A stretch of 39,803 nucleotides of DNA, taken from Escherichia phage HC13. The position numbers and the translations under genes were made by a program. Where the stretch lies: sequence record OL362276.1; one strand, given 5' to 3'. The notes beneath the pieces were generated by a model. It was not told where the DNA came from. It did not search any database and saw nothing but the letters and a program-made list of their open reading frames with translations. Below are positions 1-39,803 of the stretch, piece after piece; the first letter of the stretch is position 1, and the number at the start of each line of letters is the position of its first letter.

Positions 1-175
1 TCTCACAGTTCAAGAACCTCAAGTCTCCCCATAGGCCCTCTTTCAGTCAGACTCAAGGCCCTACCCCAGTCTATCATAAGGTTGGACCGATGGTCAAGAC
101 GTCAGATCAACGATAGGTTTAGTCTATGGCTTAGGGAAGGACGATAGGTAGGGACTATGGGTCTTCTTTGAGTCT

Positions 176-184
176 CTATCTGTA
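176..184 (+). promoter_or_regulatory. Possible T7-type concatemer-junction pause/termination signal (ATCTGT)
   Basis: Sequence tctATCTGTa lies just upstream of the left-end short-repeat array, the same relative place as the ATCTGTT pause site near the end of the T7 terminal repeat (recollection). Single short motif only. Confidence 0.25.
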
Positions 185-315
185 TAACCATAAGTCACAA
201 CCATAGGTCACAGCCTACCTCTCACAACCATAAGTCATAACCTACAGTCTCACTAACCTACAGTCTCAACCATAAGACACCAACACCTACAGTCATAGAC
301 CTACAGTTAATAGAC
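185..315. repeat. Left-end array of short direct repeats (ACCATAAGTCA / ACCTACAGTC units)
   Basis: Read directly: about ten reiterations of CCATAAGTCA / CCTACAGTC-like units. Analogous to the short repeats that flank the terminal repeat in T7. Confidence 0.6.
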
Positions 316-420
316 ACAAGGCTATAGACTTAAGGTCTAAGACATGTTAGTCAAAGACTATATCCTCTTAGTCACTATGGGGCCGACGATAGCTTAATCA
401 ATATTATTTAAGATTACCTA

Positions 421-452
421 TTGACTACAGGTCCAGACTATGGCTTAATAGC
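421..452 (+). promoter_or_regulatory. Candidate minor host (sigma70) early promoter
   Basis: TTGACT at 421-426 followed about 18 nt later by a weak -10-like TTAATA. Position is homologous to T7 A1, but the -10 is poor. Confidence 0.25.
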
Positions 453-561
453 TTCCGTCAACACGACACGGCAACAACCGGATAGTGAAGACGCCGGGTC
501 ATCCCGGTTAAGTAGACAGCCTGATAAGTCATACGAACAACAGGCAGATGACAGAAAGTAG

Positions 562-598
562 TTGACAAGATGTACCGACTTAAAGTAGTATGTACCAC
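562..598 (+). promoter_or_regulatory. Strong host (sigma70) early promoter, T7 A2/A3-like
   Basis: TTGACA at 562-567, 18-nt spacer, TAGTAT at 586-591, then GTACCACAT. The flanks (CCGGTTAAGTAGACAGCCTGATAAGTC upstream) closely resemble the T7 A2/A3 promoter region as I recall it. Confidence 0.55.
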
Positions 599-708
599 AT
601 CAACACGAAACAACGACCGAAACGGTCTACCTGAAGTCCTCTGACTGAAGGGAATGCTCTTTAACAATCTGGATAAACTCTTAATGTGCGCCGATAGCGA
701 CTAACTAC

Positions 709-751
709 AGGGCCTTTGAGTCTACATCTGAAGGCCCTGACTGATAGTCAC
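709..751 (+). promoter_or_regulatory. Early-leader hairpin plus GACTGATAGTCA element (candidate RNase III site R0.3)
   Basis: AGGGCC (709-714) pairs with GGCCCT (733-738). It is followed by CTGACTGATAGTCAC, and the same GGCC..TGACTGATAGTCA element recurs at 1647-1671 before the next early gene. Confidence 0.35.
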
Positions 752-783
752 TAACACATAATTAACTTTGAGAGGATATAACT

Positions 784-1293
784 ATGGAACGTAATGCTAA
801 CGCATACTATGAGCTGCTGGCTGAAACCGTTGAGGTATTTATCGAGCGTATTCAGTACGACCACCTGACTCAAGATGACGACTACAGCACTGCGCTGCAT
901 GAGGTCGTAGACGGTCAGGTTCCACACTATTACCACGAGATTTTTACGGTGATGGCTGCTGATGGTATAGACAACGAGTTCGAAGACTCTGGGATGATAC
1001 CTGAAACCAAGGACGTAACGCGTATCCTACAAGCTCGCATCTATGAGGCACTTTATAACGACGTGTCTAATAGCTTGGATGTAGTCTGGTTTGAGGATGA
1101 AGAGGCAGACGAAGAGGATGAATATTGGGTAGTTGACGCTAAAACAGGCGCAATAATTGTGCAAGCTGTAGCTCTTGAGGTCGCTACTGCATGTGCCAAG
1201 GTTAACTATGAGGCAGGTCGCCACCTGAAGGTGGAAGACATCAATGATAACGTAGTGTTCGACCCTGCGTCTGCTGAGGAGGACTGCCAGTAA
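784..1293 (+). CDS. 0.3: Ocr-like DNA-mimic anti-restriction protein (gene 0.3) with an extra C-terminal extension
   Basis: 169 aa. Residues about 20-100 ([66 protein letters not shown]) align with T7 Ocr as recalled ([66 protein letters not shown]). SD GAGAGGA upstream. First gene after the early promoters. Confidence 0.85.
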   Translation: [169 protein letters not shown]

Positions 1294-1478
1294 TGAGCAA
1301 GATATACGCAATATACTATGTCGTGCCTAACTCATGGGGAGATGACCACATCCTGCAGGAGCCTTGTTATTATAACGAGGATGAGGCAAAACAGGCACTA
1401 GCGGAAGCCCAAGCGGAAGCCAAAGACCCTTGGTCTGGCGTGTATAAGGCCTACATGGAGGTTATACAAGTTGTCTAA
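1293..1478 (+). CDS. Hypothetical early protein (61 aa)
   Basis: ATG overlaps the Ocr stop (TAATGA). Same-strand early position; no recognisable motif. Confidence 0.5.
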   Translation: MSKIYAIYYVVPNSWGDDHILQEPCYYNEDEAKQALAEAQAEAKDPWSGVYKAYMEVIQVV

Positions 1479-1646
1479 AACTTATGGTCTCTGCCAGCAC
1501 CACGTCACCAACGCCCGGCTTATAGTCAAGACCGGGCGGTTAAACCACGATGCGACTATGCGTCACCTGAAAGCGGTCTACGAGGGCCGCAAGCGTATAC
1601 ACGACAGTTTACACGCTAAGTGACAGACTACAGGTCATCAATGCTG

Positions 1647-1671
1647 GTGGCCTGACTGATAGTCATTAACA
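1647..1671 (+). promoter_or_regulatory. Conserved early 5'-UTR element GGCCTGACTGATAGTCA (candidate RNase III site R0.5)
   Basis: Near-identical to the element at 735-751. Both sit about 35-45 nt upstream of an early start codon. Confidence 0.3.
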
Positions 1672-1686
1672 ACTGAGAGGGAAGAT

Positions 1687-1914
1687 ATGCACACAATCAC
1701 TGGTGCCATAACCAAAGGTTTTCGAGCGATTTTCGGTGAAACGCAAGAAGTATGCACCAATCATAAATTCGTACTTTCTTGCGTAGCAGGTGACGAGTTT
1801 GACGGGTTCGATAAACTGGTGGTTTGCGACCATTGCGGACAAGAGGCTATCCAACACTCAAACGGTAAATTTGAATTAATAGACGATAGCCTTACAGAAG
1901 GAGACGGCGAGTAA
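1687..1914 (+). CDS. Hypothetical early protein (75 aa) with Cys-x2-Cys and possible zinc ribbon
   Basis: SD GAGAGGGAAG upstream of ATG. Contains C..C and CDHC spacing suggestive of a small zinc-binding fold. Confidence 0.5.
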   Translation: MHTITGAITKGFRAIFGETQEVCTNHKFVLSCVAGDEFDGFDKLVVCDHCGQEAIQHSNGKFELIDDSLTEGDGE

Positions 1915-2046
1915 CCTAAATAAACAGGAGAGAACCAAATCATAGCTTGACCATAACACTGACGTGATGGTACTGAGTGATAGACGAGAGGTCATCGACT
2001 GATAGGTGGCCTCAAAGATTACCACTTACATTGATAGGAGTTAACT

Positions 2047-2151
2047 ATGAGCACTGCAATCATCTGGACTATCTCAGGCTTCGTAGCGTGGGGAATGTTT
2101 ACTCTAGTCTGCAAACTACCGGTCCTTACTCAACTGTTATGGGGCTTATGA
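2047..2151 (+). CDS. Small hydrophobic peptide (34 aa)
   Basis: My own translation: MSTAIIWTISGFVAWGMFTLVCKLPVLTQLLWGL. AGGAG six nt upstream of ATG. Too short for the ORF track. Single predicted TM helix. Confidence 0.4.
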   Translation: MSTAIIWTISGFVAWGMFTLVCKLPVLTQLLWGL

Positions 2152-2351
2152 CTATGAGTATCGCACTATTGATAGCCATAGGCTATGGACTTATCGCCTA
2201 CGTGCTGGTGAGAGACATCAACAAAGCGCGTAAAGTCTACAAATTCAACTATGTACGTCTGGGTAGCTGGACTGTACGTCAACCTAACGGACGATTCATG
2301 CGTAACTTAGCGAACGTCTGGGATATAGCAACACTTGGGAGCAAACTGTAA
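2148..2351 (+). CDS. Hypothetical small membrane protein (67 aa)
   Basis: In frame with track ORF 1977..2351, but I start it at the ATG overlapping the upstream stop (ATGA). Hydrophobic N-terminus SIALLIAIGYGLIAYVLV. Start uncertain. Confidence 0.4.
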   Translation: MTMSIALLIAIGYGLIAYVLVRDINKARKVYKFNYVRLGSWTVRQPNGRFMRNLANVWDIATLGSKL

Positions 2352-2677
2352 TGAACAAGTCATACGGGATTAATCTGGTACACTCTATGGACGCAGACAT
2401 GCAAATGTTAAGCCTACTGGCTACCGGGTATCGTCACGGGACGTCAAGTCACTCCGCACGTCAACAGCAGGAGCGGGACCGGGTACTGCAAGCAAGACTC
2501 CGGGCTGAGGGCCATAAGTCCGAACTAATGTGTCTGGCGTATGGTGGACGACCAATCACTGACGATGGTAAACTTTTAGTCTCAGGCTGGAAGGCGATAG
2601 ACCAGCGGTCAACCATCAAGCACACGACTCATGGTGACTTCAGTCATCTCCACGCTAACCCGCTGATATGCAAGTAA
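2351..2677 (+). CDS. Hypothetical early protein (108 aa), occupies the slot of T7 gene 0.7
   Basis: ATG overlaps the previous stop. No kinase motifs. Last ORF before the RNAP gene. Confidence 0.5.
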   Translation: MNKSYGINLVHSMDADMQMLSLLATGYRHGTSSHSARQQQERDRVLQARLRAEGHKSELMCLAYGGRPITDDGKLLVSGWKAIDQRSTIKHTTHGDFSHLHANPLICK

Positions 2678-2682
2678 TTCTG

Positions 2683-2706
2683 ACTTAACTATCACTATAG
2701 GACTCA
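2683..2706 (+). promoter_or_regulatory. Phage RNAP promoter (TTAACTATCACTATAGG, +1 about 2700) upstream of gene 1
   Basis: Matches the 11-copy promoter family in this window. Architecture is that of T7 promoters (..CACTATAG G..). Confidence 0.7.
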
Positions 2707-2774
2707 AGGTCTAAGACTCCAAGTGAAAGACCAAAGAGACTTTAAGTGAAAGACTAATAACAAGGACTTTAAGT

Positions 2775-5456
2775 ATGAGCGTCATCTCTATTGACAAGCA
2801 CGACTTCTCTGATGTGTCGAACGCCATTGAGCCGTTTAACCTACTGGCTGACCACTACGGGCAAGACCTTGCAGTCAAACAGCTTCAGCTTGAGCACGAG
2901 GCATACACTGAAGGCGAGCGACGTTTCATCAAGAACCTTGAGAGACAGACTGAGCGAGGGGAACTGGCAGACAATCAGGTCGCCAAGCCTTTGATGCAGA
3001 CTCTGGTCCCTAAGATTGCGCAAGCCGTCAAGGAGTGGCATGAAGGTCCAGACGGGAAGCTGTCAACCTCTCGTCCTAGCGTAGCGTTCACCGTGTTGAG
3101 CACTGAAGAGAAGGCCGTCAAGGACCGCTCTATGCGCATCTCCTGTGAGTCCGCTGCGGTTATCATACTGAAGGTCATACTCTCCAAGCTGGTCAAGCCT
3201 GAAGGGATACCGATTACACCGATGGCCTCCGCGATAGGTCGCACACTTGAGGACGAAATCCGCTTCGGTCGCATCCGTGACAAAGAGAAAGAGCACTTCA
3301 AGAAGGCGATAGCTGATAACCTGAATAAGCGGGCCGGGGCGTCATACAAGAAAGCCTACATGCAAGCGGTCGAGGCGTCCATGCTGGAGCAAGGCCAACT
3401 GGAAGATGCGTGGGGGACTTGGAGTCCTACAGAGGCTGTCCACGTTGGCATCAAGATGCTCGAGATTGTCATCCAGTCAACACAACTGGTCGAGCTTAAG
3501 CGGTATGGTGCTGGTAATGCAGCGGCTGACGTAGAGATGGTCCACCTGTCAGACTTCTGGGTCAAGAAGATGGCACAACGAGGATTCAGCCTTGCGGGTA
3601 TAGCTCCAGTCTACCAGCCTTGCGTCGTTCCACCTAAGCCGTGGACTGGTGTCGTAGGCGGTGGGTACTGGGCCAAAGGACGCAGACCATTACCACTGAT
3701 TCGCTTAGGGTCTAAGTCTGCGGTAGCACGCTACGAAGACGTGTATATGCCTGAAGTCTATGACGCTGTGAACATCATTCAGAATACACCTTGGAAAGTG
3801 AACAAGAAGGTTCTGGAAGTGGTGAACATGGTCGAGAAGCTGAACAACACGCCTATTGATGACATCCCTCAGATGGAACCGCTGAAGCCTGAGGACTATG
3901 CGGGTGAGACTGAAGAAGAACTCAAGGCATGGAAGAAGGCTGCTGCTGGTATCTATCGCCGCGAGAAGGCCAGACAGTCACGAAGATTGTCACTGAGCTT
4001 TATCGTCAACCAAGCGAACAAGTTCTCTCAGTTCAAGGCCATCTGGTTCCCGTATAACATGGACTGGCGCGGTCGCGTCTACGCTGTGCCGATGTTCAAC
4101 CCTCAGGGTAACGACATGCAAAAGGGTCTTCTGACTCTGGCAGTCGGTAAGCCTATTGGTGCTGATGGTTTCAAATGGCTGAAGGTCCACGGTGCAAACT
4201 GCGCGGGTGTCGATAAAGTCACCTTCGAGGAGCGTATCAAGTGGGTGGAAGATAACCACGACAACATCATGGCTGCTGCCAATGCACCGATGGATAGCAT
4301 TGAGTGGTGGGGCAAGTTAGACTCTCCGTTCTGCTTCCTAGCGTTCTGCTTCGAGTATGCTGGCGTAATGCACCACGGCTTGTCTTACTCCTGCTCGCTG
4401 CCGATAGCGTTCGATGGGTCCTGCTCTGGGATTCAGCACTTCAGCGCTATGCTTCGCGACCACATCGGTGGACATGCAGTAAACCTGACGCCATCCGGTA
4501 AGGTCCAAGACATCTACCGCATCGTGTCTGACCGCATTGAGGAGGAGCTTAAAGTCCTACTGGTTAACGGTACGGACAACGAGATGGTAACTCACGAGGA
4601 CAAGAAAACTGGTGAGATTACCGAGCGTCTCAAGCTGGGGACACGAGAGCTTGCCCGTCAGTGGCTGACCTACGGTATGTCACGAAAGGTCACTAAGCGT
4701 TCGGTCATGACTCTGGCCTACGGGTCGAAAGAGTACGGCTTCGCAGACCAAGTTTACGAGGACATCGTGATGCCAGCGATTGACTCAGGGTCTGGCGCTA
4801 TGTTCACTGAACCAAGCCAAGCATCTCGCTTCATGGCTAAGATGATTTGGGAAGCTGTGAGTGTGACCGTAGTTGCTGCGGTTGACGCGATGAAATGGCT
4901 TCAGGGTGCTGCCAAGCTGCTTGCTGCTGAAGTGAAGGACAAGAAGACTGGAGAAATCCTGAAGCCTTGTCTTCCGGTACACTGGGTCACACCTGATGGT
5001 TTCCCTGTCTGGCAGGAATACCGCAAGAAGGACACCACTCGTCTGAACCTGATGTTCTTAGGGTCATTCAACCTTCAGCCTACCGTCAACAAAGGCACGA
5101 AGAAAGAGCTGGACAAGCACAAGCAGGAGTCAGGCATTAGCCCGAACTTCGTCCACTCACAAGATGGTAGCCACCTGCGGAAGACTGTAGTCCACACTCA
5201 CCGCAAGTATGGCGTGATGTCATTCGCAGTGATTCACGATAGCTTCGGGACCATCCCTGCTGACGCTGAGTATCTGTTCCGTGGTGTCCGTGAGACGATG
5301 GTCGAGACATACCGCGATAACGATGTGCTGCTTGACTTCTACGAGCAGTTTGAATACCAGCTTCATGAAAGCCAGCGCGACAAGTTGCCTGAGCTTCCGA
5401 AGAAAGGTAAACTGAATATCGAAGACATCTTGTCTTCAGACTTTGCATTCGCTTAA
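2775..5456 (+). CDS. 1: Single-subunit DNA-directed RNA polymerase (T7 gene 1 homologue)
   Basis: 893 aa, aligns end to end with T7 RNAP as recalled (ANQFKAIWFPYNMDWRGRVYA, HGANCAGVDK, DGSCSGIQHFSAM, KRSVMTLAYGS, NFVHSQDGSHLR, IHDSFGT, C-terminal SDFAFA). Confidence 0.97.
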   Translation: MSVISIDKHDFSDVSNAIEPFNLLADHYGQDLAVKQLQLEHEAYTEGERRFIKNLERQTERGELADNQVAKPLMQTLVPKIAQAVKEWHEGPDGKLSTSRPSVAFTVLSTEEKAVKDRSMRISCESAAVIILKVILSKLVKPEGIPITPMASAIGRTLEDEIRFGRIRDKEKEHFKKAIADNLNKRAGASYKKAYMQAVEASMLEQGQLEDAWGTWSPTEAVHVGIKMLEIVIQSTQLVELKRYGAGNAAADVEMVHLSDFWVKKMAQRGFSLAGIAPVYQPCVVPPKPWTGVVGGGYWAKGRRPLPLIRLGSKSAVARYEDVYMPEVYDAVNIIQNTPWKVNKKVLEVVNMVEKLNNTPIDDIPQMEPLKPEDYAGETEEELKAWKKAAAGIYRREKARQSRRLSLSFIVNQANKFSQFKAIWFPYNMDWRGRVYAVPMFNPQGNDMQKGLLTLAVGKPIGADGFKWLKVHGANCAGVDKVTFEERIKWVEDNHDNIMAAANAPMDSIEWWGKLDSPFCFLAFCFEYAGVMHHGLSYSCSLPIAFDGSCSGIQHFSAMLRDHIGGHAVNLTPSGKVQDIYRIVSDRIEEELKVLLVNGTDNEMVTHEDKKTGEITERLKLGTRELARQWLTYGMSRKVTKRSVMTLAYGSKEYGFADQVYEDIVMPAIDSGSGAMFTEPSQASRFMAKMIWEAVSVTVVAAVDAMKWLQGAAKLLAAEVKDKKTGEILKPCLPVHWVTPDGFPVWQEYRKKDTTRLNLMFLGSFNLQPTVNKGTKKELDKHKQESGISPNFVHSQDGSHLRKTVVHTHRKYGVMSFAVIHDSFGTIPADAEYLFRGVRETMVETYRDNDVLLDFYEQFEYQLHESQRDKLPELPKKGKLNIEDILSSDFAFA

Positions 5457-5471
5457 CAGGAGGAGAAGTAT

Positions 5472-5702
5472 ATGTCAATGAAACTTGTAGCACACAACAG
5501 AGTATTCAACGATGGGTCGGGACGTTGCCATGTAGAGCTGACTTATAAGGATTTAATCATTCTCCGAGACAGATTACAGTCGGGTGTGACTGGGTGGATT
5601 CAACCTAACGAGTACAACCTTATAGCTTCGATTGATGAAGTTCTTAACGCGTGGATGGAAGACGAGCGAATTCAGTATCCGTCATTCCCTCTAATTAGAT
5701 AA
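5472..5702 (+). CDS. Hypothetical protein (76 aa)
   Basis: Strong SD AGGAGGAG upstream. Sits between gene 1 and 1.1; no recognisable motif. Confidence 0.5.
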   Translation: MSMKLVAHNRVFNDGSGRCHVELTYKDLIILRDRLQSGVTGWIQPNEYNLIASIDEVLNAWMEDERIQYPSFPLIR

Positions 5703-5712
5703 GGAGAGAGTT

Positions 5713-5928
5713 ATGAAATTTGCACACAAGCATACTGGCGTTAATGGTGGGACTCAAATCGTGACCGTAACAGAACACAACGGCAAGGGTATGGTGAAGA
5801 CCACGGTCATACCTACCGAGATGTCCAAGCAGCTTAACATCCCGTTCAAGACTCTTGTATATCTGGTCGAGTCCAGCCACGAGAAGTACCTGAAGGACGC
5901 AGTGTCCAAGCTGGAGCAGGCCAAATGA
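5713..5928 (+). CDS. Hypothetical protein (71 aa)
   Basis: SD AAGGAGAG upstream of ATG. No recognisable motif. Confidence 0.5.
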   Translation: MKFAHKHTGVNGGTQIVTVTEHNGKGMVKTTVIPTEMSKQLNIPFKTLVYLVESSHEKYLKDAVSKLEQAK

Positions 5929-6002
5929 CAGACATACAGTTACTGGCCCTGTGGCTGGGAGCACTCGCAGTATTCACTTTAATCCAACGCAGAAGAGGTT
6001 AA
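5925..6002 (+). CDS. Small hydrophobic peptide (25 aa)
   Basis: My own translation: MTDIQLLALWLGALAVFTLIQRRRG. ATG overlaps the upstream stop (ATGA). Very short, speculative. Confidence 0.25.
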   Translation: MTDIQLLALWLGALAVFTLIQRRRG

Positions 6003-6003
6003 C

Positions 6004-6027
6004 CCTAAACTATCACTATAGGATTAG
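6004..6027 (+). promoter_or_regulatory. Phage RNAP promoter (TAAACTATCACTATAGG, +1 about 6021)
   Basis: Promoter-family match. Position equals T7 phi1.1. Confidence 0.75.
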
Positions 6028-6070
6028 ACTCAAGGTCATGACTCAAAGTCGTGGCCTTCATGATTAACCC
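6022..6070 (+). promoter_or_regulatory. Putative RNase III processing hairpin (R1.1-like)
   Basis: Conserved UAGACUCAAGGUCAU ... GUGGCCUUCAUGAUUAA. Upper stem AAGGUCAU pairs with GUGGCCUU; internal loop and lower stem as in the hairpins at 13150 and 36801. Confidence 0.45.
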
Positions 6071-6099
6071 TAAATAAACACTACTGGAGATTTAACCGT

Positions 6100-6279
6100 A
6101 TGTATCAGAACACTATCAACTTCGAGCGCATCCGTGAACGTCAGCAGACTGAAGGTTACATCCCTAAGGGCCGCAAGCTGAACAAGACTAAACGTGGCGG
6201 TGGCATCAAAGGTGCTTTCCGTAATGCTGAAGGTAAAGACTCTCTGGTCAACCAAGAGAAATACTTCGTAGGAGCATAA
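6100..6279 (+). CDS. 1.1: Gene 1.1-like small basic protein (59 aa)
   Basis: My own translation contains KGRKLNKTKR, matching T7 gp1.1 as recalled. Below the ORF-track size cutoff. Confidence 0.6.
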   Translation: MYQNTINFERIRERQQTEGYIPKGRKLNKTKRGGGIKGAFRNAEGKDSLVNQEKYFVGA

Positions 6280-6283
6280 CCAA

Positions 6284-6547
6284 ATGGGCCGACTTTATAG
6301 TGGCAACCTCAACGCTTTCAAATCAGCGTGCAACAGGCTCTATCAGTTAGACTTAGCTGTTATATCTCAGGAGTTTCAAGACCATGTGTCAAGCCAAGAG
6401 TGCATGAAACTCAGGGTGGAGGACCGAGCCGGTAACATCTTCGCGCTTGAGACCTTCGCACACTACGATGAAGACGTGCTGTATAATACCGCAACCGACT
6501 ACCTCAACGGTCTCGCTGACCATCTCGACACATGGAGCAAAGAATAA
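6284..6547 (+). CDS. 1.2: gp1.2, inhibitor of host dGTP triphosphohydrolase
   Basis: MGRLYSGNLNAFKSA...LDLAVI...RVEDRAGN...HYDEDVLYN aligns with T7 gp1.2 (MGRLYSGNLAAFKAA...). Confidence 0.85.
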   Translation: MGRLYSGNLNAFKSACNRLYQLDLAVISQEFQDHVSSQECMKLRVEDRAGNIFALETFAHYDEDVLYNTATDYLNGLADHLDTWSKE

Positions 6548-7593
6548 TGACAACTATCAAAACTAACCCTCACCGCGCTGTAGATTACTCTGAGTCTGGA
6601 ATTAAGAAGGCACTGGAAGCAGCCGGGTCTCTGGAAGCTGAAGTGAAGTACGATGGTGTGCGCCTGAACCTCCTGGTCCTGCGTGAAGGTGAGACCTACT
6701 GGCTTAGCCGCGAGTCGAAACCTCTACCAGCCTTGGAGTGGATGAACTCTGAGTTAGGTAATGCGTGGACCCAAGCTGACTGGCGATGGTTCCTGCGTCA
6801 ATCCGGCTACGAAGGTGTGGGCATGATGATTGATGGCGAGGTCATGGTCAAAGGTGTAGACTTCAACACCTCCTCAGGTCTCATCCGAACGAAGTGGCTC
6901 AAGCCTAACAACGAGGAGTTCGCTGAATACTATTCGCCGGCGACTGGTGGAAAGAAGCTCCCGTTCTGGGGATCCCGGTCACGACTTCAGGTTGTGGTCT
7001 ACGGTGTCATCGACATGACAACCATTGCTGACCCGAAAGCCGAAGGTCCTATCCATAGCGTCACACGCCTGAAGGCCGAAGCTATCGTCCCTCTCCTCCA
7101 GAAATACTTCCCGGAAATCGACTGGGCTCTGTCTGAGTCACACACGGTCTATGACCTTGAGTCGCTCAACTCCCTGTACGAACAGAAGCGTCTGGAAGGA
7201 CACGAGGGTCTGGTAGTCAAGGACCCACTGGGTAAATATAAGCGTGGCAAGAAGTCAGGCATGTGGAAGATGAAGCCTGAGGAGACCATCGACGGGACCG
7301 TGTGTGGTCTCGTGTGGGGGACTCATGGTAAGGCTAACGAGGGCAAGGTCATCGGCTTCGAGGTTCTGCTTGAGGATGGCATGGTGGTTAACGCCTGTGG
7401 TCTGACTGAAGAACAGAAGGCTGAGTTTACGGAAGCCTGTAACACTGATACATATATTCTCGGTGGAATCAATCCATACGAAGGCTGGCAGTGTGAAGTG
7501 CTATTCATGGAGCGGTTCCCTGATGGCTCTCTTCGTCACCCTAGCTTCAAGTGCTGGCGTGGAACGGAAGACAATCCAACCGTTAAGAGCTAA
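6547..7593 (+). CDS. 1.3: ATP-dependent DNA ligase (gene 1.3)
   Basis: Aligns with T7 ligase: catalytic Lys motif EVKYDGVR, EGHEGLVVKDP, KSGMWKMKPE, C-terminal SLRHPSF. I prefer the ATG at 6547 (MTTIKTNP..., matching T7 MMNIKTNP); the track ORF begins at 6532. Confidence 0.93.
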   Translation: MTTIKTNPHRAVDYSESGIKKALEAAGSLEAEVKYDGVRLNLLVLREGETYWLSRESKPLPALEWMNSELGNAWTQADWRWFLRQSGYEGVGMMIDGEVMVKGVDFNTSSGLIRTKWLKPNNEEFAEYYSPATGGKKLPFWGSRSRLQVVVYGVIDMTTIADPKAEGPIHSVTRLKAEAIVPLLQKYFPEIDWALSESHTVYDLESLNSLYEQKRLEGHEGLVVKDPLGKYKRGKKSGMWKMKPEETIDGTVCGLVWGTHGKANEGKVIGFEVLLEDGMVVNACGLTEEQKAEFTEACNTDTYILGGINPYEGWQCEVLFMERFPDGSLRHPSFKCWRGTEDNPTVKS

Positions 7594-7603
7594 CTAAATG
7601 TCA

Positions 7604-7645
7604 ACCCAGTGGTCTTCGCGGACTGCTGGGTTTCTTTGCTTTGTG
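7604..7645 (+). terminator. Early (host RNAP) intrinsic terminator TE
   Basis: ACCCAGUGGUC / GGACUGCUGGGU hairpin (about 11 bp with two G-U pairs) followed by UUUCUUUGCUUUG. Same position as T7 TE, immediately after ligase. Confidence 0.6.
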
Positions 7646-7678
7646 CTAGCAAGCTATCGTCTGGGCCACCAGTTAGAC

Positions 7679-7702
7679 CCTAAGCTATCACTATAGGACA
7701 AC
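7679..7702 (+). promoter_or_regulatory. Phage RNAP promoter (TAAGCTATCACTATAGG, +1 about 7696)
   Basis: Promoter-family match, one mismatch in the upstream part. Confidence 0.7.
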
Positions 7703-7725
7703 CATCAACAACCAAAGGAGACTCT

Positions 7726-7986
7726 ATGTCTAAGAACTTAATGTTCAACCGTTATACCGATACCTTCCACCTGTCTAACAACCCGTTCGCTTGCATTAAG
7801 CGCAACGAGAAGCTGGGATACTTCGGGAAGGCCGTTAAGCTGTCACCTACAGTCTATGCTCTGATTACTCACGGCAAAGCTGAAGAGGCTCGCCAGAAGC
7901 GTGAGACCGACGTACCTGTGGTATACACCAAGTGGCCTCGCGTTCGTCTGTTTATTGAGTTCGTGAAGGAGGTGATCAATGGTTAA
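7726..7986 (+). CDS. Hypothetical protein, positional equivalent of T7 gene 1.6
   Basis: 86 aa, good SD (AAAGGAG). Assignment is by position only. Confidence 0.5.
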   Translation: MSKNLMFNRYTDTFHLSNNPFACIKRNEKLGYFGKAVKLSPTVYALITHGKAEEARQKRETDVPVVYTKWPRVRLFIEFVKEVING

Positions 7987-8422
7987 GGTGGGGGATACAG
8001 TTAACTATGTTGGACCAGTTGGAGCGCACGCGGGACGCTCCTGTGGCAAGGTGATATTGGTCAAGAATGAGCATGTAGCTGTTGTTAAGTGGCCCCGTTT
8101 ATCTGAACCACTCACTCACTCCATTAGTTCCTTAAGTATTACCAAGCAGGCGCAGTCCGAGCCGACAACCATAGGTCAGGAAGATAGCGTCCGTAAGCCA
8201 TCTCACTATCAGGTCTTTGACGGCGTGGAGTCCATTGAGATTATCGCTCGGTCCATGACTGTCAGTGAGTTCCGTGGCTTCTGCATGGGTAACGTCCTTA
8301 AGTATCGACTCCGGGCTGGTAAGAAGTCAGAGCTGGCGACTATGGAGAAGGACCTGAACAAAGCAGCCTTCTATCAGGAGCTGTTCGACCTACATAAAGG
8401 TAAGTGCTATGCTTCCGAGTGA
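7979..8422 (+). CDS. 1.7: gp1.7-like protein (T7 nucleotide kinase homologue, divergent N-terminus)
   Basis: C-terminal 75 aa (KPSHYQVFDGVESIEIIARSMTVSEFRGFCMGNVLKYRLRAGKKSELATMEKDLNKAAFYQELF) aligns with the T7 gp1.7 C-terminus as recalled. The N-terminal half is shorter and unrelated. Confidence 0.7.
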   Translation: MVKVGDTVNYVGPVGAHAGRSCGKVILVKNEHVAVVKWPRLSEPLTHSISSLSITKQAQSEPTTIGQEDSVRKPSHYQVFDGVESIEIIARSMTVSEFRGFCMGNVLKYRLRAGKKSELATMEKDLNKAAFYQELFDLHKGKCYASE

Positions 8423-8504
8423 GTGGTGCGAGCGTAAACTTGAGGAGACAGGTAACGTCGATTACCTTCAGCTCTACAACTTATGGAAGGAGCGTGGTCT
8501 ATGA
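8409..8504 (+). CDS. Small ORF (31 aa), positional gene 1.8
   Basis: My own translation: [31 protein letters not shown]. Overlaps neighbours at both ends. By position only. Confidence 0.3.
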
Positions 8505-8659
8505 CTGACGTAGAGAAGAAATACATCGTGGAGCTTGAGGGTCGCGTTCAGTCCTTCGAGGTTCCGTTGTACGCAAAGTCTCTTGAAGAGGCTACCCTGA
8601 AGTCCCAAGAGTATGAGGACGCTGGGTTTGTGGTCGGACGGATTCGCCCTGAGACCTAA
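8501..8659 (+). CDS. 2: Gp2-like inhibitor of host RNA polymerase
   Basis: My own translation (52 aa): ...[36 protein letters not shown], aligning with T7 Gp2 (...[35 protein letters not shown]). Confidence 0.7.
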
Positions 8660-8678
8660 ACTATCACTGTAGGACAGA
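8655..8678 (+). promoter_or_regulatory. Variant phage RNAP promoter (TAAACTATCACTGTAGG)
   Basis: Family member with A to G at -3. Position equals T7 phi2.5. Confidence 0.55.
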
Positions 8679-8716
8679 CGTCCAGTTAGTAACTTTAAAT
8701 TAGGAGATTTACACCA

Positions 8717-9409
8717 ATGGCTAAAGAGCAACTGAAGACTTTCACCACTCCGGTAGCTGGTATCGTTGAGCCTTACGCATGGCTGAACAAAGCAGACACC
8801 AAGTTTAATGAACGTGGTGAGCATAAGGTTAACCTGACGTTCGACCTGAGCGACCCGAAGGTCCGTAAGATGATTGATGTCTTACAGAAGATTCACGACG
8901 ATGCGTATGCGAAAGCACTCGCAGACCACGAGAAGAACCCACCTCAGGTTCAGCGTGGCAAGAAGCCTATTGAACCACGTGAAGGCGACATGCCGTGGAT
9001 TGAGAATGGTGACGGTACTGTTACCCTTAAGTTTAAATGCTTTGCGTCTTACCTGAAAGACGGCAAGTCCGAGCCTATCTTATTACGGTTCTACGACACC
9101 GATGCTAAACTCATCCGTGACGTCCCGAATATTAGCGCTGGCTCCAAACTGAAGGTCAAGTTTAAAGTCCTGCCGTTCAAGTGGAACGCTGCGACCGGTG
9201 CAAGCGTTAAGCTCCAGCTTGAGTCCTGCCTTCTTGTAGAACTGAAGGAGTGGAAAGGTGCTGGTGGTGATGGTGGCTGGGGTGATGATGAAGACCTTGG
9301 TACTGGCTACAAAGCGCCAACCGATGGTGACTTCGGGTCTGATGCCTTCGGTGACGATGGTTCCGAAGGTGGTGACGACTCCAGCTCTGGTGGCGATTAC
9401 GACTTCTAA
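8717..9409 (+). CDS. 2.5: Single-stranded DNA-binding protein (gene 2.5)
   Basis: Aligns with T7 gp2.5 (AEPYAWLNK, GKKPIEPREGDMPW, GASVKLQLES, acidic C-terminus ending in F). Confidence 0.93.
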   Translation: MAKEQLKTFTTPVAGIVEPYAWLNKADTKFNERGEHKVNLTFDLSDPKVRKMIDVLQKIHDDAYAKALADHEKNPPQVQRGKKPIEPREGDMPWIENGDGTVTLKFKCFASYLKDGKSEPILLRFYDTDAKLIRDVPNISAGSKLKVKFKVLPFKWNAATGASVKLQLESCLLVELKEWKGAGGDGGWGDDEDLGTGYKAPTDGDFGSDAFGDDGSEGGDDSSSGGDYDF

Positions 9410-9858
9410 TGGCTACAGTGAAAAGCCTTAAGCAGCGACTCATGGTTTCGGGTGACTGCTGGCTTTTTACAGGCTGCGTTAACAACAAGGGCTACGGTCA
9501 GATTAGGCATAATGGGAAAACCATGCTTGCACATCGCGTAGCCTACGAGCTGATTACAGGTGAGGAACCTAACGGTGTTCTACTACACACTTGTGACACT
9601 CCGCTATGTTGTAACCCTGAGCATCTGACTGTAGGAACCCAACGGGACAACCTTCAGGACATGCGTAACAAGGGGCGCGGTGTAAACCCTCCTCATGTTC
9701 CGGGAGAGAAGTGTGGTATGTCTAAACTTACCAACACTAAAGTCAAGGAAATTAGGTCTTCCAGCCTTACCCAGCGACAGCTCGCCACAATCTACGGAGT
9801 GTCTCAGCCGACAATAGGTAAGATACTAAGGAGAGAAACATGGCGACACGTAATATAA
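9409..9858 (+). CDS. HNH family homing endonuclease
   Basis: LAHRVAYEL...HTCDTPLCCNPEHL...QRDN is a classic HNH His-Cys core. C-terminal LTQRQLATIYGVSQPTIGKIL is helix-turn-helix-like. Start overlaps the SSB stop (TAATG). Confidence 0.8.
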   Translation: MATVKSLKQRLMVSGDCWLFTGCVNNKGYGQIRHNGKTMLAHRVAYELITGEEPNGVLLHTCDTPLCCNPEHLTVGTQRDNLQDMRNKGRGVNPPHVPGEKCGMSKLTNTKVKEIRSSSLTQRQLATIYGVSQPTIGKILRRETWRHVI

Positions 9859-10295
9859 GCAGGGGTCACTCGATAGGAATATACCGTTCCGGCCTTGAGG
9901 CCAAGAACCAAGAGTGGCTAGAGAAGAACGGAGTTAAGGCTGAGTACGAAATGTATAACATTAAGTACACAATACCTGAGTCACTCCATAGTTATTGTCC
10001 AGACTTTGTTCTTCCAAATGGAATCATCGTGGAGACCAAGGGAATCTTCGCAGTCGAAGACCGTAAGAAGCACCTTCTGGTACGCGAACAACACCCAGAG
10101 TTAGACATCCGGTTCGTGTTCTCAAGTTCCCGCTCCAAGTTATACAAAGGGTCTCCGACCACGTATGGCGCATGGTGCGAAAAGAACGGATTTAAGTATG
10201 CCGATAAGTTCATCCCGGTTGAGTGGCTGCGAGAGGCGACTGTACGTCTTCCCTCAGGTATCCTCATCCCCAAGAAGAAAGGAGTTAAGTTATGA
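9840..10295 (+). CDS. 3: Endonuclease I, Holliday-junction resolvase (gene 3)
   Basis: Aligns with T7 endo I (FRSGLE, PDFVLPNGIIVETKG, DRKKHLLVREQHPELDIRFVFSSSRSKLYKGSPT). Confidence 0.92.
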   Translation: MATRNISRGHSIGIYRSGLEAKNQEWLEKNGVKAEYEMYNIKYTIPESLHSYCPDFVLPNGIIVETKGIFAVEDRKKHLLVREQHPELDIRFVFSSSRSKLYKGSPTTYGAWCEKNGFKYADKFIPVEWLREATVRLPSGILIPKKKGVKL

Positions 10296-10516
10296 CTCAA
10301 GAAGTTAAGGTCGTTCGTAAGCGTCTGACCATTGATAAAATCCCGGTAGGCTATGCGTTTATCGTCCACGGTAAGCCGGGTGAAGTGTACGTGAAGATTA
10401 GTAACTCTCACGTCTTCAACCATAAGTTGCTCCAGATGCACACCACTGATGCTAACCGCTTCCAACGTCATCTGAACCTCGTAGCTGTAGAGCTGGTGGT
10501 GTACGATGGTGAGTAA
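10292..10516 (+). CDS. Hypothetical protein (74 aa)
   Basis: Strong SD AAAGGAG seven nt upstream. Sits between endo I and lysozyme; no motif recognised. Confidence 0.5.
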   Translation: MTQEVKVVRKRLTIDKIPVGYAFIVHGKPGEVYVKISNSHVFNHKLLQMHTTDANRFQRHLNLVAVELVVYDGE

Positions 10517-10964
10517 GGTTCAGTTCAACCCACGGTCCCGTACTGACGCTATCTTCGTTCACTGTTCGGCTACAAAGCCAGATATGGACATCGGGGTAGA
10601 GACCATCCGTATGTGGCACAAGCAGCAAGGCTGGCTGGACGTAGGCTACCACTTTATCATCAAGCGCGATGGTACTGTGGAAGAGGGACGCCCTGTCAAT
10701 GTCGTAGGGTCACACGTTAAGGACTGGAACTCACGGTCTGTAGGCGTCTGCCTTGTAGGTGGAATTGACGCTAAGGGCAAGTTTGAAGCTAACTTCACTC
10801 CAGCCCAGATGAACTCCCTGCGCAACAAGCTGGCTGACCTGAAGTCCATGTATCCTCAGGCAGAAATCAAAGCACATCATGATGTAGCACCAAAGGCGTG
10901 TCCAAGTTTCGACTTACAGCGCTGGCTGTCTACCAATGAACTGGTCACTTCCGACCACGGTTAA
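10506..10964 (+). CDS. 3.5: N-acetylmuramoyl-L-alanine amidase / T7 lysozyme (gene 3.5)
   Basis: Near-collinear with T7 lysozyme (DAIFVHCSATKP, WLDVGYHFIIKRDGTVEEGR, GVCLVGGIDAKGKF, HHDVAPKACPSFDL). Confidence 0.95.
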   Translation: MVSKVQFNPRSRTDAIFVHCSATKPDMDIGVETIRMWHKQQGWLDVGYHFIIKRDGTVEEGRPVNVVGSHVKDWNSRSVGVCLVGGIDAKGKFEANFTPAQMNSLRNKLADLKSMYPQAEIKAHHDVAPKACPSFDLQRWLSTNELVTSDHG

Positions 10965-10988
10965 TAAACTCTAAAGGAGAATAACTCA

Positions 10989-11204
10989 ATGATTAAACTT
11001 ATTGAATTTCTTGGTCGTCTGGTGGTGCGTGGTTATCGTCGTGCTGCGGTACTGGAACGAAAGGTAGAAAAGAAGACTGCTGACGGTGCGGCTGATGCTG
11101 CTGCGCTGGCTGACAAGCTGACCATCGCGTCACTGGAAGCTGGAATGAAGGCACGCCAAGCTGACACCAAAGCTGACCAGTTGGCTCAGTTCTTCAAAGA
11201 CTAA
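10989..11204 (+). CDS. Hypothetical protein (71 aa)
   Basis: Good SD. Hydrophobic/basic N-terminus, Ala-rich, C-terminal FFKD. No function inferred. Confidence 0.5.
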   Translation: MIKLIEFLGRLVVRGYRRAAVLERKVEKKTADGAADAAALADKLTIASLEAGMKARQADTKADQLAQFFKD

Positions 11205-11223
11205 ACTATCACCTTAGGGATTG
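11200..11223 (+). promoter_or_regulatory. Variant phage RNAP promoter (TAAACTATCACCTTAGGGA)
   Basis: Family member with two changes in the -5/-4 region. Lies directly upstream of gene 4. Confidence 0.5.
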
Positions 11224-11269
11224 GACCATGAGTCCTTTCCCTTTGTTCGCATTTGTGCTTAAGGAGTGA

Positions 11270-12973
<1,704 letters not shown>

Positions 12974-12984
12974 GGAGGAGTACA

Positions 12985-13149
12985 TTGCTAAGAAAACTTA
13001 AAGCTCGCTACCATCGGTTCATGTACAAATGGTGGAGCGATGAAGCAACCTGCCTGTCTAACATTCTGGGAGACCAGCGGTTCAACTCTGAGGCATGGAA
13101 GAAAGCTAACCGGAAGTTCATGTATCACTTCTTGCGTACAGACTTCTAG
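12985..13149 (+). CDS. Small basic hypothetical protein (54 aa from TTG)
   Basis: Frame of track ORF 12952..13149. I prefer the TTG at 12985, which has SD AAGGAGGAG four nt upstream. Start codon uncertain. Confidence 0.35.
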
Positions 13150-13195
13150 GTCTAGACTCAAGGTCATTCACAGCGAGTGGCCTTTATGATTAGAC
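13150..13195 (+). promoter_or_regulatory. Putative RNase III processing hairpin (R4.7-like)
   Basis: Lower stem GUCUAG pairs with UUAGAC, internal loop, upper stem AAGGUCAU pairs with GUGGCCUU, 9-nt loop. Same family as 6022 and 36801. Confidence 0.45.
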
Positions 13196-13212
13196 TAAAG
13201 CGGAGGATTAAC

Positions 13213-13644
13213 ATGAGGACTTGCAGTAGATGTGGCTCCACAAAGGAGTCAACTGAGTTCAGGAAGATAAATGGGTGGTGCATATCCTGTGTTCGTGAGG
13301 ATAATAGGCTGCGATACCACCGAAACAAAGGTACAGATGCTGGTGAGGCGCATCGCCTATCTGCCCGTAAGTCTTGGCTTAAGAAAGCCTATGGTCTCAC
13401 ACTTGAGGAATATGACACTATGTTCGATAGTCAAAAGGGCAGATGCGCTATATGCTCAGACATTATCTTCAAGCATGGGTCTATTGAGAGTAAGAATAAT
13501 GTAGCCCACGTTGACCATTGCCATGACTCAGGTATTGTTAGGGGATTGCTATGTGGTACATGTAATAGCGCACTTGGTAAGTTCGGTGACAAGGTAGCCG
13601 TGCTTAGGGCTGCTATAGCGTACTTGGAGAAATATAATGTTTAA
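13213..13644 (+). CDS. HNH homing endonuclease, endonuclease VII-like His-Me finger
   Basis: GRCAICSD...VAHVDHCHDSGIVRGLLCGTCNSALG is the endonuclease-VII-type signature. N-terminal CSRCG...CISC zinc ribbon. SD GGAGGA before the ATG at 13213 (the track ORF starts upstream at 13177). AT-rich, with rare AGA/AGG/ATA codons. Confidence 0.8.
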   Translation: MRTCSRCGSTKESTEFRKINGWCISCVREDNRLRYHRNKGTDAGEAHRLSARKSWLKKAYGLTLEEYDTMFDSQKGRCAICSDIIFKHGSIESKNNVAHVDHCHDSGIVRGLLCGTCNSALGKFGDKVAVLRAAIAYLEKYNV

Positions 13645-15808
13645 TCTCAACTCATTCTATGGCACAGATATAGAGACTGACGGTCTACTAGACACTGTGT
13701 CACAGTTCCATTGTGGTGTTATCATTAACGCCGGAACTCAGGCTACTGAGAAATATGGTGTTGCCCCTATGACTGGGCTGACAGGTGGATTCAAAGAGTA
13801 CATAGACCGCATAGAATCTATTATGGCATCCACTGACGGTATGCTGGTTCTGCACAATGGTGTGAACTATGATATACCAGCCTTGAAAATACTGAAGAAG
13901 AAATACTTTGGTAAGAACCTAAATGTGAATAAGGGTCGAATTATTGATACCTTGGTGCTGGGACGCTTGATGTATCCAAACATTAAGTTCTCAGACATGG
14001 GCGCGGTGAAAGCTGGTCGTCTGCCTCCTAAGATGATGGGACGCCAGTCTCTTGAGGCTTGGGGTTATCGTCTCGGTGAGATGAAGGGTGAGTACAAACA
14101 CGATTACGTTGCCAAGTGCAAGGCAGAAGGTATCGAATATAAGGCTGGGGACGAATGGTTGTTCCCATCTCAGGAGATGCTGGACTATAACGTTCAAGAC
14201 GTTGTGGTCACACTGGCGTTGTTCAAGAAGTTCCTGACTGACAAGTATTACTTCCAGTCTGAACAGTTCGCTTTCGAACAGATTTATGCGTTGCGTCTGG
14301 AACATGATGCTGCGTGGACCTGTGCGAAGATGGAGCGTAACGGCTATCCGATGAACACCGAGATGGTCGAAGGCTTATATCGTGAACTCACTGTCAAACG
14401 TGCTGAGTTGCTGGACAAGCTGCGTTCGACTTTCGGCAGCTGGTACGCACCAAAGGGAGGCAAGGAGTTCTTCAAGCACCCACGGACAGGCAAGGACCTC
14501 CCGAAGTATCCGCGAGTCGTGTACCCTAAGGTCGGGTCAGTATTCAAGAAGCCGAAGAACAAAGCTCAACGCTTAGGTCTGGAACCTTGCGAGTTCGACT
14601 CACGAGACACGATGAAGGGAGCACCGTTCACACCTATCACTTACGTTGAGTTTAATCCGGGAAGCGGAGACCACTTAGCGAAAGTCCTGATGGAGCGTGG
14701 CTGGGAGCCTGTGGACTTCACTGACACCGGGAAACCTGTAGTCGATGACGAGACGTTAGAACACGTTAAGTTACCAGACGCAGAGGCTCAGGCTTGCGTA
14801 GAGCTGGTCCGTGAGTATCTGGTAGTCCAGAAGAGAATCGGGCAGGCTGCTGAAGGTAAGAACGCTTGGTTGAAACTTGTAGGTCCAGACGGACGTATGC
14901 ACGGTTCAATCAACCCATGTGGTGCAGTAACCGGACGTGCGACTCATAGTTCACCAAACATGGCTCAGGTCCCGGCTAACGGTGCTCCATACGGTGAGAC
15001 TTGCCGTGGTGCTTTCGGTGCAGCGTGGAACAAGAAGGACGGTAAGCCAGACCCTTGGATTCAAGTAGGTGTGGATGCCTCAGGTCTTGAGCTTCGTTGT
15101 CTTGGGAACAGAGCGGCTCCGTTTGATGGTGGTGCCTATGCGAAGACTGTGGTCGAAGGTGACATCCACTGGGCCAACGCAGTAAACGCTGGGTTAGCAC
15201 CTAACGTCCAACGCGATAAGTCTAACCACGACCATGAGGCTTTCCGTAACAACGCTAAGACGTTCATCTACGCGTTCCTGTATGGTGCAGGGGCCGCTAA
15301 GATTGGACTGATAGTAGGCGGTGGTAAGAAGGAAGGTTCAGCGCTCATGAAGAAATTCATTGAGGGTACACCAGCTATCAAGGACCTCAGGGAAGCTGTG
15401 CAGAACACGCTCATCTCTGAGTCCAAATGGGTAGACGGTGAGAACATCGTGAAGTGGAAACGCCGCTGGCTGAAAGGTCTGGACGGTCGACGCATCCACA
15501 TCCGGTCGCCACACTCAGCACTGAACGCCTTACTTCAGGGTGATGGTGCGGTAGTCTGTAAGCACTGGATTGTTGAGACTGAACGTATGCTTGAAGCCGA
15601 AGGATATGTCCACGGCTGGGATGGAGACTTTGCGTACATGGCATGGGTGCACGATGAGCTACAAATTGCCTGTAAAAACAAGGACTTAGCAGAACGCGTA
15701 GTAGAAATTGCTCAACTTGCTATGCGTAAGGTTGGTGAGTTCTATAACTTTAAATGTGTGTTAGACACGGAGGGTAAAATTGGACCAACGTGGAAAGAAT
15801 GCCATTGA
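13637..15808 (+). CDS. 5: DNA polymerase (gene 5, family A)
   Basis: Collinear with T7 gp5 (exo motif DIETDG, FHCGVI, EAWGYRLGEMKGEYK, YNVQDVVVT, GAVTGRATH, NAKTFIYAFLYGAG, YMAWVHDE, C-terminal WKECH). Start overlaps the HNH stop by 8 nt. Confidence 0.97.
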   Translation: MFNLNSFYGTDIETDGLLDTVSQFHCGVIINAGTQATEKYGVAPMTGLTGGFKEYIDRIESIMASTDGMLVLHNGVNYDIPALKILKKKYFGKNLNVNKGRIIDTLVLGRLMYPNIKFSDMGAVKAGRLPPKMMGRQSLEAWGYRLGEMKGEYKHDYVAKCKAEGIEYKAGDEWLFPSQEMLDYNVQDVVVTLALFKKFLTDKYYFQSEQFAFEQIYALRLEHDAAWTCAKMERNGYPMNTEMVEGLYRELTVKRAELLDKLRSTFGSWYAPKGGKEFFKHPRTGKDLPKYPRVVYPKVGSVFKKPKNKAQRLGLEPCEFDSRDTMKGAPFTPITYVEFNPGSGDHLAKVLMERGWEPVDFTDTGKPVVDDETLEHVKLPDAEAQACVELVREYLVVQKRIGQAAEGKNAWLKLVGPDGRMHGSINPCGAVTGRATHSSPNMAQVPANGAPYGETCRGAFGAAWNKKDGKPDPWIQVGVDASGLELRCLGNRAAPFDGGAYAKTVVEGDIHWANAVNAGLAPNVQRDKSNHDHEAFRNNAKTFIYAFLYGAGAAKIGLIVGGGKKEGSALMKKFIEGTPAIKDLREAVQNTLISESKWVDGENIVKWKRRWLKGLDGRRIHIRSPHSALNALLQGDGAVVCKHWIVETERMLEAEGYVHGWDGDFAYMAWVHDELQIACKNKDLAERVVEIAQLAMRKVGEFYNFKCVLDTEGKIGPTWKECH

Positions 15809-16196
15809 CGGAAAGTCCCTGCATTATACAGGTGCTGCGAGCGAGTTGTATGCGAGCTACCGACTGACGGCTATGGGACACCAAGTCTTCCTACCTGCGT
15901 TCACCCAGTCCAAAGCGGACTTAGTGGTGGATATCAACGGGACCCTTATGAGGGTTCAGGTGAAAACTGGGACCAAGCTGAAGAACTGTAATAGCATTCA
16001 GGTCCGGCTTGGTGGGTGCGGTAAGCCAACTTACAGTCCTGGAGACATCGACCTACTAGCGGTTGTCTATCAGGATTTGCTCTGGCTTATACCGTTCACT
16101 GAAGAGGTTAGAGTCAAGACCTCTATGTGTATAAACTTAACGTCTGACAAGAAGTACGGACAATTTAAACAGGAGAAGACTAATGGCTATTACTAA
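15780..16196 (+). CDS. Hypothetical protein, possible PD-(D/E)xK-like nuclease fold
   Basis: TTG start with SD GGAGGG five nt upstream. Pattern E(22)...ADLVVD...RVQVK resembles restriction-endonuclease-like / Hjc-type cores, with Q in place of the usual acidic residue. Weak inference. Confidence 0.4.
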   Translation: MDQRGKNAIDGKSLHYTGAASELYASYRLTAMGHQVFLPAFTQSKADLVVDINGTLMRVQVKTGTKLKNCNSIQVRLGGCGKPTYSPGDIDLLAVVYQDLLWLIPFTEEVRVKTSMCINLTSDKKYGQFKQEKTNGYY

Positions 16197-16467
16197 ACGT
16201 ATTCGTGTGAGTTTTGATCTGAAGATGGTTGTTAACTCAAAGGAAGAAGATACCATGTGTCGCCAACTGGCTGAGATGACTAAAGCCTACGCTGAGGGTG
16301 AGGAGCTGGATGGTCTTCAGTTGGCTATGGTAAAAACCGCAATCGAGTCAGGCCCTGAGTCTGCCCTTGAAATTGCCCTCAAGAAGACCATCAAGGAGGA
16401 GCTGGTAGACGACTTTGGTTATGGCCAGTTCGGAGTATCTAACCTGCGATTCGAGGTCAAGCAATGA
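16183..16467 (+). CDS. 5.5: gp5.5-like protein
   Basis: N-terminus MAITKRIRVSFDL resembles T7 gp5.5 (MAMTKKFKVSFDV, recollection). Position between gene 5 and 5.7. Confidence 0.55.
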   Translation: MAITKRIRVSFDLKMVVNSKEEDTMCRQLAEMTKAYAEGEELDGLQLAMVKTAIESGPESALEIALKKTIKEELVDDFGYGQFGVSNLRFEVKQ

Positions 16468-16673
16468 GTGAATACTTACGGGTCCTAGCGGCCCTTAAGT
16501 CTTGCCCGAAGACCTTCCAGTCCAACTACGTGCGCAACAATGCGGCACTGGTGGCTGAGGCTGCGAGTCGTGGACATCTGAGCTGTCTGTCTATGGACGG
16601 GCGTAACAACGGTGCGTGGGAGATTACCGCTGCTGGCACCAAGTTCCTGAACCAACATGGAGGATGCCTGTGA
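16464..16673 (+). CDS. 5.7: gp5.7
   Basis: 69 aa, about 80% identical to T7 gp5.7 as recalled (LKSCPKTFQSNYVRNNAALVAEAASRGHLSCL...GGAWEITAAGTKFL). Confidence 0.85.
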   Translation: MSEYLRVLAALKSCPKTFQSNYVRNNAALVAEAASRGHLSCLSMDGRNNGAWEITAAGTKFLNQHGGCL

Positions 16674-17536
16674 GCGAAAAGAAAATAGCTCTGGTTCTTG
16701 ATGGTGACTATCTGGTCTTCTCTTCTATGGCTGCTGCCGAGGACGAGACTGACTGGGGCGATGACATCTGGACCCTTATCTGCGACCATGAGAAGGCTCG
16801 TCGCATCCTTGAGAACACCATCGCTGAAATCGTTAAGAAGCGCAAGGCGTGGAAAGACGCTAAGATTGTGATGTGCTTCACTGACGATTACAACTGGCGT
16901 AAGGACGTCCTGCCTACCTATAAGGCCAACCGTAAAGGTTCTCGCAAGCCTGTAGGTTACAAGAAGTTCGTAGCCGAAGTGATGGCTGACCCACGGTTCA
17001 ACAGCTTCCTGCGTCCTACGCTTGAAGGCGATGATTGTATGGGTATCATCGGGACCAGACCTCAGATTGTAGGCTGTGACCATGCTGTTCTGGTGTCCTG
17101 TGATAAGGACTTCAAGACCATCCCGAACTGTGAGTTCTTCTGGTTAACCACTGGTGAAATCCTGAGTCATACGACTGCTGAGGCAGACTACTGGCACATG
17201 GAGCAGACCATCAAGGGTGACACTACAGATGGCTACGGTGGTATTCCGGGGATGGGTGAGGACACCACTCGTGCATTCCTTGACGAACCGTATTACTTCG
17301 TGCAGGAGAGCCGCGAGCTTAAGACTGGCAAGAACAAAGGCCAGATTAAGACTGAGTGGAAGAAGTATCCGAAGCGTGAAGACATGACGCTGTGGGACTG
17401 CATGGTTACACTGGCTGCTAAGGCTGGCATGACCGAGGAGGAACTTCTGGTCCAAGCTCAGGTCGCTCGTATTTGTCGAGCCTCCGACTATGACCCTAAG
17501 TCCAAGGAGGTCATCCTATGGACACCATCCATGTAA
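16670..17536 (+). CDS. 6: 5'-3' exonuclease (gene 6)
   Basis: Aligns with T7 gp6 (LVLDGDYLVF, CFTDDYNWRK, YKANRK, KKPVGY, CDKDFKTIPNC, TIKGDTTDGY, MTEEEL). I prefer the GTG at 16670 (SD GGAGGA six nt upstream, overlapping the 5.7 stop); the track ORF starts at 16616. Confidence 0.92.
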   Translation: MSEKKIALVLDGDYLVFSSMAAAEDETDWGDDIWTLICDHEKARRILENTIAEIVKKRKAWKDAKIVMCFTDDYNWRKDVLPTYKANRKGSRKPVGYKKFVAEVMADPRFNSFLRPTLEGDDCMGIIGTRPQIVGCDHAVLVSCDKDFKTIPNCEFFWLTTGEILSHTTAEADYWHMEQTIKGDTTDGYGGIPGMGEDTTRAFLDEPYYFVQESRELKTGKNKGQIKTEWKKYPKREDMTLWDCMVTLAAKAGMTEEELLVQAQVARICRASDYDPKSKEVILWTPSM

Positions 17537-17610
17537 TTTACTGGGTCGGACTTCTGGCCCTTTACTGCATGTACAAGTGGTTCGGGTCGAACAACCGTCC
17601 TAAACACTGA
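17518..17610 (+). CDS. Small hydrophobic peptide (30 aa), gene 6.3-like by position
   Basis: My own translation: MDTIHVIYWVGLLALYCMYKWFGSNNRPKH. SD AAGGAGG seven nt upstream. Confidence 0.4.
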   Translation: MDTIHVIYWVGLLALYCMYKWFGSNNRPKH

Positions 17611-17662
17611 GTCTAGCCGATAGTCATATCCTATCAATCCAACAGTCATCCATAGGTGAAAC

Positions 17663-17686
17663 ACTAAACTATCACTATAGGGACTT
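17663..17686 (+). promoter_or_regulatory. Phage RNAP promoter (TAAACTATCACTATAGGGA, +1 about 17680)
   Basis: Consensus-class match. Position equals T7 phi6.5. Confidence 0.8.
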
Positions 17687-17746
17687 TATGACCTAAGATA
17701 TGACTATAAGATATACTTTAGTCTTAACTTAAAGAGGAGATTCAAG

Positions 17747-18019
17747 ATGGCGATTAATGCTATTGAAAACGTTGTTAAGCAGTTACAGGAAGAAAGACTT
17801 GATGTTCCGAACATCTCACAGTCTGCCATCCAGTTCCTGCACGTATTGTTCAACGCAAGCTACGCTGAGAAGATGGGCGTTATCAGTCTCCTCAAGCAGC
17901 AAGGCTACAGCGATGCGTTCATTGCCGGGTTCATCAAGGGTCTCCAGTATTGCTCTGACACTCTCGACTCTGCGGTTGCTATGCGTCGTGAGCTGAAAGA
18001 TACCGTTCAGTTTGATTAA
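17747..18019 (+). CDS. Hypothetical protein, positional gene 6.5
   Basis: 90 aa, good SD (GAGGAG). By position only. Confidence 0.55.
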   Translation: MAINAIENVVKQLQEERLDVPNISQSAIQFLHVLFNASYAEKMGVISLLKQQGYSDAFIAGFIKGLQYCSDTLDSAVAMRRELKDTVQFD

Positions 18020-18033
18020 CTGTAGGAGGGACT

Positions 18034-18258
18034 ATGTGTTTCAGTCCAAAGATTAGCACTCCGAAGCCTTCGGTCCAAGCACCTGAACCAGCACCCCTGA
18101 GTGAGGAAGTTGCGTCAGTTGACATCGGGGCTGAATCGGATGTGGACACCAACGAGACCAAAGGTATCAAAGACCTGAAGGTCAAGAAGGAGTCTGCACC
18201 TAAAGATAAATCGTCAGTTAGCCGCGCTATGCGAGCCTCTGGCGTCAACATGGGGTAA
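18034..18258 (+). CDS. 6.7: gp6.7-like virion protein
   Basis: N-terminus MCFSPKISTPK matches T7 gp6.7 (MCFSPKIKTPK, recollection). Confidence 0.7.
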   Translation: MCFSPKISTPKPSVQAPEPAPLSEEVASVDIGAESDVDTNETKGIKDLKVKKESAPKDKSSVSRAMRASGVNMG

Positions 18259-18262
18259 GACA

Positions 18263-18685
18263 ATGCTACCATATCTCAACTCACGCGAAGGTCGCCACAT
18301 GTGCGCTTGTCTCCTCTGGGAAGACGGGCAGTCTAACTTCAAGTCATTCGAGGACTTCAAGGCTCATACTTACCGTATGGCTGACGAGTTCGAGGGTGAA
18401 GAGTACACAATCTACGATGTCTCAGGCCAACCAGTAGCGTATCTCTACATGCTGGCTACCACATCTTGGCACCGACCGACTCCCGGTCTTGACCTTTCAA
18501 TAGTCGCTATTCGTCGTGACTCGCAGTCCTCCCGCAAGGTTCTTGAGACTGTCAGACACATCATAGACGAAGAGTGCAAGCGTTGGGGTCTGGGCTGGTA
18601 TTCTCGTGTCAAGCATGTTTCCGGGTCGGTAGACATCGTAACAACCAAGTGCGTTAGCACGAACAAGGAGATTAATCGTGGGTAA
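18263..18685 (+). CDS. gp7-like protein (host-range / virion protein)
   Basis: 140 aa, positional equivalent of T7 gene 7. Start uncertain (weak SD). Confidence 0.5.
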   Translation: MLPYLNSREGRHMCACLLWEDGQSNFKSFEDFKAHTYRMADEFEGEEYTIYDVSGQPVAYLYMLATTSWHRPTPGLDLSIVAIRRDSQSSRKVLETVRHIIDEECKRWGLGWYSRVKHVSGSVDIVTTKCVSTNKEINRG

Positions 18686-18926
18686 ATCAATCAGTAAGGC
18701 CTTCAGTAAAGTAGTAAAAGGTGCTTTAGGTACCGTTGGTCTTGGTTCTAACGATGCACCTAAGGTTGTTGAGGCTCAGACCCCAGCAGCACCAGTGGAA
18801 GTACCGAACGACAAAGTGGAGGATGTGGATACTGAAACAACCGCATCTGACGAGAAGAAAGTGAAGCGCTCCGGTAAGCGTAGCCTTCAGGTCTCTCGTA
18901 CCTCTGGTGGCGGTATTTCTATTTAA
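18678..18926 (+). CDS. 7.3: gp7.3-like tail/adsorption protein
   Basis: GTG start with SD AAGGAG. C-terminus KRSLQVSRTSGGGISI matches T7 gp7.3 (KKSLSVARSSGGGINI, recollection). Confidence 0.7.
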   Translation: MGKSISKAFSKVVKGALGTVGLGSNDAPKVVEAQTPAAPVEVPNDKVEDVDTETTASDEKKVKRSGKRSLQVSRTSGGGISI

Positions 18927-18937
18927 GGAGGTGATGA

Positions 18938-20506
18938 ATGGCTGAACGTGAAGGGTTCGCTGCTGAAGGAGCCAAAGCGGTCTATGACCGACTTAAGAAC
19001 GGTAGACAGCCATATGAGACACGCGCTCAGAACTGTGCTGCTGTCACTATCCCGTCACTGTTTCCTAAGGAGTCCGACAACTCGTCTACTGAGTACACAA
19101 CTCCGTGGCAAGCTGTGGGTGCTCGCTGCTTGAACAACTTGGCTGCAAAGCTGATGTTGGCATTATTCCCTCAGTCACCGTGGATGCGACTAACAGTCTC
19201 AGAATATGAGGCCAAGACCTTGAGTCAGGACTCAGAGGCTGCTGCTCGTGTTGACGAAGGGCTTGCTATGGTCGAGCGTGTGTTGATGGCCTACATGGAG
19301 ACTAACAGTTTCCGTGTGCCATTGTTCGAAGCTCTGAAGCAGCTTATCGTCTCCGGTAACTGTCTGCTTTACATTCCAGAGCCTGAACAGGGTACTTACA
19401 GTCCTATGCGAATGTACCGCTTAGTGTCCTACGTTGTTCAACGTGATGCTTTCGGTAATATCTTGCAGATTGTAACTCTCGACAAGGTAGCGTTTAGTGC
19501 TCTACCGGAAGACGTTAAGTCGCAGCTCAACGCAGACGACTATGAGCCTGACACAGAGCTGGAAGTATATACGCACATCTACCGTCAAGACGACGAGTAT
19601 CTACGTTATGAGGAAGTGGAAGGCATTGAGGTAGCAGGGACCGATGGTTCATACCCACTGACTGCATGTCCATACATCCCGGTACGAATGGTTCGACTGG
19701 ATGGTGAAGACTATGGTCGTTCTTACTGCGAGGAGTATCTGGGTGACCTGAACTCGCTGGAGACGATTACAGAAGCTATCACCAAAATGGCTAAGGTAGC
19801 CTCCAAGGTGGTGGGCCTCGTTAACCCGAACGGTATCACGCAACCTCGTCGTCTGAACAAGGCGGCTACAGGTGAGTTCGTGGCTGGTCGCGTTGAGGAC
19901 ATCAACTTCCTGCAACTGACGAAAGGTCAGGACTTTACGATTGCCAAGTCGGTGGCTGACGCTATCGAGCAACGTTTAGGCTGGGCCTTCCTTCTTAATA
20001 GTGCTGTTCAGCGTAATGCAGAGCGTGTCACTGCTGAAGAGATTCGTTATGTTGCTGGCGAACTGGAGGCGACCTTAGGTGGCGTGTACTCAGTACAGTC
20101 ACAAGAGCTTCAGTTACCTATCGTCCGTGTGCTGATGAACCAACTTCAGTCTGCTGGCATGATTCCTGACCTTCCGAAAGAAGCGGTAGAGCCTACTGTC
20201 TCAACTGGTCTGGAAGCTCTGGGCCGTGGTCAGGACTTGGAGAAGCTGACTCAGGCGGTTAACATGATGACTGGTCTTCAGCCGCTATCTCAGGACCCGG
20301 ACATCAATTTGCCGACCCTTAAGCTGCGACTCCTGAACGCTCTGGGTATCGACACCGCTGGCCTACTCCTGACGCAAGACGAGAAGATTCAGCGCATGGC
20401 TGAGCAGTCGTCACAACAGGCAGTTGTCCAAGGTGCTAGTGCTGCTGGTGCTAACATGGGCGCTGCTGTAGGTCAGGGAGCTGGTGAGGACATGGCTCAA
20501 GCCTAA
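18938..20506 (+). CDS. 8: Portal (head-tail connector) protein (gene 8)
   Basis: Collinear with T7 gp8 (YETRAQNCA, PWQAVGAR, LYRLVSYVVQRDAFGN, YIPVRMVRLDGEDYGRSY, GRGQDLEKL). Confidence 0.96.
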   Translation: MAEREGFAAEGAKAVYDRLKNGRQPYETRAQNCAAVTIPSLFPKESDNSSTEYTTPWQAVGARCLNNLAAKLMLALFPQSPWMRLTVSEYEAKTLSQDSEAAARVDEGLAMVERVLMAYMETNSFRVPLFEALKQLIVSGNCLLYIPEPEQGTYSPMRMYRLVSYVVQRDAFGNILQIVTLDKVAFSALPEDVKSQLNADDYEPDTELEVYTHIYRQDDEYLRYEEVEGIEVAGTDGSYPLTACPYIPVRMVRLDGEDYGRSYCEEYLGDLNSLETITEAITKMAKVASKVVGLVNPNGITQPRRLNKAATGEFVAGRVEDINFLQLTKGQDFTIAKSVADAIEQRLGWAFLLNSAVQRNAERVTAEEIRYVAGELEATLGGVYSVQSQELQLPIVRVLMNQLQSAGMIPDLPKEAVEPTVSTGLEALGRGQDLEKLTQAVNMMTGLQPLSQDPDINLPTLKLRLLNALGIDTAGLLLTQDEKIQRMAEQSSQQAVVQGASAAGANMGAAVGQGAGEDMAQA

Positions 20507-20525
20507 ACTATCACTATAGGAACAA
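20502..20525 (+). promoter_or_regulatory. Phage RNAP promoter (TAAACTATCACTATAGG, +1 about 20519)
   Basis: Promoter-family match. Position equals T7 phi9. Confidence 0.8.
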
Positions 20526-20600
20526 CACCGTAAGTCCAACTCTAGGTGAGTCAACTAGACGAGGCAGGTGTTACCTATTAACTACCAAAGGAGAGACTTA

Positions 20601-21485
20601 ATGTCCCAATCAGTTTATGCCGAGTTCGGCGTTAGCTCTAATGCAATCACTGGTTCCGTTGAGGACCTGAACGAACACCAGAAGTCTATGCTTGAACAGG
20701 ACGTAGCGGTACGTGATGGCGACGACGCTATTACCTTCAAGCAACTGGAAGCCGAAAACGAAGAGGCTGCCGAAGAAGACGAGAACGTCGAAGAGACTGA
20801 AGGTGAAGAAGACCACGAGTCCGATGACGAAGAGTCTGAGACCGATGGTGAACAACCTGAGTTCGTCGAACTGGGTGATGCACCTAAAGAGCTGACCGAA
20901 AGTGTCACCGCTCTGGATGAAAACGAAGCTGCATTCGACGACATGGTGTCTTCTGCTGTGGAAGCTGGCAAGGTCACTGCTGATGAAATTACCGCTATCA
21001 AGGCTGAATACGCCAAGGACGGTAAGCTGTCTGACGCATCCTACGCTAAGTTGCAGGAAGCAGGTTACACCAAGCGTTTCGTAGATTCGTTTGTCCGTGG
21101 TCAGGAAGCTCTGGCTGAACAGTATGCTGCTGGTGTGGTTCGCTACGCTGGTGGAGCTGAACAGTTTAACCGCATTCTGTCTCACCTTGAGTCCAACGAC
21201 CCGTCAACTCGTGAAGCACTGGAAGCTGCTATCGTTCGTAAGGACATTGCTACTACCAAAGCTCTGCTGAATCTGGCTGGCAAGACTCTGGGTAAAGCTG
21301 TGGGTGTTAAACCTCAGCGTACCATCACCACTCAGGCTAAACCTGTGGTCGCACCTAAGGCTCCTCAGACCGAAGCATTCAGCTCCAAGGCTGACATGAT
21401 TAAGGCTATGAGTGACCCGCGATACCTGCGTGACGCTAAATACACGATGGAAGTTCGCGCTAAGGTAGCTGCCTCAAGCCTGTAG
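20601..21485 (+). CDS. 9: Capsid assembly (scaffolding) protein (gene 9)
   Basis: Acidic, low-complexity; aligns with T7 gp9 (AVRDGDDAI, GYTKRFVDSFVRGQEAL, KAMSDPRY). I prefer the ATG at 20601 with SD AAAGGAGAG; the track ORF starts at 20568. Confidence 0.9.
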   Translation: MSQSVYAEFGVSSNAITGSVEDLNEHQKSMLEQDVAVRDGDDAITFKQLEAENEEAAEEDENVEETEGEEDHESDDEESETDGEQPEFVELGDAPKELTESVTALDENEAAFDDMVSSAVEAGKVTADEITAIKAEYAKDGKLSDASYAKLQEAGYTKRFVDSFVRGQEALAEQYAAGVVRYAGGAEQFNRILSHLESNDPSTREALEAAIVRKDIATTKALLNLAGKTLGKAVGVKPQRTITTQAKPVVAPKAPQTEAFSSKADMIKAMSDPRYLRDAKYTMEVRAKVAASSL

Positions 21486-21486
21486 G

Positions 21487-21510
21487 ACTAAACTATCACT
21501 ATAGGGAGAC
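21487..21510 (+). promoter_or_regulatory. Phage RNAP promoter, perfect class-III type (TAAACTATCACTATAGGGAGACC, +1 about 21504)
   Basis: Best consensus match in the window. The transcript starts GGGAGACC and can pair with GGUUUCCC 20 nt downstream, as in the T7 gene 10 leader. Confidence 0.85.
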
Positions 21511-21611
21511 CAAGAGAAAGACTCAAGGTTTCCCTATTACTTCAGTCCATACGGATTGGGCATACAGTAAGTAATAAACTTTATCTTTCAATTGAATAGG
21601 AGAATTATCAT

Positions 21612-22661
21612 ATGGCAAACGTTCCGGGTCAGAAAGTTGGTACAGACCAAGGTAAAGGCAAATCTGGTTCCGACGCTCTGGCGTTGTTCCTGAAGGTCTT
21701 TGCTGGCGAAGTCCTGACAGCATTCACTCGCCGCTCTGTAACTGCTGACAAGCATATTGTCCGTACCATTCAGAACGGTAAGTCTGCTCAGTTCCCGGTC
21801 ATGGGTCGCACCTCTGGTGTGTATCTGGCTCCGGGTGAGCGACTGTCCGATAAGCGTAAAGGTATCAAACATACCGAGAAAGTGATTACCATTGATGGTC
21901 TGCTGACTGCCGATGTGATGATTTTCGACATTGAAGACGCGATGAACCACTATGACGTGGCTGGCGAGTACTCCAACCAGTTGGGCGAAGCTCTGGCTAT
22001 CGCTGCCGATGGTGCGGTACTGGCTGAGATGGCTATTCTGTGTAACCTGCCGGCTGCATCTGATGAAAACATCGCTGGTCTTGGCAAAGCGTCTGTGCTG
22101 GAAGTTGGTACTAAAGCAGACCTGAACACTCCGGCTAAGCTTGGTGAAGCAATCATCGGTCAACTGACCATTGCTCGTGCGAAGCTGACATCCAACTACG
22201 TTCCTGCTGGCGACCGTTACTTCTACACCACACCGGACAACTACTCTGCAATCCTCGCGGCTCTGATGCCGAACGCTGCTAACTATGCTGCGCTGATTGA
22301 CCCAGAGACTGGTAACATCCGTAACGTAATGGGCTTCGTGGTTGTTGAAGTTCCACACTTGACTCAGGGTGGTGCTGGGGAAACTCGTGGTGCCGATGGT
22401 ATCACTATTGCGACTGGTCAGAAGCACGCCTTCCCAGCTACTGCTACTGGTGATGTTAAAGTTGCTCTGGACAACGTTGTAGGCCTGTTCTCTCACCGTT
22501 CTGCTGTAGGTACTGTTAAGCTGCGTGACTTGGCGCTGGAACGTGACCGCGACGTCGATGCTCAGGGCGACCTGATTGTTGGTAAGTACGCTATGGGTCA
22601 CGGTGGTCTGCGCCCAGAAGCAGCAGGCGCACTGGTTTTCACAGCGGCGCCAGCGGGTTAA
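21612..22661 (+). CDS. 10A: Major capsid protein 10A
   Basis: Near-collinear with T7 gp10A (GKSAQFPV, HTEKVITIDGLLTADV, YSAILAALMPNAANYAALIDPE, HRSAVGTVKLRDLALER, AMGHGGLRPEAAGA). Confidence 0.97.
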   Translation: MANVPGQKVGTDQGKGKSGSDALALFLKVFAGEVLTAFTRRSVTADKHIVRTIQNGKSAQFPVMGRTSGVYLAPGERLSDKRKGIKHTEKVITIDGLLTADVMIFDIEDAMNHYDVAGEYSNQLGEALAIAADGAVLAEMAILCNLPAASDENIAGLGKASVLEVGTKADLNTPAKLGEAIIGQLTIARAKLTSNYVPAGDRYFYTTPDNYSAILAALMPNAANYAALIDPETGNIRNVMGFVVVEVPHLTQGGAGETRGADGITIATGQKHAFPATATGDVKVALDNVVGLFSHRSAVGTVKLRDLALERDRDVDAQGDLIVGKYAMGHGGLRPEAAGALVFTAAPAG

Positions 22662-22924
22662 CGACCTTTAAGGCCCTCTCTACAGAGGGTCCTACCTTAG
22701 AGACGTATAGTTCTACGGTGGGAACCAGCCTGAAGGTTGACTTCCCTGAGCTTTCAGATGTGACTGATTGGTCGCTGCTTGAGGTGACTACGCCTGATGG
22801 TGTTAGCTACTCCCGTAGAACCAACAGTCTCTACTTCAAGGCCACCTCTGGCGTGGAAGGTCTGGTGATTGTTGGGTATGACGGTACGCCTGTGCGTTCC
22901 TTCAACGTATCTTTCACAAACTAA
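21612..22924 (+). CDS. 10B: Minor capsid protein 10B, predicted -1 frameshift product
   Basis: Slippery G GTT TTC at 22635-22641 lies seven codons before the 10A stop. I read the -1 frame as open from 22634 through track ORF 22718..22924. Mechanism known from T7. Confidence 0.5.
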
Positions 22925-22927
22925 TTG

Positions 22928-22972
22928 AAACCCCTTGGGTGCCTTCGGGTGCTTGAGGGGTTTTTTTTTTTG
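22928..22972 (+). terminator. T-phi-like terminator after the capsid gene
   Basis: AACCCCTTGGG...CTTGAGGGG stem followed by a run of 11 T. Resembles T7 T-phi (AACCCCTTGGGGCCTCTAAACGGGTCTTGAGGGGTTTTTTG). Confidence 0.75.
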
Positions 22973-22986
22973 CTTAAGGAGGGACT

Positions 22987-23076
22987 ATGGTCCTTATTTA
23001 CACAGGGTTAGCACTATTCGTCTTATTCTGGGCGTACCTGCTGTCCAGCTCACCGTCTAGCGCCTATGACCGTTAA
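22987..23076 (+). CDS. Small hydrophobic peptide (29 aa) between T-phi and gene 11
   Basis: My own translation: MVLIYTGLALFVLFWAYLLSSSPSSAYDR. SD AAGGAGGG upstream. Confidence 0.35.
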   Translation: MVLIYTGLALFVLFWAYLLSSSPSSAYDR

Positions 23077-23087
23077 GGAGTAAACCT

Positions 23088-23654
23088 ATGGCTCAATACA
23101 TTCCACTGAATGCTAACGATGACTTAGATGCCATCAACGATATGTTAGCAGCTATCGGTGAACCAGCAGTCCTACAGCTTGACGAAGGTAACGCTGACGT
23201 CTCGAACGCTCAACGTATCCTGCATCGTGTCAATCGTCAGGTCCAAGCTAAAGGCTGGAACTTTAACATCAACGAAGCTGCTGTCCTGACGCCTGATGTC
23301 CAAGACAACAGGATTCGATTCCTGCCGTCTTACCTTCGGGTCATGACTGCTGGTGCTACCAGTTACTACAGCAACATGGGGGGCTATCTCTATGACCTGT
23401 CCACTCAGTCCACGACCTTCACTGGACCAATTACAGTCGAACTGGTGGAGATGAAACCGTTCGCTGAGATGCCTGTAGTATTCCGTGACTACATCGTTAC
23501 CAAGGCTAGCCGTGAGTTCAACGCTAAGTTCTTCGGTAGCCCAGAGTCTGAACTGTACCTTCGTGAGCAGGAAGCAGAACTCTATCAGCAGGTTATGGAA
23601 TACGAGATGGACACTGGTCGCTACAACATGATGTCTGACATTGGGAGGGACTAA
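23088..23654 (+). CDS. 11: Tail tubular protein A (gene 11)
   Basis: Aligns with T7 gp11 (INDMLAAIGEP, RILHRVNRQVQAKGWNFNI, GGYLYD, YIVTKASREFNAKFFG, MEYEMD). Confidence 0.93.
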   Translation: MAQYIPLNANDDLDAINDMLAAIGEPAVLQLDEGNADVSNAQRILHRVNRQVQAKGWNFNINEAAVLTPDVQDNRIRFLPSYLRVMTAGATSYYSNMGGYLYDLSTQSTTFTGPITVELVEMKPFAEMPVVFRDYIVTKASREFNAKFFGSPESELYLREQEAELYQQVMEYEMDTGRYNMMSDIGRD

Positions 23655-23881
23655 TGGCTAGTCACAACCTGAAGATTCACCGCCAGCACTTTGGTCCGGT
23701 ACAGCTAGGTCTAAAGACAGCAGAGCTGAGACTTAACGACCGGGACTTTAAGGTTGGCGACTGGCTTATCCTGAATGAGTGGGACAACGGGTATACTGGA
23801 CAACAGGTAGCACGTAAGGTTGTCCACATTGCTGACGTTGGTGACATCGCTGAGGGATACATCCTAATGAGTATGATTTAA
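23654..23881 (+). CDS. ASCH/DUF3850-like small protein
   Basis: 75 aa, SD GGGAGGG. LKIHRQHFGPVQLGLKTAELRLNDRDFKVGDWLILNEW...VVHI fits the phage DUF3850 (ASCH-like beta-barrel) pattern as recalled. Inserted between genes 11 and 12. Confidence 0.5.
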   Translation: MASHNLKIHRQHFGPVQLGLKTAELRLNDRDFKVGDWLILNEWDNGYTGQQVARKVVHIADVGDIAEGYILMSMI

Positions 23882-23890
23882 GGAGGGCAT

Positions 23891-26248
23891 ATGCCGCTTA
23901 TTACGCAAAGCATAAAAAATCTTAAGGGTGGCATTAGCCAACAGCCTGACATCCTGAGGTTCTCAGACCAAGGCGAGGCCCAAGTTAACTGCTGGTCATC
24001 CGAGAGTGATGGCCTCCAGAAGCGTCCACCTACAGTCTTCAAGCGACGTCTTAACATCGACGTTGGGAGCAACCCTAAGTTCCACCTGATTAACCGTGAT
24101 GAGCAGGAGCAGTATTACATCGTGTTCAACGGGTCCAACATTCAGGTAGTCGACTTGAGCGGTAATCAATACTCAGTTTCCGGTGAGGTAGACTACGTTA
24201 AGTCGTCCAACCCGCGAGATGACATCCGTGTCGTTACTGTTGCAGACTATACGTTCGTCGTTAACCGTAAGGTTGTCGTTAAAGGTGGAAGCGAGAAGTC
24301 ACACTCTGGTTATAATCGTAAAGCTCGTGCTTTAATTAACCTGCGTGGTGGACAGTATGGTCGCACCCTTAAGGTAGGAATCAACGGAGGAGTTAAGGTT
24401 TCGCATAAGTTGCCAGCAGGTAATGATGCCGAGAATGACCCACCTAAGGTGGACGCTCAAGCCATCGGTGCAGCTCTGAGAGACCTTCTTGTTGCTGCTT
24501 ACCCTACCTTCACGTTCGACATTGGGTCTGGATTCCTGTTAATCACTGCCCCTTCAGGGACTGACATTAACTCAGTGGAGACGGAGGATGGCTATGCTAA
24601 CCAGCTAATCAGCCCAGTACTCGACACGGTGCAAACAATCTCTAAGTTGCCTCTTGCAGCTCCAAATGGGTACATCATTAAGATTCAAGGTGAGACCAAC
24701 AGTAGCGCCGATGAATATTACGTGATGTATGACTCCAACACTAAGACGTGGAAGGAGACAGTAGAGCCGGGAGTGGTCACTGGGTTCGATAACACCACAA
24801 TGCCTCATGCTCTGGTGAGACAATCTGACGGCTCCTTTGAGTTCAAGACTCTGGACTGGTCTAATCGTGGTGCTGGTAATGATGACACAAACCCTATGCC
24901 TAGCTTCGTGGATGCTACGATTAACGATGTGTTCTTCTACAGGAATAGGCTGGGGTTCTTGTCAGGCGAGAACGTAATCATGAGCCGTTCAGCCAGCTAC
25001 TTTGCGTTCTTCCCTAAGAGTGTGGCTACACTGAGTGATGATGATCCTATTGACGTAGCTGTAAGTCATCCTAGAATCTCAATCCTTAAGTATGCCGTTC
25101 CGTTTAGCGAGCAGCTACTACTTTGGTCGGATGAGGTGCAGTTCGTGATGACAAGCTCTGGGGTCCTTACCTCGAAGTCTATCCAGCTTGATGTAGGCTC
25201 AGAGTTTGCTTTAGGAGATAATGCCAGACCGTTCGCTGTAGGACGCTCAGTCTTCTTCTCAGCGCCTCGTGGGTCATTCACCAGCATTAAGCGATACTTC
25301 GCTGTAGCAGATGTGTCTGACGTGAAGGATGCTGATGATACCACTGGACACGTACTGTCCTATATCCCTAACGGTGTGTTCGACATTCAGGGGACAGGGA
25401 CTGAGAACTACATCTGCGTCAACTCTACAGGTGCATACAACAGAATCTACATCTACAAGTTCTTGTTTAAGGACGGCGTACAGCTTCAAGCCTCTTGGTC
25501 GCACTGGGAGTTCCCTAAAGCTGATAAGATTCTGGCGTCTGCGTCGATTGGCTCTACCATGTTCATTGTTCGTCAGCATCAAGGCGGAGTGGACCTTGAG
25601 CACCTTAAGTTCATCAAGGAGGCCACTGACTTTCCGTTAGAACCATATAGACTCCACGTTGACTCCAAGGTGTCTATGGTAATACCAATTGGCTCATACA
25701 ACGCTGACGCCTATAAGACTACGGTTGACATTGGTTCTGCTTATGGTGGAAACGCTCCGTCTCCCGGTAGGTACTATCTGATTGACAGTCAGGGTGCCTA
25801 CGTGGACCTTGGTGAATTGACCGACATCTCAACTGTGGCTGTGCTCAATGGCGATTGGTCAGGACGTACAGTGTTCATCGGACGGTCTTACCTGATGTCC
25901 TACAAGTTCTCACGGTTCCTGATTAAGATTGAAGACGAGAGTGGCACTCAGTCTGAAGACACTGGACGCCTACAACTTCGTCGGGCTTGGGTAAACTACA
26001 AGGACACTGGCGCTCTTAGACTCATTGTCAGAAACGGTGAGCGGGAGTTCGTGAACACCTTTAATGGTTACACCCTTGGTCAGCAAACCATAGGGACTAC
26101 CAACATTGGGGATGGTCAGTATCGATTCGCTATGAATGGTAACGCATTAACCACGAGTCTAACCTTAGAGTCAGACTATCCTACCCCAGTGTCCATCGTT
26201 GGGTGTGGCTGGGAGGCGTCATACGCTAAGAAAGCTCGTTCCGTCTAA
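23891..26248 (+). CDS. 12: Tail tubular protein B (gene 12)
   Basis: Aligns with T7 gp12 (ITQSIKNLKGGISQQPDILR, VTVADYTFVVNR, FFYRNRLGFLSGEN, DDDPIDVAVS, LQLRRAWVNY, GCGWE). Confidence 0.96.
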   Translation: MPLITQSIKNLKGGISQQPDILRFSDQGEAQVNCWSSESDGLQKRPPTVFKRRLNIDVGSNPKFHLINRDEQEQYYIVFNGSNIQVVDLSGNQYSVSGEVDYVKSSNPRDDIRVVTVADYTFVVNRKVVVKGGSEKSHSGYNRKARALINLRGGQYGRTLKVGINGGVKVSHKLPAGNDAENDPPKVDAQAIGAALRDLLVAAYPTFTFDIGSGFLLITAPSGTDINSVETEDGYANQLISPVLDTVQTISKLPLAAPNGYIIKIQGETNSSADEYYVMYDSNTKTWKETVEPGVVTGFDNTTMPHALVRQSDGSFEFKTLDWSNRGAGNDDTNPMPSFVDATINDVFFYRNRLGFLSGENVIMSRSASYFAFFPKSVATLSDDDPIDVAVSHPRISILKYAVPFSEQLLLWSDEVQFVMTSSGVLTSKSIQLDVGSEFALGDNARPFAVGRSVFFSAPRGSFTSIKRYFAVADVSDVKDADDTTGHVLSYIPNGVFDIQGTGTENYICVNSTGAYNRIYIYKFLFKDGVQLQASWSHWEFPKADKILASASIGSTMFIVRQHQGGVDLEHLKFIKEATDFPLEPYRLHVDSKVSMVIPIGSYNADAYKTTVDIGSAYGGNAPSPGRYYLIDSQGAYVDLGELTDISTVAVLNGDWSGRTVFIGRSYLMSYKFSRFLIKIEDESGTQSEDTGRLQLRRAWVNYKDTGALRLIVRNGEREFVNTFNGYTLGQQTIGTTNIGDGQYRFAMNGNALTTSLTLESDYPTPVSIVGCGWEASYAKKARSV

Positions 26249-26272
26249 CTTATTGAAGGGCCTATAGATTTA

Positions 26273-26296
26273 CCTTAACTATCACTATAGGGACTA
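26273..26296 (+). promoter_or_regulatory. Phage RNAP promoter (TTAACTATCACTATAGGGA, +1 about 26290)
   Basis: Promoter-family match. Position equals T7 phi13. Flanked by the inverted repeat GGGCCTATAG / CTATAGGCCC. Confidence 0.8.
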
Positions 26297-26324
26297 TAGG
26301 CCCTTAAGGTCATAAGGAGACTTT

Positions 26325-26786
26325 ATGTATATTCGCAAGGCTACGGATGTAGACGTTTGGTACGCTGCTGCACAACTTACAGATGACGACTTAGAGGAGT
26401 GTAAAGCCAACTATGGGACCACTGAAGGTCTCACTGAAAGGCTGCAAGCACACCTAACGTCTACATCTGTTGTTTTGACTAACGCTCTTGGAGAGATTTA
26501 CGCCTATGGTGGCAACCAAGGTGACAACGTTTGGTTCCTGACTACCAGAATGACCGAGCGTCTCCCGCCTAAAGGTAAGCGAGAGTTCCGTGAGAGAATC
26601 ATGGAGTATCGTGACAAGATGCTGGAGGACTATCCGGTACTATGGAACTACGTCTGGGAAGGCAATACGTCTCATATCCGGTTTCTCAAGTCAATAGGAG
26701 CTAAGTTCCACGACGATAAGTGGACCAGAAGTCCAGTGACTGGAGAAGTATTTATTCTATTCACAATCACTAAGGAGGACACGTGA
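26325..26786 (+). CDS. Internal virion protein gp13-like
   Basis: 153 aa, good SD. Positional equivalent of T7 gene 13; no sequence recollection to confirm. Confidence 0.55.
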
Positions 26787-27169
26787 CTAAGGTCTGTACC
26801 GTCTGTAAAATTGAAAAGCCACTAGAAGCGTTCTCCCCACGGAAAGACTCTAAGTGTGGTGTACGCTCTGCCTGTAAGCTGTGTCATAATGGACGAAGCC
26901 ACAAGAACAAGGGATACGAGAAGTATCACATTACGCAGATAGAATATGATTCCATCCTAAAAGAGCAGGGCGGGGTCTGCGCAATCTGCAAGACATTAGG
27001 AACTAGCCGAGGATTATGCGTTGACCACTGTCACACCTCCGGGAAAGTCCGAGGAATCCTATGTCATACCTGCAACCTAAAGCTGACCCGTAGAAACTAC
27101 CACTCTACATGCGAAGATTTCGATGGTAAGGCTGCTGAGTATCTGGCTACAAGCCGGAAGGGGGATTAG
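26783..27169 (+). CDS. HNH homing endonuclease, endonuclease VII-like (second copy)
   Basis: GGVCAICKT...[24 protein letters not shown] is the same His-Me finger signature as ORF 13213..13644. N-terminal CTVC...CKLC zinc ribbon. ATGA-overlaps the gene 13 stop. Confidence 0.8.
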
Positions 27170-27205
27170 GAAATTTGCGAACCAATTTCAATCGGTCTAG
27201 GAATC

Positions 27206-27760
27206 ATGTCTGTAGCAGGGGCCACTATGTCCGCATCCCAACAGGCCAAGGCCGAAGGTGCGGCAATTGACGCTCAGAACCGTCAGGCTCAGGAGATGGT
27301 TAAGCAGATGAACTACTCTGACGCCAACCTGAGGATGCAGGAGCGCGACCTGAAGGAGCAGCAGATGGCTGAACTGACAGAGACCACGCTCAACGGTATC
27401 CGCAATCAGGGTATGGTCCGAGCTGCGGTGGCTGAGTCCGGTCTGGAAGGTAACTCTATGGACAGGATTGAACGTCAGGTAGCAGGAGATACAGTCAAGG
27501 AGCGAGCAGGGATTACCGAAAGTTACAACCGCGACTATGCGGCTATCTTCGGGAACCGTATCGCCAACATTGAGAACACCAAGTCTGCTATCCACGGTCA
27601 AGGTAAAATCATCAAGACCAGCCCACTGGCTCATGCACTTAATGTGGCAAGCGCCGGGATGCAGGGGTACGCTGCTGGTAAGTCAATCTCTGGGGCATCA
27701 AGCTCTGGTGGTGCTGCACCGATTAGTGCTGCTAAAGGTACACCTACAGGTCATAGCTAA
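27206..27760 (+). CDS. 14: Internal virion protein A (gene 14)
   Basis: Aligns with T7 gp14 as recalled (GNSMDRIERQ..., ESYNRDYAAIFG, Gly/Ala/Ser-rich C-terminus). Confidence 0.8.
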   Translation: MSVAGATMSASQQAKAEGAAIDAQNRQAQEMVKQMNYSDANLRMQERDLKEQQMAELTETTLNGIRNQGMVRAAVAESGLEGNSMDRIERQVAGDTVKERAGITESYNRDYAAIFGNRIANIENTKSAIHGQGKIIKTSPLAHALNVASAGMQGYAAGKSISGASSSGGAAPISAAKGTPTGHS

Positions 27761-27771
27761 GAGGAGGACTA

Positions 27772-30054
27772 ATGGCTAGTAATATTGAATCAGCTCTGGC
27801 TAATCGGACTATGGGTCGTGGCAGAGCGCCGGGTAAAACTATCGCCGTCAACTATCAAGCAGCCAGCGTTCAGGCTCCAACTGGTGACTCCGGTCTGGCT
27901 CGGGCGTTAACCAACTTCGTTGAGTCTGGGACTGGATTATACAAGCAGTTCAAAGACGAGGAGAAGACACGGGCCGACGAGCGGTCTAACGAGATTATCC
28001 GTAAGCTGACACCTCAACAAAGACGTGAGGCTATCCAGAACGGCACACTGCTGTATCAGGACGACCCTTACGCTATGGAAGCACTTCGAGCCAAGACTGG
28101 ACGTAACGCTGCCTTTGCGGTGGATGACGAGATTAACGTTAAGATTCAGAACGGTGAGTTCCGTACACGTCAGGACATGGAAGAGTATCGCCACCAGCGA
28201 CTTCAGGACGCCGCTAAGTCCTATGCTGAAGAGGCGGGTATTAACCCTACCGATGAGTTCTTCCAGCGCGGGTTCAACGATAACATCACAGACCGCAACA
28301 TCGCTATCTATGGGTCTTTCAATAAGTATTTCAGCAAGCAGTCTGAAGAGACAGCAATGTTGAACACTCGTATTGAGATGAACTCGTTCCTTAACGATGG
28401 CGACCTGATGCGTTCACCTGAGTCTGGCAAGACATTCATGGCCTACCTTCGTGACGGACTGACTACTGCTGCTATCCCCTCGGACCAGCGAGCGCGGGAG
28501 GTCATTACCCAGACGGTCCGTGACGCAATCCAGAAGTCAGGCGGCTCAAACTTCCTACAGCAAGTACGAGGCGAGCGCATCTCCCTTAACGGAGTGGACG
28601 CTACAGTCGAGGAGATTGTAGGACCTGATGTCTTCAACGCTGCTATTGTTGAGGCACAAGGAACTGAGTACAAGCTGGTGGCTAAGTATCAGGAAGACTT
28701 ATCGTTAGGCGTTCAGTCTGCGATTCTTCAGGACGACCCAACCATCGGTCTTGCCCAGATTCAGAAACTCAAGGAGCAGAACAACCTGCTTCAGCCGGGT
28801 GAAGAACTTACGCCTCAGCGTCAGATGCTTATTAATGCCGAAGCCAGCTTACTGGAAGCGGTCAAGCGTAAGTCTGCTGAACAGGCGAAGGAGAACACTA
28901 AGTTAATCCAGACCCAGAACAAGCAACTAGTCATAGACCAAGTGTATCAGCGACGTCTGTCTGGAGACAACGTGTCCACCAACTATGAGGACCTTCCGGT
29001 CTCTGAAGCCACAGGAGAGTTCAAGCGTTCAGACATGAACAACTATGCGTCTGCTAAGCTACAGCAGATTGACCAGATGGACATCCCTGAGGCTGCTAAG
29101 GACGCCCAGAAGGTGGCATTGTTAAGGGCTGACACTAACAACGGTCCGTTCCGTAATGCCTTCCAGACTCTTACTCAGGACGCTGCTGGTGAGTGGCAGG
29201 CTTCGGTCATCCGTGGACAGTACGACCCAGACAAGATGCAACGCTTCGAGTCTCTTCGCCGTGCCTACACTCAGGACCCTTCAAGTTTCGCTGCTCTGTA
29301 TCCTGACCAAGCTCAGTTGTTCTCTACGTTCGACCAGATGGACAAGATGGGTCTGGACCCTCAGACGATGATTGAAGCTGATAAGCAAGCTGCAAGTCAA
29401 AGCCGTGAGATGCGCATGGAGTCAGACAAGGCGTGGCAGGAGTTGAAGAACGACTCTCGGAATAAGGACCTTTCGCGTCTTCCTACGTCTCTGGACTCAA
29501 GTGCTCGTAAGGTCTGGGACTCATGGTACTATCGTACCGGTAACGCTGACGCTGCAACTCAGCAGACTCAACGCTGGCTGAATGAGAACACCTTAACGTT
29601 CCAGTCTGAAGGTTCTGACGGTAAGTCCATCGGCATGGTGTCGAAGCACCAGCTTATGGTCGGGGATAACCCAGAGTCGTGGCAGGTGGGTCGAGACATT
29701 ATCGACACCGCTCGTCAGCAGCTCATTAAGGCCAACCCTTGGGTAGTGAACTCTCAGTTGTCAGTTGTTGAACAGAACGGCTCTATCTTCCTCCAAGACG
29801 CTACAGGGACTATTCGTATTCGCTACGATAAAGAACTTGTAGGTAAACTCTACCGCGAACAACAGCAGAAGGCACAAGATGCCGCATATGCTCAGGCAGA
29901 ACGTGACGCTAACAAGCGAGCGCGTATCGTCGGGACTAAAGCTGCTGGTGACAAACGTCGTGCTGACCGAGAGGCCAACATCGAGAAGCGCGGTGGGATG
30001 TACAATGACGTCTCACTGGAGGGTATCGCAAACACCTTAATCGGTAAGGAGTAA
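27772..30054 (+). CDS. 15: Internal virion protein B (gene 15)
   Basis: 760 aa, position and size equal T7 gp15 (747 aa). Strong SD. Confidence 0.8.
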   Translation: MASNIESALANRTMGRGRAPGKTIAVNYQAASVQAPTGDSGLARALTNFVESGTGLYKQFKDEEKTRADERSNEIIRKLTPQQRREAIQNGTLLYQDDPYAMEALRAKTGRNAAFAVDDEINVKIQNGEFRTRQDMEEYRHQRLQDAAKSYAEEAGINPTDEFFQRGFNDNITDRNIAIYGSFNKYFSKQSEETAMLNTRIEMNSFLNDGDLMRSPESGKTFMAYLRDGLTTAAIPSDQRAREVITQTVRDAIQKSGGSNFLQQVRGERISLNGVDATVEEIVGPDVFNAAIVEAQGTEYKLVAKYQEDLSLGVQSAILQDDPTIGLAQIQKLKEQNNLLQPGEELTPQRQMLINAEASLLEAVKRKSAEQAKENTKLIQTQNKQLVIDQVYQRRLSGDNVSTNYEDLPVSEATGEFKRSDMNNYASAKLQQIDQMDIPEAAKDAQKVALLRADTNNGPFRNAFQTLTQDAAGEWQASVIRGQYDPDKMQRFESLRRAYTQDPSSFAALYPDQAQLFSTFDQMDKMGLDPQTMIEADKQAASQSREMRMESDKAWQELKNDSRNKDLSRLPTSLDSSARKVWDSWYYRTGNADAATQQTQRWLNENTLTFQSEGSDGKSIGMVSKHQLMVGDNPESWQVGRDIIDTARQQLIKANPWVVNSQLSVVEQNGSIFLQDATGTIRIRYDKELVGKLYREQQQKAQDAAYAQAERDANKRARIVGTKAAGDKRRADREANIEKRGGMYNDVSLEGIANTLIGKE

Positions 30055-30059
30055 TAATA

Positions 30060-33000
30060 ATGGCAACACGTGGTGTAAGGAACGCAAACCCCGGGAACCT
30101 CCGTAAGTCCAAAGACCAGTGGGAAGGTGCTATAGGCGATGATGGTGCATTCGTCATCTTCGATAGTCCTGAATCTGGGGTCCGAGCCTTAGCGAAAAAC
30201 CTTCAAAGCTACGGTCGCCAAGGCTATGACTCAATCGAGAAGATTATCAACCGATGGGCGCCACCCAGCGAGAACGACACTCAGTCCTACATCAACTCTG
30301 TTGTGGCTGCGACTGGTATTCCAGCAACCCAAAGTATCGACTTGACGAACCCTGATGTCCTCGCCGCTCTGTCTGAGGCTATCGGCTACCATGAGACAGG
30401 CTCCCGGTACGACCCAGAAGTCTATCAGAAGGGAGTCGCAAGAGCACTCAATGGCATTAGCCCAAAGACTCCACCAGTAAGCGCTAACGTATTTGACGCA
30501 CTCACGGAAGGACTCAAGGCTAAACCTAAAGTAGCTCTTGGTGAGAACCTTCCGACCGCTGCTGGTATGAACATTGAGGGTCAAGCACCTGAAGCTCCCA
30601 ACGAATCGTTCGGTGAGATGTTCTATAAGGCTACTGGCGAGACCATGCAGGAACGAGAGGATCGCTCTACGTGGTTCGGTTTCGGTGCGGCTACAGAAGC
30701 TGAAGTGAAGAACTCTATGGTCGGCGTGGCTATCAGAGCTGGTCAGACTGAGGACTCACTTGATGTCATTGGCGATGTGTTCAACCCTACCCGCTGGAAC
30801 AACCATAAGTGGACTCGTGAAGAGCTGGACCAGATTCGTAACGCTGGGGTTCTGCCTCAGTATTACGGAGTCATTACTGGCGGTTCTCCTCAGAATCTGA
30901 CAGAGCTGATTAACTTGGCGTTGGAGAACCAGAAGTTGGACCAAGAGAAGGCCAAGGCTGGGACTGGTGCTCAGTTAGCAGCTGGTGTGATTGGTGCTGG
31001 TGTAGACCCGCTGACCTACGTTCCTATCGCTGGACAGGTTGGCAAAGGTGCGAAGCTGGTCAACAAGATGTTCACCGTGGCTGCTCAATCTGGAGCACTT
31101 GCTGGTGTATCAGAGATGGCCCGTACCTCAGTGGCTGGTGGTGATGCTCATGTGGCTGAAGCTATCCTTGGTGGTGCCCTCTTTGGTGGTGGTATGACTG
31201 CCATCGCTGATGGGTTAGGCAGAGCCTTAGGTCGCAACACTAATGAGTTTGCTGGCCCAGCTACACGTCTGGAAGCTCGTGAGACCGCTCGTAACGTTGA
31301 TGGTCAGGACCTGTCTCGTCTGCCTATTCAGGAAGGTGAGCAGACATTTAGTCATCAAGGCGTTAAGTTCGCTGACGTTCCTAATGAGCCGGGAAGTGTA
31401 CGATTAGAAGACGGTTCAATCCTGATTGGTGAGAACCCTCTGAACCCTAAGACACGTCAAGTCTTTGACGAAGTGATTGAGCCGGAACGGGCAGCTGCTG
31501 GCGTGAACCTTGGCGGACTTACCGAGATTGGTCTGAAGCTGCTTCGGTCTGAGAACCCGGAGATTCGTGGAGTAGCTGCTGACTTAGTGCGTTCACCGAC
31601 TGGTATGCAGTCTGGGGCTTCAGGTAAAATCGGGACCACTGCGTCTGACGTATTCGAGAGACTTCGTGCTGTAGACCATCGGTTCTACAACGACATCGAC
31701 GATGCTGTTACTGAGGCACTCAAGGACCCTTACTTCCAGACAGCATTCTGGCGAGACTCTGGCGCATTCCGTCAGGACATCTACCAGCGTGTGTCTATGG
31801 CTATTGAAGACGGAAGTGGGAACCTGAAGGCTGAACTGACTCCTGGAGAACTGAAAGTCTATGACCTGCTGAAGAACCAGTTTGACGCCAAGCGTGAGAT
31901 GATGGAGAACCCGGCGATGTTTGGTCGCCCAGACGCTCAGTCTATCTTTCCGGGTAGCCGCTTCAAGGGAACATACGTCCCGCATGTGTATAGCAACCAG
32001 ATGAAGGAGCTGTACATCAAGGAGCTTGGGAGTCCAGAGGCGTTGCAGGAGGCCATCAAGAAGTCATGGTTGACCAGCTATGCGTCTCGACCTGAAGTCA
32101 AGAAACGCGTGGACGAGGCACTCTTAGAGGCTGACCCTACGTTGACCCCAGAAGGACTTGCTGCTGCGGTCGATAAGTACGCCAACGATAAGGCTTACGG
32201 TATCTCTCACACCGAGCAGTTCGAGCGTTCATCCGTAATGGAAGAGAACATCAATGGTCTGGTGGGTCTGGAGAACAACAGCTTCCTTGAGGCCCGTAAC
32301 CTGTTCGATAGCGATATGTCAATCGTCCTACCTAACGGTCAGACCTTCAGTGTCAACAACCTGCGTGAGTGGGACATGGACAAGATTGTCCCGGCCTACA
32401 ACCGTCGAGTTAATGGCGATATTGCTATCATGGCTGGTACAGGCAAGACCACGAAGGACATGAAGGACTTGGTTGAGACCCTGATGAACAAGGCTGGGGA
32501 TGACGGTAAGTTGAAAGGTGAAGTATCTACCTTACGTGACACTTTGAAGATTCTAACTGGTCGTGCTCGACGTGATGGTGCTGATGATGCGGCCTTCGCT
32601 ACCGTGATGCGCACAATGACAGACCTATCGTTCTTCGCTAAGAATGCCTACATGGGTGTTCAGAACTTAACGGAGATTGGTGGTATGCTGGCTCGTGGTA
32701 ACGTTCGTGCAATGCTTCATGGAGTCCCAATTTTCCGTGACTTAGCCTTCCGTAACAAGAAGGTTGGGGCCTCAGAGATTAAGGACCTGCACAATGTTAT
32801 CTTCGGTAAGGAACTTGATGACTCAATCCGTCCGTCTAAACAGGATGTCATTGACCGTCTGCGATCTTACAGTGACCTCGGTCGTGGTACAGCTACAGCT
32901 CTGGGGACTGCCAAGTATTACACTGGCGAACTTGCAGTACGCTCTCCGTTCACTAAAGTCCTCAACGGTACGACCAACTACCTGTTAGATGCTGGACGTC

Positions 33001-33947
33001 AGGGCTTCCTGTCTGACATCGTGGAGCATAGCCTGACTGGTAGTAAGCGTAAGTTCGATGACCGCTGGCTGAAGACCGCTAGTATCTCTGACGAGCAGTG
33101 GAAGGGCATTAAGTCCCTAATCCGTGAGTCAGTGACTCGTGGTCCAGACGGGAAGTACACCATCAAGGATAAGAAGGCGTTCAGTCAGGACCCAAGGGCT
33201 ATGGACCTCTGGCGTATGGGTGACACCATCGCTGATGAGACCCTGCTCCGTCCCCACAAGCTGAGCAACATGGACGCCAAGGCTTATGGTCCGATAGCGA
33301 AGACTGTCTTGCAGTTTAAGAACTTCGTTATCAAGTCTATCAACGGTCGAACCATGCGTACCTTCTACAATGCCACCAAGAACAACCGAGCTATGGACGC
33401 TGCGCTGTCAACGGTTATGTCTATGGGTCTGGCTGGAATGTACTACATGGCTCAGGCGCACATAAAGGCTTACGCTATGCAGGACGGTCGTGACCGAGAG
33501 TATCTGAAGCAAGCCCTTAACCCAACAATGATTGGCTATGCGGCGCTGTCCCGTAGCTCCCACTTAGGTGGTCCTCTTGGGGTCGCCAACATTCTGGGTG
33601 GAATCGCTGGGTATGAGGACACTAAGATGCTCCGCTCGTCAATCCTTCCGCGCTCACCTACCGAGAAGACGGAGAAGCCAATCGCCTTTGGTGCTGCTTC
33701 CAGTGGTCCGGTAATGAATGTGGTCGGCAACTTCCTTGAGCAGGTCCCGGCTTTCGGCTATGCTGCTAACGTTGGTGCTACGGCTTACAACTTGGCGGGA
33801 TACCTCAAGGCTGATACCCGTGTCAACGAGCGAGACTACATGACCGGGATGTATAACACGTTCCGTGAACTTGTACCGAATGACCCGATTACCCAGAAGT
33901 TGCTGCTTGGAACGTTTGAGGAGCAGGGCATCCACATCAAGGACTAA
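30060..33947 (+). CDS. 16: Internal virion protein C with N-terminal lytic transglycosylase-like domain (gene 16)
   Basis: 1295 aa (T7 gp16 about 1318 aa). N-terminus GVRNANPGNLR...GYHETGSRYD is typical of the gp16 peptidoglycan-hydrolase region. Confidence 0.85.
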   Translation: MATRGVRNANPGNLRKSKDQWEGAIGDDGAFVIFDSPESGVRALAKNLQSYGRQGYDSIEKIINRWAPPSENDTQSYINSVVAATGIPATQSIDLTNPDVLAALSEAIGYHETGSRYDPEVYQKGVARALNGISPKTPPVSANVFDALTEGLKAKPKVALGENLPTAAGMNIEGQAPEAPNESFGEMFYKATGETMQEREDRSTWFGFGAATEAEVKNSMVGVAIRAGQTEDSLDVIGDVFNPTRWNNHKWTREELDQIRNAGVLPQYYGVITGGSPQNLTELINLALENQKLDQEKAKAGTGAQLAAGVIGAGVDPLTYVPIAGQVGKGAKLVNKMFTVAAQSGALAGVSEMARTSVAGGDAHVAEAILGGALFGGGMTAIADGLGRALGRNTNEFAGPATRLEARETARNVDGQDLSRLPIQEGEQTFSHQGVKFADVPNEPGSVRLEDGSILIGENPLNPKTRQVFDEVIEPERAAAGVNLGGLTEIGLKLLRSENPEIRGVAADLVRSPTGMQSGASGKIGTTASDVFERLRAVDHRFYNDIDDAVTEALKDPYFQTAFWRDSGAFRQDIYQRVSMAIEDGSGNLKAELTPGELKVYDLLKNQFDAKREMMENPAMFGRPDAQSIFPGSRFKGTYVPHVYSNQMKELYIKELGSPEALQEAIKKSWLTSYASRPEVKKRVDEALLEADPTLTPEGLAAAVDKYANDKAYGISHTEQFERSSVMEENINGLVGLENNSFLEARNLFDSDMSIVLPNGQTFSVNNLREWDMDKIVPAYNRRVNGDIAIMAGTGKTTKDMKDLVETLMNKAGDDGKLKGEVSTLRDTLKILTGRARRDGADDAAFATVMRTMTDLSFFAKNAYMGVQNLTEIGGMLARGNVRAMLHGVPIFRDLAFRNKKVGASEIKDLHNVIFGKELDDSIRPSKQDVIDRLRSYSDLGRGTATALGTAKYYTGELAVRSPFTKVLNGTTNYLLDAGRQGFLSDIVEHSLTGSKRKFDDRWLKTASISDEQWKGIKSLIRESVTRGPDGKYTIKDKKAFSQDPRAMDLWRMGDTIADETLLRPHKLSNMDAKAYGPIAKTVLQFKNFVIKSINGRTMRTFYNATKNNRAMDAALSTVMSMGLAGMYYMAQAHIKAYAMQDGRDREYLKQALNPTMIGYAALSRSSHLGGPLGVANILGGIAGYEDTKMLRSSILPRSPTEKTEKPIAFGAASSGPVMNVVGNFLEQVPAFGYAANVGATAYNLAGYLKADTRVNERDYMTGMYNTFRELVPNDPITQKLLLGTFEEQGIHIKD

Positions 33948-33966
33948 ACTATCACTATAGGAAACT
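33943..33966 (+). promoter_or_regulatory. Phage RNAP promoter (TAAACTATCACTATAGG, +1 about 33960)
   Basis: Promoter-family match. Position equals T7 phi17. Confidence 0.8.
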
Positions 33967-34011
33967 GGAGGCGCTACCATAGGTCTCCGTTTAAATCACA
34001 AAGGAGGCATA

Positions 34012-36192
34012 ATGTCCACGATTACACAATTCCCTTCAGGAAACACTCAGTACAGGATAGAGTTCGACTACCTAGCCAGAACGTTTGTTGTTGTTACGCT
34101 GGTGAATAGCTCTAACCCTACCCTGAACCGTGTACTGGAAGTTGGTAGAGATTACCGATTCCTTAATCCAACGATGATTGAGATGTTGGCTGACCAATCA
34201 GGTTTCGACATCGTTCGTATTCACCGTCAGACTGGAACTGACTTAGTGGTAGACTTCAGGAATGGCTCAGTGTTGACAGCTAGTGACCTGACCAATTCAG
34301 AGCTTCAGGCTATCCATATTGCAGAAGAAGGTCGAGACCAAACGGTTGACTTAGCGAAGGAATATGCCGATGCTGCTGGTAGCTCTGCGGGCAACGCTAA
34401 GGATAGCGAGGACGAAGCACGCCGAATCGCTGCGAGTATCAAGGCAGCTGGTAAAATTGGCTATATTACCCGTCGCTCCTTCGAGAAAGGCTTCAACGTT
34501 ACAACATGGAACGAGGTCCTGCTATGGGAAGAGGATGGTGATTATTACCGCTGGGATGGTACGCTTCCAAAGAACGTTCCCGCTGGTTCAACTCCTGAAT
34601 CATCTGGTGGTATTGGGCTGAGTGCGTGGGTTAGTGTTGGTGATGCGTCACTTAGAGCAAACCTGTCTGATAGTGATGGCGCTAAATACATAGGCAGTGG
34701 AGAAAGGACATTACTTGAGCACAACAATGATGTTTTGCACTCAAAAGACTTCCCAACACTGCAGGCAGCTATAGATGCATCTTTGCAAAAAAATGATCTA
34801 CTGGTGTCTCCTGGAAATTATACTGAAAAAGTTACTATTGGAAACGCGCAGTTAAAAGGTGTTGGCGGGGCCACGGTACTAAAAACTCCGGCAGACTTTA
34901 CAAACACTGTTCAGGTTAATTTAGCTACACCTCATTGGCAATTCCGCCATAGTGGTGGTTTTGCTATAGATGGTTCCGGGACAACCGGGGTCGTAGGTAT
35001 TAGTTTTGACCCGTCAGACCAATATTCCGGACGTCATAATTTTAGTGATGTATACATCCACAACATCAACAAGGCCATTCAGAAGCCTTCCGGGAACATC
35101 GGCAATACTTGGAGAAATATTGGGATATCTACGTGTGATTGGGGGTATTACGCGATTAGTGGCTCAGAGACGCATTGCGGGGCCGATACCCTCTACAATA
35201 TCCACTTCGATGGCATCTCCACCTATGCAGTCTATCTAGACGGCACTGTCGATAATGGCGGGGTTGGCGCATGGTGGCTTAAAGACTCCATTATTGAGGC
35301 TTCCGGAGGTGGCGGGATATACTTAAAAAGTAAATCGGGCGACTGTCCTACATCTCCATGCGGGGTATCCAATATATGGATGGAAGCGATCGCAACATCA
35401 CCGGCTGTTCAGGTAGACGGCGTGGCGCAAAAACCGCGAGTTCTCAAGTTGGTAGACACAGCGATATTCTTTGCTGAGTATTCTTATCTCAACAACATCG
35501 AGCTATCCAACTCCAACTTAGTAACTTATGGTTGCCGTTTTGACAACGCTGATGGCAATCAGGATATTGTCGTGGATGCACAAAGTACCATTGTAGCCCA
35601 TGACGTGTATTTAAACGGCAGTTCTGGAAAGGACGTTATTGTGGAGTCCGTAGCATCGCAATCTGCAACGATAGCTACCACAAACTTATCTCTGAGGGGC
35701 AACTTAACAAGAGGGAGAGTATTTAATACGCCGACAGGGAATAAATTAATGGCTATCACATTTGACTCAGGTAGCCATAATTTTTCTGGCAGCGGCACCG
35801 TTAACGGTTCGACTGTATCTGACGGACTTCACGCCGCTACATGTACCGAATTTTCATTCCCCGGAGCCGGTTTATATGAAATGGTAGCGACAAGAACAAC
35901 CATTACATCCGGTAGATGGTACGTGTGGGGAGTTAACTCACGCCTACAATCTGGCTCGGCGGATATTAGTATAACGTCAGGTATTACCATGGGTAGTGTT
36001 TACACAAAGCAGGGGGAGTGGATTAGCACTTTCGGTGTAGGAAAGGCATCTACCACTGGCACTGTAGCGCTATACGTTTCCACAGGAGGAGGTTCGGGAG
36101 CTACGGTCAGATTCAGTGACTTTTTCATCGCTGAGTTTACGACGCAAGCTCAGGCTTTAGCTTTCGCCAATTCAAGGATGTCGTTATCATAA
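34012..36192 (+). CDS. 17: Tail fibre/tailspike: T7 gp17-like N-terminal anchor fused to a divergent C-terminal receptor-binding domain
   Basis: N-terminal about 150 aa (YRIEFDYLARTFVVVTL..., RFLNPT, LVVDFRNGSVLTASDL, QAIHIAEEGRD) match the T7 gp17 N-terminus. From about residue 225 the sequence is unrelated to T7, Gly/Ser/Thr/Asn-rich and AT-richer at the nucleotide level. Confidence 0.85.
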   Translation: MSTITQFPSGNTQYRIEFDYLARTFVVVTLVNSSNPTLNRVLEVGRDYRFLNPTMIEMLADQSGFDIVRIHRQTGTDLVVDFRNGSVLTASDLTNSELQAIHIAEEGRDQTVDLAKEYADAAGSSAGNAKDSEDEARRIAASIKAAGKIGYITRRSFEKGFNVTTWNEVLLWEEDGDYYRWDGTLPKNVPAGSTPESSGGIGLSAWVSVGDASLRANLSDSDGAKYIGSGERTLLEHNNDVLHSKDFPTLQAAIDASLQKNDLLVSPGNYTEKVTIGNAQLKGVGGATVLKTPADFTNTVQVNLATPHWQFRHSGGFAIDGSGTTGVVGISFDPSDQYSGRHNFSDVYIHNINKAIQKPSGNIGNTWRNIGISTCDWGYYAISGSETHCGADTLYNIHFDGISTYAVYLDGTVDNGGVGAWWLKDSIIEASGGGGIYLKSKSGDCPTSPCGVSNIWMEAIATSPAVQVDGVAQKPRVLKLVDTAIFFAEYSYLNNIELSNSNLVTYGCRFDNADGNQDIVVDAQSTIVAHDVYLNGSSGKDVIVESVASQSATIATTNLSLRGNLTRGRVFNTPTGNKLMAITFDSGSHNFSGSGTVNGSTVSDGLHAATCTEFSFPGAGLYEMVATRTTITSGRWYVWGVNSRLQSGSADISITSGITMGSVYTKQGEWISTFGVGKASTTGTVALYVSTGGGSGATVRFSDFFIAEFTTQAQALAFANSRMSLS

Positions 36193-36336
36193 AAACAACC
36201 TCAGCCGAATCGGGTTATTTATCATCAGAACGGTATTGAATCATCGAAGGTTGTGGAGGTAGAGGCTAACTACACGTTGACCAACGTATGATAACAACTT
36301 TGGGTCACGGACGACCCGCTTTAAACTGGAGGTTTT

Positions 36337-36531
36337 ATGATTGAGTTAGACTTCAAGAATGAGGTCCTCAAAGCCTCGCCTATCGTCGGGACCGCTGCGG
36401 CTGATGGTGCCAGTCGGTTCTTCTTTGGGCTAACGCTCAACGAATGGTTCTACGTCGCTGCTATCGCGTACACCGTGGTGCAGATTGGCGTCCTAATTTA
36501 CAAGACGATTAAGAGCGGAGGTAAGACATGA
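36337..36531 (+). CDS. 17.5: Class II holin (gene 17.5)
   Basis: Aligns with T7 holin (LDFKNEVLKASPIVGT, FFFGLTLNEWFYVAAIAYTVVQIG). Confidence 0.9.
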   Translation: MIELDFKNEVLKASPIVGTAAADGASRFFFGLTLNEWFYVAAIAYTVVQIGVLIYKTIKSGGKT

Positions 36532-36791
36532 CGCAGATGGACTTAGAGAAGTTCCTGTTAATGCTGGACACAGAACGTGCTAGACTAATGCTTCAAGACC
36601 TGCGGGATGACTCTAAGCGTTCGCCCCAGCTCTACAACGCCATTGAGAAGCTACTGGCTCGTCACAACTTCGTGCTAAGCAAGGTGTCTGTTGACGAGAA
36701 GACGCTCGCTGATATGGAGGCCCTGAACGCAGAGTACGATAAGGTGCTCTCCGCTACGGAAGATAATGACACTGGATATGGAGTGCAGTAA
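36528..36791 (+). CDS. 18: Terminase small subunit (gene 18)
   Basis: Aligns with T7 gp18 as recalled (FLLMLDTERARLMLQDL, RSPQLYNAIEKLL). Confidence 0.8.
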   Translation: MTQMDLEKFLLMLDTERARLMLQDLRDDSKRSPQLYNAIEKLLARHNFVLSKVSVDEKTLADMEALNAEYDKVLSATEDNDTGYGVQ

Positions 36792-36800
36792 ATCTATTAA

Positions 36801-36855
36801 GTGTTAGACTCAAGGTCATTACTGTATGTAGTGGCCTTTATGGTTAACACTAACT
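36801..36855 (+). promoter_or_regulatory. Putative RNase III processing hairpin (R18.5-like)
   Basis: GUGUUAGAC...AAGGUCAU / GUGGCCUU...GGUUAACAC. Same upper stem as 6022 and 13150; lower stem differs but still pairs (covariation). Confidence 0.45.
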
Positions 36856-36901
36856 AGTGGAGGAGACTCTACGTGAAATCTGATAAACCGGGAGGGCAAC
36901 T

Positions 36902-37351
36902 ATGCTCGAATTTTTAAAGAGAGCGGCTCCGTGGTTACTTGCAGCAGTGATGTTTGCTGGTGGCTACCACACCGCTAACAATAAGTGGGAGGCTAAGGTC
37001 AATGCAGAATACACCACGAATCTTAAGGCATCGGAGGATACAAGACTTGCTGTCCAAGCTGAAGTCAACAAAGTGTCCAAACGGTTTCAGGACGAAATGT
37101 CCTCGCTGGAAGGCAGCACTGATAGGATTATTGCTGACCTTCAGTCTGACAATAAGCGGTTGCGCATCCGAGTCAAACCAACGAGTGGAACCACGCAAAG
37201 TGACGGTCGATGCTTCATTGATGGTTACGCCGAACTTGACGAACGAGATGCTAAACGTCTTATCGCCATCGGAGTGAAAGGAGACAAGTGGATTAAGGCC
37301 CTTCAGGACACTGTGAGAGCCTTGCAGCAAGATAAGGAGGTGAAGCATTGA
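36902..37351 (+). CDS. 18.5: Rz-like i-spanin (gene 18.5)
   Basis: Aligns with T7 gp18.5 (MLEFL, N-terminal [45 protein letters not shown]). Confidence 0.88.
37047..37277 (+). CDS. Candidate Rz1-like o-spanin lipoprotein embedded in Rz (+1 frame); start codon uncertain
   Basis: Embedded +1-frame ORF with signal-like [23 protein letters not shown] and lipobox Cys codon at 37161-37163. No in-frame ATG near the signal, so TTG at 37047 is only a guess. The mature part is not proline-rich. Confidence 0.4.
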   Translation: MLSKLKSTKCPNGFRTKCPRWKAALIGLLLTFSLTISGCASESNQRVEPRKVTVDASLMVTPNLTNEMLNVLSPSE

Positions 37352-39111
37352 GTAAAGACTTAGTGGCGCGTCAGGCGCTAATGACTGCACGTATGAAGGC
37401 AGACTTCGTGTTCTTCATCTTCGTTCTCTGGAAAGCACTAAGCCTTCCGGTTCCAACCCGCTGCCAGATAGATATGTGTAAGAAGCTGGCTGCTGGTGAT
37501 AATCGCCGCTTCATCCTTCAGGCTTTCCGTGGTATTGGCAAGTCATTTCTGACCTGTGGCTTTGTGGTCTGGAAGCTATGGAACAACCCAGACTTGAAGT
37601 TCATGATTGTGTCGGCCTCAAAGGAGCGAGCCGATGCTAACTCCATCTTCATCAAGCGAATCATCGACCTCATGCCTCAGCTTCAGGAACTCAAACCTAA
37701 GCAGGGACAGCGAGATGCGGTTATTAGCTTCGACGTGGGACCTGCCAAGCCAGACCACTCACCTTCGGTTAAGTCCGTTGGTATCACTGGTCAGTTGACT
37801 GGTAGTCGTGCTGACATCCTGATTGCCGATGACGTGGAGGTTCCGAACAACTCAGCGACTCAGGCTGCACGAGACCGTCTATCAGAGCTTGTGAAAGAGT
37901 TCGACGCTATCCTGAAGCCGGGAGGTACGATCATCTATCTGGGTACTCCTCAGAACGAGATGACCCTGTACCGTGAGCTGGAAGGTCGTGGGTACACCAC
38001 TACTATCTGGCCCGCTCGTTATCCACGCGACAGGAAGGACTGGCAGTCTTACGGCGACCGTCTGGCTCCTATGCTTCAGGAAGAGCTGGAAGAGGACCCT
38101 GAGTCCTTCTACTGGCGTCCGACTGATGAAGTACGCTTCGATGATACGGACCTGAAGGAACGTGAGCTGTCCTACGGTAAAGCTGGCTTCGCTCTACAGT
38201 TCATGCTTAACCCGAACCTGAGTGATGCCGAGAAGTACCCTCTGAAGCTCCGTGACCTTATCGTAGCCGACTTGGACCCAGCGTCCAGCCCAATGGTCTA
38301 CCAATGGTTGCCGAACCCTCAGAACAAGCGTGAGGACGTTCCTAACGTTGGACTCATGGGTGACTCGTACCACACGTATCAGACTGTAGGTTCTGCCTTC
38401 AGTTCTTACACCCAGAAGATTCTGGTCATTGACCCTAGTGGTCGTGGTAAGGATGAGACTGGTTATGCGGTACTGTACCAGCTCAACGGCTACATCTTCG
38501 CTATGGAAGTTGGTGGTATGCGTGGTGGGTATGAAGACTCTACGCTGGAAGCACTGGCTAAGATTGGCCGTAAGTGGAAGGTCAACGAATACGTCATTGA
38601 GGGTAACTTCGGTGATGGTATGTACCTTGAGCTATTCAAGCCTGTAGCGGCCCGTATACATCCTGCTGCTGTAACTGAAGTGAAGAGTAAGGGTCAGAAA
38701 GAACTCCGCATCTGTGACGTTCTGGAGCCTATCATGGGGTCTCACCGACTTATCATCAACGCTGCTGCTATCGTCCAAGACTACCAGTCGGCCTCTGATA
38801 AGGATGGTGTTCGTAACCCTATCTACTCTCTCTTCTACCAGATGACACGTATCTCTCGTGAACGTGGAGCCTTGGCACACGATGACCGACTTGATGCGCT
38901 GGCTATCGGTGTACAGTTCTTCGTTGAGTCTATGGCTAAGGATGCCAACAAAGGCGAACGTGAAGTCACTGAGGAGTGGCTGGAGGAACAGATGGAGAAC
39001 CCACGGAAAGGCTTCGAGTCCATCCACACTGAGTTCTGGGACAATGGGGTCCGGGTAACTCACGATACGGACGACGAGCTGGGACTAGGGTCATACGTTA
39101 CGTTCCACTAG
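37348..39111 (+). CDS. 19: Terminase large subunit (gene 19)
   Basis: Collinear with T7 gp19 ([93 protein letters not shown]). TTG start with SD AAGGAGG seven nt upstream, overlapping the Rz stop. Confidence 0.96.
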
Positions 39112-39205
39112 CTGAATGAATAACTATAGGCGAAAACTGAGTTAATAAGCAGTTAGTAACCTATAGTTACTACCAGTCTAACCTACTGTTTTACAAGGAG
39201 TTTGG

Positions 39206-39229
39206 ACTTAACTATCACTATAGGGAAGA
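39206..39229 (+). promoter_or_regulatory. Phage RNAP promoter (TTAACTATCACTATAGGGAAGA, +1 about 39223), phiOR-like
   Basis: Promoter-family match near the right end, where T7 has phiOR. Confidence 0.8.
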
Positions 39230-39407
39230 CCCCCGGTTACTTATAGTATTACTATAGTGAATATACATATGCAGACTTTATGCAAGACCTTAGGAGGCAG
39301 ACTCCGAGTTCTTACCTAAGGCTTGCACCGATGGGAGGAGGTGATATTAATCATAATACCTCCAATACAGATAGTCACAGACCATAGATACAGGAGGTAT
39401 GTAGCAT

Positions 39408-39566
39408 ATGGCAAAGACCAAAGCTGTACTTAAAGCTCTGGCGACCAATCGAGCTACATACAGGTTTCTTGCTGCTGTTCTACTTGCTGCTGGCGCTACT
39501 GCTGGAAGTCAGTGGGTCGGGTGGGTCGAGACTCTCGTATGTTCTCTGGTGTCTGAGTGTCGTTAA
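39408..39566 (+). CDS. Small hydrophobic protein (52 aa), gene 19.5-like by position
   Basis: My own translation: MAKTKAVLKALATNRATYRFLAAVLLAAGATAGSQWVGWVETLVCSLVSECR. SD AGGAGG upstream. Confidence 0.4.
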   Translation: MAKTKAVLKALATNRATYRFLAAVLLAAGATAGSQWVGWVETLVCSLVSECR

Positions 39567-39723
39567 CGCCGTAATGGTAACAATCAACGAAAGTAAGACC
39601 TAAGGTCAGTTCATAGCTGACGCTACTCTACTGACCTTAGCTCCTGTAGTCAAGGACTTTAGGTAACACCTTAATAGAAGCTCACTTAGGGTCATCCTAC
39701 TTATTGGTCTATCCTAGTGTCGC

Positions 39724-39768
39724 CTGACCTACGGTCCTTGACCTACAGTGGCTGTGGCCTACAGTAGT
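39724..39768 (+). repeat. Right-end short direct repeats (CCTACGGTC / CCTACAGTG / CCTACAGTAG)
   Basis: Read directly. Same repeat family as the left-end array at 185-315, consistent with the repeats flanking the terminal redundancy in T7-like genomes. Confidence 0.5.
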
Positions 39769-39803
39769 GACGATGAGTTTTGGACCAAAAGTTTGAGACC
39801 ACA

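Follow-up and report, generated by a model that had tools for sequence, protein, structure and literature searches.

A putative free-standing homing endonuclease gene and a linked, probably co-converted tract at the start of the DNA polymerase gene of Escherichia phage HC13

Results

An Endonuclease VII-type gene abuts the DNA polymerase gene

Escherichia phage HC13 is a T7-like phage of the genus Kayfunavirus, and the window analysed here is a stretch of 39,803 nt from it (sequence record OL362276.1). The features that bear on this study are the following:

9840-10295, T7-type endonuclease I (Pfam PF05367, E=4.2e-74)
13202..13206, + strand, GGAGG Shine-Dalgarno sequence of the HNH gene, 6 nt upstream of the ATG at 13213
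13213..13644, + strand, free-standing Endonuclease (Endo) VII-type HNH (beta-beta-alpha-Me) endonuclease gene, 143 aa (Pfam PF02945)
13222..13290, + strand, N-terminal Cys4 module, CxxC...CxxC (C4, C7, C23, C26), kept in at least 90% of 30 homologs
13444..13566, + strand, catalytic core of the HNH protein, with zinc ligands C78, C81, C114 and C117 and catalytic D101-H102-x-H104 and N118
13626..13629, + strand, GGAG within the final HNH codons (...Y-L-E-K-Y-N-V-stop), 7 nt upstream of the polymerase ATG
13637..13644, + strand, 8-nt overlap of the HNH stop and the polymerase ATG (ATGTTTAA), the polymerase start codon lying inside the HNH stop region
13637..15808, + strand, DNA polymerase (pol) gene (gene 5, family A, 723 aa; Pfam PF00476, E=1.4e-36)
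13637..13942, + strand, putative co-conversion tract, pol codons 1-102, containing the motifs DIETDG and HNGVNYD and linked to the HNH gene
13943..14026, + strand, interval of the right-hand recombination crossover, recipient-type informative sites starting at 14026

The HNH gene lies upstream of the pol ATG, and the pol open reading frame (ORF) is unbroken over its 723 aa. No Rfam match was found at E<=1 in 12800-16300. An intron-encoded origin of the HNH gene is ruled out by the continuous pol ORF together with this result. Nuclease genes are present at both ends of pol, with a PD-(D/E)XK ORF at the 3' end. The divergent pol 3' sequence beside that ORF belongs to a region that is variable in many relatives, which obscures any linkage between the two. 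The Kayfunavirus relatives K1F, CLB_P1 and Ro45lw have an insert of the intron-encoded HNH kind in the pol 3' region.

The HNH protein has an intact catalytic core and is under purifying selection

The HNH ORF was listed from a GTG at 13177, and the ATG at 13213 is likelier to be the start given the position of the GGAGG. A 432-nt coding sequence is annotated alike in relatives. The initial annotation had recognised the signature CAIC...VDHCH...RGLLCxTCN in this ORF. The protein does carry it, as CAIC...VDHCH...RGLLCGTCN, and matches both PF02945 (Endonuclease_7, E=2.7e-24, residues 55-140 of 143) and phrog_2633 ('endonuclease VII', E=3.9e-35). An exact-sequence look-up found it to be identical to HC13_0024 (URY99506.1). 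All of C78, C81, C114, C117, D101, H102, H104 and N118 are invariant in 30 of 30 homologs, and the core aligns with GKCLIC...HLDHDH...VRGLLCNLCN of T4 Endo VII and with Hpy99I, which is also the best sequence match among solved structures. T4 Endo VII and Hpy99I are likewise the top fold matches of an AlphaFold model of the protein (pLDDT 91.9), with a TM-score against T4 gp49 of about 0.35-0.4. The N-terminal Cys4 module is probably a zinc ribbon and is a candidate for the part of the protein that recognises DNA.

The dN/dS of the HNH gene is 0.18-0.31 against close carriers; against an 82%-identical variant, dN is 0.15 and dS is saturated. Thus, the ORF is under purifying selection. The protein is predicted to cut DNA site-specifically.

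The HNH gene uses the ribosome-binding site of pol and supplies another

The HNH gene had also been described as abutting gene 5, and the two in fact overlap by 8 nt, a layout that fits translational coupling. The same 8-nt overlap occurs in Aeromonas phage PZL-Ah8 and overlaps of 1-20 nt in other homologs. By comparison with HNH-less relatives, the insert starts at the position of the pol ATG. The leader that holds the GGAGG at 13202..13206 serves pol in those relatives: in HC13 it reads gattagactaaagcggaggattaac and is followed by the HNH ATG, and in 6925, HC12 and ST0223 it reads gattagactaaacggaggattaacc and is followed by the pol ATG. R1, Zappy and EcSW4 have a leader that differs from that of HC13.

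The GGAG at 13626..13629 stands in for the Shine-Dalgarno sequence of which the insert deprived pol. In 8 of the 8 sequences listed, codons for ...YLE... that contain a GGAG or GAGG come just before the pol ATG. These are the Endo VII-type homologs of HC13, Zappy, EcSW4, L008, IL33 and PZL-Ah8, plus L010, which has AGAGG there, and CR44b, in which an unrelated homing endonuclease gene (HEG) has GGAGG. Among the 30 homologs, the C-terminal residues Y137 and A134 are invariant and L138 is nearly so.

The first 102 codons of pol differ from those of HNH-less relatives

HC13, HC12 and 6925 share an origin in Houston sewage, and HC12 and 6925 are siblings that lack the HNH gene. Near pol, HC13 is almost identical to them and the difference is a single 730-bp cassette. 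In comparisons with 6925, HC12 and ST0223, in all of which the HNH site is empty, both flanks are 97-100% identical. By contrast, pol codons 1-102 share only 61% nucleotide and 63% amino acid identity with these HNH-less relatives, in keeping with an expected drop over the first ~120 codons. Against HNH carriers with remoter backbones, the same codons are 97-99.7% identical. Of the 113 informative sites in the tract, 112 are of the donor type, in a recipient-type backbone, and against the resident allele dN is 0.33 and dS is saturated. Over residues 103-723, 620 of 621 positions match phage 6925. On these alignments, pol is chimeric, with codons 1-102 of the donor type and codons 103-723 of the backbone type.

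The tract had been estimated at 350-400 nt, reaching to about 14000; its actual length is 306 nt and its end is sharp. Divergence stops abruptly, the last divergent base being 13942, just ahead of a conserved IDTLVL-coding block. The left crossover is placed to the leader region, where informative sites are lacking. The initial annotation had further proposed a different ancestry for the N-terminus of pol, as the exonuclease domain. This agrees with our results for residues 1-102, but an alignment with T7 gp5 places in the tract what we take to be only about the N-terminal half of that domain, with the DIETDG and HNGVNYD motifs.

Base composition also differs along the locus. The GC content of the genome is 0.501. 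The HNH gene had been called AT-rich with rare codons. The rare codons are there, AGA, AGG and ATA together making up 7.7% of its codons compared with 1.1% in long ORFs genome-wide, but its GC content of 0.451 is only at the 7th percentile of genome windows of the same length (z=-1.7). The claim that this atypical composition runs on into the 5' end of pol held. The tract has a GC content of 0.415 and a GC3 of 0.43 (1st percentile of the genome, z=-2.6) versus 0.516 and 0.55 in the remainder of pol, and AGA, AGG and ATA make up 4.9% of its codons versus 0.6%. However, its rare codons are all ATA, and no AGA or TTA occurs in frame.

An AT-rich 5' end might be a generic translational feature of pol, reflecting low structure or a codon ramp, rather than foreign DNA. 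The HNH-less allele does have a slightly lower GC content than the rest of pol (0.47-0.49 compared with 0.51). Over the same 306 nt, however, its GC3 of 0.56-0.64 exceeds that of the rest of pol and its share of AGA, AGG and ATA is 0-1%. The HNH-less relatives are therefore not equally AT-rich in this segment, and a 5' codon ramp or other compositional artefact is ruled out because the signal is missing from the allele that lacks the HNH gene. The extent of the divergence between the two alleles and its abrupt end at 13942 also argue against a translational feature. Comparison with the HNH-less phages thus refutes this explanation, which we consider extremely improbable.

The HNH gene and the tract are found together

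The HNH gene is present in 4 of 50,697 phage records, 362 of which are related to HC13. The tract, at 97% identity or more, was found in exactly those 4 records, and the next best match was 71%. There was no exception to this co-occurrence in either direction, in a count that covers the 4 database records, about 38 other members of the 43-member 90% protein cluster lying outside it. Among the carriers, the backbones of R1, Zappy and EcSW4 share about 93% identity with that of HC13, and the isolation records of the three cassette-bearing phages inspected name Thailand, Brazil and China. An assembly chimera is ruled out since the cassette recurs in four independent phage genomes. These comparisons indicate that the cassette has moved across backbones. 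The four database carriers could share it partly by descent, and, on the sequences, HC13 may have gained it or 6925 and HC12 may have lost it through recombination with the majority allele.

The closest relative of the tract is in Caroctavirus CR8, with 76.5% amino acid identity over residues 1-102 compared with 63% within its own genus. For residues 103-375 the order is reversed, with 99.6% identity to Kayfunavirus and 62% to CR8. The tract is thus judged to be of foreign ancestry, from another Studiervirinae lineage nearest CR8. A scan of IMG/VR for close relatives of the HNH gene returned a single locus, 42% identical. Exact matching of a 29-mer from the tract gave nothing in IMG/VR, and neither did that of a 32-mer in the JGI metagenomes. 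When a protein collection was searched with the 102-aa tract, the one hit was an irrelevant fragment and the known carriers were missed, so the search was uninformative on the donor lineage.

Similar patches adjoin related genes in other phages

The phage group of HC13 is mosaic, and ordinary recombination can therefore move such blocks too. This raises the possibility that the HNH gene and the pol 5' tract are one mosaic block that spread by ordinary homologous recombination, the HNH protein being inactive or a passenger. Between HC13 and its closest relatives, 6925 and HC12, there are many other divergent patches (for example 6501-7000, 9501-10000 and 26501-27000) with no obvious nuclease gene, and any recombination would cross over at the first available homology. 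Against this explanation are the purifying selection on the ORF and its full set of intact catalytic residues, as well as the recurrence of the arrangement in other phages.

In all of the 8 contexts that we examined, homologs of the HNH gene are at the start of pol, in about six Studiervirinae genera. A divergent pol 5' patch adjoins the gene in all three carrier lineages that can be compared with relatives lacking it. L008 and L009 have the 82%-identical HNH variant with a shorter tract of its own (~215-230 nt). In Przondovirus, IL33 differs from PRA33 and K27 by a pol 5' patch of ~200 nt (70-78% identity) between flanks that are 96-100% identical. Another gene of unknown function fills the slot in these HNH-less comparators, so this is a comparison of allele with allele and not of presence with an empty site. 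The evidence for independent transfer consists of HC13, the L008/L009 variant, and the Przondovirus case. In CR44b, the first pol codons are altered next to the unrelated HEG in the same slot. With these observations, we consider an ordinary mosaic block unlikely.

Discussion

The locus as a putative homing endonuclease gene with co-conversion

The most probable reading, to which we assign a probability of roughly 0.75, is that a free-standing homing endonuclease of the Endo VII-motif (His-Me finger) type is encoded by ORF 13213-13644 and comes with a co-conversion tract. The initial annotation had seen here the footprint of co-conversion by a homing endonuclease, and both the sharp drop in identity and the linkage of the HNH gene with the tract point to this. 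By analogy with the 'intronless homing' of the T4 Seg and Mob genes, the HNH enzyme would cut the pol 5' region of an HNH-less phage during mixed infection. The cut site would lie within about pol codons 1-75, the stretch in which both HNH variants have diverged pol sequence. The break would be resected to homology, in the gene 4.x-5 leader on the left and in the IDTLVL-coding block on the right, and the carrier genome would act as repair template, with the HNH gene and pol codons 1-102 copied together. The donor tract probably renders the carrier's own pol allele uncleavable and may in this way confer immunity. The element would spare pol by using pol's original ribosome-binding site, supplying a new GGAG, and overlapping its own stop with the pol ATG. 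It is from the pattern of sequences that we infer a role for the nuclease in the transfer.

The HNH protein might instead be kept mainly for the benefit of the phage, for instance if it cuts the genomes of co-infecting competitors or serves as an auxiliary junction or mismatch nuclease, with the tract as a by-product. Purifying selection on the gene would fit this. An intron-encoded endonuclease reportedly gives phage PhiPA3 a competitive advantage (PMC11620839), and HEGs of T4 cause marker exclusion (PMC2988022). However, more than 98% of close relatives lack the HNH gene, which is thus dispensable, and a T7-type resolvase is already encoded. The Endo VII motif, moreover, is at the C-terminus, its position in the 'endonuclease clade'; resolvases have it at the N-terminus. 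A benefit to the phage would also add to homing rather than exclude it. We regard this explanation as improbable, more so than an ordinary mosaic block. A role of the protein as a resolvase is ruled out because of the order of its domains, because the gene is dispensable, and because HC13 has endonuclease I.

A broader reading joins the observations from several phages (Kayfunavirus, Przondovirus, Berlinvirus, Pifdecavirus, and Aeromonas and Yersinia phages). One clade of Endo VII-type homing genes may have specialised on the start of gene 5 and co-evolved with the translation start of pol, swapping 70-100 exonuclease codons with each move between lineages. As part of the same reading, the clade would take the ribosome-binding site of pol and return one through the conserved Y-L-E codons. 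We hold this tentatively, at slightly less than even odds. If it is true, a selfish gene repeatedly drives the shuffling of domains in an enzyme essential for replication, and the HNGxxYD and IDTLVL motifs act as permissive joints.

With the HC13 cassette, nature offers a clean example of a process that is well known, not of a new one. Intronless homing with co-conversion is well established, and the HC13 case therefore extends a known mechanism and reveals no new one. To our knowledge, activity has been shown for none of the Endo VII-motif endonucleases at the pol-start site. HC13, HC12 and 6925 form a ready T7-like experimental system for measuring homing, co-conversion and the immunity of the target site. 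In an essential polymerase, the proofreading-exonuclease domain tolerates a swap of its first 102 residues for a copy only 63% identical, which is useful for understanding and engineering T7-type polymerases. Phylogenies of Autographiviridae pol genes and primer sites can mislead at the pol 5' end.

Comparison with known systems

T4 endonuclease VII (gp49), a Holliday-junction resolvase, has the catalytic motif and the beta-beta-alpha-Me core in common with the HNH protein. Only residues 64-127 align, to gp49 residues 9-71, and the similarity does not extend over the full length. The gp49 motif is at the N-terminus, ahead of a dimerisation domain, whereas that of the HNH protein is C-terminal. 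Gp49 is also the resolvase of its phage, whereas the HNH gene is optional in HC13, where endonuclease I is present.

Endo VII-motif homing endonucleases were described in 2018, with the motif C-terminal in the 'endonuclease clade' of F-CphI, where Hpy99I was placed, and N-terminal in the resolvase clade (PMC6083498). Like members of the F-CphI clade, the HNH gene has a C-terminal motif with conserved zinc and catalytic residues, is free-standing beside a conserved gene, and belongs to a podovirus that encodes a T7 endonuclease I. This likeness is based on motif criteria and the Hpy99I match, and cleavage in HC13 is predicted. Unlike that system, HC13 has no intron, and protection would presumably come from the diverged coding tract. 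Intron-encoded HNH endonucleases of T7-like pol genes share the host gene 5 and the broad nuclease superfamily. They are within a group I intron in pol, however, and the HC13 gene is free-standing and upstream of the start codon.

Co-conversion, intronless homing and marker exclusion are known for the HEGs of T4 (PMC2988022). Like T4 SegF, SegG and MobE (PMC2988022, PMC2790892), the HC13 gene is an optional gene between conserved genes, found sporadically (4 of 362 related records) with a co-inherited flank. Sequence of the adjacent essential gene appears to have been replaced along with it, and only on the side of the presumed target gene. The T4 nucleases belong to the GIY-YIG and classical HNH families of another phage group; their cleavage sites and inheritance frequencies have been measured, whereas we infer those of HC13.

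A further parallel is found in the 'HEG islands' of Barth, Dunham and Seed (2023, PMC10448857), in which T5orf172 and IPA-HNH genes of ICP1 and other phages are at the boundaries of genetic exchange. As in those islands, the HC13 locus has a putative HEG that borders a recombination tract within an essential gene for replication, related phages such as CR44b have a different HEG in this slot, and nuclease genes flank pol. Unlike those systems, the HC13 gene is of the Endo VII-type clade and is at the start of a Studiervirinae pol gene.

An endonuclease VII-type gene overlaps the start of the DNA polymerase gene

HC13 is a T7-like Kayfunavirus. Its nearest relatives around this locus, phages 6925 and HC12, are likewise Houston sewage isolates. 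Directly upstream of its DNA polymerase gene (gene 5) lies the following feature.

13213-13644, + strand: HNH gene, a real open reading frame with a 432-nt coding sequence, annotated alike in relatives

An ORF list starts this gene at GTG 13177. We prefer ATG 13213 because it lies 6 nt downstream of a GGAGG (13202-13206) and because relatives carry the 432-nt annotation. The protein encoded by 13213-13641 is identical to HC13_0024 (URY99506.1), and the stop codon of the gene overlaps the polymerase ATG at 13637 (ATGTTTAA). Residues 55-140 match Pfam Endonuclease_7 (PF02945, E=2.7e-24), and the ORF also matches PHROG 'endonuclease VII' families. The zinc cysteines C78, C81, C114 and C117 and the D101-H102-x-H104...N118 residues are invariant across 30 homologs and align with T4 Endo VII and the restriction enzyme Hpy99I, the latter being the best sequence match among solved structures. 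These two proteins are also the top fold matches of the structure predicted with high confidence (pLDDT 91.9). Proteins with the Endo VII motif form two clades, a resolvase clade with the motif N-terminal and an endonuclease clade with the motif C-terminal, and podovirus members of the latter additionally encode T7 endonuclease I (Fang et al., PMC6083498). HC13 resembles the endonuclease clade in both respects, having a C-terminal motif and its own T7-type endonuclease I. Purifying selection acts on the ORF (dN/dS 0.18-0.31 against phages with a close copy, here called carriers); against an 82%-identical variant, dN is 0.15 and dS is saturated.

An intron-encoded origin was rejected, since there was no Rfam match and the polymerase gene is a single continuous ORF. 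The 90% protein cluster of 13213-13641 includes two members assigned to Pantoea ananatis (WP_455939285.1). The contig given for the full-length member is about 40.7 kb long and is probably a phage genome deposited inside a bacterial assembly.

The first 102 polymerase codons have a separate ancestry

The initial annotation proposed that the HNH gene had copied itself together with flanking donor sequence covering the first 350-400 nt of the polymerase gene. We aligned this region with three phages lacking the gene (6925, HC12 and ST0223), the carriers Zappy and UFJF_EcSW4 (EcSW4), and Citrobacter phage CR44b. On either flank of the locus the three HNH-less phages match the window at 97-100% identity, and they entirely lack 13213-13636. 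Over 13637-13942 (codons 1-102, the tract) identity to them drops sharply to 61% in nucleotides (187/306) and 63% in protein (64-65/102), returning to 99-100% from 13943 on. The divergent polymerase 5' end is 306 nt long rather than 350-400 nt, ending sharply immediately before a conserved IDTLVL-coding block. Carriers are ~93% identical to HC13 in the backbone and 97-99% in the HNH gene and tract.

Over polymerase residues 1-102, identity is 76.5% to Citrobacter phage CR8, a Caroctavirus, and about 63% to Kayfunavirus alleles, whereas over residues 103-375 it is 99.6% to 6925 and 62% to CR8, bearing out the proposal that the N-terminus differs in ancestry from the rest of the enzyme. Between the two tract alleles dN is 0.33, with dS saturated, which exceeds the rest of the polymerase between the two genera (dN 0.28). 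The donor lineage did not turn up in the phage collection, nor in IMG/VR or JGI metagenomes when these two were searched with an exact tract 29-mer/32-mer. Both alleles keep the motifs DIETDG and HNGVNYD within the tract, which we take from the T7 gp5 alignment to be Exo I and Exo II. By the same assumption the tract takes in about half of the proofreading domain, at its N-terminal end, so the exonuclease domain would be foreign in its N-terminal part rather than as a whole.

Against a genome-wide GC of 0.501, the HNH gene stands at 0.451, no lower than the 7th percentile of genome windows, and the tract at 0.415 with GC3 0.43 (1st percentile, z=-2.6), compared with 0.516 and 0.55 in the remainder of the polymerase gene. 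AGA, AGG and ATA together make up 7.7% of codons in the HNH gene, 4.9% in the tract (ATA only), 0.6% in the remaining polymerase gene and 1.1% in long ORFs genome-wide. The compositional anomaly noted initially is thus confirmed, and it is more marked in the tract than in the HNH gene; of the codons said to be abundant in the polymerase 5' end, ATA is enriched but AGA and TTA were not borne out in frame. Relatives without the HNH gene do not share the AT-rich 5' end (GC 0.47-0.49, GC3 0.56-0.64), so the result that the initial annotation had named as counting against its reading did not occur.

The gene and the tract are linked

In a collection of 50,697 phage records, which does not include HC13 itself, the HNH gene occurs in four (R1, Zappy, SHAK9454 and UFJF_EcSW4). 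The tract at ≥97% identity occurs in those four and in no other record, the best match elsewhere being 71%. HC13 has the carrier (donor-type) allele at 112 of 113 informative sites inside the tract and 6925/HC12-like (recipient-type) flanks, with the right crossover placed between 13943 and 14026. This linkage, together with a donor-type tract in recipient-type flanks, indicates that the cassette moved between backbones or was lost from one, rather than being simply inherited within one clade; the sequences fit either direction. The HC13 genome is a mosaic when set against 6925 and HC12 (about 96% identity, several further divergent patches), and mainly for this reason ordinary recombination that shifted the HNH gene and tract is a live alternative. 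The exact linkage and the 306-nt divergent tract support homing with co-conversion by an enzyme whose nuclease activity is predicted.

Away from the polymerase start, patches of mosaicism or indels against 6925 and HC12 lie at 1001-1500, 6001-7000, 7501-8500, 9001-10500, 26001-27500 and 30001-31500. One example is an endonuclease I allele (9840-10295) and the next 74-aa ORF, in place of a 139-aa and 163-aa pair in 6925. HC12 has an annotated tRNA pseudogene just upstream of gene 4 (its positions 11043-11118), in a region that aligns poorly with window 11000-11200 (24-31 matches per 100 nt); in HC13 and 6925 a 71-aa ORF takes its place.

Expression signals at the junctions

The HNH ATG in HC13 is preceded by essentially the same leader and GGAGG as the polymerase ATG in phages without the gene. 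A different ~20-nt leader is present in R1, Zappy and EcSW4, and the 82% variant, carried by two ENA contigs (L008 and L009), has a third. A GGAG lies inside the final HNH codons (...Y-L-E-K-Y-N-V), 7 nt 5' of the polymerase ATG. The Y-L-E codons with an embedded GGAG or GAGG are kept in homologs of other genera; in a set of 30 homologs Y137 and A134 never vary and L138 hardly does. In sum, the insert occupies the ribosome-binding site of the polymerase gene and provides a replacement, which would hold down the cost to the host. We found no phage promoter of CTATCACTATAGG type between 11200 and 17663; the HNH gene is therefore transcribed as part of the gene 4-5 transcript. Upstream of the 82% variant, L008 at ~60-80 (and L009 equivalently) has a promoter-like insertion, CTATCACTGTAGGA, comparable with the phage promoter core CTATCACTATAGG and absent from HC13.

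Nuclease genes recur at the polymerase start

In L008 and L009 the variant occupies the same position within a Kayfunavirus backbone and adjoins a different, shorter tract, which is unlike both alleles to about 13866 and then matches the HNH-less allele. Every homolog examined at 45-54% identity immediately precedes the polymerase start and overlaps it; remoter paralogs (43%) are located at gene 13.5.

Homologs at 45-54% identity located at the polymerase start
Przondovirus IL33
Aeromonas phage PZL-Ah8
Pifdecavirus PSV6
Berlinvirus RN5i1
Yersinia phage WX1
Logan contig L010

Compared with PRA33 and K27, Przondovirus IL33 is 96-100% identical in the flanks and only 70-78% in the first ~200 nt of the polymerase gene. 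These comparators carry another gene in the slot, so the 'empty' Przondovirus site is not simple; in Klebsiella phage PRA33 (L016, 1505-1891), and likewise in K27PH129C1, both without the Endo VII HNH gene, it holds a 128-aa gene with no assigned function. In CR44b (L006, 2214-2615) the same slot holds an unrelated '7.7B' HNH homing endonuclease gene, which opens with the polymerase's own ATGTTTGA behind an identical leader, and the first ~8 polymerase codons are altered relative to other HNH-less alleles. Different nuclease genes seem to use the polymerase start as a common landing site.

A further nuclease ORF lies at the 3' end of the polymerase gene.

15780-16196, + strand: PD-(D/E)XK nuclease ORF (PF11645, E=3.4e-10; phrog_5018), overlapping the polymerase 3' end by 29 nt

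This ORF is sporadic: only 26 phage records have it, ST0223 and CR44b lack it, and polymerase positions 15400-15800 are only 73-78% identical to relatives without it. A second free-standing homing endonuclease, accompanied by a tract of its own, is the probable reading, although the linkage did not emerge cleanly; if so, the polymerase gene would be flanked at both ends by selfish nuclease genes. In K1F, CLB_P1, Ro45lw, PDP21P1 and CHX131 the polymerase 3' region (window 15560-15790) is split by about 600 bp annotated with an HNH homing endonuclease (matches in two pieces spanning 828 nt), an insert that HC13 does not have.

Discussion

Comparison with relatives that lack the gene was possible for three carrier lineages, namely the HC13 type, the L008/L009 variant and Przondovirus IL33. 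Each shows replacement on the polymerase side only (about 215-306 nt) and little or no replacement upstream. This pattern favours a cut site inside the polymerase gene, which the enzyme would cleave in a nuclease-less phage. If both Kayfunavirus variants share specificity, the site would fall within 13637-13866. Our literature search found no description of intronless homing at the polymerase-start site or for the Endo VII-type clade. The interest of the locus is moderate and lies mainly in the near-isogenic HC13, HC12 and 6925 set and in the apparent clade-wide specialisation on the polymerase start.

Overall, the data support a locus of a well-known kind, intronless homing with co-conversion, in which cleavage is predicted. 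Free-standing homing endonucleases of T-even phages cut a neighbouring gene of a nuclease-less genome some way from their own gene; resection then has to reach homology on both sides, and the sequence from the cut to the nuclease gene is necessarily co-converted (PMC2988022). The HC13 locus has the same pattern.

Follow-up and report, generated by a model that had tools for sequence, protein, structure and literature searches.

We analyzed a stretch of 39,803 nucleotides of DNA from Escherichia phage HC13 (OL362276.1; hereafter, the window), at the junction between the gene of a T7-type DNA polymerase (gene 5) and the gene of a homologue of gp5.5, the H-NS inhibitor. An ORF in the same orientation as these two genes fills the junction and overlaps both of them (Table 1). 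The preliminary description had given this ORF a TTG start preceded by a good Shine-Dalgarno sequence, and its exact coordinates and its start are confirmed here, with a GGAGGG motif at the expected place. This motif is part of the polymerase coding sequence, where it falls in the codons for T-E-G. The identical TTG start is annotated for the genes of HC12, SFPH2, and SAKp10309, and no other in-frame ATG, GTG, or TTG is found upstream of the conserved core of the protein (residues 15-124, Pfam match). The nucleotides shared with the polymerase gene encode residues 1-9 and most of codon 10. Since residues 1-9 are the 3' end of the polymerase gene read in another frame, the N-terminus of the nuclease is incidental, and structure prediction gives these residues as disordered. 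At the other end, a 1-nt deletion in the copy of the window removes the TAA that usually follows '...QFKQE' and adds six residues, KTNGYY, an extension common to HC12, 6925, and YZ1. The last 14 nt of the ORF (16183-16196) overlap the start of the gp5.5 homologue. A scan of the whole window with Rfam gave no family at the gathering score, group I introns included, and the genes on both sides of the ORF are intact, which rules out an intron-encoded origin of the gene.

Table 1. Features at the polymerase/5.5 junction of the window. Conservation is given over 100 members of the family.
Feature	Position	Strand	Remarks
T7-type DNA polymerase gene (gene 5)	13637..15808	+	Intact, 723 aa
Shine-Dalgarno sequence GGAGGG	15769..15774	+	5 nt 5' of the TTG; read directly from the sequence
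gp5.3-like ORF	15780..16196	+	138 aa; TTG start, TAA stop; predicted single-domain PD-(D/E)xK endonuclease, I-Ssp6803I / PF11645 family
Overlap of the ORF with the 3' end of the polymerase gene	15780..15808	+	29 nt, different frames
Segment without counterpart at a junction lacking the gene	15809..16182	+	Compared with the Peacock and K1F junction sequences
E22 codon	15843..15845	+	Glu of the N-terminal helix of the PD-(D/E)xK core; Glu in 92/100
D47 codon ('KADLVVD')	15918..15920	+	'D' of PD-(D/E)xK; Asp in 100/100
Q60-V61-K62 codons ('RVQVK')	15957..15965	+	'(D/E)xK' element with family-specific Gln; all three in 100/100
D91 codon	16050..16052	+	Further invariant Asp, 100/100
C-terminal extension KTNGYY and stop	16176..16196	+	Six residues; from alignments with relatives
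gp5.5 (H-NS inhibitor) homologue	16183..16467	+	Directly downstream; phrog_1452, E 3.3e-26

The product of the ORF matches the Pfam family PF11645 (PDDEXK_5) with an E-value of 3.4e-10 (40.5 bits, for a gathering cutoff of 26.1), across model positions 4-122 of 138, and it matches phrog_5018 with an E-value of 5.7e-29. A profile of 10 sequences matches I-Ssp6803I (PDB 2OST, from Synechocystis) over chain residues 4-130 (E 4.1e-14). The AlphaFold model of the product as a monomer (pLDDT 85.9, pTM 0.81) has the alpha/beta PD-(D/E)xK fold, and the structure nearest to this predicted model is that of I-Ssp6803I: the four best matches in Foldseek are 2OST chains (E 1.3e-8, TM 0.66-0.70). The PD-(D/E)xK fold with a Hjc-like core, which had been proposed from the letters of the sequence, is thus borne out by the Pfam match and by the structural comparison, the predicted fold being of this type and not an unrelated one. 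NCBIfam has no match for the product of the ORF or for T7 gp5.3, and we did not rely on the weak match in PADLOC to 'HEase homing endonuclease' (E 0.0017).

The extent of the family depends on the method of search. A word-indexed protein search returned 11 close relatives only and was too shallow to show the family, which was revealed by a profile search with 755 matches and by phmmer run exhaustively, which gave 277 clusters at 50% identity. Some distant members adjoin DNA polymerase genes, as in phiIBB-PAA2 and in a Mesorhizobium phage, and others lie within tRNA arrays, as in the Vibrio phage Pylo and in HSTV-4. Both kinds of sites are typical niches of homing endonucleases. Many members of PF11645 are free-standing, and the group I intron is a feature of the founding member of the family, not of the Pfam family.

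The putative active site follows the family closely. The spacing noted in the preliminary description, a Glu followed by ADLVVD and, 12 residues further, by RVQVK, is present as E22, D47, and Q60-V61-K62, and Q60 is the Gln that stands where a second acidic residue would be expected. D47, separated from Q60 by 12 residues, aligns with 'YDLVFD' of I-Ssp6803I, and the enzyme reads 'KVQVK' where the ORF reads RVQVK, so that VQVK is the same in both. D91 aligns with 'NDFDF' of I-Ssp6803I. E22 aligns with the Glu of 'GAQAE' in Hjc, and its counterpart in the 2OST chain is a Gln, which may be native or engineered. Residue conservation points to D47 as the catalytic Asp; D51 is an Asp in just 57 of the 100 family members.

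The preliminary description did not recognise a T7 protein in this ORF. In tblastn, however, residues 15-118 align with T7 gene 5.3 at 47.2% identity (E 2e-22), and T7 gp5.3 also matches PF11645, so that the T7 homologue belongs to the same PD-(D/E)xK nuclease family and is not a non-nuclease protein. Judged by its sequence, the ORF is the Kayfunavirus counterpart (orthologue) of T7 gene 5.3. The two share the slot between genes 5 and 5.5, the Pfam family, and the E / D / QVK / D residues. They differ in that the Kayfunavirus protein is 20 residues longer than T7 gp5.3 (118 aa; NP_041983) and has its TTG start within the polymerase gene, whereas the T7 gene has a separate ATG 15 nt past the polymerase stop. 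The C-terminal third of the Kayfunavirus protein has diverged, and the six-residue extension in the window overlaps gp5.5.

The homing endonuclease I-Ssp6803I, also of the PD-(D/E)xK type, acts as a tetramer on a single long, pseudo-palindromic target of 23 bp (PMC3384342). It is only about 21% identical to the protein of the window, and it lies in a group I intron of tRNA-fMet, whereas the gene of the window is free-standing between two phage genes. Its tetramer, its 23-bp target, and its cut geometry are established (PMC3384342), whereas the protein described here is known from its sequence and a monomer model. Small endonuclease genes also occur in related phages where the polymerase gene ends or close by, namely the gp5.3 of the T3-like phage phiYeO3-12, a free-standing HNH protein in MopsHU1, and the intron-encoded gp5.3 of K1F. 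These HNH-type 'gp5.3' proteins have an entirely different fold and motif (HNH / His-Me finger) and have only the name '5.3' and the location in common with the ORF.

The core of the gene is present in 25 phage records, whereas the surrounding region is matched by about 250. In Peacock and K1F the junction is clean and empty, the polymerase stop overlapping the start of gp5.5 (CACTAATGG). Between these extremes we found decayed copies: that of Penshu1 lacks about 290 bp of its interior, a microhomology deletion in SalP_792 joins the first 18 codons to gp5.5, and the copies of P0007 and P0010, on contigs of about 40 kb, are internally deleted. The same place is used by unrelated genes. The Morganella phage MopsHU1 has an unrelated HNH ORF directly after the polymerase stop (TGA), with the same 29-nt overlap geometry, phiYeO3-12 has its HNH 'gp5.3' in the polymerase/5.5 slot, and in K1F and CLB_P1 the polymerase gene itself is interrupted, about 150 bp further upstream, by an intron that carries an HNH gene.

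Where the gene is intact, it is under strong purifying selection, with dN/dS of 0.00-0.09 and dS up to 1.6 among six intact copies. Because of its Pfam and phrog matches, its presence in about 25 records, and this low dN/dS, the ORF is a real gene, far beyond what is expected by chance. It is also a mosaic: its 5' half resembles ST66 and SAKp10309, and its 3' half resembles YZ1 and SFPH2, a pattern that points to the ORF itself being recombinant. The highest identity to ST66 and SAKp10309, 97-98%, falls in the 100 bp that span the end of the polymerase gene and the start of the ORF, in a region that is mosaic anyway, with two allele types of gp5.5 and a variable 3' end of the polymerase gene. 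Mosaic identity around the gene fits co-conversion, but mosaicism is general in this region.

Several traits of homing genes are found together at this locus, namely a sporadic presence at the boundary of conserved genes, decayed copies, and a hotspot used by unrelated endonucleases. We consider it likely that the ORF encodes a gp5.3-type, Mg2+-dependent endonuclease of the I-Ssp6803I family (E22 / D47 / Q60-x-K62) and that it is a free-standing homing gene at the polymerase/5.5 boundary. The predicted fold and residues and the analogy with I-Ssp6803I argue for such an enzyme; homing is suggested by the distribution of the gene and by the family to which it belongs. Translation would start at the TTG and use the Shine-Dalgarno sequence located within the polymerase gene. 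If the protein acts as I-Ssp6803I does, it would form an oligomer that breaks both DNA strands at a specific site and leaves 3'-OH overhangs; the title of a paper by Xu et al. and a review, both discussed below, lend indirect support to such cleavage. The cut would be expected to fall in co-infecting relatives whose genomes lack the gene, close to the polymerase/5.5 junction or at the junction itself. Repair by recombination with the nuclease-carrying genome would then transfer the gene, together with flanking sequence, to the genome that was cut. The phage's own genome would be spared, as the insert and nearby synonymous changes would alter the site. Such a gene would be dispensable for growth, as gene 5.3 is in T7, and lost by deletion where homing stops.

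A candidate for the target can be read at the empty junction of Peacock and K1F, where 'AGTGTCACT' forms a 9-bp palindrome across Cys-His codons. Occupied alleles have 'ATGCCAT' at the position of this palindrome and differ at five synonymous sites over 15 bp. The palindrome may be the cut site, but this is a lead only, since chance palindromes are common and the cut may be elsewhere.

Two observations touch on the homing view. The gene lies outside any intron or intein, unlike that of I-Ssp6803I, which counts against homing. In addition, dN/dS is still 0.03-0.09 where dS exceeds 1, a very high degree of constraint for a gene that is purely selfish, and this leaves room for a role beneficial to the phage.

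Such a role is the main alternative, and we regard it as possible but rather unlikely: the gene would encode an active gp5.3-type nuclease kept for the benefit of the phage, through the exclusion of competitors, the breakdown of host DNA, or the production of ends that prime recombination-dependent replication. Very strong purifying selection over such a deep synonymous divergence (dN/dS 0.03-0.09, dS up to 1.6) speaks for it, as does the constancy of the slot, which is likewise occupied between genes 5 and 5.5 in T7, in KP32-like, and in Kayfunavirus phages. According to the title of a 2026 paper (Xu et al., cited in PMC13223576), 3'-OH overhangs cleaved by Gp5.3 are sensed by the Ppl defence. 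Going by this title and a review, Ppl evolved to sense the ends made by Gp5.3, which suggests that this activity is common in infection. However, the gene is absent or reduced to a deletion remnant in most close relatives, and gp5.3 can be deleted from T7, where knock-outs are viable and disrupted mutants even take over during serial passage (PMC12153263; PMC9825161). Moreover, the phage encodes the gp3 endonuclease I and the gp6 exonuclease, which already serve host DNA breakdown and recombination. The stronger form of this alternative, to which we give slightly less credence, is that the nuclease is a conserved weapon or tool, making specific 3'-OH breaks that exclude relatives or seed recombination-dependent replication, the same breaks being the pattern detected by Ppl-like systems. 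If true, the patchy presence of the gene in Kayfunavirus would reflect a trade-off between phage competition and exposure to host immunity, and this selection would have left its trace in the very low dN/dS at saturating dS.

The remaining alternatives, all raised in the preliminary description, fared poorly. A structure-specific nuclease akin to Hjc, resolving Holliday junctions or branched DNA, is very improbable. The protein has no significant sequence relationship to archaeal Hjc (E 0.17) and lacks its E-x-K element, having the QxK of the I-Ssp6803I family instead; Hjc is also a junction-specific dimer encoded by a core cellular gene, whereas the gene of the window is a patchy phage insert. 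We give an equally low probability to a catalytically dead PD-(D/E)xK fold acting as a DNA-binding regulator, in which the Gln would replace a needed acidic residue. The Gln does occupy the canonical (D/E) position, but it is invariant among the 100 family members and is also found in the active enzyme I-Ssp6803I. Because the family with this invariant Gln includes a proven active site-specific endonuclease, the residue reads as an invariant hallmark of the I-Ssp6803I family and gives no pointer to inactivation. E22, D47, and K62 are all present, and the title by Xu et al. reports DNA cleavage by a Gp5.3, which also argues against a dead enzyme. Finally, an anti-RecBCD or other anti-defence factor standing in for T7 gp5.9 is scarcely credible: in the window no ORF separates the gp5.7 homologue from the exonuclease gene, the slot of T7 gene 5.9, but the protein has no similarity to gp5.9, and its gene lies upstream of 5.5 and away from the 5.9 position. 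The protein is instead an orthologue of gp5.3 with a nuclease fold, and T7 has gp5.3 and gp5.9 side by side.

These results allow the gene to be named as encoding a gp5.3-like PD-(D/E)xK homing-type endonuclease. This is a gain for annotation: in most deposited Kayfunavirus genomes the gene is labelled 'hypothetical protein' or missed, it is unannotated in YZ1 and Zappy, and the call in ST66 is truncated. They also make the odd-looking Gln a mark of the I-Ssp6803I family. If the gene is a homing gene, the polymerase/5.5 junction of T7-like phages would be a natural hotspot for two unrelated families of homing endonucleases, of which the empty, occupied, and decaying states have all been sampled. 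If the link between Gp5.3-made ends and Ppl holds for Kayfunavirus, the carriage of the gene could predict sensitivity to Ppl, which would be relevant to the choice of therapeutic phages.

Reading the sequence placed the gp5.3-like ORF at 15780-16196 with a TTG start, as proposed in the preliminary description, and confirmed the Shine-Dalgarno sequence (GGAGGG at 15769-15774, 5 nt before the TTG) and the spacing of the motif residues (E22, D47 in KADLVVD, and Q60-V61-K62 in RVQVK). Its first 29 nt are shared with the 3' end of the polymerase gene. Before the conserved core, the reading frame offers no ATG, GTG, or TTG besides this one, and the same start is annotated in HC12, SFPH2, and SAKp10309. 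Residues 1-9 are disordered in the AlphaFold model, which fits an N-terminus that simply translates the polymerase 3' end in a different frame. The six intact copies compared, which come from different phages, show 3 to 56 synonymous and 0 to 15 non-synonymous changes, and a dN/dS of 0.00-0.09 (dS up to 1.6) when the first ten codons, which overlap the polymerase gene, are left out. Judging from its sequence, the ORF is clearly a real gene. At its 3' end (16176-16196, +), a 1-nt deletion common to the window, HC12, 6925, and YZ1 removes the usual TAA stop (CAGGAGTAAC to CAGGAGAAG), so that the ORF gains 6 codons and its last 14 nt lie within the start of gp5.5.

Features of the window around the gp5.3-like ORF and other genes mentioned in the text
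Feature	Coordinates	Remarks
ocr homologue, 169 aa	784-1293 (+)	
gp2.5 single-stranded DNA-binding protein gene	8717-9409	
HNH ORF, 149 aa	9409-9858 (+)	PF13392 HNH_3, E 3.6e-10; weak helix-turn-helix match
Endonuclease I (gp3, T7 resolvase)	9840-10295	E 4e-74
Primase/helicase	11273-12973	
Endonuclease VII-type ORF	13177-13644 (+)	PF02945, E 3.4e-24; ATG at 13213 likely true start
DNA polymerase	13637-15808	
gp5.3-like ORF	15780-16196 (+)	
gp5.5 (H-NS inhibitor) homologue	16183-16467 (+)	
gp5.7 homologue	16464-16673	
gp6 exonuclease	ends 17536	

Over the surrounding region (15300-16700), the window matches Escherichia phages HC12 and 6925 at 99.9% identity and most of around 250 records of T7-like phages at 80-90%; many of these records are Kayfunavirus (K1F-like). 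The product had been described as not recognisable as a T7 protein. However, tblastn against phage genomes matched residues 15-118 to T7 gene 5.3 (47.2% identity, E 2e-22), which occupies the same slot between gene 5 and gene 5.5. The protein matches PF11645 (PDDEXK_5; 40.5 bits, cutoff 26.1), as does T7 gp5.3 itself, and phrog_5018, a PHROGs family of unknown function (E 5.7e-29). KP32-like Klebsiella phages have a gp5.3 homologue at the same place. The ORF thus falls in an established Pfam family and has a named T7 gene as its orthologue. Near-identical proteins have already been deposited for HC12 and 6925, and one related genome already labels the gene "endonuclease". The name 5.3 is ambiguous in these phages: in phiYeO3-12 it denotes an annotated HNH endonuclease, and the "gp5.3" of K1F, which resembles the annotated HNH endonuclease of MopsHU1, lies inside an interrupted, two-piece polymerase gene, the interruption being reported as a putative group I intron.

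Among all PDB sequences, the only match of the protein was 2OST, the homing endonuclease I-Ssp6803I, with YDLVFDVEGILLKVQVK aligned to ADLVVDINGTLMRVQVK. A profile of ten diverse relatives hit residues 4-130 of the 2OST chain at E 4.1e-14, versus only 0.17 for Hjc. The AlphaFold model, built from a 100-sequence alignment, is confident (pLDDT 85.9, pTM 0.81), and its top four Foldseek matches in the PDB are the four 2OST chains (E 1.3e-8 to 1.3e-6, TM 0.66-0.70), followed by Hjc, the SPARDA nuclease domain, and EcoRV. Hence, the PD-(D/E)xK fold initially suspected is upheld by these analyses, but the specific family is that of I-Ssp6803I and not Hjc, Mrr, or NucS. D47, Q60, V61, K62, and D91 are invariant in 100 out of 100 family members, and E22 is found in 92. 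I-Ssp6803I has the same Q-V-K, whereas the 2OST chain has a Gln, native or engineered, in place of E22. I-Ssp6803I is described as an active homing endonuclease of the PD-(D/E)xK type, which binds a single metal ion and, as a tetramer, recognises a target of 23 bp (PMC3384342). The Gln, noted earlier at the place of the second acidic residue, is therefore a signature of the family and no evidence of an inactive enzyme.

The core of the nuclease gene is present in only 25 records, versus the about 250 that match the surrounding region. Peacock and K1F have no insert, the gp5.5 start and the polymerase stop overlapping directly (CACTAATGG), and Dev2 has an unrelated small ORF at this junction. 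Of the nuclease gene, Penshu1 retains 39 nt at the start and roughly 95 nt at the end, the ~290 bp between them being missing, and in Salmonella phage Vb_SalP_792 a deletion between two GCGCTG copies joins the first 18 nuclease codons in frame to gp5.5. The resulting protein (locus L012, 1201-1503), annotated as "DUF2675", is a natural chimera in which gp5.5 continues from about residue 17. Two metagenomic proteins from contigs of ~40 kb are also internally deleted forms. The polymerase TGA of Morganella phage MopsHU1 is directly followed by an unrelated HNH ORF, which has the 29-nt overlap too. Distant family members adjoin DNA polymerase genes in Pseudomonas phage phiIBB-PAA2 and a Mesorhizobium phage, and lie inside tRNA gene arrays in Vibrio phage Pylo and Halorubrum virus HSTV-4. 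The gp5.3-like ORF itself is recombinant, its 5' half being 92-98% identical to ST66/SAKp10309 and its 3' half 96-98% identical to YZ1/SFPH2. This combination of scattered occurrence, an exact position at the boundary between genes, decay and loss, and a hotspot shared with other endonuclease families is what typically marks a free-standing homing endonuclease gene.

The neighbouring gp5.5 gene has two allele types with only ~50% DNA identity (16183-16467 of the window and loci L016-L019, L002, L011, and L014), the first carried by the window, YZ1, SFPH2, Penshu1, and Dev2, and the second by ST66, SAKp10309, Zappy, K1F, and Peacock. Which type a phage has does not follow whether the nuclease gene is present.

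These analyses show to which family the protein belongs, its fold, the intactness of its catalytic motif, the selection on the gene, and its distribution among phages; the mechanism is inferred. The protein would be translated from the TTG via the ribosome-binding sequence inside the polymerase gene and, by analogy with I-Ssp6803I, would be an oligomeric, metal-dependent, sequence-specific endonuclease. During mixed infection it would cut the genomes of relatives that do not carry the gene, at or close to the polymerase/5.5 junction, and the gene and its flanks would then be copied into the cut genome by recombinational repair. Occupied and empty alleles, with and without the nuclease ORF, have five synonymous differences within the 15 nt that end the polymerase gene (AAAGAATGCCATTGA versus AAGGAGTGTCACTAA), a sequence pattern that could reflect site protection or co-conversion. 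The literature backs this mechanism indirectly: T7 gp5.3 is non-essential and deletable (PMC12153263), and disrupted T7 gp5.3 mutants became dominant after serial passage (PMC9825161).

One rival has real weight: the gene may be kept for a role that benefits the phage, such as competitor exclusion or the making of DNA ends, since a selfish gene would not usually be under such tight purifying selection. An Hjc-like resolvase is unlikely, because the similarity to Hjc is at the superfamily level only, the T7 resolvase, endonuclease I, is already encoded by the phage, and most relatives would not lack a core recombination function. An anti-RecBCD factor finds no support, gp5.3 and gp5.9 being separate genes in T7, and a dead nuclease acting as a regulator is contradicted by the invariant active-site residues.

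Elsewhere in the window, the gp5.7/gp6 junction (16673-16700, +) has no ORF and no homologue of gp5.9 (RecBCD inhibitor) at that position. Several relatives have an extra ORF there, of 219 bp in Peacock, 333 bp in ST66, SalP_792, and MopsHU1, and 450-456 bp in YZ1, SFPH2, and Zappy. In the homologue of ocr (DNA mimic, anti-restriction), only residues 7-95 fall in the Pfam ocr domain, which leaves the C-terminal ~70 residues unassigned.

An Endonuclease VII / HNH-type ORF lies directly upstream of the polymerase gene. It starts where the HC12 polymerase ATG lies, after the same GGAGGATTAAC ribosome-binding sequence, and ~420 bp of the window at this interval have no counterpart in HC12, otherwise 99.9% identical nearby. 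Together with the gp5.3-like ORF, it brackets the polymerase gene, whose start and stop are thus flanked by two unrelated free-standing endonuclease genes. A third homing-endonuclease-like ORF (the HNH ORF of the table) lies between the gp2.5 and endonuclease I genes. Within the polymerase gene, a sliding-window comparison with relatives other than HC12 showed that 100 bp (15637-15736) have only 59-80% identity to every one of them, versus 85-98% for the neighbouring sequence. The divergent stretch begins at ~15651 (conserved "VHDE" motif), the site of a ~600-bp insert in K1F, CLB_P1, CHX131, and ECO104 4-5-2; in CLB_P1 and K1F the polymerase gene is annotated as split around a homing-endonuclease ORF. 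Past intron homing may have left it as a scar or co-conversion tract. The gp5.3-like ORF, while not surprising, is useful for annotation and is a tidy example of a homing-endonuclease hotspot.

Follow-up and report, generated by a model that had tools for sequence, protein, structure and literature searches.

A T7-type -1 frameshift signal in gene 10 of Escherichia phage HC13 leads into a predicted Ig-like capsid extension

Ribosomal frameshifting in gene 10 of phage T7 (Condron, Atkins and Gesteland 1991, as summarised in PMC5009743 and PMC1635266) has an efficiency of about 10% (PMC1635266), and occurs at the -1 site G_GU U_UU C, an accepted variant of the X_XXY_YYZ motif on E. coli ribosomes (Atkins 2016 review, PMC5009743). 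The elements that the T7 event requires 3' of the site are unexplained; one of them is a CCCC of the terminator, lying over 200 nt downstream, which reportedly influences the shift in gene 10 (PMC5009743). In phage T3, a -1 shift close to the end of the major capsid gene adds a domain of about 90 aa before the terminator Tphi; the T3 extension is Ig-like, and that of T7 is not (PMC5009743). The addition of Ig-like domains to phage structural proteins by frameshifting has been described in PMC5009743 and in the Peru-2 preprint (10.64898/2026.06.25.734500). In K1F, the type species of Kayfunavirus, gene10b is a -1 frameshift product that has been fused to GFP (gene10b::gfp) to give viable fluorescent phage (PMC6277420), and to adhesins for display (PMC13370021). 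The sequence record of CR8 (Caroctavirus) gives 10B as a -1 frameshift product, with the remark "matches in mass spectrometry analysis" and the TTTT marked, while the record of Escherichia phage Peacock has a "minor capsid protein" CDS joined from two pieces, and a note on it names -1 frameshifting.

The sequence of Escherichia phage HC13 (OL362276.1), analysed here as a single window of 39,803 nucleotides (39.8 kb), is the complete genome of a T7-like phage that belongs to Kayfunavirus (K1F-like). Its gene 10 region is 98-99% identical to those of many E. coli phage isolates, including EcoIv39_Milel, vB_EcoP-101136BS1 and LM33_P1. Across the same locus Peacock shares 97.8% DNA identity with HC13, and CR8 has the same heptamer and the same extension family, its extension being about 50% identical to that of HC13. 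From Peacock and CR8, HC13 does not differ in kind; it is another isolate. The mechanism, the site and even this extension are already described or annotated, and because Peacock, CR8 and K1F hold such annotations or descriptions, the reading of HC13 given below is correct but not new, and its frameshift adds nothing new in principle. The small additions that are new in a loose sense are the assignment of a fold to phrog_7473 and the codon-level association between the heptamer and the extension.

Gene 10A lies in the zero frame at 21612..22661 (+ strand) and encodes a major capsid protein of 349 aa (36.3 kDa), matching the Pfam family Gp10A-like (E 5e-105) as well as the solved capsid proteins 9vvq (3e-214) and T7 10A (2xvr; 3e-145). 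An exact match to the core of a phage RNA-polymerase promoter (CACTATAGGGAGA) is found 5' of the gene at 21497..21509 (+ strand). With up to two mismatches allowed, five matches to the pattern lie in the window, where chance would give 0.96, and the core at 21497-21509, the equivalent of phi10, mirrors the placement of phi10 in T7 and would be expected to act as a promoter.

The 10A frame ends with GCA CTG GTT TTC ACA GCG GCG CCA GCG GGT TAA, the stop codon TAA being at 22659-22661. Within it lies the slippery heptamer G GTT TTC (22634..22640, + strand), placed as G|GTT|TTC in the 10A frame, a non-canonical X_XXY_YYZ site of the T7 type. A first-pass annotation of this DNA had placed the heptamer at 22635-22641, one base too far downstream, and had put it seven codons before the 10A stop (TTC is seven codons ahead of the TAA, and GTT eight). 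The same annotation called the heptamer a T7-type site, which agrees with the T7 locus, where GGTTTTC stands on the homologous Val-Phe codons after GHGGLRPEAAGA and the 10A stop likewise follows within a few codons. At the equivalent aligned codons the heptamer is also present in K1F, CR8, KP32-like phages and PP74; ahead of the same Ig-like family it varies to CGTTTTC in JA10 and to AGTTTTC in one IMG/VR contig. On the + strand of the whole window, GGTTTTC occurs only twice. The first triplet of the heptamer is GGU, not XXX, and in this respect the site is non-canonical.

No stop interrupts the -1 frame from 22586 up to the TAA at 22922-22924, so that the earlier claim of a frame open from the heptamer to 22924 is borne out on re-translation, including the interval between 22641 and 22718, where a -1 stop would have told against a frameshift and none was found. 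The frameshift extension consists of 94 codons and a TAA (22640..22924, + strand), with base 22640 read twice: the first codon after the slip is CAC at 22640, and the extension runs HSGASG...SFTN. The complete 10B would be encoded by 21612..22640 joined to 22640..22924, with a computed length of 437 aa and mass of 45.9 kDa. The gain over 10A is 88 aa net, or 9.5 kDa. The first-pass estimate of about 95 added residues is therefore close for the extension itself (94) and too high for the net gain, and its expectation of a capsid species about 10 kDa larger fits the computed difference. The predicted junction sequence is ...GGLRPEAAGALVFHSGASGLTTFK, with YAMGHGGLRPEAAGALVFHSGASGLTTFK as a junction-spanning peptide, and ALSTEGPTLETYSSTVGTSLK is an example of a peptide from the predicted 10B domain.

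The open stretch in the -1 frame, at 112 codons, ranks 31st among the 1859 stop-to-stop stretches of the + strand, and of the 30 stretches that exceed it, about 27 correspond by their coordinates to the large + strand ORFs that a co-linear T7-type genome has. The other two frames are closed early: in the 0 frame the next stop comes 12 codons past the 10A stop, closing the frame at 22700, and the +1 frame closes at 22671. It follows that only a -1 shift inside 22586-22661 reaches the extension ORF; stop-codon readthrough and +1 shifting are ruled out by those closures. Since GGTTTTC is rare, the open stretch ranks high and the other frames are closed, the combination of heptamer and open frame exceeds what chance would give.

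Very probably, then, programmed -1 ribosomal frameshifting at G GUU UUC lets gene 10 of HC13 specify two capsid proteins. On this reading most ribosomes would stop at the 10A TAA (22659-22661), while a minority would slip back by one base at 22634-22640, with tRNA-Val and tRNA-Phe re-pairing on GGU UUU, read 94 further codons and terminate at 22922-22924, just before Tphi. The resulting 10B would comprise the full HK97-type capsid subunit as far as ...AAGALVF, a linker of about 20 residues and an Ig-like beta-sandwich of about 73 residues. That slipping occurs in HC13, and with what efficiency, we infer.

The -1 frame might instead be entered by RNA-polymerase slippage on the run of four T that the heptamer includes, or at some other site in 22586-22661. 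Any shift within this 25-codon overlap would give a similar protein, which means that sequence alone does not fix the exact site. Four T, however, are far fewer than the homopolymer runs known for transcriptional slippage. By reading, no other slippery heptamer or X_XXY_YYZ-like motif was seen in frame within 22586-22661, and only GTT TTY shows the conservation described below. For T7, moreover, the shift at this very heptamer has been described as ribosomal (PMC5009743). Together these points leave entry by another route only the slimmest chance, and favour ribosomal slipping at the heptamer.

A mechanical list of ORFs contains the 3' part of the extension as an ORF of 68 aa at 22718-22924, which could be read as an independent small gene ("hypothetical protein" or "gp10.1") translated from its own GTG. 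Most GenBank relatives do carry it as a separate CDS, for example U8, KKP_3263, BUCT-3589 and KP32i195, and protein databases hold the domain only as short stand-alone calls: a search of a large protein database with the extension gave only 28 such ORFs, from phage contigs about 40 kb long, and found the extension neither in another protein context nor fused in frame. The calls themselves are inconsistent, with gene callers giving eight different ORF lengths from 54 to 87 aa, and neither a conserved start nor a ribosome-binding site was found. No Shine-Dalgarno-like motif lies within 18 nt upstream of the GTG at 22718, in HC13 or in any member of its clade. The GTG is not conserved either, being GTA in one relative (L012), while in other lineages the aligned residue is Ala, Leu or Gly, and it is not Val in the KP32, CR8 or L016 lineages; candidate start codons differ in position from lineage to lineage.

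The homology of the extension also begins upstream of the GTG. In tblastn searches with the full 94-residue extension, residues 1-94 align in one piece that overlaps the annotated capsid gene, and the match still reaches the slip site in Klebsiella phages, where identity is down to 42-45%. When eight divergent extensions are aligned, conserved positions are seen upstream of the GTG, which is itself codon 27 of the extension, inside the predicted domain and directly after its first predicted strand (residues 21-26), so that a protein started there would miss a strand. Relative to 10A, furthermore, the ORF never leaves the -1 frame, and no stop separates it from the heptamer in any lineage. The invariant TDWS motif follows the heptamer at 113, 119, 122 or 158 nt depending on the lineage, in every case 2 mod 3, and this frame link survives three linker indels (-3, -9 and +36 nt). 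In lineages without the extension the heptamer, too, is lost. An independent gene is accordingly most unlikely, and the earlier suggestion that the ORF at 22718..22924 is the frameshift extension is supported by the missing Shine-Dalgarno motif, the unconserved GTG, the upstream homology and the linkage of frames.

The practical value of this reading lies in correct annotation, as most GenBank records of the clade and of the KP32-like Klebsiella phages split the extension off into an ORF of its own, called hypothetical or "minor capsid protein" and given an arbitrary start. In proteomics on SH4, a Dev2-like relative, a 36-kDa major capsid protein was the only one listed, from a search limited to annotated ORFs (PMC4925675), and for that reason the SH4 data cannot speak to 10B.

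To follow the heptamer across a wider set of phages, 80 further T7-like capsid loci from IMG/VR (72-97% protein identity) were surveyed together with reference phages, counting as a real -1 extension one of at least 40 codons that ends before the terminator; the counts refer to the 79 loci that encode Val-Phe at the site. Among the 63 of these with a real -1 extension, 61 have GTT TTC or GTT TTT, and the remaining two have GTG TTC together with a T3-type ACA AAG site two codons downstream. Of the 16 loci that lack an extension, 13 have GTC, GTA or GTG TTC; in these 13 the T-run of Tphi starts 38-53 nt past the 10A stop, too close for an extension to fit in between. In the three exceptions the heptamer is intact and the extension behind it truncated or deleted, the spacing being otherwise unchanged. 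Fisher's exact test for the association gives p 2e-10 with kinship ignored, a value that overstates the independence of the loci because they are related by descent. The qualitative picture, as read from these sequences, is clear: the slippery codons are kept where the extension exists and lost where it is absent. In all loci that bear an extension, the stop of the -1 ORF lies 36-48 nt ahead of the terminator T-run.

Both the heptamer and the open frame could be inherited relics, with the extension drifting and not meaningfully expressed. The 10B protein of T7 is non-essential, which fits such a view, and so do the damaged extensions found behind an intact heptamer, truncated in L041 and L064 and affected by a deletion in L013/L036, which suggest that the extension may be dispensable. 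Against drift, variable sites in a comparison across the clade fall on the three -1-frame codon positions as 15/10/45 for the domain part and as 5/5/11 for the linker, and the third-position excess is the pattern of translated sequence. Clade-wide, 26 codons have synonymous changes only, compared with 21 that have amino-acid changes. The extension matches 454 phage records, 329 of which cover at least 80% of it, and its domain is conserved across five genera (Kayfunavirus, Przondovirus, Caroctavirus, Berlinvirus and Ningirsuvirus). The HC13 copy is intact, and its protein is 94-99% identical to those of many isolates. A relic is thus very improbable, and a translated 10B extension is the reading that we retain.

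The extension begins with a linker of 20 residues (HSGASGLTTFKALSTEGPTL; 22640..22699, + strand), the first seven codons of which overlap the end of 10A. AlphaFold2 (AF2) predicts the linker to be disordered, with pLDDT below 50 for residues 1-16. Its frame is open in every lineage, its differences in length are all multiples of three, and its T9 is invariant across lineages. The remainder, residues 21-93 (22700..22918, + strand), is predicted from the single sequence to fold after the disordered stretch into a seven-strand beta-sandwich, with block pLDDT values of 83-91. The C-terminal part of the extension would, on this model, be an Ig-like beta-sandwich, the fold by which the T3 10B class is defined, although it has no place in a recognised Ig-like family (Big_2, I-set or FN3). 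Its only family match is to phrog_7473, of unknown function (E 6.8e-37, extension residues 15-94), and in Pfam searches neither the HC13 extension nor three divergent homologues matched any family. A Pfam match to Peptidase_M14 (E 0.14) was dismissed as noise. In BFVD the sole strong match is the "Minor capsid protein" (76 aa) of Pectobacterium phage PP81.

By analogy with T7, K1F and T3, the domain would stand on the outside of a fraction of the capsid subunits, where it is probably a weak adhesion or decoration module. If so, Ig-like display on the capsid bears on adherence to mucus and surfaces, on the immunogenicity of therapeutic phages, and on the use of the capsid for display, as in T7 and K1F.

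Although the slip site is of the T7 type, the extension has no sequence likeness to that of T7. In T7 the 10B CDS is likewise a two-piece join, and the -1 ORF ends just before a Tphi with the shared AACCCCTTGGG...GAGGGGTTTTTT core; the T7 extension, however, is 56 aa long, not Ig-like, and carries an EETLTPAQ..RTRAAN motif, whereas that of HC13 has 94 aa and is predicted to be Ig-like. The distance from the site to Tphi is correspondingly about 290 nt in HC13 and about 220 nt in T7. K1F has the same heptamer, a near-identical 10A end and an identical TAATTGAAACCCC...Tphi junction, but its extension is a short T7-type tail of 48 aa with the RTRAAN motif. Between these two members of one genus, the difference is confined to the cassette between the heptamer and Tphi. 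The likeness to T3 is of another sort: there, as in HC13, a domain of similar size precedes Tphi, but the T3 site is C CCA AAG and its domain belongs to Pfam Big_2 (E 4e-10), in contrast to the G GTT TTC site of HC13 and a domain without a Pfam match. BLASTP of the HC13 extension against the T3 extension gave no match, and the HC13 extension is for this reason not the T3 Big_2 module.

Behind the same heptamer, the loci compared carry T7-type tails, Ig-like phrog_7473 domains, Big_2 domains and, in one case, an extension of about 300 aa; the Ig-like family of HC13 itself is found there in CR8 (Caroctavirus), KP32-like Przondovirus, PP74 (Berlinvirus) and JA10 (Ningirsuvirus). It is conceivable, if rather doubtful, that the stretch from the slip site to Tphi is an exchangeable display cassette and that each cassette brings its own non-canonical stimulator hairpin, some 20-30 nt past the heptamer. 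Such a hairpin in each cassette, if real, could help to account for the 3' requirements of T7 gene 10, which have long lacked an explanation.

The candidates for a stimulator in HC13 are a hairpin at 22670-22693 and the CCCC of Tphi. The terminator (22927..22971, + strand), an intrinsic terminator of the Tphi type with a 17-bp hairpin and a T11 run, starts 3 nt past the 10B stop; its sequence AAACCCCTTGGG...CTTGAGGGGTTTTT is common to K1F, T7 and other lineages, and its CCCC lies at 22931-22934. A long-range pairing between the GCGGGUU that follows the heptamer and the AACCCC of Tphi was considered and rejected, as it would amount to only about 5 bp, and L014, CR8 and the KP32-type phages are without the G-run. 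A search of Rfam over 22400-23150 (E up to 1) gave sub-threshold matches only, three of them overlapping the terminator, and no known frameshift element.

Folding places no stable structure at the usual spacing of 5-9 nt from the heptamer. The nearest stable element is the candidate hairpin (22670..22693, + strand; an 8-bp stem of 22672-22679 with 22684-22691, loop CUAC), which lies 31 nt beyond the heptamer and 10 nt beyond the stop of 10A and may belong to a larger fold. Of the 40-nt folds downstream, the most stable (-18.2 kcal/mol), equalled in only 0.9% of the 100-nt blocks of the genome, starts 47 nt past the heptamer and overlaps the 3' arm of the hairpin. Within the HC13 lineage there is no informative variation and there are no compensatory pairs, as no pair varies on both sides, and we do not claim the hairpin as a stimulator for that reason. 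Most other lineages have a strong, non-homologous hairpin 17-35 nt past the heptamer. As regards the idea that a cassette has a hairpin of its own, the position of about 10 nt past the 10A stop is accompanied by supporting compensatory changes in the KP32-type lineage, where an 18-bp hairpin, non-homologous and similarly placed, has two compensatory pairs (A-U to G-C and C-G to U-A), 98.9% of its cells paired, and a covariation score that was reached in 0 of 500 shuffles.

Several T7-like contigs from IMG/VR carry further cassettes for 10B, the -1 frameshift form of the capsid protein (loci L079, L061, L074, L076, L078, L082, L086, L091, and L052); within this group the Pfam assignment is that of L052, whose Big_2 domain lies behind GGTTTTC, and the others were assigned by appearance. 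The extensions of 86-88 aa in this set resemble, by eye, the Big_2 extension of phage T3, and they are preceded by T3-type NNN AAA G sites (CGCAAAG, CACAAAG, AGAAAAG, and TACAAAG). The 177-aa extension of L079, behind CGAAAAG, looks like a double Ig-like domain. In L084 (IMGVR_UViG_3300034349_000001), the heptamer G GTT TTT leads into a -1 ORF 3' of the capsid gene that has at least 299 codons and may continue beyond the end of the locus. It includes a Big_2 domain (Pfam E 1.6e-11) and about 200 other residues without a Pfam match, among which is the motif FEGDSLT, reminiscent of GDSL/SGNH hydrolases; this extension could be an enzyme made by frameshifting and displayed on the capsid.

Enterobacter phage 04_vB_Eclo_IJM (OP272493; L025) has several CDS in place of one capsid gene, and its extension frame is continuous with the end of 10A, the major capsid protein (GHGGLRPSSRRTGFHSGVSG...); both the split gene and the direct reading from 10A into the extension most likely reflect indel errors of assembly and not biology. 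The ORF list of the window also holds a 337-aa ORF antisense to the capsid gene (21588-22601, minus strand), which is probably a codon-bias by-product of a highly expressed gene and is not supported as a gene itself.

In the KP32-type phages (L018-L021 and L094-L107), an 18-bp hairpin occupies the linker-coding region, 19-62 nt after the heptamer (columns 27-69 of alignment A3). Two compensatory base-pair changes were found in it, both of which alter linker amino acids, and such pairs suggest that selection acts on the RNA structure.

The T-run 3' of the hairpin of the terminator Tphi (22961-22971) comprises 11 T in the window versus 5-10 T in relatives, and is a homopolymer of variable length. 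Between Tphi and gene 11, on the plus strand, lies an ORF for a hydrophobic peptide of 29 aa (MVLIYTGLALFVLFWAYLLSSSPSSAYDR; 22987-23076), which is preceded by a strong ribosome-binding site, AAGGAGG, and for which a Pfam search gave no match. The ORF is apparently present in U8 and appears to be absent from Peacock, since by coordinates gene 11 of Peacock begins at the position where the ORF starts in the window; the region looks like an insertion of about 100 bp encoding a small membrane peptide. At one locus (IMGVR_UViG_2974604219_000001, entered as both L013 and L036), a deletion has taken out Tphi and the latter half of the Ig-like domain, leaving the frame of 10B fused to an ORF homologous to the small hydrophobic one (...TTPEWFFLLKVRMIMFYLLTALGLFVSFWAIILLTGPCSPYDR).

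A further insert separates the tail tubular genes 11 and 12 of the window, namely a plus-strand gene for a 75-aa protein with a DUF3850/ASCH domain (23654-23881; Pfam E 5.8e-19). Gene 11 of K1F is directly followed by gene 12, without this insert. EV136_1 carries an annotated copy of the same insert.

Follow-up and report, generated by a model that had tools for sequence, protein, structure and literature searches.

The open reading frame 26783..27169 of Escherichia phage HC13 (record OL362276.1) is very probably, judging by its sequence and its relatives, a free-standing homing endonuclease gene of the DHHRN (F-CphI-like) type, the 'gene 13.5' of Kayfunaviruses. The stretch of DNA analysed here, 39 803 nucleotides in length, is called the window. 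With the same high probability, and as part of the same reading, a second and distantly related gene of the window, located at 13213..13644, would be an independent acquisition that brought with it about 320 nt of foreign gene 5 sequence. The initial observation of this gene pair was correct, and the class of gene is an ordinary one, already annotated. The two genes are as follows.

26783..27169, + strand: gene 13.5-type open reading frame, 128 aa, Endo VII-motif (DHHRN) beta-beta-alpha-Me endonuclease (PF02945)
13213..13644, + strand: other Endo VII-motif endonuclease gene, 143 aa (PF02945, 85.0 bits, E 3.4e-24)

General features of the genome and its nuclease genes

The nearest GenBank genomes are those of Kayfunaviruses (K1F-like), with about 94–96% identity and none identical, and the window is assigned to this group as a K1F-like relative of T7. 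All of its genes are carried on the + strand, and their order is T7-like: ocr, RNA polymerase, gene 2.5, endonuclease I, primase-helicase, DNA polymerase, tail tube, gp13, gp14 and gp15. Three further nuclease genes are relevant here.

9409..9858, + strand: HNH_3 + helix-turn-helix endonuclease gene, between genes 2.5 and 3 (Pfam matches)
9840..10295, + strand: gene 3, T7-type endonuclease I (PF05367, E 4e-74)
15780..16196, + strand: candidate fourth free-standing nuclease, PD-(D/E)XK type (PDDEXK_5), directly after gene 5 (PF11645, E 3.4e-10)

The endonuclease I of gene 3 is predicted to be the phage's own Holliday junction resolvase. The HNH gene reported earlier at position 9409 was recovered, as a frame combining HNH_3 with a helix-turn-helix. 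It is sporadic: the region 8700..10400 is covered to at least 80% in three of 220 records, most of which are about 430 nt shorter, and a different HNH is present at this site in some records. The stretch around 15780..16196 is also highly variable (covered to at least 80% in 23 of 250 records). Leaving aside the core endonuclease I, the number of free-standing nuclease genes in the window is three at the least and probably four. The initial annotation had counted three free-standing endonucleases; this number holds as a minimum but not as a total, since the frame 15780..16196 matches PF11645.

The open reading frame 26783..27169

The frame begins with a GTG that overlaps the stop of gene 13 (GTGA) and ends with TAG. 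Its start is supported by the ATG found at the equivalent position in the orthologues of Penshu1 and ST21, and by a strong Shine–Dalgarno (SD) sequence 4 nt before the GTG. The match to PF02945 (Endonuclease_7) reaches 60.7 bits (E 1.3e-16), and in the Pfam search at E ≤ 0.01 this was the sole family reported, with no match to HNH or HNH_3. [quoted passage not shown] The Endo VII-motif pattern CX2-4C / DHxH / R / CX2C-N was named the DHHRN family by Fang, Jiang, Li and Zeng in 2018, who split an 'endonuclease clade' of homing and restriction enzymes from a 'resolvase clade' by criteria that include the position of the motif and the presence of T7 endonuclease I (PMC6083498). The protein encoded here (gp13.5) has the features of the endonuclease clade: the motif is conserved and C-terminal, and T7 endonuclease I is present in the phage.

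Zinc site 1 of gp13.5 is composed of C5/C8/C31/C34, invariant in a five-sequence alignment, and zinc site 2 of C66/C69/C94/C97. Both Cys4 sites are invariant across 44–47 homologues, and the invariant residues of the motif region in the same set are C66, C69, D81, H82, H84, R90, L93, C94, C97 and N98. The catalytic residues predicted from the motif are D81, H82, H84, R90 and N98 (D81 is encoded by 27023..27025). The motif, at residues 66–98 of 128, occupies the C-terminal half of the protein, and residues 1–47 constitute a separate Cys4 zinc repeat. An AF2 model based on 44 sequences (mean pLDDT 88.4) has two hairpins and helices at residues 1–47 and a beta-beta-alpha unit at residues 77–102. 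Foldseek comparison of the model with the PDB returned Hpy99I first (E 1e-4) and T4 endonuclease VII next, with a global TM-score of only 0.31, which leaves the arrangement of the two repeats relative to each other uncertain.

The gene is intact and under purifying selection, with dN/dS values of 0.04–0.16 among the copies of 13.5 and dS values of up to about 2 (saturated). Changes of key residues are found in some copies (C94R in ST21, G87W in pO91). Some GenBank copies are labelled 'endonuclease VII', 'recombination endonuclease VII' or 'hypothetical protein'. No open reading frame of at least 40 aa was found on the opposite strand of 26783..27169, so that a minus-strand gene is unlikely there.

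The junction of genes 13 and 14

The junction was compared between the window, eight loci fetched from GenBank and 42 IMG/VR loci, using a tblastn-based anchoring that covers the second gp13 allele type. The features of this region are listed below.

26273..26295, + strand: phi13 promoter of the phage RNA polymerase, driving genes 13, 13.5, 14 and onward (identical to the annotated phi13 of EcoDS1)
26325..26786, + strand: gene 13, internal virion/scaffold protein, upstream neighbour whose stop overlaps the endonuclease start (PF11090, E 6e-36)
26772..26779, + strand: Shine–Dalgarno sequence AAGGAGGA, serving the endonuclease GTG in the window (junction alignments)
26780..27172, + strand: insert, absent from empty-site relatives (junction alignments against 22 empty loci)
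27157..27165, + strand: SD-like AAGGGGGA from the last codons of the endonuclease (K-G-D), 7–8 nt before ATT (junction alignments)
27170..27290, + strand: 5' end of gene 14, with 73–86% identity to empty-site relatives as against about 93–100% in the rest (identity comparison)
27173..27760, + strand: gene 14, internal virion protein, with ATT at the canonical start 27173..27175 and the first ATG at 27206 (PF24072)

In empty alleles, the SD is followed by the gene 14 ATG after about 2–5 nt (GT or CTGAT). The 22 empty loci of the Kayfunavirus type read AAGGAGGAC-GT-ATG-TGY-GAA or AAAGGAGG-CTGAT-ATG, and the occupied loci (the window, ZCEC02, PSK1, U8, pO91, CY1, ST21 and Penshu1) read AAGGAGGAC-AC-GTG-ACT-AAG. 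The SD that serves the endonuclease in the window serves the gene 14 ATG in the empty alleles, with the same 4-nt spacing (4–5 nt overall). The start of 13.5 is shown by these alignments to occupy what would be the former start position of the essential gene 14 and to use its former SD. At its 3' end, the insert reads ...AAG GGG GAT TAG GAA and is followed by ATT TGC GAA; gene 14 thus gains from the final endonuclease codons a new SD-like AAGGGGGA, which is conserved in the eight intact copies, both remnants and Ro45lw.

A perfect match to the promoter consensus is present at 26276..26293; there are nine such matches in the window, as against 0.02 expected. A promoter belonging to the frame 26783..27169 was searched for among these matches and none was found, all nine lying elsewhere. 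This possibility was rejected, as phi13 is located upstream of gene 13 and no match falls within the insert. Without a promoter of its own, 13.5 is therefore read from the late virion-gene transcript.

The flank of the insert in gene 14 consists of about 120 nt of mildly lower identity, far weaker than the flank at gene 5 described below, plus the linked change of ATG to ATT. The interval 27170..27290 is a candidate for a co-transferred tract or for the target region. When fixed differences between occupied and empty alleles were sought in gene 14, only the G>T change in the start codon was strictly linked to occupancy; the other variants are shared with some empty alleles, and therefore no target can be named.

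Distribution of the gene

Forty of the 42 IMG/VR loci with a gp13 relative are without insert. The junction map contains 22 empty sites, eight intact copies, two remnants and two other lineages, which represents a presence/absence polymorphism at a fixed site. Of the 242 phage-collection records matching the locus, 13 have a copy with at least 60% amino acid identity (10 intact and three remnant). Carriers of the 13.5 type include ZCEC02, PSK1, MirsaeidiM_Esher2, U8, pO91, CY1, Penshu1 and ST21/ST3/ST1, and the GenBank copies are 87–99% identical to the 13.5 of the window. The remnant records are KM02 and two records of ZG49. In KM02, an in-frame internal deletion has removed the catalytic core; in ZG49, the 5' third of the gene has been lost together with the end of gene 13.

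Two other lineages of the same family, encoding proteins of similar size, occupy the 13/14 site. One, a different Endo VII gene annotated as gene 13.5 and about 42–44% identical to that of the window, is found in EcoDS1 (YP_002003777), TH20 and PDP351P4, and Hafnia phage Ca carries a gene of the EcoDS1 type (PMC8861465). Ro45lw has a third lineage, 40% identical. The EcoDS1 type differs from the window type in that the ATG of gene 14 is kept and is overlapped by the endonuclease gene, and the Ro45lw type shares with the window type only the last ~30 nt and the ATT.

The window-type gene is found on two gp13 backgrounds that have ~65% nucleotide identity to each other, and across both of them the gene and the 5' end of gene 14 are 96–100% identical (U8 compared with the window). 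The same cassette on divergent gp13 backgrounds is hard to explain without lateral movement. The intact, variant, decayed and empty states observed at one site are those expected from the life cycle of a homing endonuclease gene.

The start of gene 14

The codon at the start of gene 14 is ATT in 11 of 11 loci with this 3' end (eight intact copies, two remnants and Ro45lw) and ATG in all 22 empty alleles and in EcoDS1. The stop of the endonuclease (TAG, 27167..27169) is in frame with the ATT, one codon upstream of it. The spacing of the element AAGGGGGA suits the ATT, for which it is the only well-placed ribosome-binding site; 3 nt before the next ATG (27206) there is only a weak AGGA. Codons 2–11 of gene 14 are conserved as protein (CEP[IV]SIG[LM]G[ILV]) despite synonymous changes, for example a serine encoded by TCA in ZG49 against AGC, and recombination with empty alleles could have brought these synonymous variants in. 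Three different downstream ATGs have been chosen for gene 14 in GenBank annotations.

Initiation of gp14 at AUU is plausible, possibly coupled to termination on the endonuclease frame. A further and rather doubtful step would be that the endonuclease gene has made gene 14 dependent on it, a translational 'addiction' acting through the ATT start and AAGGGGGA. If gp14 is indeed started at AUU by ribosomes finishing the endonuclease frame, loss of the selfish gene would be penalized, and this would explain the in-frame deletion of the KM02 remnant, which keeps both ends of the gene.

Proposed mode of action

As a homing endonuclease, gp13.5 would act during mixed infection, probably as a dimer, reading bases with its N-terminal zinc repeat and cutting with its C-terminal repeat; this division of labour is proposed by homology to Hpy99I. 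Its target would be the region around the 13/14 junction in a co-infecting phage without the gene; when the cut genome is repaired by recombination with that of the carrier, it would receive 13.5 along with a small part of the adjoining gene 14. We infer the cleavage activity itself from the sequence. Several observations weigh against homing. The very low dN/dS over saturated dS might exceed what is expected for a purely parasitic gene, and could mean that the phage benefits from it. Expression in the late class (class III) is not the usual timing for a homing enzyme. The key-residue changes in ST21 (C94R) and pO91 (G87W) are suspicious, and the gene 14 flank is short and mild (73–86% over about 120 nt).

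In an improbable alternative, gp13.5 is a domesticated or beneficial nuclease directed against competitor phages or against host or foreign DNA, homing being secondary. The strong purifying selection, with its saturated synonymous divergence, and the late expression from phi13 would agree with such a role, and a phage homing endonuclease acting in virus–virus competition has a published precedent (PMC11620839). However, the patchy distribution, the decay in KM02 and ZG49 and the substitutions of key residues resemble the cycle of gain, decay and loss of a selfish gene; moreover, the sequence does not separate a beneficial nuclease from ordinary homing, and the two readings are compatible.

Comparison with known systems

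By the published criteria, gp13.5 is likened to the F-CphI/DHHRN endonuclease clade, whose members are small proteins with the same motif in their C-terminal half and are also found in podoviruses with T7 endonuclease I (PMC6083498). T7-like phages have free-standing or intron-encoded relatives of this kind, and tblastn also gives a match within the Yersinia phage Yep-phi DNA polymerase gene. F-CphI itself differs in its location, beside an intron-bearing psbA of a cyanomyovirus, and in having had its activity and key residues assayed (PMC6083498).

The closest solved match by sequence is Hpy99I (PDB 3fc3; E 1.6e-4, residues 3–105 of gp13.5 against 76–182 of Hpy99I). Both proteins are built from a pair of beta4-alpha2 repeats with one Cys4 zinc apiece. 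Hpy99I cleaves DNA as a dimer, with base recognition in the major groove falling to the first repeat and the active site lying in the second (PMC2699513). Hpy99I differs by an N-terminal SH3-like beta-barrel that is required for its activity and is missing in gp13.5 (PMC2699513). Furthermore, gp13.5 has no adjoining methyltransferase, its neighbours being genes 13 and 14 in a phage virion-gene operon. A type II restriction endonuclease of the Hpy99I kind was rejected on the absence of an adjacent methyltransferase and on the start of the alignment at Hpy99I residue 76, past the barrel.

Free-standing homing elements of T4-like phages and of ICP1 commonly carry their own promoters. Unlike these, the elements of the window rely on the host operon and take the ribosome-binding site of their neighbour. 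Otherwise the free-standing nucleases SegB, MobE and those of ICP1 are similar: they are likewise intergenic beside conserved essential genes, with sharp identity boundaries and co-transferred flanks, a likeness that is very clear at the gene 5 site of the window (PMC10448857). They differ in family, belonging to GIY-YIG and classical HNH.

T4 endonuclease VII (gp49; PDB 1e7d, 1en7) shares with gp13.5 the catalytic core and one zinc site (equivalents of D40/H41/H43/R54/N62) and the Pfam family. The name of this family, GenBank labels such as 'recombination endonuclease VII' and the common catalytic residues would suggest that gp13.5 is a T4 endonuclease VII-like resolvase of Holliday junctions or branched DNA, serving phage DNA maturation, a function that we consider very unlikely. 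Only residues 16–85 of the T4 protein align; its C-terminal half (residues about 86–157), which we take to be the dimerization and junction-binding domain, has no counterpart in gp13.5, which ends ~30 residues past N98 and has an extra zinc repeat at the N-terminus. In contrast to the T4 enzyme, gp13.5 is sporadic and dispensable, and the phage already encodes its resolvase, endonuclease I. The gene is missing from most close relatives and therefore does not have a core maturation function. The C-terminal position of the motif, behind an extra zinc repeat, is the layout of the 'endonuclease clade' (PMC6083498).

The two Endo VII-motif genes of the window

Both frames of the initial annotation, 13213..13644 and 26783..27169, were found in the window, and the motif that they were said to share is real: both proteins exceed the PF02945 gathering score of 23.6 bits (85.0 and 60.7 bits), and the quoted motif is present in both (GGVCAIC... 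and KGRCAIC...VDHCHDSGIVRGLLCGTCN). The N-terminal zinc ribbon is likewise real in both (CxxC...CxxC; C5/C8/C31/C34 are invariant in the five-sequence alignment). Pairwise BLASTP alignment gave 45% identity over 62 residues (E 1e-13), corresponding to the catalytic core only. The resemblance is not an incidental one between unrelated families, as the proteins have the same Pfam family and the same two-zinc architecture; the shared motif is best regarded as a family signature, far beyond chance.

The frame at 13213 can be extended upstream as far as 13177 (GTG). Its likely start is the ATG at 13213, because this stands behind the SD CGGAGGA, where the ATG of gene 5 sits in insert-free genomes. 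The gene has been inserted after the SD of gene 5 and ahead of the gene 5 ATG, and its final codons overlap the new gene 5 start. It is more than 95% identical in four of 267 matching records (R1, SHAK9454, Zappy and UFJF_EcSW4); in CR44b, the same position before gene 5 is taken by an HNH_3/HTH homing endonuclease gene unrelated to this one. The protein is 46–54% identical, over its full length, to the products of genes in T7-like phages of Aeromonas, Pseudomonas and Klebsiella. These homologues appear to sit at the gene 5 site too, in most cases because the match touches an annotated DNA polymerase gene. Next to the insertion lies the following feature.

13637..13960, + strand: divergent 5' tract of the DNA polymerase gene 5 (comparison with phage 6925)

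Compared with the empty-site phage 6925, identity is 97–100% up to the insertion, 47–77% over ~320 nt of gene 5, and again 97–100% thereafter. Identity in this 324-nt segment reaches 97% or more only in the four carriers of the 13213 endonuclease; in all 124 other records it is at most 71%. The signs of co-conversion, a sharp boundary and a strictly linked flank, are clear for this gene; the tract has the appearance of a textbook linked flank and is consistent with a cleavage-resistant target region carried with the gene.

The survey of relatives revealed that both endonuclease genes are sporadic and that each site is empty in most close relatives. No genome carrying both of them was found in the phage collection. 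The repeated invasion proposed in the initial annotation agrees with these sporadic insertions and with the lack of a database genome with both genes. A wide family-alignment scan of IMG/VR gave 80 environmental loci, 32–56% identical to gp13.5, which served as the ranking pool; these loci are uninformative on T7-like insertion sites. A pool of 87 Endo VII-motif proteins was ranked against each of the two: the 13213 protein came 86th in the list for gp13.5, and gp13.5 came 82nd in that for the 13213 protein; the pool (fetched loci) was chosen by similarity to gp13.5, which makes the ranking from the 13213 side the fairer one. The 13213 protein is 43% identical over its full length to the gp13.5 of EcoDS1, and is closer to it than to the 13.5 of its own genome.

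The low mutual ranks and the lack of co-occurrence support independent acquisition and not recent intragenomic spread, the other route proposed initially; the genes at 13213 and 26783 would be distant relatives and separate arrivals. Site switching between the gene 5 and 13/14 sites has probably happened at some time, deeper in the family, since related lineages occupy both sites in different phages. An origin of both genes by duplication or ectopic movement inside this genome is extremely unlikely: the common Pfam family and two-zinc architecture, the related lineages at both sites (EcoDS1 gp13.5 and the pre-gene-5 protein even end alike, overlapping the ATG of the next gene) would be compatible with it, but the similarity is restricted to the 62 core residues, each protein is 82nd to 86th of 87 in the match list of the other, no database genome has both genes, and each has far closer relatives at the same site elsewhere (87–99% for 13.5 and 95–97% for the 13213 protein).

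Significance

The Kayfunavirus genes labelled 'recombination endonuclease VII' or 'hypothetical protein' are best read as a selfish homing endonuclease gene, which tidies the annotation of this group. The window represents a compact natural system, with three or four distinct nuclease genes located precisely at the ribosome-binding sites of essential genes. Few free-standing examples have been studied in T7-like phages, and this set could serve to test homing, and what it costs, in that group. These phages are in therapy development, and the nuclease genes mark points of DNA exchange, which is relevant to genome stability and to the design of phage cocktails.

The start of gene 14 and the occupants of the gene 13/14 site

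The 13.5 gene, which codes for the Endo VII-motif endonuclease gp13.5 between genes 13 and 14, lies immediately beside an altered start of gene 14. At the position of the gene 14 start, ATG is present in EcoDS1, which carries a different Endo VII gene at this site, and in every Kayfunavirus-type relative with an empty gene 13/14 junction, whereas HC13 has ATT. This ATT is found in all eight intact copies of the 13.5 gene, in both remnants and also in phage Ro45lw. The TAG stop codon of the endonuclease is one codon 5' of the ATT, in the same frame, and the Shine–Dalgarno-like sequence AAGGGGGA falls within its final codons. In the GenBank annotations, three different downstream ATGs have been chosen as the start of gene 14.

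Features at the gene 13/14 site (L, fetched phage loci, each with its own coordinates)
Window 26325..26786: gene 13, two allele types
Window 27167..27208: gene 14 start region, ATT at 27173..27175 in place of ATG
L004 701..883: decayed 13.5 copy, phage KM02
L005 901..1143: decayed 13.5 copy, phage ZG49
L025 2443..2853: gene at the 13/14 site, phage Ro45lw

The KM02 remnant has an in-frame internal deletion of 204 nt that removes the active site and keeps both ends; the ZG49 remnant lacks the 5' third, and gene 13 of this phage appears to be truncated, with about 45 codons missing. The product of the Ro45lw gene is only 40 per cent identical to gp13.5, yet the last 30 nt or so (…AAEYLA.S.K.D*) are nearly identical to those of the HC13 gene and the ATT is common to both, which suggests a chimeric or recombinant origin.

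The two allele types of gene 13 share about 65 per cent nucleotide identity. One type is present in HC13, CR44b, ST29 and EcoDS1, and the other in most K1F-like phages; the allele block extends from about the intergenic region of genes 12 and 13 to the 13/14 junction.

With gp13.5 as the tblastn query, a match (43.5% identity over residues 48–127) falls inside the DNA polymerase gene annotated in Yersinia phage Yep-phi (NC_023715.1 13999..14259). This match probably represents the Endo VII-motif endonuclease that PMC6083498 reports as intron-encoded in related Yersinia phages.

Nuclease genes at other sites

Features at the other sites
Window 9409..9858: gene for an HNH_3 and helix-turn-helix protein, gene 2.5/3 junction
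Window 13637..13960: divergent 5' tract of DNA polymerase gene 5, about 320 nt
Window 15780..16196: ORF matching PD-(D/E)XK endonuclease (PF11645, E 3.4e-10)
L136 914..1315: HNH/HTH homing endonuclease ‘gene 7.7B’, Citrobacter phage CR44b

The HNH_3 gene is also a sporadic insert, present only in UFJF_EcSW4 and two others; in Penshu1, TM1 and PE3-1 this site is occupied by another HNH gene. The HNH_3 gene shares nucleotides with both of its neighbours: its start ATG with the stop codon of gene 2.5, and its 3' end with the start of gene 3.

The PD-(D/E)XK ORF, directly after the DNA polymerase gene, may be a fourth free-standing nuclease gene of HC13. The region 15300..16700 is highly variable in Kayfunaviruses (at least 80% covered in only 23 of 250 records); HC12 is 99.9 per cent identical to HC13 over it.

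Before gene 5, HC13 carries its other Endo VII-motif gene (13213..13644, + strand). The 5' tract of gene 5 is 47–77% identical to the closest endonuclease-free relative, against 97–100% on either flank, and reaches at least 97 per cent identity solely in the four phages that have this endonuclease gene. In CR44b, the same site holds gene 7.7B, unrelated to the Endo VII gene of HC13; this is a hot spot where nuclease genes of different families are found.

Follow-up and report, generated by a model that had tools for sequence, protein, structure and literature searches.

Gene 17 of Escherichia phage HC13 (34012..36192, + strand; an ORF of 726 aa) encodes the tailspike, or receptor-binding protein, and raises a twofold question: where did its C-terminal part come from, and what does this part do? 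Both are considered here within the window, the whole 39,803-nt stretch of DNA that was analyzed (OL362276.1), in which an earlier note had seen a T7-type anchor fused to a foreign C-terminal domain. We favor, with a probability of about 0.85, a Kayfunavirus (K1F-like, T7-related) tailspike in which an anchor made of T7-type and Tail_spike_N domains carries a recombined-in cassette that most likely recognizes, and probably cleaves, the O25b O-antigen.

Gene 17 and Its Closest Relatives

The gene order, gene 16 – gene 17 – holin gene 17.5, is that expected for a Kayfunavirus gp17, and gp17 aligns throughout (1–726) to the 736-position profile of PHROG 27367, “tail fiber protein” (E = 0). Its counterparts in LM33_P1, 6925, HC12 and 22664BS1 are 99.1–99.7% identical at the nucleotide level. 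LM33_P1 (Kayfunavirus LM33P1; Dufour et al., 2016, J Antimicrob Chemother 71:3072), a published O25b-specific therapeutic phage, is 99.5% identical across the entire gene 17 and the 3′ spacer, likewise has the gene between gene 16 and the holin gene, and encodes a protein of the same architecture with a C part 99.0% identical in amino acids. Judged by these alignments, the mosaic of gene 17 is thus real but an already known case. Outside gene 17, the window is ~94–96% identical to its best-matching phages; HC13 is therefore a different isolate from LM33_P1 with essentially the same gene 17. Scans for promoters and terminators over 33900–36400 gave nothing exceeding shuffled expectation.

A Composite Anchor

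The T7-type tail-attachment domain (aa 1–~116) and an Ala/Glu-rich helical linker (to aa ~150) occupy 34012..34461 (+). Pfam PF03906 (Phage_T7_tail) matches aa 10–115 (E = 2.9e-16) and the T7 gp17 chains 7boz, 8dsp and 8e4g match aa 6–116 only, in line with the earlier remark that the C part does not resemble the T7 fiber; when shaft and tip homology was sought with 7boz (553 aa), the match was confined to the same residues. The second part of the anchor, still backbone in sequence, is a Tail_spike_N domain (aa 151–211; 34462..34644, +; PF18668, E = 1.4e-19), and CBA120 TSP1, TSP3 and TSP4, together with other tailspikes in the PDB, match aa 145–233. The anchor begins with a T7 tail domain, as had been proposed, but is not purely T7-type because aa 151–211 are Tail_spike_N.

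Anchor DNA is 91–97% identical to that of five other Kayfunaviruses, K1F, CLB_P1, Baskent_phicoli_1, pO91 and Vec13. By megablast, the anchor is kept in 187 phage records, only 11 of which share the full gene; a word-indexed protein search, which yielded mainly short fragments, was set aside. A near-identical anchor stands in the PDB as the 18-chain entry 9vvr, a count that, for the anchor, fits six trimers; gp17 itself presumably forms trimers. Other proteins with a similar anchor have SGNH or sialate-O-acetylesterase domains.

Codon Usage and Composition

A visible shift to AT-rich DNA with changed codon choice had been placed at about 34690. In raw composition the shift is real but small: GC goes from 0.485 (34012–34689) to just 0.463 (34690–36192; window, 0.5006), the latter value falling at the 1.5th percentile among all 1503-nt windows; GC at the start of the window (1–1500) is lower still. 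Raw GC was accordingly dropped as the main evidence, and synonymous choice in the gene 17 C part was compared with that in 31 backbone genes. Here the difference is sharp: Lys AAA makes up 65% vs. 23% in the backbone (p = 2e-4), Asn AAT 48% vs. 22% (p = 1e-3), Phe TTT 57% vs. 19% (p = 8e-5) and Arg AGA+AGG 64% vs. 13% (p = 9e-6), while among Leu codons TTA makes up 40% vs. 10% and CTG 10% vs. 39% (Leu p = 2e-7).

GC3 is 0.434 in the C part, 0.447 in the N part and 0.558 in the backbone, the whole-gene value (0.438) being the lowest among 32 genes; GC1 and GC2 of the C part also differ from the backbone. All 25 of the 25 least backbone-like 100-codon windows (of 776) lie in gene 17, with starts at 34612–35722, and a two-segment fit places the change in codon usage at codon 203 (nt 34621), with 3 of 500 permutations equally good. 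The N part, earlier described as backbone-like, is so in its Lys, Asn, Leu and Phe codons and in its nucleotide identity to other Kayfunaviruses, but not in its low GC3.

Junctions of the Exchanged DNA

Comparative breakpoints define a left recombination junction at 34646..34682 (+; aa 212–224, ...DASLRANLSDSDGA). Kayfunavirus homology stops at 34646 (K1F, pO91, Vec13), 34658 (Baskent_phicoli_1) or 34682 (CLB_P1), and foreign homology begins exactly at 34675 in the tailspikes of Kagunavirus phiEc4, a P22-like prophage and Kuravirus ES17. The aligned sequences have an LSxxDGA motif in common at this point, and the junction falls at the DGAK codons in every cassette carrier compared; the motif is probably motif one of a study of tailspike exchange (PMC10408124). 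The gene is a mosaic, as had been noted: K1F gp17 is 92% identical over aa 1–224 and unrelated beyond, and the change of character falls at codon ~212–225.

The right junction lies in the 3′ spacer (36195..36251, +), bounded by the end of Kagunavirus homology at 36194, 2 nt beyond the stop codon, and the return of Kayfunavirus homology at 36212 (CLB_P1) or 36244–36251 (K1F, pO91, Vec13, Baskent_phicoli_1). From 36212–36251 on, the spacer is backbone, 92–94% identical to other Kayfunaviruses, and the AT-richness of 36212–36300 is therefore not part of the insert; the foreign tract, earlier drawn to 36300, instead ends at 36194–36211, within ~20 nt of the stop codon. A weak hairpin occupies the site of the G+C-rich hairpin of CLB_P1 in this spacer. 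The breakpoints at 34646–34682 and 36194–36251 offer ready splice points for host-range engineering.

Spread of the Cassette Among Phage Groups

Cross-phage nucleotide identity and foreign codon usage delimit an exchangeable receptor-binding cassette (aa 222–726; 34675..36194, +). It is 88.3% identical to the tailspike gene of Kagunavirus phiEc4 over 34675–36194, 83.4% to that of a P22-like prophage over 34675–35939 and 71.9% to ES17 over 34675–35567. At least five distinct N-terminal anchors precede the cassette: T7_tail plus Tail_spike_N in the 726-aa protein, that of a 661-aa Kagunavirus protein, the P22 Head_binding anchor (PF09008) in 644–646-aa proteins of a P22-like prophage that also encodes gp7, gp20, gp16 and an integrase, and that of the 1021-aa ES17 protein (64% aa identity over gp17 aa 218–725); further carriers measure 748 aa and 842 aa. 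Such recurrence, with the junction always at the DGAK codons, upholds the horizontal acquisition suggested earlier, and occurrence on podovirus, siphovirus and P22-like anchors makes the cassette portable.

The Kagunavirus tailspikes (vB_EcoS-phiEc4, Golestan, 22664BS2) have the cassette in common from the DGAK codons through the stop (86.6–88.7% nt, 90–92% aa) but possess an unrelated 156-aa anchor, suited to a siphovirus tail; their phages came from O25b-positive hosts (PMC8614997). Kagunavirus was considered as the donor and rejected, as there too the cassette has a foreign composition (GC3 0.427 vs. 0.545 in the N part of the same gene). The ES17 tail fiber protein (Kuravirus; Green et al., 2021, PMC7885116), whose likeness to LM33_P1 its authors note, has a different 500-aa N-terminal part and a C-terminal third far more divergent than the rest; in Kuravirus-type homologs this third is just 35–50% identical and has a course of divergence separate from that of the helix.

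Among 5,426 complete E. coli genomes searched for prophage copies, hardly any contains the module: megablast returned 0 matches and blastn just two, a P22-like copy of 66% identity and a short fragment. The low GC3 of the cassette (0.43), foreign to both lytic backbones and near that of the P22-like prophage tailspike region (0.33–0.37), is a hint that lytic therapeutic phages may take host-range modules from a prophage reservoir, a reading that we consider improbable.

Predicted Fold of the C-Terminal Part

Modeled as a monomer, aa 226–726 are predicted to form a right-handed parallel β-helix of the kind found in phage tailspikes, joined to a β-sandwich, which supports the fold proposed earlier. 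A capping helix (aa 250–256) leads into the β-helix (aa ~261–563; 34792..35700, +), and a terminal helix (aa 712–721) comes after the C-terminal sandwich (aa ~611–709; 35842..36138, +; strands at residues 386–484 and helix at 487–496 of the AF2 fragment model). Gly, Ser, Thr, Ala and Val abound in the C part, and three repetitive segments quoted earlier are present at aa 396–411, 434–443 and 495–515. In Foldseek searches, the sandwich gave local matches to the CBM4-2 and CBM22 carbohydrate-binding modules at target-normalized TM scores of 0.49–0.61. Pfam and NCBIfam returned no match for aa 235–726, and a PDB sequence search of the cassette found no relative; apart from a non-significant pectinesterase match, the sole sequence hint of a catalytic family, any hits in these searches were to the anchors of aligned homologs.

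Receptor and Host Specificity

Dufour and colleagues are said to have found, in 2016, that the specificity of LM33_P1 is LPS-dependent. Module-carrying phages of different genera have been isolated on O25b-positive E. coli (PMC8614997, PMC7885116, PMC5388864), and LM33_P1 lyses O25b strains in both ST131 and ST69 (PMC5388864). The Kayfunaviruses 22664BS1, 101136BS1 and 101118UKE1, with modules 99% identical to that of HC13, and the Kagunavirus 22664BS2, with one 90% identical, all came from O25b-positive isolation strains and plaque on nearly equal shares of hosts, 42%, 44%, 41% and 43%, respectively (PMC8614997). These hosts bear out the proposed role of the C part in host range and, with the LM33_P1 literature, suggest that gp17 is specific for O25b. 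The cassette would then decide which E. coli are killed, with the pandemic lineages of type O25b, ST131 and ST69, the likeliest targets.

The T7-type domain (aa 1–~150) attaches gp17 to the tail and is followed by the Tail_spike_N domain (aa 151–211) and the exchangeable cassette (aa ~222–726), a predicted right-handed parallel β-helix with a CBM-like β-sandwich after it. The cassette was acquired by recombination, with the right crossover at the stop codon and spacer (36194–36251), and circulates in tailspikes of Kayfunavirus, Kagunavirus, Kuravirus and P22-like prophages. It most likely recognizes the O25b O-antigen of ST131 and ST69 E. coli and probably also cleaves it, acting as a depolymerase; cleavage would open the virion a path down the LPS layer and onto the outer membrane, the site at which T7-type ejection machinery would be triggered.

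Alternative Readings

The compositional shift might instead have arisen without transfer, in a gene evolving in place, from the amino-acid content of a β-helix or from selection favoring slow translation. The Gly/Ser/Thr/Ala/Val-rich C part, GC1 and GC2 unlike the backbone and a low GC3 in the N part as well (0.447) would suit such an origin, but the differences are synonymous, within amino acids; five sister phages are unrelated between the same two breakpoints; and three unrelated phage groups have the same DNA, at 72–88% identity and from the same start nucleotide. Shared breakpoints and foreign-group matches refute evolution in place, to which we give hardly any credence. It is also improbable that the receptor of the cassette, instead of being the O-antigen, is capsular (a K antigen, e.g., K5 heparosan) or a host glycan such as heparan sulfate, as proposed for the ES17 fiber, a protein for which binding to heparan sulfate and mucin has been reported (PMC7885116). 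The K5 lyase ranks just 39th among generic β-helix structural matches, LM33_P1-type phages track the O25b type over ST131 and ST69 (PMC5388864), every host on which a module carrier was isolated in PMC8614997 is O25b-positive, and the Kuravirus-type C-terminal third is so divergent (35–50% identity) that Kuravirus specificity may differ. By analogy with its 64%-identical ES17 relative, the cassette could bind mammalian glycans (heparan sulfate, mucin) in addition, a long shot; if it did, a module present in four or more phage groups would be a dual bacterial/mucosal adhesin placing ST131-killing phages on gut or urinary epithelium.

Rather doubtful, finally, is a cassette that binds O25b reversibly without depolymerizing it, as a non-catalytic adhesin, or that modifies the glycan, e.g., as an O-acetyl esterase acting on O25b Rha2Ac. 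No glycosidase or lyase family was recognized in the cassette, only binding (of heparan sulfate), and no cleavage, was detected by the authors for the 64%-identical ES17 protein (PMC7885116), and other proteins with such anchors do have SGNH or sialate-O-acetylesterase domains. Pectinesterase (CE8) and K5 lyase have been suggested for the ES17 fiber protein. β-Helix folds include esterases, with the pectin methylesterase 2ntb among the Foldseek matches, but the pectinesterase match at the sequence level is non-significant (E = 0.12) and spans only the generic N-terminal cap motif, and the structurally nearest phage proteins are cleaving tailspikes and depolymerases. E458, D511 and D522 are invariant in homologs down to 34% identity, as a glycosidase site would predict, a pattern that is suggestive only. 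We therefore retain an O25b-recognizing, probably O25b-cleaving tailspike as the preferred reading.

Comparison With Known Tailspikes

HC13 gp17 has the N-terminal tail-binding domain of the T7 gp17 tail fiber in common, but the coiled-coil shaft and tip domain of the latter are not present and a β-helix tailspike takes their place. Gene 17 of K1F, the type Kayfunavirus, has the same position and flanks and shares the anchor, yet its product bears the K1 capsule endosialidase: past aa 224 the two proteins show no similarity, and Pfam searches of HC13 gp17 found neither the sialidase β-propeller and C-terminal chaperone of K1F-type endosialidases nor a Peptidase_S74 chaperone domain.

An anchor followed by a β-helix receptor-binding domain is also the plan of the P22, Sf6, HK620 and CBA120 tailspikes and of those subject to O-antigen-specific exchange (Virol J 2023, PMC10408124). 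That these genera swap receptor-binding domains is not new in kind: such exchange has been reported across Kayfuna-, Kaguna- and Lederbergviruses in that study, in which O25 and LM33_P1 lay outside the scope (PMC10408124). The same study reports the junction motifs as absent from Lederbergvirus prophages, whereas the P22-like copy described here has the same DGAK junction as HC13.

Architecture and composition of gene 17

Gene 17 (34012-36192, + strand), the single long ORF of its region, encodes the 726-aa gp17; it is preceded by the gene 16 homologue (30060-33947) and followed by a 64-aa holin-like ORF at 36337. Two Pfam domains were identified, Phage_T7_tail (aa 10-115, E=2.9e-16) and Tail_spike_N (PF18668; aa 151-211, E=1.4e-19), and none of significance past aa ~235; PHROG 27367 ("tail fiber protein") spans gp17 end to end and is the sole PHROG match of its C-terminal part (C part) taken alone. 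The peptides quoted in the earlier note lie at aa 396-411, 434-443 and 495-515. Identity to K1F gp17 is 92% over aa 1-224, beyond which the two proteins are unrelated. In a PDB sequence search, T7 gp17 aligned with aa 6-116 only, bearing out the claim that the C part lacks resemblance to the T7 fibre, and no solved structure related by sequence to the C part was found.

Synonymous codons give a strong signal of compositional change, overall GC a weak one. GC is 0.501 in the window, 0.485 in 34012-34689 and 0.463 in 34690-36192; the last value is at the 1.5th percentile among windows of equal length and the genome minimum lies elsewhere, so that the C part is AT-richer, as had been claimed, but weakly so. 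Against 31 other genes of the window (10,029 codons), the C part uses more AAA for Lys (65% vs 23%, p=2e-4), AAT for Asn (48% vs 22%, p=1e-3), TTT for Phe (57% vs 19%, p=8e-5), AGA+AGG for Arg (64% vs 13%, p=9e-6), ATA for Ile (28% vs 11%, p=6e-3 over all Ile codons) and favours TTA over CTG for Leu (40% vs 10% and 10% vs 39%, respectively; p=2e-7 over all Leu codons), with GC3 of 0.434 vs 0.558; the codon choice proposed earlier (AAA, TTA and AAT up, CTG down) is thus upheld. When all 776 100-codon windows of the genome were scored for backbone codon preference, the 25 lowest all fell in gene 17 (starts 34612-35722). By a two-segment fit, usage switches at codon 203 (nt 34621), a result equalled in just 3/500 permutations. 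The N part was said to be backbone-like, which is accurate for its Lys, Asn, Leu and Phe codons, yet its GC3 is low as well (0.447). Elsewhere, the lowest GC of the window's 3' part, 0.39 in a 300-nt window, is found downstream of the large terminase gene at 39100-39400, presumably the non-coding right end.

Junctions of the cassette

When 33001-37500 was compared with fetched loci by local blastn, the boundaries came out more sharply than from composition. Five Kayfunaviruses with other receptor-binding parts lose identity to HC13 at 34646 (K1F, pO91 and Vec13), 34658 (Baskent_phicoli_1) or 34682 (CLB_P1) and regain it at 36246 (K1F and Vec13), 36244 (pO91), 36251 (Baskent_phicoli_1) or 36212 (CLB_P1); they are 91-97% identical left of the break and 92-94% right of it, with no similarity to gene 17 detected by local blastn in between. 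Matches to three unrelated phage groups all start exactly at 34675: they extend to 36194, 2 nt beyond the stop codon, in Kagunavirus phiEc4 (88.3% identity), to 35939 in the tailspike of a P22-like prophage (83.4%) and to 35567 in Kuravirus ES17 (71.9%). These breakpoints (34646-34682, with foreign matches from 34675) therefore make the proposed foreign start, 34690, right within about 10-40 nt; they do not support a foreign tract running into the 3' spacer to 36300, as had also been suggested, the spacer from 36212-36251 on being ordinary Kayfunavirus backbone.

At the left junction, the anchors converge at a short common motif, ...LSxxDGA(K).... The P22-like prophage copy (locus L003, 10001-11935) has the same DGAK junction as gene 17. 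Aligned to window 34570-34690, the Kagunavirus (L001, 5900-5990) and Kuravirus (L004, 4880-4965) anchors bear ~20 extra aa, GASLVSFxNGNxVExLS, directly before DGAK, so that the leucine/serine junction motif is effectively doubled there. The conserved junction motifs of PMC10408124, not necessarily the same as DGAK, are reported there to be lacking in prophages of the Lederbergvirus and Uetakevirus groups.

Fold of the C part

For aa 226-726, AlphaFold2 with 33 homologues as input gave a model (mean pLDDT 92.1, pTM 0.87) that comprises a capping helix (aa 250-256), an extended series of short strands (aa ~261-563), a beta-sandwich (aa ~611-709) and a terminal helix (aa 712-721). Foldseek against the PDB matched it at probability 1.0 to phage tailspikes and depolymerases (K2-2 TSP, CBA120 TSP4, KP32gp38, Depo32, Sf6, P22 and HK620), which together with the model substantiates the earlier guess of a beta-helix tailspike; the last domain has local matches to carbohydrate-binding modules CBM4-2 and CBM22. 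As modelled, the fold would be compatible with a hydrolase, lyase, esterase or mere binder. E458, D511 and D522 are invariant among homologues down to 34% identity, a pattern that fits a putative glycosidase site but is no proof of one.

Tail_spike_N or related anchors are joined to other enzyme domains elsewhere: P0059, from Salmonella phage ST59, has a 94% identical anchor and bears PF03629 (sialate O-acetylesterase), and in the Morganella protein P0074 a Tail_spike_N part like that of gp17 (64% over 33% of the query) is accompanied by a GDSL/SGNH esterase domain. Non-beta-helix catalytic types can therefore be attached to such anchors.

Carriers and origin of the cassette

Whole gene 17 is 99.1-99.7% identical to that of LM33_P1, 6925, HC12, 22664BS1, 101136BS1, 101118UKE1 and others; although 187 phage records match the region, the full gene is covered in just 11 of them. 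The cassette alone (34675-36194) is found behind several other anchors: in 661-aa Kagunavirus tailspikes (90-92% aa identity), 644-646-aa P22-type tailspikes with a Head_binding domain (63-83%), the ES17 (1021 aa), myPSH1131 and myPSH2311 fibres (64%) and proteins of 748 and 842 aa with other N termini (44-62%). The Kuravirus-type homologue P0028 reveals a second mosaic seam inside it, in 35500-36192 (aa ~500-726), with 88-95% identity over aa 246-485 and just 35-50% over aa 566-726; separate transfer of the beta-helix and of the C-terminal beta-sandwich is thus possible.

One P22-type copy lies in a prophage, adjoining an integrase and chromosomal fad genes. GC3 of the cassette stays low in the Kagunavirus, at 0.427 vs 0.545 in the N part of the same gene, and thus the cassette seems native to neither lytic backbone. 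In contrast, cassette GC3 in the P22-like prophage (0.372) is similar to that of its neighbours (0.33-0.59), which gives a hint, but no more, of a temperate-phage reservoir as the source.

Over the 25 kb before gene 17 (9001-34000), the best phages, 6925 and HC12 among them, reach only 94-96% identity, and over 34012-36336, conserved anchor and 3' spacer included, LM33_P1, 6925 and HC12 reach 99.1-99.7%. An exchange or sweep of whole gene 17 seems to be more recent than the backbone. A 70%-identical copy of the tailspike module also occurs in MZ417522.1 (15821-16915; "Mycolicibacterium phage J1", 24,953 bp), probably a mislabelled or contaminated record because an E. coli tailspike module is implausible in a mycobacteriophage.

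Recognition and proposed mechanism

Dufour et al. 2016 reportedly found the specificity of LM33_P1 to be LPS-dependent. The isolation host of LM33_P1 was an ST131-O25b:H4 strain (PMC5434335), and the phage lyses O25b strains of ST131 and of ST69 (PMC5388864). O25b-positive strains were also the isolation hosts of Kayfunaviruses with this gene 17 and of a Kagunavirus with a 90% identical cassette, one strain having yielded both 22664BS1 and 22664BS2; their plaquing ranges are near-equal (41-44% and 43%, respectively; PMC8614997). The ES17 homologue is reported to bind heparan sulfate with no cleavage detected (PMC7885116), which counts against a simple picture.

The analysis shows the mosaic, its junctions, the fold and the spread of the cassette; from the host data we infer that gp17 is most likely O25b-specific. 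Its T7-type N terminus would fix it to the tail, presumably as trimers; the beta-helix would bind O25b O-antigen repeats and probably cut them, bringing the tail to the outer membrane, and DNA ejection would then follow the T7 route. The cassette most likely entered by recombination, with crossovers at the conserved motif ending the anchor and in the region of stop codon and spacer; co-infection of O25b hosts or exchange with prophages residing in them probably provided the occasion.

Relation to known systems

The gene 17 mosaic is a correct finding and an already known case. An anchor with an exchangeable beta-helix receptor-binding domain, flanked on both sides by conserved motifs and exchanged among Kayfuna-, Kaguna- and Lederbergviruses, has been described in a study whose coverage does not include O25 (PMC10408124), and the likeness of the ES17 fibre to LM33_P1 was pointed out in the ES17 paper (PMC7885116). 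The sister phage CLB_P1 (L002, 2501-4779) has its receptor-binding protein in two pieces, gp17 as an adaptor of 325 aa and gp17.1 of 430 aa, as also remarked on in PMC10408124; receptor-binding domains can therefore be either fused to this anchor or docked on it. The module of gene 17 may have a second role in glycan binding. HC13 differs from LM33_P1 in that the same gene 17 is set in another Kayfunavirus backbone, itself only 94-96% identical to the best-matching phages.

Follow-up and report, generated by a model that had tools for sequence, protein, structure and literature searches.

The window analyzed here is the complete 39,803-nt sequence of Escherichia phage HC13 (OL362276.1), the genome of a T7-like Kayfunavirus (Autographiviridae, Studiervirinae). 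Across 1.4 kb around the gene of the outer spanin subunit (o-spanin), it is 99.1% identical to Escherichia phage 6925 and 92% to 96% identical to many other Kayfunavirus genomes, with EcoDS1 at 93%. The genes and signals considered below are the following:

34012–36192, tail fibre gene
36337–36531, plus strand, class II holin of the T7 type, homologue of gp17.5 (Pfam Phage_holin_2_2, E = 3.7e-22), the lysis partner, encoded in the same block of late genes
36528–36791, small terminase gp18 (terS)
36902–37351, plus strand, i-spanin Rz, homologue of gp18.5, 149 aa (PHROG 1327 "Rz-like spanin", E = 9.6e-61)
36987–36992, plus strand, Shine-Dalgarno (SD) motif GGGAGG of the o-spanin, 9 nt upstream of ATG 37002 and written in Rz codons TGG-GAG-G
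37002–37277, plus strand, o-spanin gene, homologue of Rz1/gp18.7, 91 aa and a stop codon, offset +1 from the Rz frame, taken from the conserved ATG
37005–37094, plus strand, N-terminal leader extension of 30 residues, basic, with no detectable sequence constraint
37033–37037 and 37047–37049, plus strand, alternative initiation site (GGAGG and TTG), 38 codons upstream of the Cys, which may serve as a secondary start
37095–37160, plus strand, core of the lipoprotein signal peptide as read from the sequence: n-region KCPRWK, 14-residue h-region and lipobox I-S-G before the Cys
37161–37274, plus strand, mature o-spanin, 38 aa, with the predicted lipidated Cys at +1, Ala at +2, no further Cys and 3 Pro
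from 37348, large terminase (terL)

The Rz/gp18.5 protein begins, as read from its translation, with a hydrophobic anchor of 14 residues; its score against Pfam Phage_lysis (23.1 bits) lies slightly below the cut-off of 25.4, and in phage 6925, which is 99% identical, it is annotated as an Rz-like lysis protein. The o-spanin gene is wholly contained in the Rz gene, where the +1 frame is open from 36951 to the stop codon at 37275–37277. The locus combines an i-spanin partner with a late lysis gene context that includes a holin, as expected of a two-component spanin.

An earlier note on this DNA had proposed that the +1 frame within Rz encodes an Rz1-like o-spanin lipoprotein, a proposal that our profile searches and a comparison of related loci fully support. 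The frame matches Pfam PF17531 (O_Spanin_T7, "Spanin, outer lipoprotein subunit T7-like virus") with 89.7 bits (E = 1.2e-25, cut-off 25) over profile positions 3–58 of 59, the match starting at the KCPRWK n-region, and PHROG 4306 ("Rz-like spanin") with E = 3.1e-37, o-spanin residues 2–88 corresponding to profile positions 1–83 of 84. Both profiles place it among the T7-type o-spanins. No NCBIfam model matched either spanin. The same +1 embedding in the i-spanin gene is found in EcoDS1, SP7, Pipis, SH3, and T7. Since a search for protein homologues yielded only 7 clusters, embedded genes being rarely called, the comparison was based on DNA loci collected from IMG/VR, GenBank phages, and metagenomes, which gave 101 unique sequences; these represent Kayfunavirus, T7, T3/Yersinia-like, Klebsiella-phage, and further lineages. 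Locus L113 and Serratia phage Seera (L100) were left out of the analysis of the o-spanin frame. The +1 frame is kept in all 101 unique loci. A DNA search matched about 970 Studiervirinae records; similarity to the distant clades (T7, T3, Klebsiella phages) is confined to 37101–37269, beginning at about the KCPRWK n-region. The identity of the o-spanin, its signals and their conservation can thus be read directly from the sequences compared.

The lipoprotein signal and lipobox that had been noticed in this frame are confirmed: the positively charged n-region KCPRWK and an uncharged h-region lead to ISG and a Cys encoded at 37161–37163, conforming, as read from the translation, to the lipobox pattern [LVI][ASTVI][GAS]C, which is conserved in all loci. 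The VDASLM motif is invariant in both alignments (A1 and A2), and each of the 50 unique mature sequences contains just one Cys. Lipoproteins lacking Asp, the Lol-avoidance residue, at position +2 are sorted to the outer membrane. In the window, position +2 is occupied by Ala, as it is in 36 of the 50 unique mature sequences; Asp occurs there in none (0/50), as expected of outer membrane lipoproteins. One general expectation is not borne out. In the PROSITE rule PS51257, the lipobox Cys lies at about residues 15–35, whereas here it is residue 54 counted from ATG 37002 and residue 39 counted from TTG 37047, outside the usual distance, and LipoP rejected the full-length EcoDS1 and K1F sequences according to the SpaninDataBase curators. 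This is a limit of generic predictors that is common to the whole T7 family, and membership in the family is not excluded thereby.

The mature region had also been described as unusually poor in proline for an Rz1. This holds only against Rz1 of lambda (10 Pro in 41 residues) and not within the protein's own family: with 3 Pro in 38 residues (7.9%), the HC13 o-spanin is close to the mean of 8.6% for the 50 unique mature sequences (range 5.6% to 16.7%; 11.4% in T7), so that low proline content is a family character rather than an anomaly. Consistently, proline-richness is not universal among o-spanin families (Kongari et al. 2018, PMC6139136). Rz1 of lambda resembles the HC13 gene in being a lipoprotein gene lying wholly in the +1 frame of Rz and in having a short mature product (41 versus 38 aa), and by inference the 2 proteins share the same role in disrupting the outer membrane (mechanism: PMC6139136, PMC5295617). 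However, they have no detectable sequence homology and belong to different Pfam families. Lambda Rz1 has a 19-residue signal peptide, a penta-proline and a second Cys, which forms intermolecular disulfides; the HC13 protein has a leader of 53 (or 38) residues and no extra Cys. Because it lacks both the proline run in the center and the second Cys, the HC13 o-spanin is an analogue, and not a member, of the lambda Rz1 family.

Closer counterparts are found among T7-like phages. Gp18.7 of K1F and EcoDS1 belongs to the same genus and shares with the HC13 gene the +1 embedding 100 nt into gp18.5, a nearly identical protein (P0001, 91 aa, 96% identity), the 38-aa mature part, the lipobox TISG|C, and the same ATG/SD and TTG alternatives; the proteins differ by only a few substitutions (e.g., NQRVEP against KLRVEP), whereas the SD motif before the TTG is a strong GGAGG in the window and GGAAG in K1F. 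Gene 18.7 of T7 (83 aa), the namesake of the Pfam family, likewise lies in the +1 frame of gene 18.5, with a distal ATG behind AGGAGG (dG −11.6 kcal/mol) 48 codons before the Cys, a basic extension, the motifs ISGC, CASES, and VD(A/S)SLM, and 1 Cys in the mature part. It differs in a leader that is 5 codons shorter, in an internal ATG at codon −31 and a TTG at codon −21 relative to the Cys, both absent from the window, and in the mature part, which has 4 Pro in 35 residues and is about 60% to 65% similar. The SpaninDataBase lists K1F and EcoDS1 as embedded spanin pairs, with the i-spanins assigned to the "T7" family and the o-spanins to the "K11" family, and flags a "too long signal sequence" for K1F, EcoDS1, K11, and Kvp1; according to its curators, LipoP rejects the full-length o-spanins of EcoDS1 and K1F, and the start had to be changed (Kongari et al. 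2018, PMC6139136). The HC13 o-spanin is therefore an ordinary member of an already catalogued family, and both the gene and the oddity of its long leader were already known.

The question that the locus raises is where translation of the o-spanin begins. The earlier note found no obvious ATG start, placing the only in-frame ATG at 36954 with an implausible leader of 60 residues. These statements do not hold: the codon at 36954 is TTG, which would give a leader of 69 residues, and the ATG at 36950 belongs to Rz. The one in-frame ATG lies at 37002, 53 codons upstream of the Cys, and gives a leader of 53 residues. It is preceded at 9-nt spacing by GGGAGG, with an anti-SD dG of −10.2 kcal/mol; the corresponding values for accepted genes of the window are −10.0 (holin), −10.8 (terS), −10.8 (Rz), −11.6 (tail fibre), and −13.5 (terL), and 1.6% of background positions reach −9.5. 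The equivalent start, 100 nt into Rz and giving 91 aa, is annotated for gp18.7 or the o-spanin in the GenBank records of EcoDS1, SP7, Pipis, and SH3, of which the Pipis record (Center for Phage Technology) carries an explicit RBS feature for the o-spanin. The Asn codon of Rz that contributes the "AT" of this ATG is always AAT, in a genome where Asn is AAC 77% of the time; the SD and ATG 37002 are both written into Rz by synonymous choices, GAG being used for Glu and the rare AAT, before a codon beginning with G, for Asn.

The signals at this position recur throughout the family. All but one of the 101 unique loci carry an SD-backed start 48, 52, or 53 codons ahead of the lipobox Cys (97 ATG, 2 GTG, 1 TTG), with SD motifs of the AGGAGG/GGAGG type and a mean dG of −11.7 (range −13.3 to −8.8). 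By contrast, the best downstream alternative start has a mean dG of −3.2 and reaches −8 only in ten Kayfunavirus sequences, in which GGAGG precedes TTG at codon −38. In T7, the distal ATG has a dG of −11.6, while the internal ATG at −31 and the TTG at −21 reach −2.1 and −1.6, respectively, and in Ebrios and locus L027 the distal GTG is the sole ATG, GTG, or TTG upstream of position −12. Where Rz carries an Asn-to-Arg or Asn-to-Ile change at the start site, the o-spanin codon becomes GTG or TTG. No in-frame stop separates the distal start from the Cys in any of the 101 loci, and the nearest stop lies 1 to 3 codons upstream of the distal start in 47 of 100 loci, stops upstream of this start occurring at the rate expected from the Rz amino-acid sequence. 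Two limits apply to these figures. Part of the conservation of the SD and ATG is inherited from Rz, since both sit in the conserved Rz motif KW[EK]..N[AE]EY, and the probability that the extension is open by chance given the Rz protein sequence is 0.13 to 0.70 per clade (0.13 for the lineage of the window), so that stop avoidance is only moderate per lineage, the lineages moreover being non-independent.

Pectobacterium phage Q19 (L098, MK290739.2, locus 403–684) represents the sole lineage found to lack the distal start, the codon there being Asn. A new ATG at codon −34 relative to the Cys, backed by an SD of its own, AAGAGGAG (dG −9.1), is the annotated start there; the o-spanin start has been relocated within the overlapping gene. 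Because Q19 lost the distal start and uses the ATG at −34, the long extension is dispensable. At the other extreme, the +1 frame is open for 100 to 155 codons upstream of the Cys in many of the Klebsiella-phage relatives (L061–L084), and at least one record, that of Klebsiella phage Kund-ULIP47, has a 142-aa "Rz1-like protein" (P0005) annotated from an ATG far upstream, the annotation probably extending the gene too far.

Collectively, the frame is best read as the embedded o-spanin gene (gp18.7, Rz1 type) of a Kayfunavirus, paired with Rz/gp18.5 and most likely initiated at ATG 37002 by GGGAGG at 36987–36992, a reading to which we assign a probability of about three in four. The comparative evidence favors the distal ATG 37002, although the worry about an implausibly long leader was legitimate and had been raised before by the SpaninDataBase. 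A literature search for a mapped gp18.7 start or T7 start-site profiling yielded no initiation-site experiment for any family member, and no experimental paper on gp18.7 of a Kayfunavirus was found. What the present comparison adds to the known picture is an argument, drawn from the whole family, that conservation lies with the distal, SD-backed start.

The nearer TTG and CTG codons to which the earlier note pointed are indeed in frame (TTG 37047, CTG 37050 and 37059), and the first of them offers the main alternative, which we consider unlikely: the o-spanin would be initiated chiefly at TTG 37047 (or CTG 37050), giving a precursor of 76 (or 75) residues with a signal peptide of 38 (or 37), and the upstream ATG and SD would be kept only by the coding constraints on Rz. 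The TTG has a GGAGG of its own 9 nt upstream, the dG of which (−9.5) is nearly as strong as that of the distal SD, and TTG starts are used in this genome, as in terL. LipoP hits for EcoDS1 and K1F were obtained in the SpaninDataBase only after the start had been moved to this site, the 74-aa o-spanin of Penshu1 (P0003) has its annotated start at the corresponding site, and the leader upstream of it is free of protein-level constraint. However, among the 20 unique Kayfunavirus sequences the proximal SD varies in its Glu codon (GAG in 10, GAA in 10, roughly the genomic usage of 60:40), and dG drops from −9.5 to −3.5 with GAA, whereas all 20 have GAG in the distal SD. Furthermore, the TTG is limited to core Kayfunavirus, so that other clades would each need a different SD-less start (in T7, at −31 or −21, with dG of about −2), Ebrios and L027 have no near start at all, and in no locus does a stop codon separate the 2 candidate starts. 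Initiation at TTG 37047 would also leave the long-leader anomaly in place, because a 38-residue signal peptide is still above the usual range for lipoproteins. The choice has no effect on the mature protein, as either precursor gives the same 38-residue lipoprotein, and TTG 37047 may add a second, shorter precursor in HC13.

If ATG 37002 is the start, the length of the leader calls for an explanation, a 53-residue lipoprotein signal peptide being far outside the usual range. The extension could be functional, slowing or timing Sec targeting or processing by signal peptidase II and thereby tuning when the spanin becomes active, but we regard this as improbable, even though the extension is open and retained at 48 to 53 codons in 100 of the 101 unique loci from several genera. 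Synonymous diversity of Rz is 0.235 before ATG 37002 and 0.233 over the leader, compared with 0.129 where Rz overlaps the signal-peptide core and mature o-spanin and 0.332 beyond the stop codon of the o-spanin; a protein-level constraint on the leader was rejected on these grounds. Selection on its basic charge was rejected as well: the net charge of +7 compares with 6.97 ± 1.23 expected from the Rz protein sequence, and in 10 clade representatives the observed charge is recovered when Rz is resampled with synonymous codons and the frame is required to stay open. In addition, the sequence of the extension is poorly conserved between clades, and the leader is shortened to 34 residues in the Q19 lineage. 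It is improbable that T7-like o-spanins are truly made with lipoprotein signal peptides of 48 to 53 residues in which a basic extension of about 30 residues modulates the kinetics of export or processing, and thus the timing or stoichiometry of the spanin; if they were, these signal peptides would be among the longest of bacterial-type lipoproteins and beyond the range of standard predictors. We instead take the extension to be translated yet otherwise neutral, a by-product of the sites in Rz that could accommodate an SD and a start codon, and the absence of selection on the leader beyond the Rz constraints would also fit a leader that is not translated. That 37002–37277 is a chance, unexpressed open reading frame in Rz has nothing specific in its favor beyond the general points that embedded open reading frames are often artefacts and that most sister records leave this frame unannotated, and it is effectively refuted by conservation, namely the Pfam PF17531 and PHROG 4306 matches, the lipobox and VDASLM motif kept across 101 unique loci, the halving of Rz synonymous variation exactly over the signal-peptide core and mature part, and the restriction of DNA similarity with distant clades to 37101–37269.

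With ATG 37002 as the preferred start, we infer the actual start usage, processing and function of the HC13 o-spanin as follows. Ribosomes directed by GGGAGG 36987–36992 would start at ATG 37002 and make a 91-residue prolipoprotein, of which the first 30 or so residues would be the basic, sequence-unconstrained by-product of the overlapping Rz frame, followed by KCPRWK, the h-region, and ISG|C. By analogy with general lipoprotein biogenesis and with lambda Rz/Rz1, export by Sec, lipidation by Lgt, and cleavage by signal peptidase II before the Cys at 37161 would yield the 38-residue lipoprotein, which, having Ala at +2, is predicted to be sorted to the outer membrane. Its conserved C-terminal half (VDASLM...LxVLS) presumably binds the periplasmic end of Rz/gp18.5 to form the spanin, and, once holin and endolysin have acted, the complex would disrupt or fuse the outer membrane. 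Spanin function and the biology of lysis are unchanged by the choice of start, because the mature protein is identical.

The choice does matter for annotation. Embedded o-spanin genes are overlooked in most deposited genomes, including that of phage 6925, which is 99% identical, and even expert curation is inconsistent on starts: public records give 91 aa (EcoDS1 and Pipis in GenBank), 76 or 75 aa (SpaninDataBase), 74 aa (Penshu1), and 57 aa (NCBI bacterial assemblies). A rule for the family would be to take the SD-backed start 48 to 53 codons upstream of the lipobox Cys, and generic lipoprotein predictors can be seen to fail on T7-type o-spanins for a systematic reason. Two 57-aa proteins (P0004, P0007), annotated as "Rz1-like spanin outer membrane subunit" from an SD-less codon at −21, are attributed to Micrococcus luteus and Staphylococcus argensis; they lie on contigs of 232 and 368 bp, are most similar to the Klebsiella-phage clade, and look like fragments of enterobacterial T7-like phages contaminating Gram-positive assemblies.

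Several further observations concern the neighborhood of Rz. In the intergenic region between terS and Rz, positions 36800–36851 can form a long but imperfect hairpin with a core stem of 11 bp (AAGGUCAUUAC/GUAGUGGCCUU), and the 114-nt intergenic RNA folds with −33.5 kcal/mol (z = −2.8 versus shuffles). An Rfam scan of 36200–37500, which includes the hairpin, matched no family; the position of the hairpin corresponds to that of the R18.5 RNase III processing site of T7. A candidate phage promoter just 5′ of Rz (TTAACACTAACTAGTGGAG) was rejected as a repeated promoter motif, as it occurs only once in the window. On the minus strand, an open reading frame at 36935–37390 (151 aa, GTG start) spans nearly the whole Rz gene and, having no match in PHROG, was treated as a mechanical open reading frame. 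At the other end of Rz, the essential terL gene of the window appears to start at TTG 37348, behind a very strong SD, AAGGAGGT (dG −13.5), and overlaps the Rz stop codon (TTGA); terL of phage 6925 is annotated from the same position. Some relatives carry an extra small open reading frame of 162 to 171 nt and unknown product between Rz and terL (EcoDS1, L001 1346–1507; SP7, L002 1345–1515), and Yersinia phage fPS-64 has a homing endonuclease gene there (L099 740–1135), whereas in the window Rz directly adjoins terL.

Follow-up and report, generated by a model that had tools for sequence, protein, structure and literature searches.

A probable conserved RNA hairpin between the terminase gene and the phiOR promoter of Escherichia phage HC13 and related Kayfunaviruses

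Between its terminase gene and its last phage promoter, the genome of Escherichia phage HC13 (OL362276.1) carries a non-coding interval in which two arms resembling a promoter core face each other as an inverted repeat. This raises the question whether the repeat is a product of chance, a remnant of a promoter or a functional element, and, if functional, whether it acts as DNA or as RNA. A sequence-only reading had offered a pause or decoy site for RNA polymerase, a packaging or replication element, or a terminator of read-through late transcripts. The window analysed here, a stretch of 39,803 nucleotides, spans the genome from its left end up to the expected start of the right terminal repeat. 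Its last 904 bases have matches in about 220 phage records, of which almost all are from Kayfunavirus, with identities of up to 99.8%, and by sequence the window is a Kayfunavirus genome (K1F-like, T7 group).

The gene order at the right end (gene 19, phage promoter, gene 19.5) is collinear with that of T7. Gene 19, an open reading frame on the plus strand at 37348–39111 whose homologous region is annotated in relatives as coding for the terminase large subunit, ends with the stop codon UAG; gene 19.5 occupies 39408–39566, and the genes of these phages all lie on the plus strand. The K1F-type promoter consensus fits ten sites in the window. A promoter matrix built from these ten promoters over the 23-nt consensus (–17 to +6) scores the last of them, TAACTATCACTATAGGGAAGA at 39206–39228 (plus strand), with 35.1 bits. 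This promoter is called phiOR in the EcoDS1 annotation and plainly a promoter in those of ASO2B and CR44b. At the opposite end of the window, ATCTGTA at 178–184 directly follows the terminal repeat of about 177 bp, where EcoDS1 has a "concatemeric junction" (177–184); by its sequence, it is a class II pause-type signal of the T7 group.

Inverted repeat and predicted stem-loop

The repeat had been described as a 9-bp perfect one; it exists and is 100% complementary, but the description was one base short. TAACTATAGG at 39121–39130 pairs with CCTATAGTTA at 39160–39169 over 10 bp without mismatch, 29 nt apart, and the 9-mers reported earlier are actually at 39122–39130 and 39160–39168. Its placement between the gene 19 stop codon (39109–39111) and the +1 position of phiOR (G39223) was right. 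The spacer agrees in length with the loop of about 30 nt that had been reported, but instead of being open it folds into an internal loop and an upper helix. The window contains three inverted repeats that are perfect over 10 bp or more and enclose a loop of 3–60 nt, as compared to 1.7 ± 1.2 in dinucleotide shuffles. Because 20% of the shuffles reach the count of 3, the 10-bp repeat by itself is not beyond chance; the part that exceeds chance, as judged from the sequences of relatives, is the conservation of the repeat through covariation.

The likeness of the arms to the promoter core was confirmed for this genome (AACTATAGG versus CACTATAGG, 8 of 9 positions). The window has 14 copies of ACTATAG, where about five are expected; nine copies are inside promoters, and five lie within 39123–39258, which accounts for four of the five non-promoter copies. 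Two further copies had been claimed downstream of phiOR. One exact site is there, the palindrome ACTATAGT at 39251–39258, counted once per strand, but the second, CTTATAGT at 39241–39248, is just a near-copy. The exact site belongs to a degenerate promoter-like copy, CTTATAGTATTACTATAGTGAAT (39241–39263, plus strand; 9.8 bits, the third-best non-promoter site), which lies 34 nt downstream of phiOR and matches it at 13 of 15 core positions. Its ACTATAG is variable among relatives (ACTGTAG in K1F, EcoDS1, ASO2B and CR44b, unrelated in other clades), the degenerate copy occurs only in the K1F lineage, with unrelated sequence in its place in other clades, and it is probably outside the hairpin element. 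A sequence that resembles the promoter core, GCACTATAGACC, also occurs in T7 in the interval from gene 19 to phiOR (39154–39165 in T7), with unrelated sequence at the aligned position in T3 and K11; on this alignment, the likeness looks coincidental.

According to the folding predictions, the inverted repeat is the main helix of an RNA stem-loop of about 72 nt (39109–39180), all parts of which are read on the plus strand. In minimum-free-energy folds, a basal helix is formed by UAGCUG (39109–39114), with the gene 19 stop codon as its first element, and CAG-U-CUA (39174–39180). The 5' arm of the main helix, UAACUAUAGG (39121–39130), is the left arm of the repeat and is placed by the repeat search and by covariation; the 3' arm, CCUAUAGUUA (39160–39169), is the right arm, placed by the repeat search and by pairing probabilities. 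Above it lies a predicted 3×4 internal loop with GAA (39132–39134) on one strand and AGUA (39155–39158) on the other, both assigned from the sarcin-ricin (bulged-G) consensus. The upper helix (39135–39154), which appears in the folds and in the covariance-model and RNAalifold alignments, pairs 39135–39139 with 39150–39154 and is followed by an A·G mismatch (39140/39149) and an apical loop of 8 nt (39141–39148). Three of the ten pairs of the repeat stem are G-C, and in the model, main helix, internal loop and upper helix together amount to about 20 stacked layers.

In HC13 itself, two mismatches weaken the element, a C·A on top of the main helix and the A·G in the upper helix. In a long read-through RNA of HC13, the main helix has an equilibrium probability of 0.3–0.4, and pairing of its 3' arm with the phiOR core (8 bp) has a probability of 0.45–0.66; for a typical relative, the main helix reaches 0.97–0.98. 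Pairing to the phiOR core was considered as a conserved function and rejected, as it is present here and the IMM002 and SH4 clades do not share it. A small hairpin within the right arm, TAGTAAC-CTATA-GTTACTA, was likewise discarded, being not conserved in other clades. A scan of 38800–39803 against Rfam at a permissive threshold gave a sole match of 15 bits (E 9.9), which is a chance match and lies outside the element; no family came near its gathering threshold.

Conservation of base-pairing in relatives

Homologous regions were gathered from GenBank phages, IMG/VR and metagenomes and comprise 24 distinct versions, which represent at least five lineages of Kayfunavirus; about 45 of some 215 GenBank relatives were compared, and the metagenome and IMG/VR scans contributed few new variants. 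The folds of all 24 distinct versions, at –13 to –28 kcal/mol, share one architecture: a weak basal helix including the stop codon, an asymmetric internal loop, a main helix of 10–12 bp, a small internal loop, an upper helix of 4–6 bp and an apical loop of 8 nt. The weak basal helix is only partly conserved: it is 90% paired, and its one compensatory pair changes from U-A to C-G in the IMM002 clade.

Since a plain MAFFT alignment of all clades misaligned the 3' arm, pairs were counted in an alignment of 34 sequences (21 of them distinct) to a covariance model built from the K1F and IMM002 lineages. In this alignment, which was itself fitted to the structure, the 11-pair main helix is 98.3% paired across the 21 distinct relatives, and the structure as a whole has 94.6% of its cells paired, with six pairs, or 19 cells, changed on both sides. 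Double compensatory changes occur in 5 of the 11 main-helix pairs, and three pairs changed on one side alone; the 11 one-sided cells of the main helix consist of seven G·U, three C·A (pair 23-51, in the lineage of the window) and one U·U. None of 500 shuffles reached the observed covariation score or paired fraction, and sliding the partners by 1–3 columns left just 11–50% pairing. The two helices were also returned by RNAalifold, independently and with –2.25 as the covariation term. Across lineages, column identity amounts to about 0.68 in 39112–39211, as compared to 0.94–0.98 for phiOR and the block that follows it.

The comparison of sequences indicates that selection keeps the base-pairing of the helix and not its sequence, and we regard it as very probable that the element is a conserved RNA hairpin. 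The idea of a functional non-coding element on read-through late transcripts is supported by the pairing kept in relatives. Conservation in relatives, named beforehand as a test, is found as well, in pairing rather than in promoter-like sequence.

Between clades, the arms differ in sequence throughout. They read TAACTATGGG/CCCATAGTTA in IMM002, ATACCTACGCA/TGCG(T/C)TAGGTAT in SH4, Dev2 and EclP26, where the helix of the SH4 clade carries a one-base bulge, and GTACCG/CGGTAC in GW1; Kc166A has a 16-bp stem of yet another sequence. The CTATAG state of the arms is confined to the K1F and IMM002 lineages, and we infer from these sequences that the arms look like a promoter core only in certain lineages, as one state of a covarying helix, and that this likeness is not the functional feature. 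In CR44b, where the 5' half of the element has given way to a homing endonuclease gene, the remaining 3' half folds into a new hairpin of 9 bp at the same spot.

The interval is subject to further variation. Some Kayfunaviruses have a 3.8B-like gene for an HNH homing endonuclease inserted after the gene 19 stop codon and before phiOR; in CR44b it covers 279–695 of the extracted segment (L008), where the replacement hairpin has the arms GGUAGUUAC/GUGACUACC, and similar inserts are present in L022–L024. A further regional variant is represented by the metagenome contigs L062 and L063, in which the promoter ahead of the conserved TTATGCAAGACCTTAGGAG block has GGGATGGGGGGACCGGGGGGACC after it and, upstream of it, a different sequence with a hairpin of its own. 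A 34-codon open reading frame of K1F, CKV1F_gp41 (852–956 of the extracted K1F RefSeq segment), starts in the apical loop and crosses phiOR; its ATG is absent here and in the SH4 clade a stop follows after four codons, and on these sequences it is probably spurious.

Downstream of the promoter, about 100 bp transcribed from phiOR (39229–39331) show identities of 0.88–0.97 across Kayfunavirus lineages, which exceeds that of the end of gene 19. Within this block, GGTTACTTATAGTA resembles GGTTACTATATAG of T7 and CTACTATATAGG of T3 at the same offset, independent of the promoter core of each phage, and 39282–39294 can form a 12-bp bulged hairpin with 39315–39326, labelled "terminator" in the ASO2B annotation. 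The block may be related to an origin or to packaging. The motif TGAATGAATA, shared with T7 downstream of phiOR, was dismissed as a candidate, ATGAATA being not enriched in the window (4 copies, 3.5 expected). Past gene 19.5 and ahead of the terminal repeat, another strong inverted repeat, GACCTAAGGTCAGT ... ACTGACCTTAGCTC (12 bp, perfect), is located at 39597–39643; conservation in this region is 0.87–0.94.

The GAA/AGUA internal loop

The 3×4 internal loop, with GAA (39132–39134) opposite AGUA (39155–39158), has the sequence signature of a sarcin-ricin (bulged-G, S-turn) motif. AGUA is typical of this signature, of which 6×5 motif groups also exist (PMC13085918). The strand polarity fits the motif, as AGUA adjoins the upper helix with its 5' side and GAA with its 3' side; with AGUA/GAA in a 4×3 arrangement, this polarity and Watson-Crick flanks, the loop qualifies by sequence as a putative sarcin-ricin motif. 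None of its seven bases varies among the K1F, IMM002, SH4 and EclP26 clades and Berlinvirus, and the flanking helices differ: the loop-closing pair is U-A, U·G, C-G (phage HHH), G-C (Berlinvirus) or C·A (this window); pair 32-41 of the upper helix, in most relatives C-G, is A-U in Salmonella phage ST64 and A·G in this window; and pair 29-44, a C-G in Kayfunavirus, is reversed to G-C in Berlinvirus. The apical loop is fairly conserved (AUGAAUAA/AUGUAUAA).

Berlinvirus genomes (BA14, FE44 and relatives in IMG/VR) have GCGG-GAA-AGGUGC...GCACUU-AGUA-CCGC right after the gene 19 stop codon. With the covariance model of the K1F and IMM002 lineages, this position scores 28 bits in FE44 (E 9e-5) and 25 bits in BA14 (E 4e-4), and the same model gave no match to T7, T3, K11 and five other genera. 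A degenerate motif scan of IMG/VR contigs of T7-like size added only Berlinvirus and two unrelated matches (L112 and L137); matches on shorter or longer contigs were presumed to be due to chance and left out. Within Kayfunavirus, Kc166A, GW1 and EcpYZU01 have the hairpin and lack GAA/AGUA.

The likeness to known sarcin-ricin motifs, such as those of 23S rRNA helix 95 and the 6×5 motif of the HCV IRES (PMC13085918), comprises the 3×4 GAA/AGUA composition, the polarity and the covarying Watson-Crick closure. The candidate motif described here differs from them in its location in the 3' region of a phage mRNA and in being flipped relative to the hairpin loop, and it is known from its sequence alone.

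Role of the hairpin and alternative readings

We read the element as RNA because of the G·U pairs on the plus strand, the plus orientation of all genes, the RNA-type loop and the features that speak against a cruciform. One-sided substitutions read as G·U on the plus strand at six sites and as C·A at one, a pattern that fits a single-stranded structure of the plus strand. When minimum free energies of both strands were compared, 16 of 24 sequences favoured the plus strand, and the sequence of this window folds better as minus strand; the asymmetry in favour of the plus strand is at most suggestive.

As to its role, we lean towards an mRNA 3'-end element that affects the stability or processing of the terminase message. 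The hairpin would be transcribed from the plus strand as part of the 3' untranslated end of gene 19 mRNA, on late transcripts reading toward phiOR. It would act post-transcriptionally as a 3'-end barrier or processing site, protecting the message from 3' exonucleases, and its structured internal loop might offer a recognition site to RNase III or to some other RNA-binding protein. The hairpin would then determine how stable gene 19 mRNA is, and hence its yield, and would separate this message from the phiOR transcription unit. T7 has one terminator, ten RNase III sites and polycistronic stable mRNAs (PMC6938266), which is the setting where such hairpins act. In a T7 insertion screen, most intergenic loci at the genome ends were non-essential (PMC11482910); any role is likely to be quantitative.

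In all Studiervirinae genera examined except gh-1, a strong hairpin is found within about 25 nt of the gene 19 stop codon, never with a U-run. T7, T3 and K11 have UUAUGCA-N7-UGCAUAA and a second small hairpin after gene 19, and Jarilo, MP2, Mysterion and ICP3 have long stems of unrelated sequence; in gh-1, with the promoter just about 33 nt further on, the interval folds weakly (–5.7 kcal/mol). Stem-loops behind a stop codon that control the decay of the upstream mRNA and are not terminators are known as 3' stabiliser hairpins or retroregulation sites, for example lambda sib, and the gene 19 hairpin resembles such sites in its position directly downstream of the stop codon.

The RNase III sites of the T7 group offer a second comparison. 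Those of T7 were reportedly described by Dunn and Studier in 1983 as a series from R0.3 to R18.5, and T7 is not known to have such a site after gene 19. The gene 19 hairpin resembles these sites in being an intergenic hairpin with internal loops, directly past a gene on a polycistronic plus-strand message; cleavage or trimming would leave a protective 3' stem-loop, and a total of about 20 predicted layers would be in the substrate range. Set against the two or so helical turns of a T7-type site, the folds give 6 + 11 + 3 non-canonical + 5–6 layers, if these stack coaxially. It deviates from the canonical bipartite form in lacking the upper stem of 10–11 bp, the small loop and the typical internal loops.

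The window itself contains R0.3-, R0.5- and R18.5-like hairpins at 698–749, 1619–1667 and about 36799–36850, the first two at the expected positions in the early region and the last between genes 18 and 18.5. These three have an upper stem of 10–11 bp, a loop of 4–7 nt and internal loops of the GACU.. / ..CUGAUAG or CUUUAUG type; none of them is annotated in EcoDS1. In addition, a 12-bp perfect inverted repeat at 26256–26305, AAGGGCCTATAG ... CTATAGGCCCTT, encloses the whole phi13 promoter in its 26-nt interior and, by analogy, is probably an R13-type RNase III site of HC13. In T7 R13, the 5' arm pairs with the promoter core CACUAUAGGGAGA at phi13, and in the window counterpart the arms that enclose phi13 contain CUAUAG. 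The gene 19 hairpin is similar to R13 in that its 3' arm is able to pair with the phiOR core; it differs in that this pairing is just 8 bp long and restricted to the K1F lineage, the conserved partner of the 3' arm being the upstream arm.

The proposed effect on mRNA stability or processing has to be weighed against a more specific use of the same RNA, in which a GAA/AGUA S-turn on a rigid helix, as suggested by sequence, would serve as a protein-binding operator and not as a passive barrier, for example in autogenous control of the terminase or in linking late RNA to the phiOR/packaging region. This is consistent with an invariant loop between covarying helices in two genera, with an apical loop that is fairly conserved too, and with the frequent use of sarcin-ricin motifs as protein- or RNA-docking modules (PMC13085918). 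However, no candidate binding protein was identified, Kc166A, GW1, EcpYZU01 and the genomes with an endonuclease insertion keep a hairpin without the motif, other genera have unrelated hairpins at the same position, and the motif was called from sequence; we therefore hold an operator to be unlikely. It is quite unlikely, too, that the element is a Kayfunavirus/Berlinvirus protein-binding module which tunes terminase synthesis or tethers late RNA, and to which the phiOR-core pairing of the K1F lineage adds a switch, with read-through and promoter-proximal RNA as its two states.

Action at the level of DNA, as a cruciform, a single-stranded DNA hairpin or a site for a dimeric protein involved in a secondary origin at phiOR or in concatemer processing or packaging, deserves consideration on account of the distance of only 37 nt to phiOR and the near invariance of this promoter and of about 100 bp after it. 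Chung and Hinkle reportedly tied T7 phiOR in 1990 to a secondary origin and to the packaging of plasmids containing the concatemer junction, and G·T wobbles are possible in DNA hairpins as well. Extrusion of a cruciform, however, is disfavoured by the 29-nt spacer, the one-base bulge of the SH4 clade and the wobble pairs, and the wholesale replacement of the arms between clades speaks against a sequence-specific DNA-binding site. Moreover, the conserved GAA/AGUA is a motif of RNA type, RNA or DNA synthesis begun at phiOR leaves out the element owing to its upstream position, and intergenic insertions in the end region of T7 were mostly tolerated (PMC11482910). With arm sequences that drift while complementarity stays, the earlier suggestion of a packaging or replication element is disfavoured, and we consider a DNA-level role very unlikely.

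Little likelihood is left, either, for a signal that makes the phage RNA polymerase pause or terminate and so halts read-through ahead of phiOR. A hairpin directly upstream of a promoter that needs to fire independently would suit such a signal, and a U-rich stretch, UGUUUUAC at 39187–39194, follows some distance past it. This stretch, however, is not conserved in the IMM002, SH4 and GW1 clades. The stem is A/U-rich and followed by CUACCAGUCUAACC, with no abutting U-run in any clade, and a terminator scan of 38800–39803 found none (sigma-70 promoter-like sites were at chance level), whereas the terminators that the genome does have are classic G+C hairpins followed by U-runs. The class I terminator T-phi of T7-like phages is likewise a hairpin downstream of a late gene, but here (about 22927–22975) it has a G+C-rich stem and a long U-run. 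With an ATCTGTT-type sequence on the non-template strand as the criterion for class II signals, no ATCTGTW was present on the plus strand in 39112–39205. Neither the terminator nor the class II pause site put forward earlier is supported by these data.

That the arms are decayed promoter copies without a function of their own, or a chance repeat, is highly improbable: TAACTATAGG does equal the promoter sequence TAACTAT[CACTAT]AGG minus one 6-nt unit, ACTATAG is locally in excess and a 10-bp repeat alone is within chance, but covariation and conservation across clades and genera largely refute this reading, the arms lack the –17 to –9 specificity region and score –3.8 (left) and –16.1 bits (right, minus strand) where real promoters score 33.2–37.6, and the promoter-like state is limited to the K1F and IMM002 lineages. 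The decoy proposed for the arms is not supported, given the same scores and the arms of the SH4, EclP26, Kc166A and GW1 clades, which are without CTATAG.

The genomes of the T7 group are among the best annotated of all phages; the element is nonetheless unannotated, being unmarked in the curated records of T7, T3, K11, BA14 and EcoDS1. For experimental work, the conserved S-turn loop, as predicted, would provide a concrete handle, and the promoter-like look of the arms appears to be a red herring. The interval between gene 19 and phiOR is exactly where cargo gets inserted, and the engineered systems concerned include K1F-type therapeutic phages and T7 expression parts. If the hairpin does govern the stability or processing of the terminase mRNA, it would represent a further post-transcriptional control point in a widely engineered model system.
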